From an uncultured Rhodospirillaceae bacterium (GTDB lineage: Bacteria; Pseudomonadota; Alphaproteobacteria; UBA9219), in the NCBI GenBank assembly GCA_964446645.1, contig CAYUPD010000001.1, positions 1 to 38,316 on the forward strand: a stretch of DNA of 38,316 bases. Reading direction: 5' to 3'. Under the pieces are notes generated by a model. The model saw only the letters and a list, made by a program, of their open reading frames with translations. It was not told the DNA's origin and searched no databases. The position numbers were made by a program, and so were the translations under genes. Positions 1-38,316 of this stretch are shown piece after piece. Position 1 is the first letter of the stretch. Every line of letters begins with the position of its first letter.

Positions 1-675
1 CGCATCAGCCTCGGCATCAAGCAGTGCCTCGAAAATCCGTGGGAGAAATTCCGCGAGACGCACGCCGTCGGCAGCACGATTTCGGGCGAAATCCGCAATA
101 TCACGGAATTCGGCCTGTTTATCGGCTTGCCCGGCGACATCGACGGCATGCTGCACATGTCGGATCTGTCGTGGAGCGAACCCGGAGAAGAAGTTCTCAA
201 GAAGTTCCAAAAAGGCCAAGTGGTCGAAGTCAAGATTTTGGACATCGACAGCGAAAAGGAACGCATCAGCTTAGGAATTAAGCAGCTCACGCAGGATCCG
301 TTCGAAGGCATGCAGCTCAACTTCAAGAAGGGCGACATCGTCACCGGCACCGTCAGCGCGATTCAGGACAACGGGATCGAAGTGACGCTCGGCGACGCCG
401 GTGGCGACTTTACCGGCTTCATCAAGCGCAGCGACTTGGCCCGCGACCGCTCCGAGCAGCGTACGGACCGCTTCGCCGTCGGCGAAAAGGTCGATGCGAA
501 GATCACGAGCATCGAGAAGGGCAGCCGCAGGGTCGGCCTTTCGATCAAGGCTCGCGAAGTCGAGGAAGAAAAGCAGGCGATGGCCGAATACGGATCGAGC
601 GACTCGGGCGCGAGCCTGGGCGACATCTTGGGCGCCGCTATCAAGAAAGCCCAAAAGAAGGAAGAAAAAGCCTAA
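1..675 (+). CDS. rpsA: 30S ribosomal protein S1, C-terminal part (5' end lies outside the window)
   Basis: Frame 1 is open from base 1 (RISLGIKQCLENPWEKFRETHAVGSTISGEIRNITEFGLFIGLPGDIDGMLHMSDLSW...). It shows repeated S1 OB-fold motifs (GDIVTGTVSAIQDNGIEV, GEKVDAKITSIEKGSRRVGLSIK). The TAA stop at 673-675 is followed by a strong hairpin terminator. Confidence 0.95.
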   Translation, partial: RISLGIKQCLENPWEKFRETHAVGSTISGEIRNITEFGLFIGLPGDIDGMLHMSDLSWSEPGEEVLKKFQKGQVVEVKILDIDSEKERISLGIKQLTQDPFEGMQLNFKKGDIVTGTVSAIQDNGIEVTLGDAGGDFTGFIKRSDLARDRSEQRTDRFAVGEKVDAKITSIEKGSRRVGLSIKAREVEEEKQAMAEYGSSDSGASLGDILGAAIKKAQKKEEKA

Positions 676-693
676 TTTAGGGATTTTCGCCAA

Positions 694-735
694 AAACAAG
701 CCGCCGGGGCCGAAAGTCCCGGCGGCTTTTGTTTT
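694..735. terminator. Bidirectional rho-independent terminator shared by rpsA (+) and the convergent 489-aa ORF (-)
   Basis: The arms aagccgccggg (698-708) and cccggcggctt (718-728) pair perfectly across a 9-nt loop that can close further. An A-run precedes the stem and ttgtttt follows it, so a U-tract is present on both strands. Confidence 0.8.
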
Positions 736-748
736 ACAGGCTCTACTT

Positions 749-2218
749 TCAAGCCGCGGAAAAGCCGGATGGCCCTTTAATCTGCAATAAAAGAAGAGCT
801 GCGTCAGGCCCCAGAGCATTTCTTAAATCGCATTCAGGGTCCGCCTCCCGAATGGCAAGAATAAGCTCCTCGGCTTTCTCACCGTATTTCATGAGGTGTT
901 TTACGCAAGGCAAAACATGCGGGATCATGTCTTTGCGTCCACGAACGACCGAGCACAAAATATCCGCTTCCTTTGTATTATCGCCGGAAAAGGATGAACT
1001 GTACCGCGTAGCATATCCCGCGTTGTTAACGACGTCTTCATCGATAGCCTCGGGATGCGCGTCGATAATTTCTTTAACGCGCCAACCCCAACCTTTGGAT
1101 GCTGCATTTTCAAGCTCGCCCTTGATCAATTCGGTCCGTCGCCCGAGAACCGAAAGAGGAACATATCCCCATAAATAGAAGAACTCCGCGCTATCGATAG
1201 TGTCGAAAAGCTCAATCTGCTTTTTCTCAAGAGCATTTCGAAGCCGCCGCGTCGCCGACGAAAACTTCTTTTTGCTGTTTTCGTCATACCAACACAAACT
1301 CGAAGCAAGCTCGCCGTCCCCGCTGGCCACATCCGGCAGATGTTCCATCCAACTTACGATTCGTGCCGCTTTTAAAACAAAGGCCAAGGACTCTTGCGCC
1401 CTTTCAGGAGGCAACCCCGCTTCGACGGCAACGGCATGAAAGCTCAACCTGTGCTGATTTAAAAGGGACGCATAAGGCCTGTTTTCGATATCTTTTTCCA
1501 TCTCTTTCCCATCGAAGCTGCTTTCGATGCACCGAACGAGATTAAAAGCCCCTTCGGCTGCCTTCGGCTGCGCTTCGACCAACGCCTCAAGAGAAGATAT
1601 GATGTGAATATCGAAATCTTCTTTATACATACGTCCCGAACGCTCAAATTGTTTATATCTTTCCGTAAGAATTCCATCGACGGCATTAAGCGCTTCGTCC
1701 GTCATCTTTTTGCGAGCGCTGCCAATTTTACAAATAAACGATACGGCATCGTCTATGTCGTTGGTGTAGTAAGCGTGGCGGGCGATGGTTTCGGCAATTA
1801 TTATAGTTCTGCCCATAAACTTCGGGCCTTCGGTTCCCGTCGTTTCCAGAAACGCCAGTATTTTCTCGCACAGATTTTCTTCTCTGTTCTTGACGGGCAT
1901 GCTTGTCCGTTCTTGGGCCACCCGTTCTATGGCAGAAAGAATCGCGTCCGCCGATTCCGGAAACGCCTTCACCAAAGCCGTTGCGCACGATAGCGCCGCG
2001 ACGGACACGTCCGTAACCGTTTCTTTTGGGCTATTTTTAATCGCCTCGATCGTGAGGGATATCGCTTTTTGGAAAAATTCATCGCCTGCGTCGGCTTTTT
2101 GTCCCGTTCCCGCCAAAACTTTAGCCGCGCGCGCCGCCGCATCAAAAAAATCTATCTTCGCTTTTGGGGAATAGGTTGTTTCAAAGGAAGCATTTTGGGC
2201 GGGTTTTCTTGTTGTCAT
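749..2218 (-). CDS. Hypothetical protein, 489 aa, no recognisable domain (helical, soluble)
   Basis: Long ORF with an ATG at 2218. An AAGGGGGA Shine-Dalgarno sequence lies about 5 nt upstream. The shared terminator lies directly downstream. I recognise no family motifs. The region looks more A/T-rich than its neighbours by eye. Confidence 0.75.
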   Translation of the reverse strand: MTTRKPAQNASFETTYSPKAKIDFFDAAARAAKVLAGTGQKADAGDEFFQKAISLTIEAIKNSPKETVTDVSVAALSCATALVKAFPESADAILSAIERVAQERTSMPVKNREENLCEKILAFLETTGTEGPKFMGRTIIIAETIARHAYYTNDIDDAVSFICKIGSARKKMTDEALNAVDGILTERYKQFERSGRMYKEDFDIHIISSLEALVEAQPKAAEGAFNLVRCIESSFDGKEMEKDIENRPYASLLNQHRLSFHAVAVEAGLPPERAQESLAFVLKAARIVSWMEHLPDVASGDGELASSLCWYDENSKKKFSSATRRLRNALEKKQIELFDTIDSAEFFYLWGYVPLSVLGRRTELIKGELENAASKGWGWRVKEIIDAHPEAIDEDVVNNAGYATRYSSSFSGDNTKEADILCSVVRGRKDMIPHVLPCVKHLMKYGEKAEELILAIREADPECDLRNALGPDAALLLLQIKGPSGFSAA

Positions 2219-2473
2219 ACGATCCCCCTTATGTCTTTGAATAATTTAGACGGTATCACCGACCCCAGCCCCCGAACAGGGCTATTCATGGTTAACCCCT
2301 GAAATCCCCCGATTTTTGCCTTAAAACAGCATTCAAAAAGGCTTTTCTGGCCGTTTAAAGAAAATCCATAGAGGCCAAAGGGTTATATAATGTAAACCCT
2401 TGACTCGGTTTCGCGAGTTTGGCACCTTTTAGATGCGAGTCGCGTTTCCCCTTTCTTGTCCGAGGGTTAGCCC

Positions 2474-2770
2474 ATGACAAAGTCCGACCTGATTTTGCAG
2501 CTTGCTGAAAAATATCCGCACCTTCTTCAGCGCGATATCGAGCGCATCGTCAACACCGTTTTTGATGAAATTTCAAATGCCTTGGCGCGCGGCAGCCGCG
2601 TCGAACTGCGCGGATTCGGCGCCTTCTCGGTCAAGCAACGCGAGGCCCGCATGGGCCGCAATCCGCGTACCGGCGAAACCGTTTCCGTCTCGGAGAAATT
2701 CGTTCCTTTCTTCAAGACCGGCAAGCAGTTACGCGATCGCCTGAACGGCGTTGACGGCACGAGCGACTAA
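2474..2770 (+). CDS. ihfB: Integration host factor beta subunit
   Basis: [72 protein letters not shown] is the classic HU/IHF fold sequence including the beta-arm RNPRTGE. A GAGGG SD lies 8 nt upstream. Confidence 0.92.
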
Positions 2771-2778
2771 AACAACAA

Positions 2779-3234
2779 TCAGTCCCGATGATAAGGATGC
2801 CCGGCGGCGATTTGCCGCGCGCGGTAGATTTGTTCGAGCAGCATCACGCGCACGAGCTTGTGCGGCCACGTCAACTTGCCGAAACATAAGGTAAAATCGG
2901 CGCGGGTGCGGATGTCTTCAGCCGCGCCGTCCGGGCCGCCGATGATAAAAACAAGGTCTTTTATGCCGCGATCCTGCCACGCCGTCATTTGGGAAGCAAA
3001 TTCGCGGCTCGTCATATCCTTGCCGCGCTCGTCGAGCAGCACAACAAAGCTTTGAGGCGGAATGGATTTAAGCAACAGCTGTGCTTCGGCCTTTTGCGCT
3101 TCGGAAGGCGATAGCGACTTGGAAACCGCAAATTCGCGCACCGTAACGGATGATCCTAGACGTTTTTGATACTCGGCTCCCCACTCGGCTTCGGCGCCGC
3201 GCGCTTTGCCGATGGCCAGAACCGTTATCTTCAT
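2779..3234 (-). CDS. rlmH: 23S rRNA (pseudouridine1915-N3)-methyltransferase RlmH
   Basis: Runs from MKITVLAIGKARG to FIIGGPDG...LTWPHKLVRVMLLEQIYRARQIAAGHPYHRD, typical of SPOUT RlmH. I chose the ATG at 3234, which forms an ATGA overlap with the rsfS stop. Confidence 0.9.
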   Translation of the reverse strand: MKITVLAIGKARGAEAEWGAEYQKRLGSSVTVREFAVSKSLSPSEAQKAEAQLLLKSIPPQSFVVLLDERGKDMTSREFASQMTAWQDRGIKDLVFIIGGPDGAAEDIRTRADFTLCFGKLTWPHKLVRVMLLEQIYRARQIAAGHPYHRD

Positions 3235-3707
3235 TTTCTGGAGGCCTTTTTGCTCCAAAGCGCGTCGAGATCGTAATATTTACGCACGTCCGGGCGGAAC
3301 AAGTGGATGACGATATCGCCCGCATCGACCAAGACCCAGTTGGCGTCGTCGCGGCCCTCGACGCGCACGGTGCGAACGCCGAGCTTAAAAAACGCCTCGC
3401 GCAAATGATCGGCTAACGCCACAATCTGGCGCGCAGCGCGGCCTGAGGCGATAATCATGTAATCGGCAATGGCGCTCCGCCCGGACAGAGAGACGGGGAT
3501 AATATCTTCGGCTTTGCGGTCATTAAGAACCTTGAGTGCCGCCTCAAGCATTTGTTCGGGCAAGCCCTTCGGAGCAACGACTTTTTTGGTCGCGCGTTTT
3601 TTAACCAGCGCTTTTTTGACTGCCTTTTTCTTGGCTGGAATTTTTTTCGAAACCTTTTTCGCCTTAACGGCAGTTTTCTTTTTTATTTTTTTCTTCGCTT
3701 GGGGCAC
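3231..3707 (-). CDS. rsfS: Ribosomal silencing factor RsfS (iojap) with a lysine-rich N-terminal extension
   Basis: The core LEAALKVLNDRKAEDIIPVSLSGRSAIADYMIIASGRAARQIVALADHL...DANWVLVDAGDIVIHLFRPDVRKYYDLDALW matches the RsfS family. GTG start at 3707 with AAGGA 7 nt upstream. An alternative internal ATG lies at 3551. Confidence 0.85.
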   Translation of the reverse strand: MPQAKKKIKKKTAVKAKKVSKKIPAKKKAVKKALVKKRATKKVVAPKGLPEQMLEAALKVLNDRKAEDIIPVSLSGRSAIADYMIIASGRAARQIVALADHLREAFFKLGVRTVRVEGRDDANWVLVDAGDIVIHLFRPDVRKYYDLDALWSKKASRK

Positions 3708-4324
3708 GAGGGAGTCCTTTTCCGTATTTTCGTTGACGATGAATAATTGAGCTTATTGTCCAAAAATGCCCATAAAGGCAAGTCTTTAGAAGACGTTTGC
3801 GCCATTTTGGCGGCCTGAGAGGGGGGAATCCGGAACTTTTTGAACCTTTTAGCCGCCCTGCACGTCTCGGCCCCGTCCAAATGCGCCGGGCGGCGGAAAA
3901 CGGCGATTGGAACAAGGTTAAAAATATCCTCCCAGTTCCGCCACTTAGAAATTTGCTTTAGGTTGTCCGCGCCCATAAGCCAGACAAAAAACGTCTTCGG
4001 ATACAGGCGCTTAAGCTTGCGCAACGTATCGACGGTGTATTTTGTCTTCATCTTCGCTTCGAGCGGCGAGACGACGATCTTCGAACGCCGACCGACGCAT
4101 TTTTTCGCGGCAACGATGCGTTTATCAAAATCTTCCATGCCTTTTTCGGGCTTGAGGGGATTTTGAGGACTGACGAGCCACCAAATCTGGTCAAGCTTGA
4201 GTTTTTTCAAGGCATAAAGGCTTATTTCGAGATGCCCCGCATGAGCAGGATTAAACGAGCCGCCAAGCAAGCCTATGGCCTTTCCCGAAAACTTTTTGCC
4301 GTTGCTTAGCTTGGGTTCGATCAT
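3683..4324 (-). CDS. nadD: Nicotinate-nucleotide adenylyltransferase
   Basis: GLLGGSFNPAHAGHLEISLYALKKLKLDQIWWLVSPQNPLK contains the (H/T)xGH nucleotidyltransferase motif. It lies in the canonical nadD-rsfS-rlmH order. Its start forms an ATGA overlap with the xerD stop. Confidence 0.9.
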   Translation of the reverse strand: MIEPKLSNGKKFSGKAIGLLGGSFNPAHAGHLEISLYALKKLKLDQIWWLVSPQNPLKPEKGMEDFDKRIVAAKKCVGRRSKIVVSPLEAKMKTKYTVDTLRKLKRLYPKTFFVWLMGADNLKQISKWRNWEDIFNLVPIAVFRRPAHLDGAETCRAAKRFKKFRIPPSQAAKMAQTSSKDLPLWAFLDNKLNYSSSTKIRKRTPSCPKRRKK

Positions 4325-5259
4325 TTTGCCATCCGTTTCGATAGGGGATGATGCTCAACGACTGTTCGCGCCAGCCTGTCGCCTGCCATATGCGTATAAA
4401 TCTGCGTCGTCGCAATGTCGGCGTGTCCCAGCATGCTTTGCACGCTGCGCAAATCCGCGCCGTGCTCGATCAAATGCGTCGCGAAGGCATGGCGCATAAC
4501 ATGAGGACTCAATCTCTTCGGGTCGAGTCCCGCCGCCAGCGCCAACTCTTTTAGTAACTGAAAAAGCCTCTGTCGCGTCATCGGCGCGGCCTTTCCGGCC
4601 TTTGCAGAAGGAAACAGATAAGGCGACGTTCTCTTTTCGCCCAACATCTTTTTGCGCGCAGGAAGCCATGCCTCGACGGCCTTCAGCGCCGGATCGCCCA
4701 GCGGCACAACGCGCTCCTTGCCGCCCTTGCCGCGCACAAGAACCACGCAACGGTCGAACTGAACGCCCGCGACGGGCAAGCTCACAAGCTCGGTCACGCG
4801 CAAACCCGCCGCATAAAGAAGCTCGCACATCGCGCGCAGGCGCAGGCCCTCGTCTCCGGGGTAATTTGCCACCGTTTTCAACAGGTTGGCGACTTCCTTC
4901 TCGCTTAAGTACTTCGGCAAAGAACGGCCCATTTTAGGAGCGTCGATAAGCCGGGTCGGATCTTCCTTACGGATGTTTTCGGAACAAAGAAAACGGAAAA
5001 ATTGCCGCAGCGCCGACAGACGGCGCGCTTGCGTACGAGCGGCGTTTTTCCCCTGCGAGCGAAGATAGGCGCGTAAATCGTCCTCGTTAGCTTCTGCAAG
5101 GCCGGTTTTTTTGCGCGCCAGAAATTTTGCGACATCGGAAAGGTCGCGCAAATAAGCCGCGCGCGTATTGGAGGAAGCATTACGCTCAGCCAGCATCATG
5201 TCGAGGAAAGAAGACACCGCGCCGAAGTCCTTCATATCTGGAAGGGCGTTAGAGGACAT
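4321..5259 (-). CDS. xerD: Tyrosine site-specific recombinase XerD
   Basis: N-terminal SAM-like domain (FLDMMLAERNASSNTRAAYLRDLSDVAKFL). Catalytic region HVMRHAFATHLIEHGADLRSVQSMLGHADIATTQIYTHM carries the R..HxxR..Y signature. Confidence 0.9.
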   Translation of the reverse strand: MSSNALPDMKDFGAVSSFLDMMLAERNASSNTRAAYLRDLSDVAKFLARKKTGLAEANEDDLRAYLRSQGKNAARTQARRLSALRQFFRFLCSENIRKEDPTRLIDAPKMGRSLPKYLSEKEVANLLKTVANYPGDEGLRLRAMCELLYAAGLRVTELVSLPVAGVQFDRCVVLVRGKGGKERVVPLGDPALKAVEAWLPARKKMLGEKRTSPYLFPSAKAGKAAPMTRQRLFQLLKELALAAGLDPKRLSPHVMRHAFATHLIEHGADLRSVQSMLGHADIATTQIYTHMAGDRLARTVVEHHPLSKRMAK

Positions 5260-7001
5260 CAGCTATCCTTTGACAGCAGGGCGACGGCATTGCGCGCAAA
5301 AGCCGCCGCCTCGGCTTTAAAATCCGCCTGATACAGCGCCCACGCGATGGTGAGCGCGGCAGGCAGGGAAATCTCGTTTTCGCCCGCAAGGGCGAGGGAC
5401 TCCAAAACCGTCTCGGCCCGGCGATGGGAGGAAGCCGAGGCGCGGAGGCGGTCATAAAGCAGCGGCGAATAGGAAATTTTTCTCTCGGCGAACGGCAACG
5501 CAAAAACTTTCGTCCACGCGCTTTCCGGAACCTTAAGCCCCACGGATTCGAAGAAAAGCATTGTCGGGACAATGACATTGTGCACGGTCGGCTCGTCGGC
5601 TCCTTTAAGCGCGGCCTCAAACCACTTCGTAAAATCGGCGGCATACGCGGCGTCCGCCTCAAGCCCGGCCAAGGCGAACTGCGGCCACAGCGCTTGCATA
5701 TCGTCCGCCCAGACGCTTTTCTGCGCCAAAGCGAACCATGTCTTCGCCGCGTCGGTCTTTCCCGCAAGCATATAAAAACGAGCCATCGGCACAGCCTGCG
5801 CAACCAATGAGGGCGACGGCGCAATATCGCCGAGCATCGCGGCAAAAACGCCGCCCGCGCCGTTGACGAACGGAGGCAATGCCGATTGCGCGAATTTGGT
5901 CGTAAAGGCGATTTTTGTGTCGGGTTCTTTCGGCGCGTCGAGGGCGCGGAACAAAAGCGCCCGCAGGCGAAATCCCGTTTCGTTCGTTGCCAATGGAGAC
6001 GCAAGCGCATCCGGCGCAAAACTCGTCGCGCGGTAAAGAGCCTCTATATCCCGTGCATCGAAAAGGCCGCGTTCGAAGGCACGTTCGGCCAAGGCGAGGC
6101 GAGCGACATCCTGCTGAGCCGGAAGACGCAACAAGGCGGCCACGTTGGCAAAATCTGCCTTGACGAACAAAGACGCGGGAACGGGCAGATTTGCCTGTTT
6201 AAGAAGAGCCAAAACCATCGGCGTCGCGGGCGTCAACTGGAACGGAAGGCTCTTGCCGGAAGAAAGGATGTTACGGCTCGCAACGTCGATAAAAACAGGA
6301 TTGTGGTTTGGATCCGAACGAAGCACATCCAGCGCGACCTGCGCGGCCTGATTATCCTTGGCGCGCAAGCGGCAAACGATCTGGAACTCCTGCCAATCGG
6401 CCTTGGCGTAATTTTTCACAAAATCTGCCGCCTTAGAGCAAAGGCCGTCGTTTCCGTCGGCCAAAGCGCTTTCGGCCACGAGCTTAAACGTCGCCGCATC
6501 GATCAGCTTGGGATCGGCCTGTTGAACCAGCGATAGGGCCTCGTCTATTTTGCCGAAAAGAACGAGTTTTTCTGCGCGCCGCGACGTCAAGATTTGGGGC
6601 GCAGAAGCGTCGCCTTCGGGCGGCGTCGCAGCGGTCATGAGAAGCCGCTGCGCCAGATCGTTAAGAACGGGAGAGCTTGTCGGCGCGAGAGAAGCCAATA
6701 ATTTTTCTGCAACGGCGCGGTTCGTGCCCTTCCACATTTCGGCGCCAAGGCCGTTTTGTATTTTCACGCCTATGGATTCGGGACTGACGTTCGGCAGAGC
6801 CGAGGCCGCGACGGGTTCTATGATGACCGGCGTTCCGCCGTCATCGTCCGCGACGGAAGGCGTCGCACTAAGAGGCGTCGGCTTGCCGGTAGCTTCGCCT
6901 TGCGGCGGCGGGGGCGTCGTCGGCTCTTGGGCAAAAGCCAGCGCGCTTCCTGCGACGAGGAAGAGAGATACACAGAAAACCCTAGCGAGGGAGCCTCTCA
7001 T
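5259..7001 (-). CDS. Secreted/periplasmic helical-repeat protein of unknown function, 580 aa
   Basis: Sec signal peptide MRGSLARVFCVSLFLVAGSALAFA-QEP, then a Pro/Thr-rich linker, then a long Ala/Leu-rich helical region. Its stop overlaps the xerD ATG (TGATG). Confidence 0.8.
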   Translation of the reverse strand: MRGSLARVFCVSLFLVAGSALAFAQEPTTPPPPQGEATGKPTPLSATPSVADDDGGTPVIIEPVAASALPNVSPESIGVKIQNGLGAEMWKGTNRAVAEKLLASLAPTSSPVLNDLAQRLLMTAATPPEGDASAPQILTSRRAEKLVLFGKIDEALSLVQQADPKLIDAATFKLVAESALADGNDGLCSKAADFVKNYAKADWQEFQIVCRLRAKDNQAAQVALDVLRSDPNHNPVFIDVASRNILSSGKSLPFQLTPATPMVLALLKQANLPVPASLFVKADFANVAALLRLPAQQDVARLALAERAFERGLFDARDIEALYRATSFAPDALASPLATNETGFRLRALLFRALDAPKEPDTKIAFTTKFAQSALPPFVNGAGGVFAAMLGDIAPSPSLVAQAVPMARFYMLAGKTDAAKTWFALAQKSVWADDMQALWPQFALAGLEADAAYAADFTKWFEAALKGADEPTVHNVIVPTMLFFESVGLKVPESAWTKVFALPFAERKISYSPLLYDRLRASASSHRRAETVLESLALAGENEISLPAALTIAWALYQADFKAEAAAFARNAVALLSKDS

Positions 7002-7128
7002 CGGGCACGACCAATTCCATCTTTTGAGTCTGAGGCATAATGTTGGCGTTTGACAGCCACAAGGTGCCGCAGGCTACGACTAATAGCAAAAAACCGGCGA
7101 TGACGGCAATATGGGACTGTGATTTCAC
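6982..7128 (-). CDS. Candidate small lipoprotein, 48 codons, taken from the 3' end of a longer spurious ORF in the track
   Basis: GTG at 7128 is preceded by AGGAG (7140-7136) at 7-nt spacing. The product VKSQSHIAVIAGFLLLVVA-CGTLWLSNANIMPQTQKMELVVPDERLPR has a hydrophobic h-region and a lipobox-like VVAC. It overlaps the start of the 580-aa gene by 20 nt, and that gene has no SD of its own. Confidence 0.4.
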   Translation of the reverse strand: MKSQSHIAVIAGFLLLVVACGTLWLSNANIMPQTQKMELVVPDERLPR

Positions 7129-7222
7129 TTTTCGACTCCTGCTTTTCCGGGATATAATCCGAGGCGGCGATATCGGCGGAATTTTTTGATTCTTATGAAC
7201 CTTTTTGACAGCGAATTGTGGC

Positions 7223-7786
7223 ATGAACAAGTCAAAATTAAAAAAATTTTCCGTTGACCGGCCCATCGTCCTGATCGGCATGATGGGGGCGGGGAAAACG
7301 AGCGTCGGCCGCGCCTTGGCCGAACTTCTGGCCCTGCCCTTTTTCGACTCGGATGCCGAGATCGAAGCCGCAGCCGGAAAATCCATTCCGCAGATTTTTG
7401 CCGACTCGGGAGAGGCCGAATTCCGCCGTATGGAACGCGAAGCTGTCCTTCGCCTTCTCGGGTGCGGAGCTTGCGTTCTTTCGATCGGCGGCGGCGCTTT
7501 CATGGACGACCTGACGCGCGGCAAGATCGGCAAAAAAGCTTTCTCGGTCTGGATCAAAGTGGACGAAAAGATTCTCCTGTCGCGCATCCGTCATGACGAC
7601 AAGCGCCCGCTCTTAAAGGGCGGCGACGGCGTTAAAAAATTCAAGCGTATTTTTTCCGCGCGCCTTCCCGTTTATGCCGAAGCCGATCTCGCCGTCGCCT
7701 GTAACGACGACTCCGTCGAAGACAATGCCAAAAAGATTATAGCCGCGCTGCAAGCCGCGCCAGCGTTTCAAATTGCGCGAGCGTAA
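7223..7786 (+). CDS. aroK: Shikimate kinase
   Basis: IVLIGMMGAGKTSVGRALAELLALPFFDSDAEIE contains the Walker A motif plus the shikimate-binding DSD. I preferred the ATG at 7223 over the TTG at 7205. Confidence 0.9.
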   Translation: MNKSKLKKFSVDRPIVLIGMMGAGKTSVGRALAELLALPFFDSDAEIEAAAGKSIPQIFADSGEAEFRRMEREAVLRLLGCGACVLSIGGGAFMDDLTRGKIGKKAFSVWIKVDEKILLSRIRHDDKRPLLKGGDGVKKFKRIFSARLPVYAEADLAVACNDDSVEDNAKKIIAALQAAPAFQIARA

Positions 7787-8564
7787 GATTCTCGGCGCGC
7801 AGGGATGAATCAATGCCCGCTTTCTGCAGCAGCGCCTCGCCGCCCAGGGATTTAAGGCTCGAGCGCAGCATCTTTCGCCGTTGGCCGAAGGCTTTGGCCG
7901 TAACCGCCTCCATCGCCCCAAACGACACGTCGTTTGGGCGGGTTCGGCGCGGCGTCAGGCGAACGACGGCTGAATCGACCTTGGGCGGCGGCGTAAAAGC
8001 TTCTGCCGGAACGGCCAGAACTTTTTTCACGTCGCAACAGAACTGCGTAATAACCGACAAACGCCCATAGGCCTTGGTCGAGGGCAGCGCTATCAAACGG
8101 TCCACGACTTCGACCTGAAACATCAAAGTCAGGCTTTCGTAGAAATCGATTTGCCTGAGCCACCCCAAAAGAAGCTCGGTTCCGACGTTGTAGGGCAAGT
8201 TCGAAACAATCGCGCGCGGCGCGGGAGCAAGCGTCGTAAGATCCGCTTTCAACGCGTCGCCGACAACGATTTTGACCTTACCCTCCGAGACTTCGGCAAT
8301 TTCCCGGAGCGCCGGAAGGAAACGCGGGTCTTTTTCGATGGCAAAAACGGCAGCCGCGTCCGAAGAAGCCAGCGCCCGCGTCAGCCCGCCCGGCCCCGGC
8401 CCGACCTCGAAAACCGCGCAGCCCTTAAGATCTCCCGCGAGGCCAGCGATGCGGTTCGTCAGGTTCAGATCGCACAAAAAATGCTGGCCTAACGTTTTTT
8501 TCGCGCGCAAACCGTCGCGCGCGATAATCTCCCGCAAAGAAGGCAAGGAAGCCAAATCGGTCAT
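7737..8564 (-). CDS. rsmA: 16S rRNA (adenine1518/1519-N6)-dimethyltransferase RsmA/KsgA
   Basis: LGQHFLCDLNLTNRIAGLAGDLKGCAVFEVGPGPGGLTRAL and IVSNLPYNVGTELL are the diagnostic KsgA motifs. I preferred the ATG at 8564 (MTDLASLP) over the TTG at 8570. Confidence 0.9.
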   Translation of the reverse strand: MTDLASLPSLREIIARDGLRAKKTLGQHFLCDLNLTNRIAGLAGDLKGCAVFEVGPGPGGLTRALASSDAAAVFAIEKDPRFLPALREIAEVSEGKVKIVVGDALKADLTTLAPAPRAIVSNLPYNVGTELLLGWLRQIDFYESLTLMFQVEVVDRLIALPSTKAYGRLSVITQFCCDVKKVLAVPAEAFTPPPKVDSAVVRLTPRRTRPNDVSFGAMEAVTAKAFGQRRKMLRSSLKSLGGEALLQKAGIDSSLRAENLTLAQFETLARLAARL

Positions 8565-8617
8565 AGCCAAGGTCTTTCGTATCGTGTAAATTCAGGCTTA
8601 ACGTTTCCTTTCGTACC

Positions 8618-9160
8618 ATGCTTTTGCAAGAAAAACATTCGTTGCTTTTCAAGGCATCGATCGCTCCCGTCGCCCTTGTCATTCTGGGCGCTTTTGCCTT
8701 TTCCGTTGCGGCTATCCTTGAAAATGTGCGCTTTGCCAATGCAACGGGCCAAATTCTCGGTTTTGTCGGCAAAGTCCGCTCGTTCGCCAACGAACAGAAA
8801 ACGTTCTCCCCTGCCGTCGGCGAAGATGTTTGGGACGCTATGGTCCGCGTTCAGCAAATCTCGTCCGCGACGCCACGCACGAATCCTTGGGACGGAACGA
8901 TCCGCGCCGCCGTCACCGCCAACGCGGAGATGGGCGTCGAAAGCGATCTCCCGGCGCGGGATTGCCGCCGCATGGCTTTGTATTTTTTGGGGCTTAGCCC
9001 CGCCGAGCTCGGCCTTCTTTCGATTGCCGCCCATCCGGATTCGTCCGCAGCATGGTCGGTTATTTATCCGCCCCAAAACAACAATCAAATCGTCGCGGTC
9101 AACGCGGCTTGCGGCCTGTCGGGAACGTCGCGCCTCGCCCTTGTTTTCAAGATTAAATAA
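8618..9160 (+). CDS. Membrane-anchored hypothetical protein with a pilin-like layout, 180 aa
   Basis: ATG start with host-like codon usage. A single N-terminal hydrophobic helix (IAPVALVILGAFAFSVAAIL) is followed by an amphipathic segment. The C-terminal domain has two Cys residues (DLPARDCRRMALYF ... NAACGLSG). There is no obvious SD and no G/xxxxE prepilin motif. Confidence 0.6.
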   Translation: MLLQEKHSLLFKASIAPVALVILGAFAFSVAAILENVRFANATGQILGFVGKVRSFANEQKTFSPAVGEDVWDAMVRVQQISSATPRTNPWDGTIRAAVTANAEMGVESDLPARDCRRMALYFLGLSPAELGLLSIAAHPDSSAAWSVIYPPQNNNQIVAVNAACGLSGTSRLALVFKIK

Positions 9161-9162
9161 TT

Positions 9163-11235
9163 TTAGTTCCGGTTGCCCTGTACGTCGTCCAGCGCTTTTA
9201 ATACGGCAGAGGGCGTCAAAAGTTCGGGCAAAACGATCCCCTGTGGCGCGCCGGGACCGAAAACGGCGTTGAAAGGAATGCCGTAGCGGCCATATTTGTG
9301 CAAAAGGTCGCTGATCGCCGGGTCTGGGTTTGTCCAGTTAGCCTGCATCGCAATGACATCGCTGTAGAAGAGACGGCGAACAACGTTTTCGTCCGACAGC
9401 GCGATTTTCTTGTTCGCCACGCAGGTCAGGCACCAATCGGCCGTCACGTCGAGAAAAACCGTTTTTCCCTCGGCAAGGTCGGCGCGCAATGTCGCTTCGT
9501 TATAGGCTATCCACTGGCGATCGGTCGATGCCTCGTAAGGCCGTGTCTTTCCGAAGGCGCCTACCGCCACAGCCGCCGCACAAACAACCACAAGGCCGAT
9601 CGCCGCCAATTTTTTGGGCGATCCGTATTTCTTCAAGGCCAGCAGGATCGTCACGGCCGCCATCATCAGCGCAAAAAAGCCGGCGTTTCTTGGGGTTATC
9701 TGCGCCGCCATCACCCAAACGAGCCATAAAGCCGTAAATCCGAGCGCAAAACCCAAAATGCGCCGCAGCACGATCATCCACGCGCCGGGCTTCGGCAGGC
9801 ACGTCGCGGCGCACGGAAAAAGCGCGACGGCAAGGTAAGGAAGGGCCATGCCCGCGCCCAGCGCCGAGAAAACGGCGAAGATTTCCCGAACGCCGGAGAC
9901 CATGGCGAAACCGACGGCGGTGCCGAGAAACGGCGCGGAGCATGGCGTTGCGAGAAGCGTGGCGAACGCGCCTGTCGCAAAATCCCCGGCGAGCTTCGGG
10001 TGGTAGGGGCTGTCGATTTTATCGGCTAAAAAGCGCGGCAGGGAAACGTCGAACAAGCCCCAAAGATTGGAGGCAAAGAAGGTCAAAAGAATCACAAGGA
10101 ACATCAGAAAGCCGGGCTGCTGGAACTGCACGCCCCACCCGAAGGTCATCTCGAGTCCGCGAAGCGCCGCCATGACTCCACCCAAGACAAGGAACGAAAA
10201 AATAATTCCGGCCGCTGTGACAAGAAAACTTTGCCTTACCAAGGTCTTATCGCCGCCGCCGTGACTTACGACGCTAACGATCTTGAGGGACAGAACGGGA
10301 AGCACGCACGGCATGAGGTTCAAAATAAATCCGCCGAGGAAAGCGAACAAAACGGCGAGGCCGAACGCGACCTTAGGCGGATCGAAAGCAACCGGGGAAG
10401 TTGAGGCTTCGGGAGCAATTGCGCGTATTTCCGTCGCGGCCGCGCCGTTGACGATGGTAAGCGTCAGAGGAAGCCCGGCAAGACGAACGCCCTCCGGCAT
10501 GGTATCGACGGGCCTGACTTTAAGCGTTGCGGCATGCCCTGAAGGATCGGCCGTTACCTCGGGCGCGCCGAAGCCTATATTTTTTTCGCTTTCGACAAAG
10601 ATGTCCGGCTGGACCATCGCCTCGCGCGTCGAAACGGAGAAAGTCAGGCTTTCGCCGTCGCTGACGACGCCTTTAAGCAAAATTCCGGCTTCTTCGGGAG
10701 ATGCCGGAAGTTTTTCGCGCGCCCGATGTAAATCCGCGGCCTCGGCGCTCGGGAGAGATTCGCCCTCGGGAACGGCCAAAGACAAATCGAAATGCTTGGG
10801 CGCGCATATTGACTGGCAAACCAAAATATCCGCCGATACATCGAGAACTAAAGGCTTTCCGGCATGTCGCAACGTTGCGTCGATGGGAAACAGAACGCGC
10901 TCGTTATAGCCGACAGCCTCAAGCCCGTAAAAGACGTACCGGCGCGGCGCGGGATAGAGCAAGGCAGCGGAGTCGAGATTTCCGTCGTCGGTCTGGCTAC
11001 GGCTCCAATCGAGCTGCGGCGGCAGCCCCGCCGAACCGGGGGCGCGCCAATAGGTATGCCACCCGCGCGCTAATTTGATCTCGATGCCCAGAGGAACGGA
11101 ACCGCCGCTTCCTACGGCCGTAACGCCCGAAACGAGGCGCGCCGAGGCAACGTCGTCGCCCTTCCACTCCCCGGCCGCCGCAAAGGCCTGAGCGGAAAAC
11201 GCCAAAAAGAACAATGCCAAAAGCAACCGGAACAT
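9163..11235 (-). CDS. dsbD: DsbD/ScsB-family protein-disulfide reductase (thiol:disulfide interchange protein)
   Basis: Signal peptide MFRLLLALFFLAFSAQAFA. The CcdA-like membrane core has the paired Cys motifs LMPCVLPVLSLKI and TPCSAPFLG. The C-terminal thioredoxin domain carries DWCLTCV. Confidence 0.9.
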   Translation of the reverse strand: MFRLLLALFFLAFSAQAFAAAGEWKGDDVASARLVSGVTAVGSGGSVPLGIEIKLARGWHTYWRAPGSAGLPPQLDWSRSQTDDGNLDSAALLYPAPRRYVFYGLEAVGYNERVLFPIDATLRHAGKPLVLDVSADILVCQSICAPKHFDLSLAVPEGESLPSAEAADLHRAREKLPASPEEAGILLKGVVSDGESLTFSVSTREAMVQPDIFVESEKNIGFGAPEVTADPSGHAATLKVRPVDTMPEGVRLAGLPLTLTIVNGAAATEIRAIAPEASTSPVAFDPPKVAFGLAVLFAFLGGFILNLMPCVLPVLSLKIVSVVSHGGGDKTLVRQSFLVTAAGIIFSFLVLGGVMAALRGLEMTFGWGVQFQQPGFLMFLVILLTFFASNLWGLFDVSLPRFLADKIDSPYHPKLAGDFATGAFATLLATPCSAPFLGTAVGFAMVSGVREIFAVFSALGAGMALPYLAVALFPCAATCLPKPGAWMIVLRRILGFALGFTALWLVWVMAAQITPRNAGFFALMMAAVTILLALKKYGSPKKLAAIGLVVVCAAAVAVGAFGKTRPYEASTDRQWIAYNEATLRADLAEGKTVFLDVTADWCLTCVANKKIALSDENVVRRLFYSDVIAMQANWTNPDPAISDLLHKYGRYGIPFNAVFGPGAPQGIVLPELLTPSAVLKALDDVQGNRN

Positions 11236-11370
11236 GAGCTTTCTCTGGCCAGTTTCGGCAAGCGGAAGAAACCGCTTGCCTTGCGGAGCGCGATCGTGGA
11301 ATTAAACTATCAATGAATCGCGAGTTAGGGGAGAATACGCGAAAAGAGGCAGTCGCAGCAAGACGGTGTT

Positions 11371-11994
11371 ATGAAAGATATCATTTCCAATATCAAAAAC
11401 CTCGGTACGCGCGCCGAAAAGCCCAAATCGGGGGATGCCCCGAACTGGTTGACCGGGCAAATGCTCGTCGCGATGCCGGGAATGGGCGACCCGCGATTTA
11501 TCCATTCCGTCATTTATATCTGCTCGCACGGCCCCAGCGGCGCGATGGGATTGATCGTCAACCGTCTTTTTGGCGACGCGGATTTCCCGATGCTGCTCGA
11601 CCAGCTTAACATCGAAGCGCCGGGGCAAATTCCCGATATTCCGGTGCAATTCGGAGGCCCGGTCGAGATGGGTCGCGGGTTTATTTTACACTCAAGCGAA
11701 TATATGATCGAAGGCACGACGCGGATTGACGACTCAATTTCAGTGACGGCGACTATCGACATCATCAAGGATATCGCGCACGGCAAAGGCCCGGCCCGGG
11801 CGCTGATGATATTGGGCTATGCCGGATGGGCGAGCGGGCAGCTTGAAGAAGAGCTGAAAAACAACGGGTGGCTTACGGTCGGCATGGACGAAGAAATCCT
11901 TTTCGACCGCGCGATGGACACGAAGTGGGAGCGAGCTTTGGCGAAGATAGGCATCAGCCCGGCCATGCTGTCCGAAACGCAAGGAAACGCCTAA
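11371..11994 (+). CDS. yqgE: YqgE/AlgH family protein (UPF0301)
   Basis: LTGQMLVAMPGMGDPRFIHSVIYICSHGPSGAMGLIVNRL and ILGYAGWASGQLEEELKNNGWL are typical of the family. Confidence 0.9.
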   Translation: MKDIISNIKNLGTRAEKPKSGDAPNWLTGQMLVAMPGMGDPRFIHSVIYICSHGPSGAMGLIVNRLFGDADFPMLLDQLNIEAPGQIPDIPVQFGGPVEMGRGFILHSSEYMIEGTTRIDDSISVTATIDIIKDIAHGKGPARALMILGYAGWASGQLEEELKNNGWLTVGMDEEILFDRAMDTKWERALAKIGISPAMLSETQGNA

Positions 11995-12025
11995 ACAAAA
12001 AGCTTTTTTGTTAAACCGGTTTTTT
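11994..12025 (+). terminator. Possible weak terminator after yqgE
   Basis: An A/T-rich inverted repeat aacaaaaa-gct-tttttgtt is followed by aaaccggtttttt. The stem is AT-rich, so this call is tentative. Confidence 0.3.
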
Positions 12026-12108
12026 AGAAAGCTTTATTAAGGGCTTTTTAACCATATTTTTTGTGCTAAGATAGCCCCTCTTCTCCGTTTTTACCTTTTT
12101 GTTCCCTT

Positions 12109-13089
12109 ATGCCTCCGTCTTCGGCCGCAAAATCAACCGCTCCCCTCGCCCAGAGCCTTCGGCGAGCGCTTGCGCTTTTCGGGCGCGAGATCGTCGGCAT
12201 CGCGGAGGACTTCTGGAAAGACGGAAACTGGGAGAAGACTCCCTATCATGAGCCGTTAAACGACGATGCCGTGGTCGAAAAAAGGGTTGAGGCTTTTTCG
12301 GCGGCGCCTAATGCTCCCAAAACGGCGGGAAATTTTTGGCATGCCGCGCCGGGCGAGATTTCCGAGAAGATGTGGGGCGACGGACGCGTGACCCCCGGCG
12401 ACGAGTACGTTACCGAGTTATTGATTAAACCGTTAAGCCTTACCAAAGATATGAGCCTTCTCGATCTTTCGGCAGGGTTGGGATTCCGCATGCGCAAGAC
12501 GTCGCACGAATTCGGTGTCTACATCAACGGGCGCGAACCGGATCCCGAGATTGCCGCGCGAGGCATGACGCTTTCGGTTCACGCCGGAATGGGCAAGCAC
12601 GCGGCTATTACGGCTTACGATCCTCTCAATTTTGTCGAAAACCACAAATACGATTGCGTCGTTGCGCGCGAAACGCTTTACCGGGTCACCGACAAAGCAA
12701 AATTCGTCAAAGCCATTATGGGCTGTTGCAAACCTGAGGTTCAAATTTCCTTTACCGATTATATCGTCAATCCCGAAACCAAGGATCAACCGGCGATTCT
12801 TGCATGGAAGGCGTTTGAGACGGACGCGGCACCTTTGAGCCTTGTCGAGATGGCCGAGCTTTGGGCAAAGTCCGGGATCAATTTGCGGGTTCACGACGAT
12901 CAGACCGAATATTACAAGAAGGAAATCAGGAAGGGCACGCTTCGGCTTCTTCACTTTTTAGACTCCGGAATTAAGCCGGACGCCAACACTAAAAAATCCA
13001 TCGACAAGCGCATTACGACCTGGGCGCATCGTCTGGCGGCGTTTGAGAGCGGGATGCGGTTTTATAGGTTCTACGGCTTAAAACAATAG
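12109..13089 (+). CDS. Class I SAM-dependent methyltransferase-like protein of unknown specificity, 326 aa
   Basis: Motif I-like LLDLSAGLGFRM sits about 120 aa from the N-terminus, followed by an acidic post-I residue (INGREPD) and DCVVARETLYRV (motif II/III-like). The substrate cannot be recognised. Confidence 0.7.
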   Translation: MPPSSAAKSTAPLAQSLRRALALFGREIVGIAEDFWKDGNWEKTPYHEPLNDDAVVEKRVEAFSAAPNAPKTAGNFWHAAPGEISEKMWGDGRVTPGDEYVTELLIKPLSLTKDMSLLDLSAGLGFRMRKTSHEFGVYINGREPDPEIAARGMTLSVHAGMGKHAAITAYDPLNFVENHKYDCVVARETLYRVTDKAKFVKAIMGCCKPEVQISFTDYIVNPETKDQPAILAWKAFETDAAPLSLVEMAELWAKSGINLRVHDDQTEYYKKEIRKGTLRLLHFLDSGIKPDANTKKSIDKRITTWAHRLAAFESGMRFYRFYGLKQ

Positions 13090-13154
13090 CCGTTTGCGCG
13101 CTGCGCCAAAACAGCCTATAGCTAACGCCGCATAAAAGAAGGATTTCGGCATTC

Positions 13155-14834
13155 ATGAAGAATTTGCATAAGCAGCCGCATCGCCCGCCCGACGACGCGC
13201 TGTGGTTTTTGCCGCTTGGCGGCGCGGGCGAAATCGGGATGAACTTCGGCCTTTACGGCACTGCGGGAAAATGGCTTGCCGTCGATTGCGGCGTGACCTT
13301 CGGAGACGAAACGACGCCCGGCATCGACCTTATCACGCCGGACATCTCTTTTATCGCCGAACGCCGCGACGATTTGCTCGGCATCGTCATCACGCACGCG
13401 CACGAAGATCACATCGGCGCGCTTGGTTATCTGTGGCCCCTCCTGCGCTGCCCCATCTACGCGACGAAATTCGCCGCCGAGCTTATCCGCAACAAGCTTG
13501 CCTACGAGGAAATAGAAACGACGGCCAAAGTCATCGAAATTTCTCAAGGGGGCGCTTTCGACATAGGCCCCTTCGGCTGCGAATATATTCCCGTCACGCA
13601 TTCGATCCCCGAAGCCCAGATGCTGGTTCTGCGAACCAAGCACGGCGCGGTTTTGCATACCGGCGACTGGAAATTCGACCCCGACCCCATCGTCGGCCAA
13701 ACGACCGATTTTGAAAAACTCAAAGAGCTTGGCGCGAGTGGGCTTTTGGCGCTTGTCTGCGACTCGACGGGGGCTCAGGTTCCGGGGCATTCAGGAAGCG
13801 AGAGGGACGTCCAGCGCGCGTTCGACCACCTTTTTCCGCAGATCAAAAAGCGCATCGTCGTGACGTGTTTTGCCAGCAACGTCGCGCGGCTAAAGTCGAT
13901 TGCCGAGGCGGCGAAGCGGAGCGGACGGTATATGACGCTTGTGGGGCGCTCTCTCTGGCGCAACGCGGAAGCCGCGAACGTTTGCGGGCATTTTCCGGAA
14001 TTCGACGATCTCTTGAGCGAAAACGAAGCGATGCTGTCGCCGCGAGAAAAGATCGTCATCGTGGCGACGGGGTGTCAGGGAGAGCCCAGAGCCGCCCTGA
14101 CGCGGATCGCGGTCGAAGACCATCCGGAAATTGAATTGGACGCCGGAGACACTGTGATTTTCTCCTCGCGTGAAATTCCGGGCAACGAGAAAGACATCGC
14201 GCGCCTTCAAAACAACCTGATCGCCAAGAATCTGCGGATTTTGACGCCGCACGATGCGCCCGTGCACGTTTCGGGACACGCAGGACAAGAAGAATTGATG
14301 CAGCTTTACGAATGGACGAAGCCGCATTTGTTCCTGCCCGTTCACGGCGAGCCGCGCCATCAGGCCGAGAACGTGCGTCTGGCCGAGCAATGCTCGATCA
14401 AAAGAACCCTCGTTCCCAAGAACGGCCAGATCGTCCGGCTTGGGCCCGGCGTGCATGAAATTGCGGCAGAAGTCGAAGCCGGGCGATGGGGACTGGACGG
14501 CAAGACATTGCGCCGCCTCGACACGGACGTTTCGAAAAGCCGCAAGAAGATGGGGATCAACGGCGCGGCGGTCGTTACGATTGTCATGAATTCCAAGGGA
14601 GCGGTCGTCTCCGACCCCCGGATCACGCTGATCGGCGTTGCGGAAGGCGAGGCCGAAGAGACTCTTCAGGAGAATCTGGCCGCGCTCGTCATGGATACGA
14701 TTGAGGAAATGCCGAAGTCCTCCCGGATCGACGACGCGGCGATCCGCCATGCTGCGATGCTGGCGGTGCGCAGGCACGTGAACGAAATTCACGGCAAGAA
14801 GCCGGTTACGGACGTGCACGTGGTAAGGATTTAG
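13155..14834 (+). CDS. rnj: Ribonuclease J (metallo-beta-lactamase/beta-CASP RNase)
   Basis: LPLGGAGEIGMN and the ITHAHEDHIGAL HxHxDH motif are present. The beta-CASP region (VCDSTGA, HVSGHAGQEEL) and the length of about 560 aa fit the family. Confidence 0.9.
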   Translation: MKNLHKQPHRPPDDALWFLPLGGAGEIGMNFGLYGTAGKWLAVDCGVTFGDETTPGIDLITPDISFIAERRDDLLGIVITHAHEDHIGALGYLWPLLRCPIYATKFAAELIRNKLAYEEIETTAKVIEISQGGAFDIGPFGCEYIPVTHSIPEAQMLVLRTKHGAVLHTGDWKFDPDPIVGQTTDFEKLKELGASGLLALVCDSTGAQVPGHSGSERDVQRAFDHLFPQIKKRIVVTCFASNVARLKSIAEAAKRSGRYMTLVGRSLWRNAEAANVCGHFPEFDDLLSENEAMLSPREKIVIVATGCQGEPRAALTRIAVEDHPEIELDAGDTVIFSSREIPGNEKDIARLQNNLIAKNLRILTPHDAPVHVSGHAGQEELMQLYEWTKPHLFLPVHGEPRHQAENVRLAEQCSIKRTLVPKNGQIVRLGPGVHEIAAEVEAGRWGLDGKTLRRLDTDVSKSRKKMGINGAAVVTIVMNSKGAVVSDPRITLIGVAEGEAEETLQENLAALVMDTIEEMPKSSRIDDAAIRHAAMLAVRRHVNEIHGKKPVTDVHVVRI

Positions 14835-14853
14835 GGTCCGTTCGCAATCAGGC

Positions 14854-14890
14854 AAAAAAACGGGGCGGGGAACCCTCTTTCCCCGCCCCG
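14854..14890 (-). terminator. Rho-independent terminator, best oriented for the minus strand (sciP transcript); may also stop RNase J read-through
   Basis: Stem cggggcgggga (14861-14871) pairs with tccccgccccg (14880-14890). The A7 run at 14854-14860 gives a U-tract only on the minus strand. Confidence 0.6.
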
Positions 14891-15065
14891 ATCTAGCCCC
14901 CCCAACCCGAAGGGTCCTCTAACCAAACGCCCTACGATCGCCCGTCCTCTCTTACCCGGCGCTTGCCCGCCGCCAACCGAACCGAAAGCTTGTTTTCCGA
15001 TTCCGCAGGCGGCGGACTATTGCGACTCCTCGCGGCCCGGCGAGAGTCGCTTTAGGCGCCGGGAA

Positions 15066-15395
15066 TTACTCGGCCGAAGCTCCGGCTTCCGTCACTTGGC
15101 GTTCGCCTGCCGGCCGGTATTCTTGCATGCGCGTCGCGCGAAGTCCGCGGACGCCGTGGGTGTCGAGCAGATTCATCCACGACTGAAACTCTTCTTTCGA
15201 CAGGCTATAGCGGGCGCAAGCGTCGTTAAAGGACAGCAATCCGTTACGGACGGCCGAAACGACTTGGGCTTTGCGGCGCACGACCCAACGCATGGTGTCG
15301 GGAGGCGGCAGATGGCTAAGGTCCTTGTCGCGCGAAATGCGAACGATTTTAACTTGATCGCCGGAAGTCGCGAAGGCGGGCGTTTTCTCACTCAT
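15066..15395 (-). CDS. sciP: SciP/DUF1153-family cell-cycle transcriptional regulator (CtrA inhibitor family)
   Basis: PPPDTMRWVVRRKAQVVSAVRNGLLSFNDACARYSLSKEEFQSWMNLLDTHGVRGLRATRMQEYR matches the small HTH DUF1153/SciP pattern as I remember it. ATG at 15395 with AAGGAG 7 nt upstream. Confidence 0.85.
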   Translation of the reverse strand: MSEKTPAFATSGDQVKIVRISRDKDLSHLPPPDTMRWVVRRKAQVVSAVRNGLLSFNDACARYSLSKEEFQSWMNLLDTHGVRGLRATRMQEYRPAGERQVTEAGASAE

Positions 15396-15610
15396 AATAA
15401 AACTCCTTGAAAAAATATTTTCGAACAAAATTTCTCAATACGAAGGAGAGCATACACCCGAACTTTTAAAATTCGCCTAACCGGTAAGGTTAATTTGCGG
15501 CAACTTCCGTGAAAAATCGTGAAGAAATAGAAGGCGTTCCGCCTTATTAAGGATGAAAATAAGCCCGTATTTACTGTGTTTTTCGCGTATAAGGTAAATA
15601 CATTCCCGGA

Positions 15611-15637
15611 TTAAAAATGCCTAAAAGTTTAGGCATT
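15611..15637 (-). terminator. Rho-independent terminator of mutS
   Basis: Inverted repeat aatgcctaa / ttaggcatt (15616-15637). On the minus strand it is followed by TTTTTAAT, 10 nt after the mutS stop. Confidence 0.6.
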
Positions 15638-15646
15638 ATTTGAGGT

Positions 15647-18337
15647 TTATTGTAAAAGAGCCTTGATTTTATAAAGCGTCTCGAGCGCCTGTTTTGGATT
15701 CAGCGCGTCCGGATCGAGCGACGACAAAAGAGCGTCGAGTTCCGGTTTGAGCGTTTTCTGTTTTTTTGGCGCGGCGGCCTTGGGATCGAACGCGGACATT
15801 TTTTTCGTCAGGGCGACAGCTGCCTTTCCCGCGTTGTTTTTGTCTTTCTCCAGCTCTTCCAAAACTTGCGCGGCGCGAGCGATGGCCGACAGCGGCAAGC
15901 CCGCCATTTGCGCGACATGAATGCCGTATGAGCGGTCGGCCATTCCCTGTATCACCTCGTGCAGAAAAATAATTTTGTTTTCCCATTCCTTGATGCGCAT
16001 CGTGGCGCAGAAAAGCGACGGCAGTTTATCGTCGAGCGCCGTTAGTTCATGATAATGCGTGGCGAACAAAGCGCGGCAACGGTTAACTTCGTGCAGATGC
16101 TCCAAAACCGCCCACGCGATCGAAAGGCCGTCGTAAGTCGCCGTACCTCGGCCTATTTCGTCCAAAATAACGAGGGAGCGGGCGCCCGCTTGGTTCAGGA
16201 TTGCCGCCGTTTCGACCATCTCGACCATGAACGTCGAACGTCCTGCCGCAAGGTCGTCGGCCGCGCCGACGCGGCTAAACAAGCGGTCGATCACGCCGAT
16301 ATGGGCGGACGCCGCAGGCACAAACGACCCCATCTGCGCCATGAGGGCGATCAGGGCGTTTTGGCGCAAGAACGTCGATTTGCCCGCCATGTTCGGCCCC
16401 GTCAGGAGCCATAAACGCTTATCCGACGCCAAATCGCAGTCGTTCGAGATGAACGGAACGCCTCCGTCCGTTTTTTTCAACGCCTGCTCGACGACGGGAT
16501 GCCGCCCGCCTTTGATTTCAAAGGCAAGCGTATCGTCGATGAGAGGCCGCGCATAATTTTGTTCGGAAGCAAGCTCGGCCAAAGCCGAAGCGACGTCGGT
16601 CGCAGCCAAAGCCGCCGCCGTATGCCGTAAATCCGTCAAAGCGGCGACGATATCCTGCACGAGAGCTTCGAAAAGCTGCATTTCGACGGCCAGAGCTTTG
16701 TCGGCGGCCTCGGTGATTTTGCGCTCCAATTCCGAAAGCTCGACGGTCGTAAAGCGCGCGGCAGTCGCCAACGTTTGGCGATGAATAAACGTGTCTTTAT
16801 CGGCCAAAAGCTTGTCGGCTTGAGAGGGAGAAACCTCGATATGATAGCCGATGATCTGGTTGTGCTTGATCTTAAGCGTCGAAACGCCCGCCTTGGCCTT
16901 GTATTTCTCCTGCAAGCCCGCAATAACGCGGCGGCCGTCATCGCGAAGGGTCACAAGCTCGTCAAGCTCCGGCGCGAAGCCTCGCGCGATAAAATTTCCG
17001 TCGCGCGCCAGCATCGGCAGATCGGCGGCTAACGCCCTGTCCAGTTTATCGATCAGGAAACTATGCTCACCGAGGCTCTTCGTTCCCTTGCGCACGCCTT
17101 CGGGCATCTCTTGCGCGGCTAACAAGGCGCTTTTGATCTCTTCGGCCTGACGCAAAGCATCGCGCACGGACGCCAGATCGCGAGGGCCTCCCCGGCCCAA
17201 CGCCAGCCGGGCCAGCGCGCGCTCGAGATCGGGCGTGCGGCGCAGCGATGCGCGAATTTTCTCGCGCAACGGCGCGTTCTTCAGAAAAAACTCGACGGCG
17301 TTCAGGCGCAGGGCGATGGAAGCAACGTCCGTCAGAGGAGCCATGAGCCGCGACGCCAAAAGCCTTGCGCCAGCGCCCGTTTCTGTCCTGTCGATAGCGT
17401 CGAGCAAACTACCGCCGCGCTCGCCCGAAAGAGTTCGGACAAGCTCGAGGTTCCGGCGCGTAGCGGCGTCGATGGCGACCTGCGAAGCGCCGGTTCGTTG
17501 AGGGCGCGAGAAGTGCTTAAGGTCCGTTTTTTGCGTCAGTTCGGCGTAATCGAGAAGCGCTCCGAGCGCCGATATCTCCGCGCGCGAAAAATCGCCGAAC
17601 GCGCCGATATCGGAAACGTTATAGACGCTCATAACGCGTTTTTTGGCGTTAGCGCTGTCGAATCGCCCGTCAGGCAAAGGCGCGAGCTGGGCGCGCCACG
17701 GCGCGAGGGTTTCGAAAAACTCCGGATTTTCGACGATGCGCTGCGCGATCAGGATTTCGCTGGGGTCGAGGCGCGACAGAACGCCCGACAAGTCGGATGC
17801 CGAGACTTCCTGAGCGAAGATTTGCCCCGCCACGATATCGCACCAAGCCACGGCCATCGCGTCGCCGACGGTTGTGAGGCACGCCAGATAATTGGCGGCG
17901 CGGGCGGGCAAAAGGCTGTCTTCGGTCAGCGTGCCCGGCGTGATGATGCGGATGACGTCGCGCGTGACGATGGCTTTGCTGCCGCGTTTTTTGGCCTCGT
18001 CGGGAGATTCTTTTTGTTCGCAGATGGCCACGCGGAATCCGGCTCGAATCAACTTGGCCACATAGCCTTCGTAAGAATGCGCGGGCACGCCGCACATCGG
18101 GACATCTTCGCCCTGATACTGGCCCCGGCGCGTGAGCGCGATATCGAGAGCCTTCGAGGCCTTGCGCGCGTCGTCGAAAAACATTTCGTAGAAGTCGCCG
18201 AGGCGGAAGAACAAAAGGCAGTCTTCGTGTTGTTTCTTGATCGCAAAATACTGGGACAATAAAGGAGTCGCCGTCTCAGCCGCCGGAGGGGCTGGAAAAA
18301 AGGATGGTTGAACGACGGACATAAATTTTAGTTTCAT
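15647..18337 (-). CDS. mutS: DNA mismatch repair protein MutS
   Basis: N-terminal mismatch domain TPLLSQYFAIKKQHEDCLLFFRLGDFYEMFFDDA. Walker A LLTGPNMAGKSTFLRQ. Also DEIGRGTATYDGLSIAWAV and FATHYHELT. The start is ambiguous between ATG 18337 and ATG 18322. Confidence 0.95.
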   Translation of the reverse strand: MKLKFMSVVQPSFFPAPPAAETATPLLSQYFAIKKQHEDCLLFFRLGDFYEMFFDDARKASKALDIALTRRGQYQGEDVPMCGVPAHSYEGYVAKLIRAGFRVAICEQKESPDEAKKRGSKAIVTRDVIRIITPGTLTEDSLLPARAANYLACLTTVGDAMAVAWCDIVAGQIFAQEVSASDLSGVLSRLDPSEILIAQRIVENPEFFETLAPWRAQLAPLPDGRFDSANAKKRVMSVYNVSDIGAFGDFSRAEISALGALLDYAELTQKTDLKHFSRPQRTGASQVAIDAATRRNLELVRTLSGERGGSLLDAIDRTETGAGARLLASRLMAPLTDVASIALRLNAVEFFLKNAPLREKIRASLRRTPDLERALARLALGRGGPRDLASVRDALRQAEEIKSALLAAQEMPEGVRKGTKSLGEHSFLIDKLDRALAADLPMLARDGNFIARGFAPELDELVTLRDDGRRVIAGLQEKYKAKAGVSTLKIKHNQIIGYHIEVSPSQADKLLADKDTFIHRQTLATAARFTTVELSELERKITEAADKALAVEMQLFEALVQDIVAALTDLRHTAAALAATDVASALAELASEQNYARPLIDDTLAFEIKGGRHPVVEQALKKTDGGVPFISNDCDLASDKRLWLLTGPNMAGKSTFLRQNALIALMAQMGSFVPAASAHIGVIDRLFSRVGAADDLAAGRSTFMVEMVETAAILNQAGARSLVILDEIGRGTATYDGLSIAWAVLEHLHEVNRCRALFATHYHELTALDDKLPSLFCATMRIKEWENKIIFLHEVIQGMADRSYGIHVAQMAGLPLSAIARAAQVLEELEKDKNNAGKAAVALTKKMSAFDPKAAAPKKQKTLKPELDALLSSLDPDALNPKQALETLYKIKALLQ

Positions 18338-18504
18338 CAAAACGTTTGGGAAGCGGCTACCATGCCAAAAACGGCCCCCCGCTTCAATATCGCTTTATTC
18401 CGAAGCGGTTAAAGCGTTAACCAACGTAAAGCATAACAAACATGGCATCTTGTGACATTTGGCCGGAAATTTGATATACTTAACTTGTATTGAAGAGCGT
18501 TTTT

Positions 18505-18930
18505 ATGGAATTTAGAAATTACATTTTAGGGTCGAGGCACTCGCGTTGGGGCGGCGTGCGCCGGTTGCGGCAAGAGAATGCCGTTATCGATCTGGGCCTG
18601 TTGAAAACGGAGGCCGCAAAATCGCCCGTTCTTTCCGGAGCGTCTTTCGATCCGATGCACAAGCTCGGAGAGATACATCCGACGCGCCATTGGCTCAGAC
18701 GCCAGAGCGGCCCCGACACAGCGCCGAACGGCGCAGACTTACGTCCCGACTCGGCGCATAAACCAAAAGCCAAAGCAGGCCCCAAGGCCGCCGGATCGGC
18801 TCCCGCGCCGAGCGGCGGAACGAAGCGGTCGCGCCGCTGCGATTGCGGCCCCTATGCGTCCGTGCCGCGCAGAGACCTCTATTTAGGTGCGCTCAGAAGG
18901 CCCGAAAACCCCGCGCCTGCCCCCTTCTAA
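18505..18930 (+). CDS. Doubtful hypothetical protein (Arg/Pro/Gly-rich, likely disordered)
   Basis: This is the only sizeable ORF in the 630-nt mutS-acpS gap. Third-position G+C looks similar to real genes. The composition is low-complexity and I see no SD and no family motif. Confidence 0.25.
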   Translation: MEFRNYILGSRHSRWGGVRRLRQENAVIDLGLLKTEAAKSPVLSGASFDPMHKLGEIHPTRHWLRRQSGPDTAPNGADLRPDSAHKPKAKAGPKAAGSAPAPSGGTKRSRRCDCGPYASVPRRDLYLGALRRPENPAPAPF

Positions 18931-18972
18931 AGCCCTTCGCGGCAGGCTTTTGGGCTGCTATAACCTTTTTCC

Positions 18973-19374
18973 ATGATTATCGGCATCGGAAACGACCTGA
19001 CGAACATCGACCGCATCGCGGCAACGCTTGAGCGACACGGCGAGCGTTTTGTGCGCCGCGTTTTCACGGCCCAAGAAAAAGCCAAGGCCGAAAAACGAGC
19101 AAACAAGGCAGCTACTTACGCCAAGCGTTTTGCGGCCAAGGAAGCATGCGCTAAGGCTTTGGGAACGGGCTTTAAGCGCAGCGTCTATTTTCGAGACATG
19201 GGCGTGGTCAACCTGCCGTCGGGCAAGCCGACGATGGAGCTGACCGGCGGGGCGCTAAAAAGGCTGCAAGAGATAACACCCGAAGGGACGAAAGCCGTCA
19301 TCCACCTAAGCCTCACCGACGACAAGCCTTGGGCACAAGCCTTCGTGGTAATCGAGGCCTTGCCTGAAGCATAA
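18973..19374 (+). CDS. acpS: Holo-[acyl-carrier-protein] synthase
   Basis: [15 protein letters not shown]...[10 protein letters not shown]...[14 protein letters not shown] is the canonical AcpS 4'-phosphopantetheinyl transferase sequence. Confidence 0.9.
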
Positions 19375-19415
19375 CTTATTGATATTTCTATCTCCCTGTT
19401 TTGGAGCAAACAAAT

Positions 19416-20600
19416 ATGGCCTTAAAGAATATATCAGGGTTTATCTCCACCCCGGACGATTTGTCGCAGTTAAAACTGATCGACGCCCAAGCGGTGCGGG
19501 ATCTTGCAAAAGAAGTCAATTCTTTAAAGAAAAACGACCTTAAGGGCCGCAAGCTTGTCATCCTCTTGGCCACCGGCGGCACGGTCGCGATGGCCACAAA
19601 GAAGGGCATTCGCCGTCCCGCGCTGCAATGGAAAGATTTGTGCCAGATAGCCGGAACGCGCGTTCAACAGGATTTTGAGATAAGGGGAATTAACGCCTTT
19701 TGCATCGACAGTTCGCAAATGAACTATGCTCATACGCGCGAACTTGCCATTTCCATGTGTTATCTATGGAAAAACATCAAGGTTCCGTTCATCGGCTTTC
19801 TAATTACGCACGGCACGGACACCATGTCCTATTCCGCTGCCGCGATGTCTCTCATGACAGGCCAAGGCCTCCCTTTTTCTATCGTCTACACAGGGTCTCA
19901 ACGGCCGCCGGACGATCCGATGAGCGACGCCCAAACCAACTTGCGCAACGCGCTTTATACTCTTGAGGCGCTGCACAGCAAAGATATGGCCGAAGTGCTT
20001 ATCGTTATGGGCGAACGCGCCATGCTCGCAACATCTTCCGAAAAAATTGATGACAAGGCCGCAAACGCTTTCGCCGCCCCAAGGCACTGTTACGTTACAA
20101 AATTCAACCATATGGAATATCCGGTAAAACTGGCTTCATGGCTTCGGCCGCGTCGACGGCAGCCTTTTGTCCCGACAATCTGGAAAGGAGATTGGTCCCG
20201 CACTTTAGTGATCAACTCAACTCTCGGACTCAATCCGGAAATGGTGGAACAACAAATCAATACGCCTCTTATCAAAGCCGTTATTGTTTATTCATATGGG
20301 GCTGGAACGGTTGACGAGAAAGTTTTGGCCATCGTCGCTAAAACCGCCCAAAAGCGAAGGCTCCCCGTTTTTATTGTCAGCCCCGTACATGCCGATTTTC
20401 ACGCTGTATACGAATCTAGCGATAAAGCCCTAAAAACAGGCATCGTACCGATAAACCTCACATTATCCGCCGCTCTGGCAAAAATTGAGATTGCCCTACA
20501 GCTATATCCCGACAATCTGAAGGCATTATCTAAATTTGTGGCAACAAATTACGTCGGCGAAGTTCCGACTGAGGCTTCCGGATTTAACGCAGGCATATAA
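19416..20600 (+). CDS. L-asparaginase family protein (type I / GatD-like) with an N-terminal extension of about 50 aa
   Basis: Catalytic motifs LVILLATGGTVAM (TGGT) and ITHGTDTMSYSAAAMS (HGTDT), plus C-terminal YGAGTV. ATG at 19416 with GGAG 9 nt upstream. The gene looks A/T-richer than its neighbours by eye. Confidence 0.85.
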   Translation: MALKNISGFISTPDDLSQLKLIDAQAVRDLAKEVNSLKKNDLKGRKLVILLATGGTVAMATKKGIRRPALQWKDLCQIAGTRVQQDFEIRGINAFCIDSSQMNYAHTRELAISMCYLWKNIKVPFIGFLITHGTDTMSYSAAAMSLMTGQGLPFSIVYTGSQRPPDDPMSDAQTNLRNALYTLEALHSKDMAEVLIVMGERAMLATSSEKIDDKAANAFAAPRHCYVTKFNHMEYPVKLASWLRPRRRQPFVPTIWKGDWSRTLVINSTLGLNPEMVEQQINTPLIKAVIVYSYGAGTVDEKVLAIVAKTAQKRRLPVFIVSPVHADFHAVYESSDKALKTGIVPINLTLSAALAKIEIALQLYPDNLKALSKFVATNYVGEVPTEASGFNAGI

Positions 20601-21149
20601 TTATTTGAGAGGCGGAAACTCCTCGCCGCGCGCGATGGCCTCGCCGATGGGCGCGAATTCTTTGACGACGCCTTCGTAAACGGGGCGTTTGAAGGGCACG
20701 ATGAGCAAAGGCGTTTCTTGCAAAGTCGCCCACCGCCACGCAATAAATTCGGGCTTTTCCGGCTCGTTTTTTCCGGACAGATCGATCTCGCCGTCCGAGC
20801 CTAAAAACCGAAGCGCGAACCATTGCTGCTCTTGCCCCCGGTACTTGCCGCGAAAAACCGCGCCGTCATGGCCGACGCGGCGGTTTTGCAGCCAATCCGG
20901 AAACTCATAGCGCAGCAGATCGGCTGCTTTGGCGATGATGCGCGCGTTGTCGGTGCCGATTTCTTCTTTCATTTCGCGCAAGACGGCTTTCAGGGGGTCT
21001 TCGTCTTTTTGGATGCCTCCTTGCGGCATCTGCCACGCGCCGCGTTTGTCGCGGCGCTCGGCAATCAGCACAAGGCCTTGCGCGTTAAAAAGGCAAATGC
21101 CGACGCTCCGGCGATAGGGAAGTTTGTGCACATCGACGGGGAATGTCAT
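20601..21149 (-). CDS. rppH: RNA pyrophosphohydrolase (NUDIX)
   Basis: YRRSVGICLFNAQGLVLIAERRD...WQMPQGGIQKDEDPLKAVLREMKEEIGT is a Nudix box in RppH/NudH context. The gene directly abuts the upstream deacetylase-like gene. Confidence 0.9.
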   Translation of the reverse strand: MTFPVDVHKLPYRRSVGICLFNAQGLVLIAERRDKRGAWQMPQGGIQKDEDPLKAVLREMKEEIGTDNARIIAKAADLLRYEFPDWLQNRRVGHDGAVFRGKYRGQEQQWFALRFLGSDGEIDLSGKNEPEKPEFIAWRWATLQETPLLIVPFKRPVYEGVVKEFAPIGEAIARGEEFPPLK

Positions 21150-22226
21150 TTACTGGACCATTGCGCTTAAAGGCGCCAAGGCAATGCCGTGTTCCGGCAG
21201 CGTTTTGGCCCACGCCTGAAGTTGGTTGATCATAACCGGCGTCGCCGCCGTAATTCCGACAGCGCGGCCTGTTTGCCGGGCCGTCATTTCGAGGTTTTCG
21301 AGCGCCTCGGTGATGGCCTGAGGATCGAGGTTGATGTCGAGTCGCTGCGTGGACGTCGCGACGGGAACGCCCGCGTGGCGCGCCATGTCGGTGACGACGC
21401 CGTGGGGCACGACGCGCGAATCCAAAACCATGAGGCCGCGCTTGCGGAGTTCCTGCAGGATAAGGCCGAACCGCGTCGGATCGGAGGTAAAGCGCGAGCC
21501 GTAGGTTGTCGTAACGCCGACATAGCCCGTAGCCTGACGCATGGATTTGAGAAGGCGAGCTATATTTTCGCTGCTCGATAGATTAGTCAAAAGAGTGTCG
21601 GGGCCGGGATCGCTGCGAGGATAGTCGAACGGCTCGATGGGAACCTGGATTAGAATTTCATGTCCGTCCTGCCGGGCGCGGGTACCCCACGCGCCGACGG
21701 CCGCTCCTTGCGAGTTAAACGATAGAGTCACGGTCGGCGGCGTTTGAGCGATGGCCTGATCGGTGATGGCGCGCGACAGGCCGAGGTCGGTAATGACGAT
21801 GGAAACGCGGGGGCGGCGATCGGCCATGTTGAAGGGGCGGGCATAAACCTGCCACGGGCGCGCGCCGTCTTCGGCGATGCGCGGCAAAGCGCCCTCGGCC
21901 GTATCCTCGGTCACGCGGCTTTCCGGAGCCGGGATCAGTTTGATTGTGCGGTCGTTTTGATCGTTGAGAGCGGGAGCATTAACGTCCGTCTCAACCTTTT
22001 TGTATCCGCCCGAAACTTTCTCGCCTTCGATCTGGCTCAAGGAAGGCATGGGAGTCGCGACTTTAGCCTCATTGCGGAGACTGTGGCCGCGAATAAAAGC
22101 CGGAGGCAGAACGAGAACGGCAAAGATCGCCGCGGTTACGAACAATTTAAGATTGCGCGGATAGCGCGCGAGGAACGTCTCGCGGCGCGGCGGCAGTACA
22201 AAAGCGGGCGAAGCGGAGTCGGACAT
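21150..22226 (-). CDS. Divergent polysaccharide deacetylase family protein (YibQ-like)
   Basis: N-terminal TM segment, then RVSIVITDLGLSRAITDQAI...TLSFNSQG...GHEILIQVPIEPFDYPRSDPGPDTLL, typical of the YibQ/DUF610 family. The start is ambiguous between ATG 22226 and TTG 22238. Confidence 0.85.
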   Translation of the reverse strand: MSDSASPAFVLPPRRETFLARYPRNLKLFVTAAIFAVLVLPPAFIRGHSLRNEAKVATPMPSLSQIEGEKVSGGYKKVETDVNAPALNDQNDRTIKLIPAPESRVTEDTAEGALPRIAEDGARPWQVYARPFNMADRRPRVSIVITDLGLSRAITDQAIAQTPPTVTLSFNSQGAAVGAWGTRARQDGHEILIQVPIEPFDYPRSDPGPDTLLTNLSSSENIARLLKSMRQATGYVGVTTTYGSRFTSDPTRFGLILQELRKRGLMVLDSRVVPHGVVTDMARHAGVPVATSTQRLDINLDPQAITEALENLEMTARQTGRAVGITAATPVMINQLQAWAKTLPEHGIALAPLSAMVQ

Positions 22227-22292
22227 GAGAAACAGCAAATCCTGAGGAGAATCGGGATTTTAGGACATTTCTTGGAGATGAGAAACTAATTT

Positions 22293-22319
22293 TAAAAAGA
22301 TCCCCGCCTTCGCGGGGAT
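22293..22319 (-). terminator. Rho-independent terminator after the UPF0210 gene
   Basis: Stem atccccgc / gcggggat (22300-22319) with a cttc loop. On the minus strand it is followed by CTTTTTAAAA. Confidence 0.7.
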
Positions 22320-22374
22320 ACGGTTTTCCTAAACTCGCCCGCGCCCTACCGGGCTTGGCTCGTTAAGGAAAACT

Positions 22375-23733
22375 CTAATTCGTCAAGCTTCTCAACGGCG
22401 CGGGAATACGACCGCCGCGGGCAATAAAATCGGCGGATTTGAAGCCATTGACGGCCATGATCGGGCAATGGCCCAAAAGGCCGCCGAATTCGACGGTGTC
22501 GCCGACTTTTTTGCCCGGAACGGGAACAAGCCTTACGGCGGTCGTCTTATTGTTGATCAAGCCAATAGCGGCTTCGTCGGCGATGATCGCCGCAATGGTA
22601 TCGGCGGACGTGTCGCCCGGAATCGCGATCATGTCGAGTCCGACCGAGCAAACGCAGGTCATGGCCTCGAGTTTTTCAAGCGTCAAGCTTCCGCGCTCAA
22701 CGGCAGCGATCATGCCCTCGTCTTCGCTGACGGGAATAAACGCGCCGCTTAGCCCGCCGACGTGCTGAGCGGCCATAAGGCCGCCTTTTTTAACAGCGTC
22801 GTTCAGAAGCGCGAGCGCGGCCGTCGTACCGGGAGCGCCGCAGCTTTCGATCCCCATTTCTTCCAAAATACGGGCAACGCTGTCGCCGACCTCTGGTGTC
22901 GGCGCGAGAGACAAGTCGATAATTCCCTTCGTGACGCCGAGGCGCTTGGACGCCTCTTGAGCAACGAGCTGGCCCACGCGCGTGATCTTAAACGCCGTCC
23001 GTTTAATGATTTCAGCAACGTTATCAAGGGGTTGCCCTTTCACGCCTTCGAGCGCCTGCTTGACGACTCCGGGGCCGCTAACGCCGACGTTGATCGTGCA
23101 ATCGCCCTCGCCGACGCCATGAAAAGCGCCCGCCATAAAGGGATTGTCCGAAACGGCGTTCATAAAGACGACGAGCTTGGCGCACCCGATAGCGTCGCGC
23201 GAAGCGGTAAGCTCGGCGGTTTTTTTGACGACGCCGCCCATCTTGCGCACGGCGTCCATGTTGATACCGGATTTGGTCGTGCCGATGTTGACGGAGGAGC
23301 AAACGCGCTCGGTTTTTGCCAGAGCCTCGGGGATAGAGACGATCAGTCGCGCATCGCCTTCCGTTTCGTGCTTATCGACGAGCGCCGAAAAGCCGCCGAT
23401 AAAATTGACGCCGAGCGTTTTGGCGGCCCGGTCCAAAGCCTCGGCGACGGGAACGTAACTGTCGGCCTTGCAGCTTTCGGCGACGATAGAGATAGGCGTG
23501 ACCGAGATACGCTTATTGATGATGGGAACGCCGAATTCGGCCTCGATATCCTCGCCGACGGCCACGAGGTTTTTAGCGGACGAACAGATTTTATCGTAGA
23601 CGTTTTGGCAAAAAATCTTGATGTCGGAGTCGCCGCAGCCGCGCAAGGAGATGCCCATGGTGATGGTGCGGACGTCGAGCTTGTTTCGCTCGATCATGCG
23701 GTTGGTTTCGATGATATCGTCGAGCCGGAGCAT
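22375..23733 (-). CDS. UPF0210 / PFL-like family protein (DUF711), 452 aa
   Basis: [33 protein letters not shown]..., the length, and pairing with an upstream small ACT protein are characteristic of the UPF0210 family. Confidence 0.88.
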
Positions 23734-23739
23734 AGGAGA

Positions 23740-24009
23740 TTAAATTCTGTGCATGATGTTGAAGATATCTTCGCTCTGGGCTTTGATTTCGAGGCCTATG
23801 TCTTCGCCGACTTTATCGAGCTTTTTCTGAAGGTCTTTGAGCGAAATCGTCGCCTTGCCCATATCGGCGATCATGACCATGTTGAAAAAGCCGTGCATGA
23901 TGTTCTGGTTGATGTCGAGAACGTTGACGTTGACCTCCGCCATGGCCGTCGCAACTTTGGCGACGATGCCGACGCGGTCTTGGCCGATGATGGTGACGAC
24001 GATTTTCAT
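23740..24009 (-). CDS. ACT domain-containing protein (UPF0237 family), 89 aa
   Basis: MKIVVTIIGQDRVGIVAKVATAMAEVNVNVLDINQNIMHGFFNMVMIADM is an ACT fold. ATG at 24009 with GAGGAA upstream. It lies 6 nt upstream of the UPF0210 gene. Confidence 0.88.
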   Translation of the reverse strand: MKIVVTIIGQDRVGIVAKVATAMAEVNVNVLDINQNIMHGFFNMVMIADMGKATISLKDLQKKLDKVGEDIGLEIKAQSEDIFNIMHRI

Positions 24010-24074
24010 ATCCGTTCCTCTGCGCGCGGAAAGAAAGCGCGCTATCTTGTAACACAATTTTTGGATTTCGCCTA

Positions 24075-24680
24075 TTAAGCCGACGTATCGACGCCAGCTG
24101 CCGTCGGCCCGCCTTTGGCAACGGCCACAAGAGCCTCGCGCAACAAACGGTCGTGGATCATATATCCGGCCTGCAAAACCTGCATGACCGTCCCGGCGGG
24201 CTGATCGGGAGCATCGACTTCCATCATCACGCGATGGAAGTGCGGATCGAAAATCTGGCCCATGGGCTCGATTTTCTTGATTCCGAAGCGCTCCAGAGTC
24301 GCCAAGAGTTGCCGCTCGGTCGCATCGACGCCCGCGATAAGGTTTTTGACCACGGGATCGTCAACCTCGGCGGGCGCGGCGTCGAGCGCACGGCGGAAAT
24401 TATCCGAAATCGCCAGCATTTCCTTGGCAAAGCCCGAGACGGCGTATTTGGACGTTTCTTCGCGGTCTTTTTGGGCGCGGCGGCGTGTGTTTTCGGCCTC
24501 GGCCATCTCGCGCAAAGCGCGGTCTTTCATCTCGGCCAGCTGCTTTTCGAGTTCGGCTATGCGTTGCTCGGGGGAAGAGGCTTCAGGCGCCGCCGCTTGT
24601 TCCGGCGCGGCCTGATTTTCCGTTTGTTCAACGTTTTCATCGGGTTGGGATGGATTTTCCGTCATTTTGTGCTTCTTCAT
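24075..24680 (-). CDS. grpE: Nucleotide exchange factor GrpE
   Basis: Acidic N-terminus, a coiled coil (RIAELEKQLAEMKDRALREMAEAENTRRRAQKDRE) and a C-terminal beta domain (FDPHFHRVMMEV...VMQVLQAGYMIHDRLLREALVAV). The start is ATG 24680 or 24665. The ORF-track start at 24734 lies upstream of the predicted sigma-32 transcription start. Confidence 0.9.
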   Translation of the reverse strand: MKKHKMTENPSQPDENVEQTENQAAPEQAAAPEASSPEQRIAELEKQLAEMKDRALREMAEAENTRRRAQKDREETSKYAVSGFAKEMLAISDNFRRALDAAPAEVDDPVVKNLIAGVDATERQLLATLERFGIKKIEPMGQIFDPHFHRVMMEVDAPDQPAGTVMQVLQAGYMIHDRLLREALVAVAKGGPTAAGVDTSA

Positions 24681-24734
24681 TCCTTCTTGTAACCACGAAA
24701 AGCGCCATGACGCAAGATTGGGTTTTTTGGGCAA

Positions 24735-24764
24735 AAATCAAGAGGGATTCCAAAGCGCTCGACG
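24735..24764 (-). promoter_or_regulatory. Candidate RpoH (sigma-32) heat-shock promoter for grpE
   Basis: The minus strand reads CCCTCTTGAT-N14-CCCAATCT. This resembles the CTTGAA ... CCCCATNT sigma-32 consensus and is correctly placed upstream of grpE. Confidence 0.4.
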
Positions 24765-24784
24765 GGCATGGTAGGGTCGCTCCC

Positions 24785-26116
24785 ATGACAACACCGCAAA
24801 AACTCACCTCGTCCCGCAGCGAAGCCCTCAAGGGAGACGTCACCCCGCCGGGAGATAAGAGCATTTCGCACCGAGCTATTATGTTGGGGGGGATCGCCGA
24901 AGGCACGACGGTCGTACGCGGTCTTTTGGAAGGCGAGGACGTTCTTAGCACGGTGGCGGCGCTTCGGGCGATGGGCGCAAAGATTGAGAAAGGCGCGGAA
25001 GGCGCATGGCGCATCGAAGGCGTCGGAGCCAAGGGCCTGCACGCGCCGGAGGGCATTCTCGATGTTGGGAACAGCGGCACGTCGGCGCGGCTGCTTATGG
25101 GGCTTGTCGCGGGAAACAATTTCTCGGCGCGTTTTGACGGCGACGCTTCGTTGCGCAAACGCCCGATGAAGCGGGTGATCGAGCCGCTTTCTCTCATGGG
25201 CGCGACATTTGACGGCGCGGACGGAAAACTGCCGCTGACGATAACGGGCGCCACGAAGCCAAAAACCCTTTCCTACACGCTGCCCGTCGCGTCGGCGCAG
25301 GTAAAGTCGGCGATTCTGCTCGCCGGACTGGGGGCCGACGGCACGACGACGGTCGTCGAGCCGAAGCCCACGCGCGATCACACCGAAAACATGCTGCGCG
25401 GCTTCGGCGCAAAAATTTCCGTCACGCAAAACAAGGACGGCGCGGATGTCATCGCGCTTGAGGGCAAGCCGCGCCTCGTCGCGCAAGAGATCGACGTGCC
25501 CGCAGACTTCAGTTCGGCCGCGTTCATAGTCGTCGCCGCGCTTTTATCACCCGGCGCGCGCGTCACGCTGCACAACGTCGGGATCAACCCGCGCCGCGCG
25601 GGGCTTCTGACCGTCCTTCGCGGGATGGGAGCCAATATTAACGTTAAAAATCAAAAAGTTGTCGGCGGAGAGCCTGTGGCCGACCTGATCGTTTCCGGCA
25701 CCGATCTTCTCGGCGTCGATATCGGGGCGGATTTTGTGCCAAGCATGATCGACGAGTATCCGATCCTCGCGGCCGCGGCGGCGTGTGCGAAAGGAGCGAC
25801 GCGCATGCGGGGGCTCGGCGAGTTGCGCGTTAAAGAGAGCGACCGGCTGGCGCTCATGGAGCAAGGACTCGCGCGGTGCGGAGTCGAGGTCAGCGTCGAA
25901 GGAGACGATCTTGTCGTTTTCGGGAACGGAAATCCTCCGCGCGGGGGAGCGACGGTCGAAACGGCGATGGATCATCGAATCGCGATGAGCTTTCTCGTGC
26001 TCGGCATGAACGCGCAAAATCCGATAACCATCGACGACGGAAGTTTTATTGCGACGAGTTTTCCGGATTTTGTCTCGATAATGAATGGACTTGGCGGAAA
26101 AATTTCCGCCTCTTGA
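24785..26116 (+). CDS. aroA: 3-phosphoshikimate 1-carboxyvinyltransferase (EPSP synthase, class II type)
   Basis: LKGDVTPPGDKSISHRAIMLGGIAEGTTVVRGLLEGEDVLSTVAALRAMGAKIEK, PSMIDEYPILAAAAACAKGATRMRGLGELRVKESDRL and DHRIAMSFLVLG closely follow the Agrobacterium CP4-type EPSPS pattern. ATG at 24785. The upstream part of the ORF is arginine-rich and not credible. Confidence 0.92.
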   Translation: MTTPQKLTSSRSEALKGDVTPPGDKSISHRAIMLGGIAEGTTVVRGLLEGEDVLSTVAALRAMGAKIEKGAEGAWRIEGVGAKGLHAPEGILDVGNSGTSARLLMGLVAGNNFSARFDGDASLRKRPMKRVIEPLSLMGATFDGADGKLPLTITGATKPKTLSYTLPVASAQVKSAILLAGLGADGTTTVVEPKPTRDHTENMLRGFGAKISVTQNKDGADVIALEGKPRLVAQEIDVPADFSSAAFIVVAALLSPGARVTLHNVGINPRRAGLLTVLRGMGANINVKNQKVVGGEPVADLIVSGTDLLGVDIGADFVPSMIDEYPILAAAAACAKGATRMRGLGELRVKESDRLALMEQGLARCGVEVSVEGDDLVVFGNGNPPRGGATVETAMDHRIAMSFLVLGMNAQNPITIDDGSFIATSFPDFVSIMNGLGGKISAS

Positions 26117-26148
26117 CGGACTCGGTTCCTGCCTCCATTCTCGACGGT

Positions 26149-27180
26149 ATGACCTTGTTCTCGCCGGACCCGCTGCCCCCTTTTGAGAGGAAACGTTCTT
26201 TCTCGCGCCTTTTGGCGGCAGGGCTCTCGATTCTTTTTCTTTTGGCTATATCGTTGCCGATCTGGGGTGTCGCGGCGTTGCTCAGAGAAGGGCCTCTTCA
26301 GGAAGACAAGACGATTGTCGTCCTGCGCGGCACGCCGGTCGCCGATATCGGACGGCAACTTGCGAAGGAAGACGCCGTCCGCGCGGCCTTGCTTTTCCGG
26401 GTCGCCGCGCGCCTCGCCGGGCCGCTCAAGGCCGGAGAATACGCAATCCCGGCGCATGCAAGTGCTTACGATATCGCGATAATTATGAATAAAGGCCTTT
26501 CCGTGCCGAGATTTTTCACGGCGGCCGAGGGCCTGACATCGTCCGAAATCGTGGCCTTGCTCAACAACGAGCCGGTGCTGAACGGCGCGGTGCTCGACAT
26601 TCCGCCGGAAGGGTCGCTGTTGCCCGAGACGTATCGTTACAATTACGGCGACAGCCGGGCGGGGATTCTTGGGCGCATGCAAGCGGCGATGAAAGAAAAG
26701 GCCGCCGCTCTGTGGGAGAGCCGCGAAGAAGGGCTTCCTCTGGCGTCTATGAGCGATGCCGTCGTCTTGGCGTCGATTGTCGAGAAGGAAACGGCCAAAT
26801 CCGACGAGCGGGCGCGCATTGCGGGGGTGTTCTACAATCGCCTGCGCAAAAATATGCGCCTGCAATCCGACCCGACGGTTATCTACGCGCTGACCGACGG
26901 GCAGAGGGAGCTTGACCGCCCCCTGACGCACAAAGACCTTGAGTTTGCATCGCCGATCAACACCTACGCGAGCGACGGATTGCCGCCCAAGCCTATCTGC
27001 AATCCGGGGCAAGCGTCACTGGTTGCGGTTTTGCATCCTGAGCATCACGAGTTTCTGTATTTTGTCGCGGACGGCAACGGAGGCCATACGTTTTCGACCG
27101 ACCTTGCGGCCCACAACAGAAGCGTGGCGCAAATGCGCCGCGCCACGACTCCCCCACCCTCGGCAAAACCGAAGCCATGA
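26149..27180 (+). CDS. mltG: Endolytic murein transglycosylase MltG (YceG family)
   Basis: N-terminal TM segment (LLAAGLSILFLLAISLPIWGV), then EGSLLPETYRY, LASIVEKETAKSDERARIAGVFYNRLRKNMRLQSDPTVIY and NTYASDGLPPKPICNPG. ATG at 26149. Confidence 0.9.
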   Translation: MTLFSPDPLPPFERKRSFSRLLAAGLSILFLLAISLPIWGVAALLREGPLQEDKTIVVLRGTPVADIGRQLAKEDAVRAALLFRVAARLAGPLKAGEYAIPAHASAYDIAIIMNKGLSVPRFFTAAEGLTSSEIVALLNNEPVLNGAVLDIPPEGSLLPETYRYNYGDSRAGILGRMQAAMKEKAAALWESREEGLPLASMSDAVVLASIVEKETAKSDERARIAGVFYNRLRKNMRLQSDPTVIYALTDGQRELDRPLTHKDLEFASPINTYASDGLPPKPICNPGQASLVAVLHPEHHEFLYFVADGNGGHTFSTDLAAHNRSVAQMRRATTPPPSAKPKP

Positions 27181-27812
27181 CCTCCGTCGCCGCTAACATC
27201 GCCGCCGCGCGGGAACGGCTTCAAGGAAAGACGCTGATCGCCGTCACAAAAAACCAAAGCGTCGAGGCCGTCCGCGAAGCTCTGGCGGCGGGACAACGGG
27301 TTTTCGGCGAGAACCGGGTACAGGAAGCCCAAAAGAAGTTCGCCGATTTGCGAGTGGCGTTTCCCGATATCGAGCTGCATCTGATAGGCCCCTTGCAAAC
27401 CAACAAGGCCAAGGACGCGGTCGAATTTTTCGATGTAATTCAAACGCTTGACAGACCAGAATTAGCCGAAGCTCTGGCAAAAGCGATGCGCAAAACCGGC
27501 AAAACCCCTCGTCTTTATATAGAGGTCAACATCGGCCTCGAGCCTCAAAAATCCGGCATTGCCCCGGACAAAGCCGAGGCGTTCCTTACCCTGTGCCGCG
27601 ACGCTTACAAGCTTTCGGTTTCGGGATTGATGTGCATTCCGCCGCAGGGAAAGAATCCGAAGCCCTACTTTTGCGCGCTGCGCGATCTGGCCGAGAATCT
27701 CTCCCTGCCGCATGTCAGCATGGGGATGAGCGCGGATTTCGAAACGGCGATTGCCTGCGGCGCGACCGAGGTGCGGATCGGCACGGCCCTTTTCGGCGAA
27801 AGGAAAACGTAA
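27177..27812 (+). CDS. yggS: YggS-family pyridoxal-phosphate homeostasis protein
   Basis: LIAVTKNQSVEAVREALAAGQRVFGENRVQEA, LHLIGPLQTNK and SMGMSADFETAIACGATEVRIGTALFG. The start forms an ATGA overlap with the mltG stop. Confidence 0.9.
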   Translation: MTSVAANIAAARERLQGKTLIAVTKNQSVEAVREALAAGQRVFGENRVQEAQKKFADLRVAFPDIELHLIGPLQTNKAKDAVEFFDVIQTLDRPELAEALAKAMRKTGKTPRLYIEVNIGLEPQKSGIAPDKAEAFLTLCRDAYKLSVSGLMCIPPQGKNPKPYFCALRDLAENLSLPHVSMGMSADFETAIACGATEVRIGTALFGERKT

Positions 27813-27841
27813 AAACTCTTTCCTTCGCAAAGATTCGTTCT

Positions 27842-28942
27842 TTAAAACGCGCCCGTGCTGCTGCTTTTCGACATCGCCGTAACGACGCTGAAAATTGACA
27901 TCATCGTCCAGGCGATGATGCCGCCGACGGCGGCCATTCCGGCGTTACGGACGACGGCGGCTTGGGCTTTCATCATATCGACCTGATCTTCCATCCATTC
28001 CTCGGCCACCTGCTCGATGACTTGGCCGACATCGGCGCGTTCGGATAGAATTTCGAGGTCGACGGCGACGTCCGGCGAAGGGAAGTTCATTTTGGACAAG
28101 CGCAGGGCCTCGCCCAGATTATGCCCGCGCAAAACCATCAGGCGCGCGGCGCCGATGCGCTCCTTGACCCACGGATTGCCCTGCTCTTCGAGAATTTCGA
28201 GCGACCTTTTTAAGGGCACCTGAGCGCCCAAAAGGGCCGAAAGGCCCATCAAAAAGCTGCTGCCCTGAAGGACGCGGTACCACGACCACGGCGCGTAAAG
28301 ATCGAACTTCGAGCGCAGCGGGCCGCGCCAGAAAGGAAGGGTCGACGAGATAAGAATGACGACAAAGACGACAAAAAAGACGACCGGAAGCCCCCACTCG
28401 GTCACAAAATCGGAGAACGGGACGATAGAGCCCATCGACTCGATGACGCTTCTAGGGGCGTTGGAACGCATATTGGCAATAAGGTTGACGCTGAAGGTCC
28501 AGATGACGAAGCCGACGAGCAAAAAGATAAACGCCGGATATCCGACCGCATACGTGACGGTTTCGCGCATCTGGCGGCCTTTTTCGCTCATCGTCTGAAT
28601 GAACGTTAATGTTTTAGCCAGAGCGCCGGATTCCTCTCCCGCGCGGATGAGGTAAAGCTCGCCGGTCGGAACCCAGCCGTCCATGGCTTTCGAAAGAGCG
28701 ATGCCCGCGCGGTCTTTAAGGAACCATTCGCGCAAAGCGATGGCGGCGGGGCGCTTGGGGTATTTGCCCATTTCGGTGACGTTTTGATACAGCCGGTCCA
28801 GAGCCTGAGACAAAGCCTCGTTGGATTTGAGCATGCCCTCGAGCTTGCGGTAGATGCGGTAGCGAGCGCGGCGGTTGTTGCGGAATTGGAGCTTTGCCCA
28901 TTTGAGCTCGAGCTGCGCCAAGGAGTCCTGAATGTCGCTCAT
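27842..28942 (-). CDS. GspF/PilC-family inner-membrane platform protein (R64 PilR-like, type IVb)
   Basis: 366 aa. Two GspF-like cytoplasmic helical domains (LIRAGEESGALAKTL; VLRGHNLGEALRLS) alternate with three TM segments. The start forms an ATGA overlap with the upstream ATPase gene. Confidence 0.85.
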   Translation of the reverse strand: MSDIQDSLAQLELKWAKLQFRNNRRARYRIYRKLEGMLKSNEALSQALDRLYQNVTEMGKYPKRPAAIALREWFLKDRAGIALSKAMDGWVPTGELYLIRAGEESGALAKTLTFIQTMSEKGRQMRETVTYAVGYPAFIFLLVGFVIWTFSVNLIANMRSNAPRSVIESMGSIVPFSDFVTEWGLPVVFFVVFVVILISSTLPFWRGPLRSKFDLYAPWSWYRVLQGSSFLMGLSALLGAQVPLKRSLEILEEQGNPWVKERIGAARLMVLRGHNLGEALRLSKMNFPSPDVAVDLEILSERADVGQVIEQVAEEWMEDQVDMMKAQAAVVRNAGMAAVGGIIAWTMMSIFSVVTAMSKSSSTGAF

Positions 28943-30789
28943 TGCATGGGCCCCAGTTTTTCTTCGCCGTCGACGACTTCTCGGGGCCGGGCGAAATAGC
29001 CCAGCTCGAACTCGGCGTCGTCCGGAGACACTTCGCCCAGCCTGACCTTCTCGAGTCCGCGCTGAAGCATCGTGATGCCGTTAAGCCCGGCGGGAGAGAG
29101 CCAATAATTAAGCGCGTCTTCCTCGCGGTTGTCTTCGAGCAGCGCCATCAGCTTGGCGTCGGCCTCGATGATCTCGGCGGCGACGGTACGGCCTGCGCGG
29201 CCTTTATAACATTGGGGGCATCCTTCGGGATTGGCGACGTAAACGTTGCTTAAATCCGGCTCGGCCAGGCAATCCATGATGTTCTTGCCGACATTCGCCT
29301 TGTTGCGGCTCGCGTCCATCATGGCAAGGCCGATGCGCAGGCGGCGCGCCATTTCGCGCATCGTGGGGCCGAATTCGTCGCAGGCGTCTTTTAAAGGAAT
29401 GCGGCAATGCGGGCACATGCTGCGCAACAATCTTTGGCAGGCCATGCCGCGCACGAGGTTGTGGTCGTAAACGATATAAGGCTCGATGCCGATGTCGCGT
29501 AGGCGCTTGGGAGTCGCGAGCGCCGAATAGACGTGGCTCGTGGTGTAGACTTGGCGGCCCGTCAAAGCGAGGCGGAAGGCGAACTGGGCCGTCTGCAAGT
29601 CACGCACTTCGCCCAGCATCACGATGTCCGGATCGAGGCGCAGGGCGCAGCGCATGATTTCGACGAAGGTTTTTTCGCGCTGCTCGTCCTTGACGGAGGC
29701 CGACACGCCGATCTGTCGCGCGCCGACGACGCCGCCTTCGGGCGGGTCTTCGATGATAAGACAGTTGAGGCGCATCTCGGTTTCGGACATGCGGCGGTTA
29801 AGGACGACGCGCAAGGTCGTCGTTTTGCCTTGGTTGACGGGGCCGGAGAAGATGCGCAAGCCGCCCGGAGCGGCGCGCAGGCTTTGAACGACTTTAAGCT
29901 GCTCCTGCGAGAAGCCCAAAGAGTCGACGTCGGCCATAATGAAGTTTTCGCCCCAGAGGTGGGACGAGTCGTAATTGAGGCGCATATCGAGATAAGCGCC
30001 GCCGTTGGCGAGCGGAACCCACTGGCAGCGAACGCCGATGACGCCTTGAGGAAGAGTGATGACCTCTTTGCCGCGCGCCTCGGAGGTGAGCATGGCGGCC
30101 TGAGGTTCCTGAAAGTTGGCCGTAGCGCCGGATTGGCCGATCGAGTGCGAATAGACGGCGGCGAGGAATTGGTCGCCCTCGACCTGCGTCCACACGTCCT
30201 GACGGCGCAGCGAGCCGTCGATGCGGAACTGAACGACGGCGCGGCCATTGACGGATTCGATATGGATGTCGTTAGCGCCCGCCTGAACGGCCTGCTCAAG
30301 CGTCGCGACAATGCGGCGGCGAGCGGCGTTAACGTCGTAATGCGTGCTTGTGCTGCTGCGGTCGGCGTAAATATAGGCCTGAATAATGATGTTCGGCGTA
30401 ACGTAGCGCGGCTCATCGACCTTAAAGCCGTGGCGCTTGGCGGTCTGAGCTACCGACGTTACGAGCGGCGAGCGGCGGTGCGAGGCGCTGACGAGCCAGA
30501 GGCCGGAGCTAAAAAGAGCGCAAAGGTTGCGGGCTTCGTCGGGGATTTTGAGGGGGCCGTCTGCAGCAGTCAAAACGGTGCCGGAGAACAAAAGAGGCAG
30601 AGTGCGCTCGTCTTCGATTTTGACTTTCTCGGCGGCAGGAACGACTGCGGGGGAAGCAGAGGCCTCTTCGGCAGGTTTCGAAGGAGGTGGCGCGGCAGGG
30701 GAAGGGGTGGAAGGCGGATGGGTCGAGGCCTCCGCCGGGCGAGGCTTTTCCTTCGGCGCGGGGGTTTTTGGATTGCCAAGCCCCTTCAT
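28939..30789 (-). CDS. GspE/PilB-family secretion ATPase (R64 PilQ-like, type IVb) with a Pro-rich N-terminus
   Basis: DIHIESVNGRAVVQFRIDGSL (N2 domain). Walker A SGPVNQGKTTTL, Asp box LIIEDPPE, Walker B PDIVMLGEVRD and His box TGRQVYTTSHV. Tetracysteine CPHC...CPQC. ATG at 30789; the ORF track extends it to a TTG at 30840. Confidence 0.9.
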   Translation of the reverse strand: MKGLGNPKTPAPKEKPRPAEASTHPPSTPSPAAPPPSKPAEEASASPAVVPAAEKVKIEDERTLPLLFSGTVLTAADGPLKIPDEARNLCALFSSGLWLVSASHRRSPLVTSVAQTAKRHGFKVDEPRYVTPNIIIQAYIYADRSSTSTHYDVNAARRRIVATLEQAVQAGANDIHIESVNGRAVVQFRIDGSLRRQDVWTQVEGDQFLAAVYSHSIGQSGATANFQEPQAAMLTSEARGKEVITLPQGVIGVRCQWVPLANGGAYLDMRLNYDSSHLWGENFIMADVDSLGFSQEQLKVVQSLRAAPGGLRIFSGPVNQGKTTTLRVVLNRRMSETEMRLNCLIIEDPPEGGVVGARQIGVSASVKDEQREKTFVEIMRCALRLDPDIVMLGEVRDLQTAQFAFRLALTGRQVYTTSHVYSALATPKRLRDIGIEPYIVYDHNLVRGMACQRLLRSMCPHCRIPLKDACDEFGPTMREMARRLRIGLAMMDASRNKANVGKNIMDCLAEPDLSNVYVANPEGCPQCYKGRAGRTVAAEIIEADAKLMALLEDNREEDALNYWLSPAGLNGITMLQRGLEKVRLGEVSPDDAEFELGYFARPREVVDGEEKLGPMQ

Positions 30790-30918
30790 CTTTTTTCCAA
30801 GACCGATGAATTCGAACACGAGTTCCTCAAGAAAAACCAAGACAAACCAAAGGCGAGACCGTTATCATCCGGACGGCCGCCCACGTTTTCGCGGTCGCGC
30901 GGATCTAAAAGGCGCAGC

Positions 30919-30947
30919 ATTCTAACACCAGCCGCCGAATTTGCCTA
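30919..30947 (-). promoter_or_regulatory. Candidate internal sigma-70 promoter in the pilP-ATPase gap
   Basis: The minus strand reads TAGGCA-N17-TAGAAT with a TG one base upstream of the -10 (extended -10). It lies about 130 nt upstream of the ATPase ATG. Confidence 0.25.
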
Positions 30948-31009
30948 GAAGAGCAAAGGGCATCCGGAAGCGGATCAAAAAAAGCAAAAATCCATCCGAC
31001 TCCCGTCTA

Positions 31010-31786
31010 TTACCGCATAGCGTTGTAGATAACGCCGCCGTTGCTGATATGAAGGGTATAGGATTTCTTTTTGCCCGCAATTTCGACAGACGACGTCGTG
31101 ATCGACTGAACGACCTCGCTGTCGTTAATTTTGTCGCCGACTTTAACGATCCGTTTTTCGCCGTCGGGAGACTTCAGCACGGCCATATACTTACCGCCGG
31201 TTCCGTAAATCTGAGTGACGCCATAACGGGACGAAGAGGCCTTCACGGGAGCCACGGAAACAACGGGTTCCGGCAAGGCGGGTGGAGGCGTAACGGCAGC
31301 CGCCGAGACCTGAGGAGCGAAAGCCGTCTGCGGAATAGCGCTTTCGATCGACTCCAAAGAGGCGGATGCGCGCGCGCCGCGCAATTTTTCGAGTTCTTTC
31401 AAGCGCTTCTCGAGTTCGATCATCGCCTCGATGCGGGTCACGGTCTGGCGCGCCAAATTCAGGTCTTCGAGAGTTGTAACGTCGGAGCCGTTATCCAAGC
31501 GTTTAATCGCAGTCTTGGCGTTTGCAATCGCCTTTTCCTCCATCGAGGAAACGCTCTTCCGAATACTTTGGTGATCGGTCTTCAGACCCTCGTCTGCCGA
31601 AACAATGGCTAAGGGAGACGGCATAATCGGGGCGTCAGCCTGCGGCGCAGCGGGCGCAGAAGCGTCGGGCAAAACGTTCTGGGCGTATGCGGGAGGGACG
31701 GAGCAAAGGCCAAAAGCGACAAGGGCCGCGGCAAGGCACCTCTTAAGAGGCGACTGCAGCAGGAAAATCTTATTTTCTATTCTCAT
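31010..31786 (-). CDS. PilP-like type IV pilus biogenesis protein (secreted)
   Basis: Signal peptide ...LVAFGLCSVPPAYA-QN, a central coiled coil (RIEAMIELEKRLKELEKL) and a C-terminal beta domain YGVTQIYGTGGKYMAVLKSPDGEKRIVKVGDKINDSEVVQSITTSSVEI typical of PilP. It overlaps the pilO-like stop by 17 nt. Confidence 0.75.
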   Translation of the reverse strand: MRIENKIFLLQSPLKRCLAAALVAFGLCSVPPAYAQNVLPDASAPAAPQADAPIMPSPLAIVSADEGLKTDHQSIRKSVSSMEEKAIANAKTAIKRLDNGSDVTTLEDLNLARQTVTRIEAMIELEKRLKELEKLRGARASASLESIESAIPQTAFAPQVSAAAVTPPPALPEPVVSVAPVKASSSRYGVTQIYGTGGKYMAVLKSPDGEKRIVKVGDKINDSEVVQSITTSSVEIAGKKKSYTLHISNGGVIYNAMR

Positions 31787-33026
31787 AAATAACCCCTTCG
31801 ACCGTCCACGCGGTGGCGCCGCCGCCGCGCGAATAGCTCATACTGTTTATGATGGCTCCGGGTAAATCTCCGATATAACCCGAGAGCGCTCCGGGGATTT
31901 CTGCCACAGTAAGCGTAAAAGAACGCTTAACCCAAGGCGCTGGCGGCGGATTCCATGCACCGGTGTATCCTTCCGGTGGCGGTGGAGGGGGGTCGTCGGA
32001 AAGCCGAGCGACCGATCCGGGCCAGTTTTGAATGAGGTAAACGTTTGTTATTTCATCGATATTTTTCAAAACCTCGTTTCCACGAGGATTGAGGGGGGGC
32101 AAGGGTAGTGTCTTTGTTGCCACATGGCCAGTATCGTTAACTCTTGCCTCCATAGGGGGGGCCGTCTGGCCTTTTGTCCGGTTCCAGGTCAAAGAAATGG
32201 TCGTTCCGTTGCAGGAGAAGGAAGTCAGGGCCCAGCCGACGATGTCCGACGGGATCAAGGACAACCCGTTATGGCAGGCGCTGATAACGTCATTCGGACG
32301 TGGGGCCTTTTCCCAAAATCTCTCGTATTTCGGCTCGGGCGGGGGCTGCTGAACGAAAGACGGGAGTCGAGCCGCCTCCTGCGCGCGGCGGAGAGCTTCT
32401 TGGGCCAAGGCCTCCTGCTCGGCGTTTTTCTTCTGCACAAACCAGAAAGCGCCAAGCGCGATGACGGCGGCGGCAACGCCCGCCCCGATGAGCGCCTTTG
32501 TCTGAACGGGGATCGAAACGCGCTGAAGAATGATGTCCGCGCGGTCGTTGATAAGCAGCGTCGGAGGGATCGAGTCCGCATTGGGGATCGACCACCCTTC
32601 CGGAGCGTAGATGGTTTGCAATCCGCCGAAGCCGATTTCCTGCAACAAACGGTCGCGCGCTTCGGTTTCCTCGGTAAAGAAAAGATCGCCGTCAGGGACG
32701 ATCAGGTCGTCGCGAACGATGACGAGAGCGATGCCCTCGGCAAACTGAAAAGCGCCGGCCCACGATCCCGGAAGCTGGCTGGCGAGACAGGCGGCAAGAA
32801 CGGGCGTGCCCGCCTGAAGCTTTCCCCCTTCGTTCGAACAAAGGCCGAATTGAGGAACACGGCCGTCCCGGCTTCCGGGGCGAACGACGTAGAAATCGGC
32901 TTGCTGGCCTGGTTGATTGGCGGCTTCCTTGGCTATCTGGGCGACGCGGCCGCTGCCGGGACTATTTTCCCAATAGAGGCCAACCGCGTAGCGTCGGCTG
33001 CCAAGAGTAATGACTCCGGCGGCCAT
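31770..33026 (-). CDS. PilO2-like type IVb pilus assembly protein (bitopic)
   Basis: The N-terminus GSRRYAVGLYWENSP...ADFYVVRP...QFGL...PVLAACLASQL...AFQFAEGIALVIVRDDLIVPDGDLFF matches my recollection of the R64 PilO / PAPI-1 PilO2 family. There is a single TM segment (ALIGAGVAAAVIALGAFWFV). The start overlaps the secretin stop (TGATG). Confidence 0.75.
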   Translation of the reverse strand: MAAGVITLGSRRYAVGLYWENSPGSGRVAQIAKEAANQPGQQADFYVVRPGSRDGRVPQFGLCSNEGGKLQAGTPVLAACLASQLPGSWAGAFQFAEGIALVIVRDDLIVPDGDLFFTEETEARDRLLQEIGFGGLQTIYAPEGWSIPNADSIPPTLLINDRADIILQRVSIPVQTKALIGAGVAAAVIALGAFWFVQKKNAEQEALAQEALRRAQEAARLPSFVQQPPPEPKYERFWEKAPRPNDVISACHNGLSLIPSDIVGWALTSFSCNGTTISLTWNRTKGQTAPPMEARVNDTGHVATKTLPLPPLNPRGNEVLKNIDEITNVYLIQNWPGSVARLSDDPPPPPPEGYTGAWNPPPAPWVKRSFTLTVAEIPGALSGYIGDLPGAIINSMSYSRGGGATAWTVEGVIYENRK

Positions 33027-34759
33027 CAGCCATGCTCCTCATCCCGAGAGACATCCATGACCTGAGGCGTAATCGCCAGGAACATCATGAGATGAGTCTC
33101 GTTGCTCGAAGCGCCGCCGCCGAAAAGGAAGTTTTCCGGAGATCCGACTCCCTGCTTATTTTGCTGAATCCTTTCCTGATCGACGCCGCCGATGACGAGC
33201 GTTTGCCCGCTGCGCAGCATCGACTGCTGCACGAAAATACGATTGTCGGTGACCGGCAGGGAGATCGGAATATTGCCGTTGCCGCCCGTATTGAAGGTTG
33301 TGGAGCCCATGTCGCTGATGCCGATGAGGCTGAGCGAGTATTGAAGAAGGATGCGGCCGTCGTCGAGCAAGCGCGGCGTCAATTGGAGAGAGAAGCCGTC
33401 ATGAATGGTCGAAATGATGGGAGTATAGGTCGTCGTGGTCGAGGTCGTAGACGTGGTGTTCGTATCGACGGACGAAATGAAAGAGGTGTCCGTGCCGATG
33501 CGGCGCGACACGGGACGATTGTTGAGCGTCGTCATCGGGAACTGAGCGACCTGAGACGTATCGCCGACGGTCGAAAGAGCGTAAAAAATGCCCGACGCGT
33601 TCGACTTCGTATTGCCTGCGTTGTTGAGGATCGCGACGTTCAAAGCGCCGAGATCGTTGACGGTGAGGCTCGTATTGGTAATGCCGGGCATGCCCGCCGA
33701 CGTATAGCTGACGCCGCCGATGCGCTTCAGGAAAGCCGTAAAGGCGCCGTCGTAGTCTTCGCTCTTTCCGAGATTGACGTTGTAGACCTGAACGTTAATC
33801 GCGATCTGGCGCGTGAGCCGTTTATTTTCCTTCGAGATGTAATCGGCGATCTGCGTCATGATTTCGGGCGTCGTCGTGACGGTGACGGTGCCCATGGTCG
33901 GCGAAATGATGGCCGAACCTTGAGAACCGACCATGGCCGTCAACACGGAAGTCAACTCGTCCCAATACTTAAGCTCCATTTTCGAGGACGAGTTCTGGGT
34001 CAGCGTATTCGACGAGCTTTTATTGTAGCTGGTCGAACCGCTCGAACTGTTCGAGCTGTCGTCGTTGTCGTCCTGCATGCCTTCGTTGATCTCGAAGGTG
34101 CCGGGCAACGCCTCGACGACGAAGATGCGGGTTTCGTAGCGGGAGATATAGATGGCCGCGCCGTCGAAACGCCACGTGACGCCGAAATGAGCGCTGACGC
34201 GATCGAGCAAGCCCGACAAAGGCCCCTCGTAGGATATGAGCATATCGTTGTCGGCCGAGGTATCGTTAGCCGTCGACGCCGAGGTCGGGGCGGGAGCGGA
34301 CGTAAACGCAGCCGGCTGCGCCGTCGCCGCGGCCTGAGGGGCGGCGGCCGACGTTTTGCCCGGAAGGGAAAGGAACAGGAGGCGGACGGGAACGCCGGTC
34401 TGGACGCCGACGGAGCTGGCGATATCCGCCAAAGACATCGGCTCGGAGGACACGAGCGTCACGCCGCGCTCTTCTTCATACCGCGCGGGCAAGGGAATGC
34501 CGCGATGCATGCGGCGCGCGGCATTGCCGCTCCACAATTTATTCGTAACGGTCAGGGGATCGAAATTGGCGGCGTTCGGGCTTTTCTTTTGTGTTGAATC
34601 AAGAGCGGTTTTTGCCTCTTCGGCCCTTTTATCGATGGCCTCGCGCATCACCTTGGTTTGAACGCATGCGCCAGCACTCAGGCAAACGCCGACGATGACG
34701 ACGGCAGCGCAAAGCTTTTTCAGAAGGCTTTTGGCACGCGTCGTTCGAGTTAAGGCCAT
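33026..34759 (-). CDS. PilN-family type IVb pilus outer-membrane lipoprotein secretin
   Basis: ATG at 34759 with GGAG 7 nt upstream. Lipoprotein signal MALTRTTRAKSLLKKLCAAVVIVGVCLSAGA-C. Ser/Thr-rich linkers. C-terminal secretin domain (LQLTPRLLDDGRILLQYSLSL...LRSGQTLVIGGVDQERIQQNKQGVG...MMFLAITPQVMD). The Arg-rich 68-codon upstream extension in the ORF track is rejected. Confidence 0.85.
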   Translation of the reverse strand: MALTRTTRAKSLLKKLCAAVVIVGVCLSAGACVQTKVMREAIDKRAEEAKTALDSTQKKSPNAANFDPLTVTNKLWSGNAARRMHRGIPLPARYEEERGVTLVSSEPMSLADIASSVGVQTGVPVRLLFLSLPGKTSAAAPQAAATAQPAAFTSAPAPTSASTANDTSADNDMLISYEGPLSGLLDRVSAHFGVTWRFDGAAIYISRYETRIFVVEALPGTFEINEGMQDDNDDSSNSSSGSTSYNKSSSNTLTQNSSSKMELKYWDELTSVLTAMVGSQGSAIISPTMGTVTVTTTPEIMTQIADYISKENKRLTRQIAINVQVYNVNLGKSEDYDGAFTAFLKRIGGVSYTSAGMPGITNTSLTVNDLGALNVAILNNAGNTKSNASGIFYALSTVGDTSQVAQFPMTTLNNRPVSRRIGTDTSFISSVDTNTTSTTSTTTTYTPIISTIHDGFSLQLTPRLLDDGRILLQYSLSLIGISDMGSTTFNTGGNGNIPISLPVTDNRIFVQQSMLRSGQTLVIGGVDQERIQQNKQGVGSPENFLFGGGASSNETHLMMFLAITPQVMDVSRDEEHG

Positions 34760-34770
34760 TTGCTTCTCCG

Positions 34771-35709
34771 TTAATTCGAATAGCTGTTGCCGCGTGTTTG
34801 GACGACGAGGACTTTTTGGCCGGCCGAGGCGTTGACGTGCAATTCGCCGAAGGGCTGCGGTCTGGCGGCATCGAACCCGGCGAGCAGGTTGCGGACGGCG
34901 TCTTCGAATCCTCTGTTGAAATTGGCGGAAGCTTCGATCGGATAATCGTATTCGGCAAGCCACTTAAGCTCAATGCCCGCGCGGCGGCACCAGTCCGTCA
35001 AAACGGCATGCAGCGTGCTGCCGCGTTCGGCCGTCCACGAGCCAACCGGGACAGCGTCTGCAGCGGGAACGACGACCGGCGCGGAAGCGGCGACAGTTTC
35101 CTGAGACGGGAAGACGGCGGGCCGAGGCAAGGATTGCGGCGCTTTTTGAGCGATGGGAGAAACAGCCCCTTGAGCCGGCATGACCGTGACGACCGTTCCG
35201 TTTTTAGCAAAGGCCAGATCGACGGCGGCAAGCATAGCTTCGAGCGTCGCGTCCCACGGCCTGCCGCTTTTATACGAAACGAGCGTGTTCATATCGACGC
35301 CCGGAGAAATCGAAAACGTGTAGCCCACGGGCAAGAGCTGGCGCAGCGCGAGCGTCAGGGGGACGTGCGAAGCGAAGCCTTCGACGACGGGCTCTTTCGA
35401 CGTTTCTTTGGCGGGTTGCGGCGTTATGCTGATGGTTTCGTTTGCCAGATCGACCTTGGCTTCGTTTTTAACTTCGGCCTTAGGCACGGAAACGAGGCCT
35501 ACATCGGTTTTTATCTCGCTTTTCGGTTCCGCAACGATGGGCGAAAGAGGCAGTGGCGCGGCGTAAGGGCTTGGCTCGGAAGAACTATAAGGAGTTTCTC
35601 CAGCTGGAGCGACCCACTTAAATCCCGCGAAGGCAGGAGAGGACGAAAGAGCAAAACCTAAAAGCAGGGTTGCAGCGCCACAGAAAGAGGGAAGAAGTCT
35701 GTCAGGCAT
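34771..35709 (-). CDS. PilL/TcpQ-domain pilus biogenesis protein (secreted)
   Basis: Signal peptide ...LLLGFALSSSPAFA-GF. A secretin-N/PilL-like segment VPLTLALRQLLPVGYTFSISPGVD. A C-terminal TcpQ-like domain WTAERGSTLHAVLTDWCRRAGIELKWLAEYDYPIEASANFNRGFEDAVRNLL. It ends 11 nt upstream of the secretin gene. Confidence 0.7.
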   Translation of the reverse strand: MPDRLLPSFCGAATLLLGFALSSSPAFAGFKWVAPAGETPYSSSEPSPYAAPLPLSPIVAEPKSEIKTDVGLVSVPKAEVKNEAKVDLANETISITPQPAKETSKEPVVEGFASHVPLTLALRQLLPVGYTFSISPGVDMNTLVSYKSGRPWDATLEAMLAAVDLAFAKNGTVVTVMPAQGAVSPIAQKAPQSLPRPAVFPSQETVAASAPVVVPAADAVPVGSWTAERGSTLHAVLTDWCRRAGIELKWLAEYDYPIEASANFNRGFEDAVRNLLAGFDAARPQPFGELHVNASAGQKVLVVQTRGNSYSN

Positions 35710-35982
35710 GTCGACGGCCCTTTGTCTTTGAAACGCAAAGTGATTCGCAAATACTATAGGGAGAACCCAGCCAGAGCAACATGGGAATTGCGTAACGGAC
35801 GGATTTTCATAGGAGATGTGTCGTTTGAGAGGGACGTCTTTAGGGAATTAATTTGTTTCGGACGCGAGACGGATTTTGCCCGTCGGGCGTCTTCCGAAAA
35901 ATTACGCGGCCCGGCCGAAGAGGACGCTTTCTTCTTATCCTCATCCCGTTTATTCTTCAGGTTTCCGGCAAAAAGAAAAAGC

Positions 35983-38145
35983 ATGAAAAACATCGGCTCT
36001 CTTTTCTGTCTTCTCGTTTTTCTGGCGGGGTTCGGCGCGACGGCGTGGGCGCAACAAGCGACGCCGCAAAGCGCGCCCGCTGCGGTAAAAGCCGCCGAAC
36101 CGGCAAAACCGGTTGTTGAGCAGACGGCGCCTGCCGTTACGGCGCCCGTTGCGCCCGCGCCGCTCGCCACGCAGATCGAGAAGACAATCCAGACGATTGT
36201 AGACAAGACAGCGGCGATTGCGCAGCCCCCGGCGACGGACGAACCCGTTGAGCCGATTGCGGACACTTTCGTGCTCGATGTTCTGGACGCGCTCAATCAG
36301 GCCGGCTCTTTTCTGAAGCAAAACGCCGAAAAGCTCGGGTCGTTTTCTGCGGCGACGACCGACTTCGGCGCATGGCTGGGCGTTCAGGGAAGGGATTCGC
36401 GGCGCATCGCTTTGTGGGGATCTTTGGGCGGCGATTTTTTGATGATCGTCGTTCCGCCGTTTTTGGTCGGCGCGGCGTTGTTTTTCTTTCTGATGCCGCT
36501 GCGCAAGAAGCTGAAACTTAAAAGAAAAACTCTGCCTGAGAAAGTCTGGCTTCTTTTCGGATTGTTCTTTTTGCGGCTTATTCCCGTTCTTGCCTTTTTC
36601 GGCGCGGCGTTGGCGCTGCTCGAGCAAAACGAAACCCAACGGTTGCAACGCTTCGTCGTTTCAAACATCATTTATGCGTTGTCCCTCGCCTACGCCGTCC
36701 GGCAAGTTTTGAGAGGGCTTCTGTCTCCTTCGACGGACTACTTGCGGATTTTGCCTTTGTCGACTCCGCAAGCCGTTTCGATCAGCCGCTGGCTGAGCGC
36801 TTTTTCTTTTCTCGTCATCGGCGGTTATTTTGCCCTCGACATCGCCTCGGCCCTGCGCGTGCCGTCGAGCGTCGTCCTTATTTCGAAAAGCGTTTTCGCC
36901 GTCGGTTTGACGGTTCTGGCGATTGCGGCGATCTTTCGCCTGCGCGCGCCGATTGCTTCCATGCTGCGCGGATCGATCGATAAAAACTCGTCCGGCTTCA
37001 TCGACGTTATTCGTCTGGGGCTTGCGCGGCGGTGGCATAGCTTGGCCATCGCCTACCTGATGATCAGTCTGGCCGTTATTCTGATGGGCGTTGAAAACAA
37101 CATCGTCCTCGTGCTGCGTGGAACGATCTTAAGCATTATTGCGCTGATCGCGGCGCGCCTTGCCTATCTTGCCGCCGAACGCTGGCAAACGCCGCGCCCG
37201 GGCGAAACGCCGCTGGTTCACCGGCGGGTTATTTTCTTCCTGATGAGGCCATTTCTTTGGATTGCGGTTCTCGTGGGGATTGCCGCTTCGTGGGGACTGG
37301 ATGTGGGACGCCTTGCCGCGACGCCGCGCGGCGCACGTGTTTGGGGAGCCGTGGTATCGGTCGGATTGACTCTTTTTGTGCTGACTGTCCTTTACGAAGT
37401 TATCCACAGGTTGATTGATCGGCACCTGTCCCGGATCGACAAAGACGACCGGACGCCGCTGGCTTCGGCCCGTGCGCAAACGTTGCTTCCGATGCTGCGG
37501 ACGTCGGCGCTTATATTTCTTTCGACCATCGGCATATTCGTGTGTCTTTCGGCCATCGGCGTCGATATCGGGCCGCTTCTGGCCGGAGCCGGGATCGTCG
37601 GCGTCGCCATCGGTTTTGGCTCCCAAACTCTGGTTAAAGATTTTCTGACCGGGCTGTTCATTGTCGCCGAGAATACGATTGCCGTCGGCGACATTGTAAA
37701 GATCGACGATTTTTCGGGCGTTGTCGAAACGCTGAGTCTTCGGACGATACGCCTGCGCGCGTTTGACGGGTCTCTGCACATCCTGCCCTTCGGCGAAGTA
37801 TCGAAAATCACGAATATGACGCGGGGCTTTGCCTACGCGGTTATCGATATCGGCGTCGCGTACGACAGCGACCTCGACCGCGTTCTGGCCGTCCTGCGCG
37901 AAATCGGCGGCGAAATCCAGAGCGATCCGGCCTTCAAGCGTCTGATCGCGGCACCGATTGAGGTGTTGGGGGTCGAAGCGTTCGAAGCGTCGGCGATTAC
38001 GCTCCGAGCCCGCATTCGCACGCGGCCCGGGAAGCAATGGGACATCAAGCGAGAATTTTTGCTCCGCATGAAGCGGCGGTTTGACAAGGAAGGGATCGAA
38101 ATTCCCTTCCAAACGGTCGTCCATATAGAGAAAAAAGCGGAATAA
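35983..38145 (+). CDS. MscS-family mechanosensitive ion channel with a large N-terminal periplasmic/membrane domain (MscK/KefA-like)
   Basis: ATG at 35983 gives the signal peptide MKNIGSLFCLLVFLAGFGATAWA-QQ, followed by multiple TM helices. The MscS core is GFGSQTLVKDFLTGLFIVAENTIAVGDIVKIDDFSGVVETLSLRTIRLRAFDGSLHILPFGEVSKITNMTRG. Confidence 0.9.
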   Translation: MKNIGSLFCLLVFLAGFGATAWAQQATPQSAPAAVKAAEPAKPVVEQTAPAVTAPVAPAPLATQIEKTIQTIVDKTAAIAQPPATDEPVEPIADTFVLDVLDALNQAGSFLKQNAEKLGSFSAATTDFGAWLGVQGRDSRRIALWGSLGGDFLMIVVPPFLVGAALFFFLMPLRKKLKLKRKTLPEKVWLLFGLFFLRLIPVLAFFGAALALLEQNETQRLQRFVVSNIIYALSLAYAVRQVLRGLLSPSTDYLRILPLSTPQAVSISRWLSAFSFLVIGGYFALDIASALRVPSSVVLISKSVFAVGLTVLAIAAIFRLRAPIASMLRGSIDKNSSGFIDVIRLGLARRWHSLAIAYLMISLAVILMGVENNIVLVLRGTILSIIALIAARLAYLAAERWQTPRPGETPLVHRRVIFFLMRPFLWIAVLVGIAASWGLDVGRLAATPRGARVWGAVVSVGLTLFVLTVLYEVIHRLIDRHLSRIDKDDRTPLASARAQTLLPMLRTSALIFLSTIGIFVCLSAIGVDIGPLLAGAGIVGVAIGFGSQTLVKDFLTGLFIVAENTIAVGDIVKIDDFSGVVETLSLRTIRLRAFDGSLHILPFGEVSKITNMTRGFAYAVIDIGVAYDSDLDRVLAVLREIGGEIQSDPAFKRLIAAPIEVLGVEAFEASAITLRARIRTRPGKQWDIKREFLLRMKRRFDKEGIEIPFQTVVHIEKKAE

Positions 38146-38316
38146 AAATTCCTTTTTCCCCTGCCGCGCAGAATTTTTTTAAGGCTTGCGCCGGGAGTTT
38201 CGACCTTTAATTACGCGTTAGTTGGTTGGAATATATATAAAAAATACTTTGCAATCTTTTTTTCCATCGGTTTGTTAATAAAGCTTACCATCCCTTAAAA
38301 CCTGTGTTAGAGTATG

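Follow-up and report, generated by a model that had tools for sequence, protein, structure and literature searches.

What a six-gene pilus assembly core with no pilin gene beside it is doing between housekeeping genes of an alphaproteobacterium is the question raised by this locus. The window analyzed here is a whole contig of 38,316 nucleotides. Taking profile and structure matches together with a comparison of related genomes, we consider it probable that the six genes form the assembly core of a chromosomal type IVb pilus whose fiber genes are supplied in trans in the half of the family to which the window belongs.

The core consists of six co-directional minus-strand open reading frames (27842-35709, from their translations), and Pfam and NCBIfam profile searches bore out all six family assignments made in the preliminary description. 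The pilL-like gene (34771..35709) encodes a protein of 312 amino acids in which a signal peptide and a linker rich in Pro and Ala precede a C-terminal TcpQ domain (Pfam PF10671, 1.4e-13, residues 224-304). A chain labeled "Lipoprotein" in PDB 9u5s (114 residues), solved together with the BfpB secretin, is matched by residues 223-291 (E 3.8e-9), and the pilL product is probably the secretin partner. PilN (33026..34759; 577 amino acids from the ATG, MALTR...) matches Secretin PF00263 (1.3e-11) and Secretin_N_2, scores 8e-75 and 252 bits against TIGR02520 PilN, below the 288-bit equivalog cutoff, and aligns over its full length with the EPEC BfpB secretin (9u5s_A, E 4.2e-61). It carries a lipobox-like ...LSAGAC, the N-termini of the four relatives inspected have LLGC, LSGC, LSAC, and LVGC, and its predicted identity is an outer-membrane lipoprotein secretin. 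PilO2 (31770..33026, 418 amino acids), with 249 homologues in metagenomes, matches PAP_PilO over its full length (Pfam PF06864, 1.8e-28), and its family profile finds the PilO2Bp N-domain (4bz0/4byz, 2e-6) and BfpC (3vhj, 1.4e-3); it is bitopic, with a cytoplasmic actin-like N-domain, one transmembrane segment, and a periplasmic C-domain. The periplasmic PilP (31010..31786, 258 amino acids with a signal peptide) scores 6.1e-9 and 36.9 bits against TIGR03021 pilP_fam, above the 34.65 cutoff. The pilQ product (28939..30819, 626 amino acids) is an assembly ATPase of the GspE/PilB class (T2SSE PF00437 in Pfam, 8.5e-52) with a Pro-rich N-terminal extension, Walker A (GPVNQGKTT) and Walker B motifs, and the tetracysteine motif (CPHC...CPQC) claimed for it earlier; it is 31% identical to BfpD (8e-68), 31% to IncI PilQ (4e-49), and 33% to a Bosea plasmid ATPase (1.5e-87). 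PilR (27842..28942, 366 amino acids), a GspF-family inner-membrane platform, matches T2SSF PF00482 in two repeats (Pfam, 7.3e-22) and is 26% identical to BfpE (5e-42) and 27% to IncI PilR (4e-35).

The open reading frame coordinates agree with the tight operon described at four of the five junctions: an 11-nt gap between pilL and pilN, a TGATG overlap between pilN and pilO2, a 17-nt overlap between pilO2 and pilP, and an ATGA overlap between the ATPase and platform genes. The pilP-pilQ gap, earlier put at about 170 to 220 nt, is 190 nt (30820..31009, minus strand) from the likeliest start. The ATPase frame is open from TTG 30840, but GTG 30819 (MFEF...) is the most likely start, because in the five relatives with fetched sequence extending to this point a GAGGA Shine-Dalgarno sequence followed by a GTG or TTG start lines up with that of the window; the codon is GTG in the window and four of them and TTG in L044. 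In the spacer, a consensus scan picked out TAGGCA-17-TAGAAT with TG (30947-30919), a putative internal promoter; L001 shares with the window the part that resembles -35 and -10 elements.

Both boundary genes lie outside the system on the plus strand: yggS (27177..27812; Ala_racemase_N, 9.4e-27), encoding a PLP-binding protein, converges on pilR with 29 nt between the two genes, and a gene for an MscS-family channel with MS_channel domains (35983..38145) is divergent from pilL. Pfam also identified mltG (YceG), aroA, and grpE, confirming that the flanks are housekeeping genes. When the yggS-msc interval was compared among relatives, as had been suggested, the pilR-yggS junction proved common to nine clade A loci (L001, L002, L006, L007, L008, L010, L011, L044, and the window; clade A is defined below), the MscS-pilL junction was found also in L001, L003, L004, L006, L007, L008, and L045, and the flank synteny (yggS-mltG-aroA-grpE-DUF711; mscS) was common to the closest relatives. 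The composition is host-like as described, with a GC content of 0.56 to 0.61 in the cluster and 0.50 to 0.63 in the rest of the window. Searches of the window found no tRNA and no Rfam match, the only flanking repeats were short, imperfect, and of chance quality, no integrase borders the cluster, and no relaxase occurs among the scanned neighbor genes. The claim that mobility signatures are absent is borne out, with the correction that the window does contain a tyrosine recombinase (4321-5259). We rejected it as a mobile-element integrase and read it as Xer-like, because it lies in a nadD-rsfS-rlmH housekeeping block that is conserved in relatives.

The 49 related genomes fetched for comparison are all alphaproteobacterial MAGs, of which NCBI names two Micavibrio and seven "Bdellovibrionales bacterium," the other labels being Alphaproteobacteria and Rhodospirillaceae; the two Micavibrio labels may merely reflect GTDB-to-NCBI taxonomy mapping. 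Gene order is violated at none of the 49 loci, and the six-gene set is complete at 36, the remaining 13 lacking one or more core genes mostly where a contig ends inside the cluster. A gene in the pilL position is present at 45 of the 49, PilP, whose conservation is the lowest in the set (28-46% identity), at 43, and the ATPase is 56-83% identical across relatives. The family falls into two halves, clade A (the window's half, 20 loci) and clade B. Within clade A, the PilO2 proteins are 56-76% identical to that of the window across their best-matching segment, L034 excepted (50%), and the PilO2 tree makes L028 and L049 the sister loci of the window and L010 and L015 basal. Pairwise dN/dS between the window's core and six relatives, with dS saturated, was 0.05 to 0.32 (pilQ, 0.05 to 0.11; pilR, 0.05 to 0.14), and that of housekeeping neighbors was 0.06 to 0.21; in clade A, all six genes remain under purifying selection. 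Because flank synteny is kept, GC is host-like, and tRNA genes and repeats are absent, the core appears to have been inherited vertically across a deep, large clade of uncultured Alphaproteobacteria.

Gene context in relatives points to where the core came from. At least 24 relatives have dotD-dotC/traI-dotB/traJ-icmT/traK preceding it (from Pfam and NCBIfam: DotD, 5.5e-26; T4SS_TraI/DotC, 2e-70; DotB TIGR02524, 6e-119; IcmT/TraK, 79.6 bits, above the cutoff of 40), an order that we take to match that of R64 traH-I-J-K. In clade B the core is embedded in a type IVB secretion locus of the Dot/Icm kind. In the relative L042, two IcmL genes, IcmK, and IcmE/TraO (icmL-icmK-icmE) also come after it. 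Judged from this gene content, the ancestral context of the core is a conjugation-related, Dot/Icm-like (IncI-like) locus.

Such a history invites the view that the core is a decaying remnant of an integrated IncI/PAPI-1-type conjugative element or plasmid that lost pilS-V and its transfer genes, and its homology to the R64 thin-pilus genes, the adjoining R64 traH-I-J-K homologues in relatives, and the lack of pilin, peptidase, and adhesin genes at the locus would all fit. We nevertheless regard decay as very improbable: the six frames are intact, with dN far below dS and conservation equal to that of neighboring housekeeping genes, the 20 clade A loci retain the same gene set, and the flanks and composition described above bear no mark of an integrated element. 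Relaxase-less pT4SSi systems have moreover been reported in the Micavibrionales (PMC9418006). The concern that this might be an ordinary ICE remnant was justified insofar as dot/tra-type genes adjoin the core in relatives, but not in view of its vertical inheritance and the lack of a relaxase among scanned neighbors; because of these two features we read the core as a domesticated apparatus.

Where, then, is the fiber? At every judgeable clade B locus, pilR is followed by one to six prepilins whose leader reads G|F(T/S)LxE; they match PilS PF08805 and Bundlin PF05307. A large tip-pilin-like (PilV-like) gene also follows in clade B. In clade A, no prepilin gene follows pilR at any of the 14 judgeable loci, nor does any of the 14 have a canonical prepilin less than 10 kb from the core. 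However, the clade A assembly GCA_031291435.1, whose pil core adjoins yggS on JARLJC010000338.1, has on JARLJC010000240.1, among housekeeping genes, two canonical PilS-type prepilins and one more PilS-like gene, flanked by manC and a gene resembling comM. This case depends on MAG binning having placed both contigs in one organism, and PilO2 of that relative is only about 58% identical to the window's. Additional unlinked pilin loci occur in four clade B assemblies as well. The window itself contains, unlinked to the core, a noncanonical PilS-like pilin-fold gene (8618..9160, plus strand, 180 amino acids) that relatives conserve between ksgA and dsbD. In hhalign its family aligns with the relatives' PilS-type prepilins over 164 columns (probability 98.5%, E 2.8e-15), both cysteines included, and in BLASTP its product matches the gene that follows the clade B pilin arrays (5e-11, 1e-9). 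The AF2 model (pLDDT 85.7) has a 52-residue N-terminal helix and an alpha/beta head, and Foldseek gave no significant match to it in the PDB. The product lacks a G|FxxxE prepilin leader, with both the cleavage motif and Glu5 absent, so it was rejected as the major pilin; it is a candidate minor or priming pilin. No prepilin peptidase is linked to the core among the genes scanned or read at any locus, complete ones included. A peptidase acting in trans has precedents: PAPI-1 relies on the host PilD, Burkholderia pseudomallei Tfp7 has no PilU (PMC3984277), and M. aeruginosavorus ARL-13 encodes three leader peptidases (PMC3189940 supplement). "Pilin-less" is thus apt for the locus but not for the system, given the linked prepilins of clade B and the window's PilS homologue. 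Because pilins are absent after clade A pilR yet present on a separate contig, the suggestion of a domesticated type IVb machine with fiber and peptidase genes elsewhere is the one we retain, and the system is better described, on gene content, as a split pilus than as fiberless.

A device that works with no exposed pilus, for secretion as in a T2SS or for uptake as in competence, perhaps through a short pseudopilus built from noncanonical pilin-like subunits (the 8618-9160 product would be one), would account for the 14 clade A loci without a nearby prepilin, for a sole pilin-like gene in the window without a prepilin leader, and for a loss of pilin linkage that is ancient within clade A and stable. 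We find it improbable, since canonical PilS-type prepilins exist elsewhere in a clade A assembly, dispersed pilin loci are normal in clade B, where linked pilins are kept too, the pilus-specific PilN, PilL, PilO2, and PilP are retained intact, and no candidate cargo gene is linked. Secretion systems in this superfamily are, to our knowledge, dependent on pseudopilins too. Somewhat less unlikely is a free-standing BFP-type adhesion or retractile pilus for surface attachment, autoaggregation, or twitching that is functionally independent of any type IVB secretion system; this alternative concerns the role of the pilus and leaves its identity as it is. The dot genes no longer adjoin the core in the window's inner group, the core scores at least as well against BfpB, BfpD, and BfpE as against IncI proteins, and L001, L004, L008, and L016 encode, two to three housekeeping genes past the upstream flank, two PilT-like ATPases that are 34-35% identical to the ATPase following the platform gene in the Bosea plasmid cluster. 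Their identity to the PilT-like ATPase in the bfpF position of an E. coli plasmid operon resembling BFP (L057) is about 31%. Against such independence, four clade A loci (L028, L049, L010, and L015) keep co-directional dotD-dotC-dotB-icmT directly upstream, DotH and DotG lie within 5 kb in L005 and L009 of the clade A inner group, and most of the family has the core physically linked to dot genes.

Under the split-pilus reading, the ancestral locus would have held the core within a Dot/Icm-like (IncI-like) type IVB secretion locus followed by prepilin genes, and in clade A this locus would have been broken up, leaving the core between yggS and mscS. PilS/bundlin-type prepilins, the PilS-like minor pilin (8618-9160), probably a large tip pilin, and presumably a prepilin peptidase would act in trans from other chromosomal sites. 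By homology to R64, TP114, and BFP, PilQ would drive polymerization of processed pilins on PilR, the fiber would leave through a BfpB-type PilN-PilL secretin ring, and PilO2 and PilP would join the inner-membrane motor to the secretin. PilM, which R64 requires, is absent, and this counts against the reading. We infer that the pilus mediates cell contact; with lower confidence, the partner may be another cell, either prey or host, and the contact may serve the T4BSS where both machines are still linked. There is little to tie the pilus to predation or host contact: the gene table of the cultured predator M. aeruginosavorus ARL-13 shows no cluster of matching sizes and order.

Contrary to the view that this gene set always sits inside a conjugative element, chromosomal R64-type pili are already known, Tfp7 of B. 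pseudomallei being a chromosomal R64-type cluster with TcpQ (PMC3984277). The R64-type relationship first proposed stands, with thin-pilus genes homologous to this six-gene set, but the EPEC bundle-forming pilus is a relative of about equal closeness. PilN matches BfpB at 4e-61, and both the ATPase and the platform give better scores with BfpD and BfpE than with IncI PilQ and PilR.

The six co-directional open reading frames of the cluster (35709-27842, minus strand) were recovered by ORF calling and translation as the preliminary description had them, with the same junctions: an 11-nt gap between pilL and pilN, TGATG between pilN and pilO2, a 17-nt overlap of pilO2 with pilP, and ATGA between the ATPase and platform genes. 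Searches against Pfam and NCBIfam likewise assign all six products to the families proposed for them. The PilL-like protein heading the operon carries a TcpQ domain (PF10671; 1.4e-13, 51.1 bits against a cutoff of 27), PilO2 matches PAP_PilO over its full length (PF06864; 1.8e-28, 100 bits against a cutoff of 26.7), PilP passes TIGR03021 by a narrow margin (36.9 bits against 34.65), the ATPase (PilQ) matches T2SSE (8.5e-52, 176.5 bits), and the platform protein (PilR) matches T2SSF (7.3e-22, 78.1 bits). PilN carries a lipobox-like AGAC and scores above cutoff for Secretin (PF00263) and Secretin_N_2; with TIGR02520 it reaches 8e-75 and 252 bits, below the equivalog cutoff of 287.65, and it is best described as a predicted homologue of PilN lipoprotein secretins at the family level. 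Inside the secretin (33026-34759, minus strand) lie two Ser/Thr/Asn-rich low-complexity stretches, …DDNDDSSNSSSGSTSYNKSSSNTLTQNSSS… and …TNTTSTTSTTTTYT…, at residues about 300-335 and 505-525.

The translated ATPase shows a Walker A motif, GPVNQGKTT, and a tetracysteine motif, CPHC...CPQC. Its start is most likely GTG 30819. In each of the five relatives for which the fetched sequence extends this far, a GAGGA Shine-Dalgarno sequence and an MF... start line up with those of the window; the aligned codon is GTG in the window and four relatives and TTG in the fifth (L044). This start sets the pilP-ATPase spacer at 190 nt. A consensus scan of that spacer found a promoter-like site at 30947-30919 on the minus strand (TAGGCA-17-TGtTAGAAT, with an extended -10 element), conserved in the related locus L001; this site may drive the ATPase and platform genes from within the operon. 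Relatives differ widely in how the ATPase is extended at its N-terminus: two of the proteins, of 917 aa (L016, 12257-15010) and 799 aa (L047, 12769-15168), have long stretches of low complexity rich in Lys, Glu and Pro there, and this variation explains the variable pilP-pilQ spacing obtained by tblastn.

The housekeeping surroundings and the lack of mobility signs also stood up to analysis. Pfam identifies yggS, mltG, aroA and grpE at one end of the cluster and a channel gene of the MscS family at the other. The window contains no tRNA, no Rfam match and no repeats of note, and in GC content the cluster is in line with the rest of the window. The sole recombinase in the window is a tyrosine recombinase (4321-5259, minus strand) with Phage_integrase and SAM-like N-terminal domains. 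It lies within a nadD-rsfS-rlmH block that is kept in the related loci L050 and L053, and it is probably a XerC/XerD protein rather than the integrase of an element.

The window is one complete NCBI contig of 38,316 bp from a metagenome-assembled genome (MAG). We found 249 PilO2 homologues in public metagenomes, and sampling one genome per GTDB species gave 49 loci, all in MAGs. These are labelled Alphaproteobacteria bacterium, uncultured Rhodospirillaceae bacterium, uncultured proteobacterium, Pseudomonadota bacterium, Bdellovibrionales bacterium, Micavibrio sp. and Micavibrio aeruginosavorus. Because NCBI files Micavibrio under Bdellovibrionales, the Bdellovibrionales labels on alphaproteobacterial-looking MAGs in this set probably mean Micavibrio-like bacteria. 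PilO2 proteins of the family already bear the NCBI pipeline name "type 4b pilus protein PilO2." The 49 loci include a single 7-kb contig (L026; NZ_JAPUVO010000045.1, labelled Propionivibrio sp.) with this alphaproteobacterial-type cluster inside a betaproteobacterial MAG bin, a placement that is probably a binning error, or less probably horizontal transfer.

The order of the six-gene core is identical in every locus. All six genes are found in 36 of the 49, and the other 13 lack one or more of them, mostly because the contig stops inside the cluster. Over the best segment, identity to the window is lowest for PilP, at 28-46%, and highest for the ATPase and platform proteins, at 56-85%. Pairwise dN/dS against six relatives is 0.05-0.32, as in the neighbouring yggS, DUF711 and mscS genes, although dS is saturated and these values are rough. 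The closest relatives share the flanks, yggS-mltG-aroA-grpE-DUF711 and mscS. Given the shared order, dN/dS values like those of neighbouring genes, and flanks common to the closest relatives, the core is a functional operon under vertical inheritance and not a recent island.

Clustering all ORFs in the neighbourhoods of the relatives, and scanning representatives against Pfam and NCBIfam, brought out a setting that is invisible from the window. At least 24 of the 49 loci share a layout of two unknown genes, an SLT/TrbN-like transglycosylase, a DsbG-like thioredoxin-fold protein and a small membrane protein, followed by DotD (5.5e-26), DotC/TraI (PF16932, 2e-70), DotB (TIGR02524, 6e-119) and, just upstream of pilL, IcmT/TraK (NF038220, above cutoff), then pilL-N-O2-P-Q-R, and then one to six prepilin genes. 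In one relative (L042) the core and pilins are followed by two IcmL/DotI genes, IcmK/DotH and IcmE/DotG-TraO; example coordinates for the Dot/Icm-like set are 1-6544 and 17177-21278 in this locus and 2213-7018 in L038. As DotD-DotC-DotB-IcmT is presumably the order of traH-I-J-K in R64, the pilus core of these relatives lies inside an IncI-like or Dot/Icm-like type IVB secretion system (T4BSS) locus. No relaxase was recognised among the neighbours scanned. The window itself has none of these dot/icm genes: mscS stands upstream of pilL where the sister loci L028 and L049 have dotD-dotC-dotB-icmT. We know of no T4b pilus core embedded in the Dot/Icm locus of Legionella, and of no report of a T4BSS neighbourhood for Tfp7, the R64-type pilus of Burkholderia pseudomallei. 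Our literature search found nothing on a pilus-T4BSS link or on a split locus; pT4SSi has been noted, in passing, in seven marine Micavibrionales MAGs (PMC9418006).

Neighbour joining on PilO2 divides the family into clade A, which includes the window, and clade B, which includes the MAGs labelled Micavibrio. Prepilins follow pilR in every judgeable clade B locus, whereas strict and relaxed motif scans of 10-kb flanks found no prepilin after pilR in any of the 14 judgeable loci of clade A, so that the pilin-less locus is a character of the clade. The same two scans found no ORF with a class III signal peptide anywhere in the window. The dotD-dotC-dotB-icmT series is still in place upstream of pilL in the basal members of clade A and in the sister loci of the window (L010, L015, L028 and L049), and DotH and DotG remain within 5 kb in two loci (L005 and L009). 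An inner group made up of the window, L001, L003, L004, L006-L008 and L045 has mscS in place of the dot genes. From these patterns, the locus was taken apart stepwise in clade A, with the pilins lost from it first and the dot genes later.

Linked prepilins, where present, number one to six. Their leaders read G|F(T/S)LxE, the mature portions are some 200 residues long, and the proteins match the PilS and Bundlin families of Pfam. Beyond the pilin array, several loci encode members of two further ORF families, of about 190 aa (F20) and about 200 aa (F26), and then a large pilin of 443-480 aa, which combines a prepilin N-methylation motif with a C-terminal Peptidase_S74 (endosialidase intramolecular chaperone) domain. 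Such large pilins are encoded at 18547-19974 in L032 and also in L063, L064, L067, L029, L040 and L048, and no Rci-like gene was seen beside them in the relatives. The large S74 pilin is a PilV analogue with a different tip architecture, and its combination of motif and domain points to an adhesin at the tip of a type IVb pilus that would be trimeric and resemble a tail fibre. Within 10 kb, no linked prepilin peptidase (A24) was found among the genes scanned or read in the relatives' loci.

The contexts of PilS-type pilin profile matches were used to search for fibre genes at unlinked sites. Six of the seven contexts (P0183, P0192, P0208, P0247, P0194 and P0162) belong to clade B or to unassignable assemblies. 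The seventh (P0219) falls in a clade A assembly, GCA_031291435.1, which also holds a core locus with the pilR-yggS junction (L010). In this assembly, genes for two canonical prepilins (…G|FTLTEIAIVLG…) and for one more PilS-like protein lie on a contig other than that of the core, flanked by manC on one side and a comM-like gene on the other, with yidC, dnaG and rpoD nearby; the GC contents of the two contigs agree (0.61 and 0.60). Four clade B assemblies have extra pilin loci among housekeeping genes, and in two of them the trio of F20, F26 and S74 pilin genes occupies an unlinked site. With unlinked pilin loci in both clades, dispersal of the fibre genes is normal for the family.

The window itself holds one gene of this kind. 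A 180-aa ORF at 8618-9160 on the plus strand, also called as a gene by NCBI, belongs to F20, the family that follows the pilin arrays of clade B, and matches clade B members by BLASTP at 5e-11 and 1e-9. Its orthologues in clade A genomes always lie between ksgA and dsbD. In an AF2 model of the product (pLDDT 85.7), an N-terminal helix of 52 residues is joined to a small alpha/beta head; Foldseek against the PDB returned nothing significant for this model, the best TM-score being 0.36-0.40 with Salmonella Typhi PilS (1q5f, E 0.29), and homology to PilS was settled instead by hhalign, which aligned the family with PilS-type pilins at a probability of 98.5% (E 2.8e-15, 164 columns, both cysteines aligned). 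As the protein has no G|FxxxE leader, it is a pilin-fold protein but no ordinary major pilin; comparison with minor pilins that lack E5 suggests that it might act as a priming pilin. Three other window ORFs were considered as pilins and rejected. One, at 5259-7001 on the minus strand (580 aa), looks on direct reading like a periplasmic helical protein. Its secreted, helix-rich product has no Pfam match and is kept beside the Xer-like gene in relatives, as proteins of 582-594 aa that also match nothing in Pfam. Another, at 6982-7587, is Arg-rich, and the true gene there is aroK on the opposite strand. The last, at 749-2218 on the minus strand (489 aa), has no Pfam family and no homologue among the fetched loci.

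Measured against known systems, the core shows 25-33% BLAST identity to IncI, BFP and Bosea plasmid proteins. Compared with the conjugative type IVb thin pilus of IncI1 R64 and IncI2 TP114 (pilI-pilV), the core has the same genes in the same order (PilL, PilN, PilO2, PilP, PilQ, PilR) as the IncI plasmid locus L055, and the relatives add PilS-type major pilins, a large PilV-like pilin and traH-I-J-K homologues beside the core. However, identity is only 25-31% (31% for PilQ and 27% for PilR to IncI), and the window core lacks PilM, PilI, PilJ, PilK and PilU as well as the shufflon and Rci. The 11-nt gap between pilL and pilN is where PilM would be, and the IncI PilM in the BLAST database matched none of the six core proteins. 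No A24 peptidase (PilU) or SLT gene (PilT) was found by Pfam among the window ORFs, while an SLT/TrbN-like gene lies upstream in relatives. The operon in the window has no PilS prepilin gene, which clade B relatives do have and one clade A assembly carries at an unlinked site; the window has no PilV adhesin with shufflon and Rci, and the large pilin of the relatives ends in Peptidase_S74 instead of shufflon-encoded tips. No relaxase or oriT was seen, and in place of a conjugative plasmid or ICE context we found a chromosomal, vertically inherited core with housekeeping flanks common to relatives, no tRNA and no repeats. Because PilM, a shufflon and a mobile-element context are missing, and PilS, PilU and PilV are not linked, we treat the core as a relative that would work like these systems and place it outside the R64 operon type.

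The core also resembles BFP. The bfp order, which we take to be bfpA-G-B-C-U-D-E-F-P-H-I-J-K-L and compared also through a BFP-like operon on an Escherichia coli plasmid (L057), places G-B-C-U-D-E where this cluster has PilL-N-O2-P-Q-R. A BfpB-type lipoprotein secretin with a BfpG-type partner is present, judged from matches to structure 9u5s, in which each of the two proteins is represented by 17 chains: PilN aligns with the EPEC BfpB secretin over its full length (9u5s_A, 4.2e-61, residues 41-571 to 13-531), and the C-terminal TcpQ domain of PilL (residues 223-291) aligns with a small chain bound to BfpB in the same structure (9u5s_R, 3.8e-9), which we infer to be BfpG. PilO2 matches BfpC, the pilins of relatives match the Bundlin family, and PilT-like ATPases lie near the core in some clade A relatives. 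In contrast, the EPEC BFP is plasmid-borne, starts with its pilin gene, and keeps the BfpP peptidase, the BfpH transglycosylase and minor pilins in the same operon. None of these is linked in the window, whose operon has no Bundlin, BfpP, BfpF or BfpI/J/K, and identity is 23-31%.

Among annotated relatives, the best-scoring is the cluster on pANAM02 of Bosea sp. ANAM02 (26-33% identity; ATPase 1.5e-87, PilN 1.7e-65), where TcpQ, PilN, PilO2, a hypothetical protein, the ATPase and the platform protein follow in the same order, and similar clusters occur on Rhizobium, Methylorubrum and Acetobacter replicons. pANAM02 is a megaplasmid, however, and a PilT-like ATPase and pilin-like genes continue the same operon. 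A type II secretion apparatus would combine GspC, GspL, GspM and the pseudopilins GspG-K with GspD/E/F; the accessory proteins here are PilL (TcpQ), PilO2 and PilP and not GspC/L/M, and the GspE and GspF models score far below their cutoffs. A chromosomal R64-type cluster without PilU has already been described in B. pseudomallei Tfp7, which is genus-conserved, substitutes a TcpQ-type protein for PilL and presumably takes a peptidase from another system; this betaproteobacterial system nevertheless keeps PilS2, PilM2 and PilV2 in the operon (PMC3984277). The Pseudomonas aeruginosa island PAPI-1 has the same core and also lacks PilU, its pilin being processed by the host PilD, a precedent for a peptidase acting in trans (PMC5297154, PMC3984277). 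The PAPI-1 order is pilL-N-O-P-Q-R-S-T-V-M, with pilS and pilV in the operon of a mobile island, whereas the cluster in the window shows no sign of mobility. The reading of the cluster as an ICE remnant was rejected: the cluster encodes the core of a T4b pilus system that has been inherited vertically and whose locus has fragmented, and it is probably not fibre-less.

Such a system would work along familiar lines. PilQ is the predicted extension ATPase and PilR the predicted platform, on which processed PilS-type pilins supplied in trans would be polymerised, with PilO2 and PilP bridging from this motor to an outer-membrane ring of PilN and PilL. The N-terminal domain of PilO2 matches actin-like domains of PilO2Bp (4bz0) and BfpC (PMC3984277). 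Retraction is hinted at by two tandem, divergent PilT-like ATPases of 320-338 aa near the core in L001 (570-2593), L004, L008 and L016, two to three housekeeping genes past the upstream flank, beyond mscS in the first three loci and beyond pyrC and ndk in the fourth; the corresponding position, beyond mscS, is past the end of the window. The two L001 proteins match TIGR01420 at 1e-34 to 1e-38, below its cutoff, and these ATPases are 34-35% identical to the one after the platform gene in the Bosea plasmid cluster and share about 31% identity with the PilT-like ATPase that L057 encodes in the place of bfpF. The R64, TP114 and PAPI-1 pili bind structures on the recipient-cell surface and stabilise mating pairs (PMC9045228, PMC5297154). 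One can speculate that the pilus here would hold a target cell for the linked T4BSS.

A more ambitious reading would make the core one module of an apparatus that is fixed in the chromosome and descends from an IncI-like conjugation system, a T4b thin pilus with a relaxase-less Dot/Icm-like T4BSS. An entire uncultured alphaproteobacterial clade of order level, with epibiotic predators or protist associates as its kin, would use it to seize target cells and deliver effectors into them. The clade A version, though scattered around the chromosome, would still run as one machine that includes dispersed pilins, a PilS-like priming pilin without E5 and possibly retraction ATPases of the BfpF kind. 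Taken as a whole we regard this proposal as tentative and rather doubtful.

The vertically inherited core indicates that a conjugation-type thin-pilus module can become a stable chromosomal organ, the parts of which can then separate on the chromosome while staying under selection. Since parts can drift apart in this way, a missing pilin gene at the locus is not evidence of a missing fibre. Its interest comes mainly from this clean example of a split pilus locus and from the family-wide link to a Dot/Icm-like system. The placement of a T4b core between dotDCB-icmT and icmL-K-E in relatives, in a clade that includes MAGs labelled Micavibrio, is a testable lead. Should pilus and T4BSS act jointly, they would make a candidate device for contact and injection in epibiotic predation or host association by Micavibrio-like bacteria. 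The idea that the cultured predator M. aeruginosavorus has this system was dropped, as the gene table of strain ARL-13 contains no cluster with these sizes and order, and a role in predation is for that reason only a hypothesis. The ARL-13 prepilins GMV_902 and GMV_903 are different and larger proteins.
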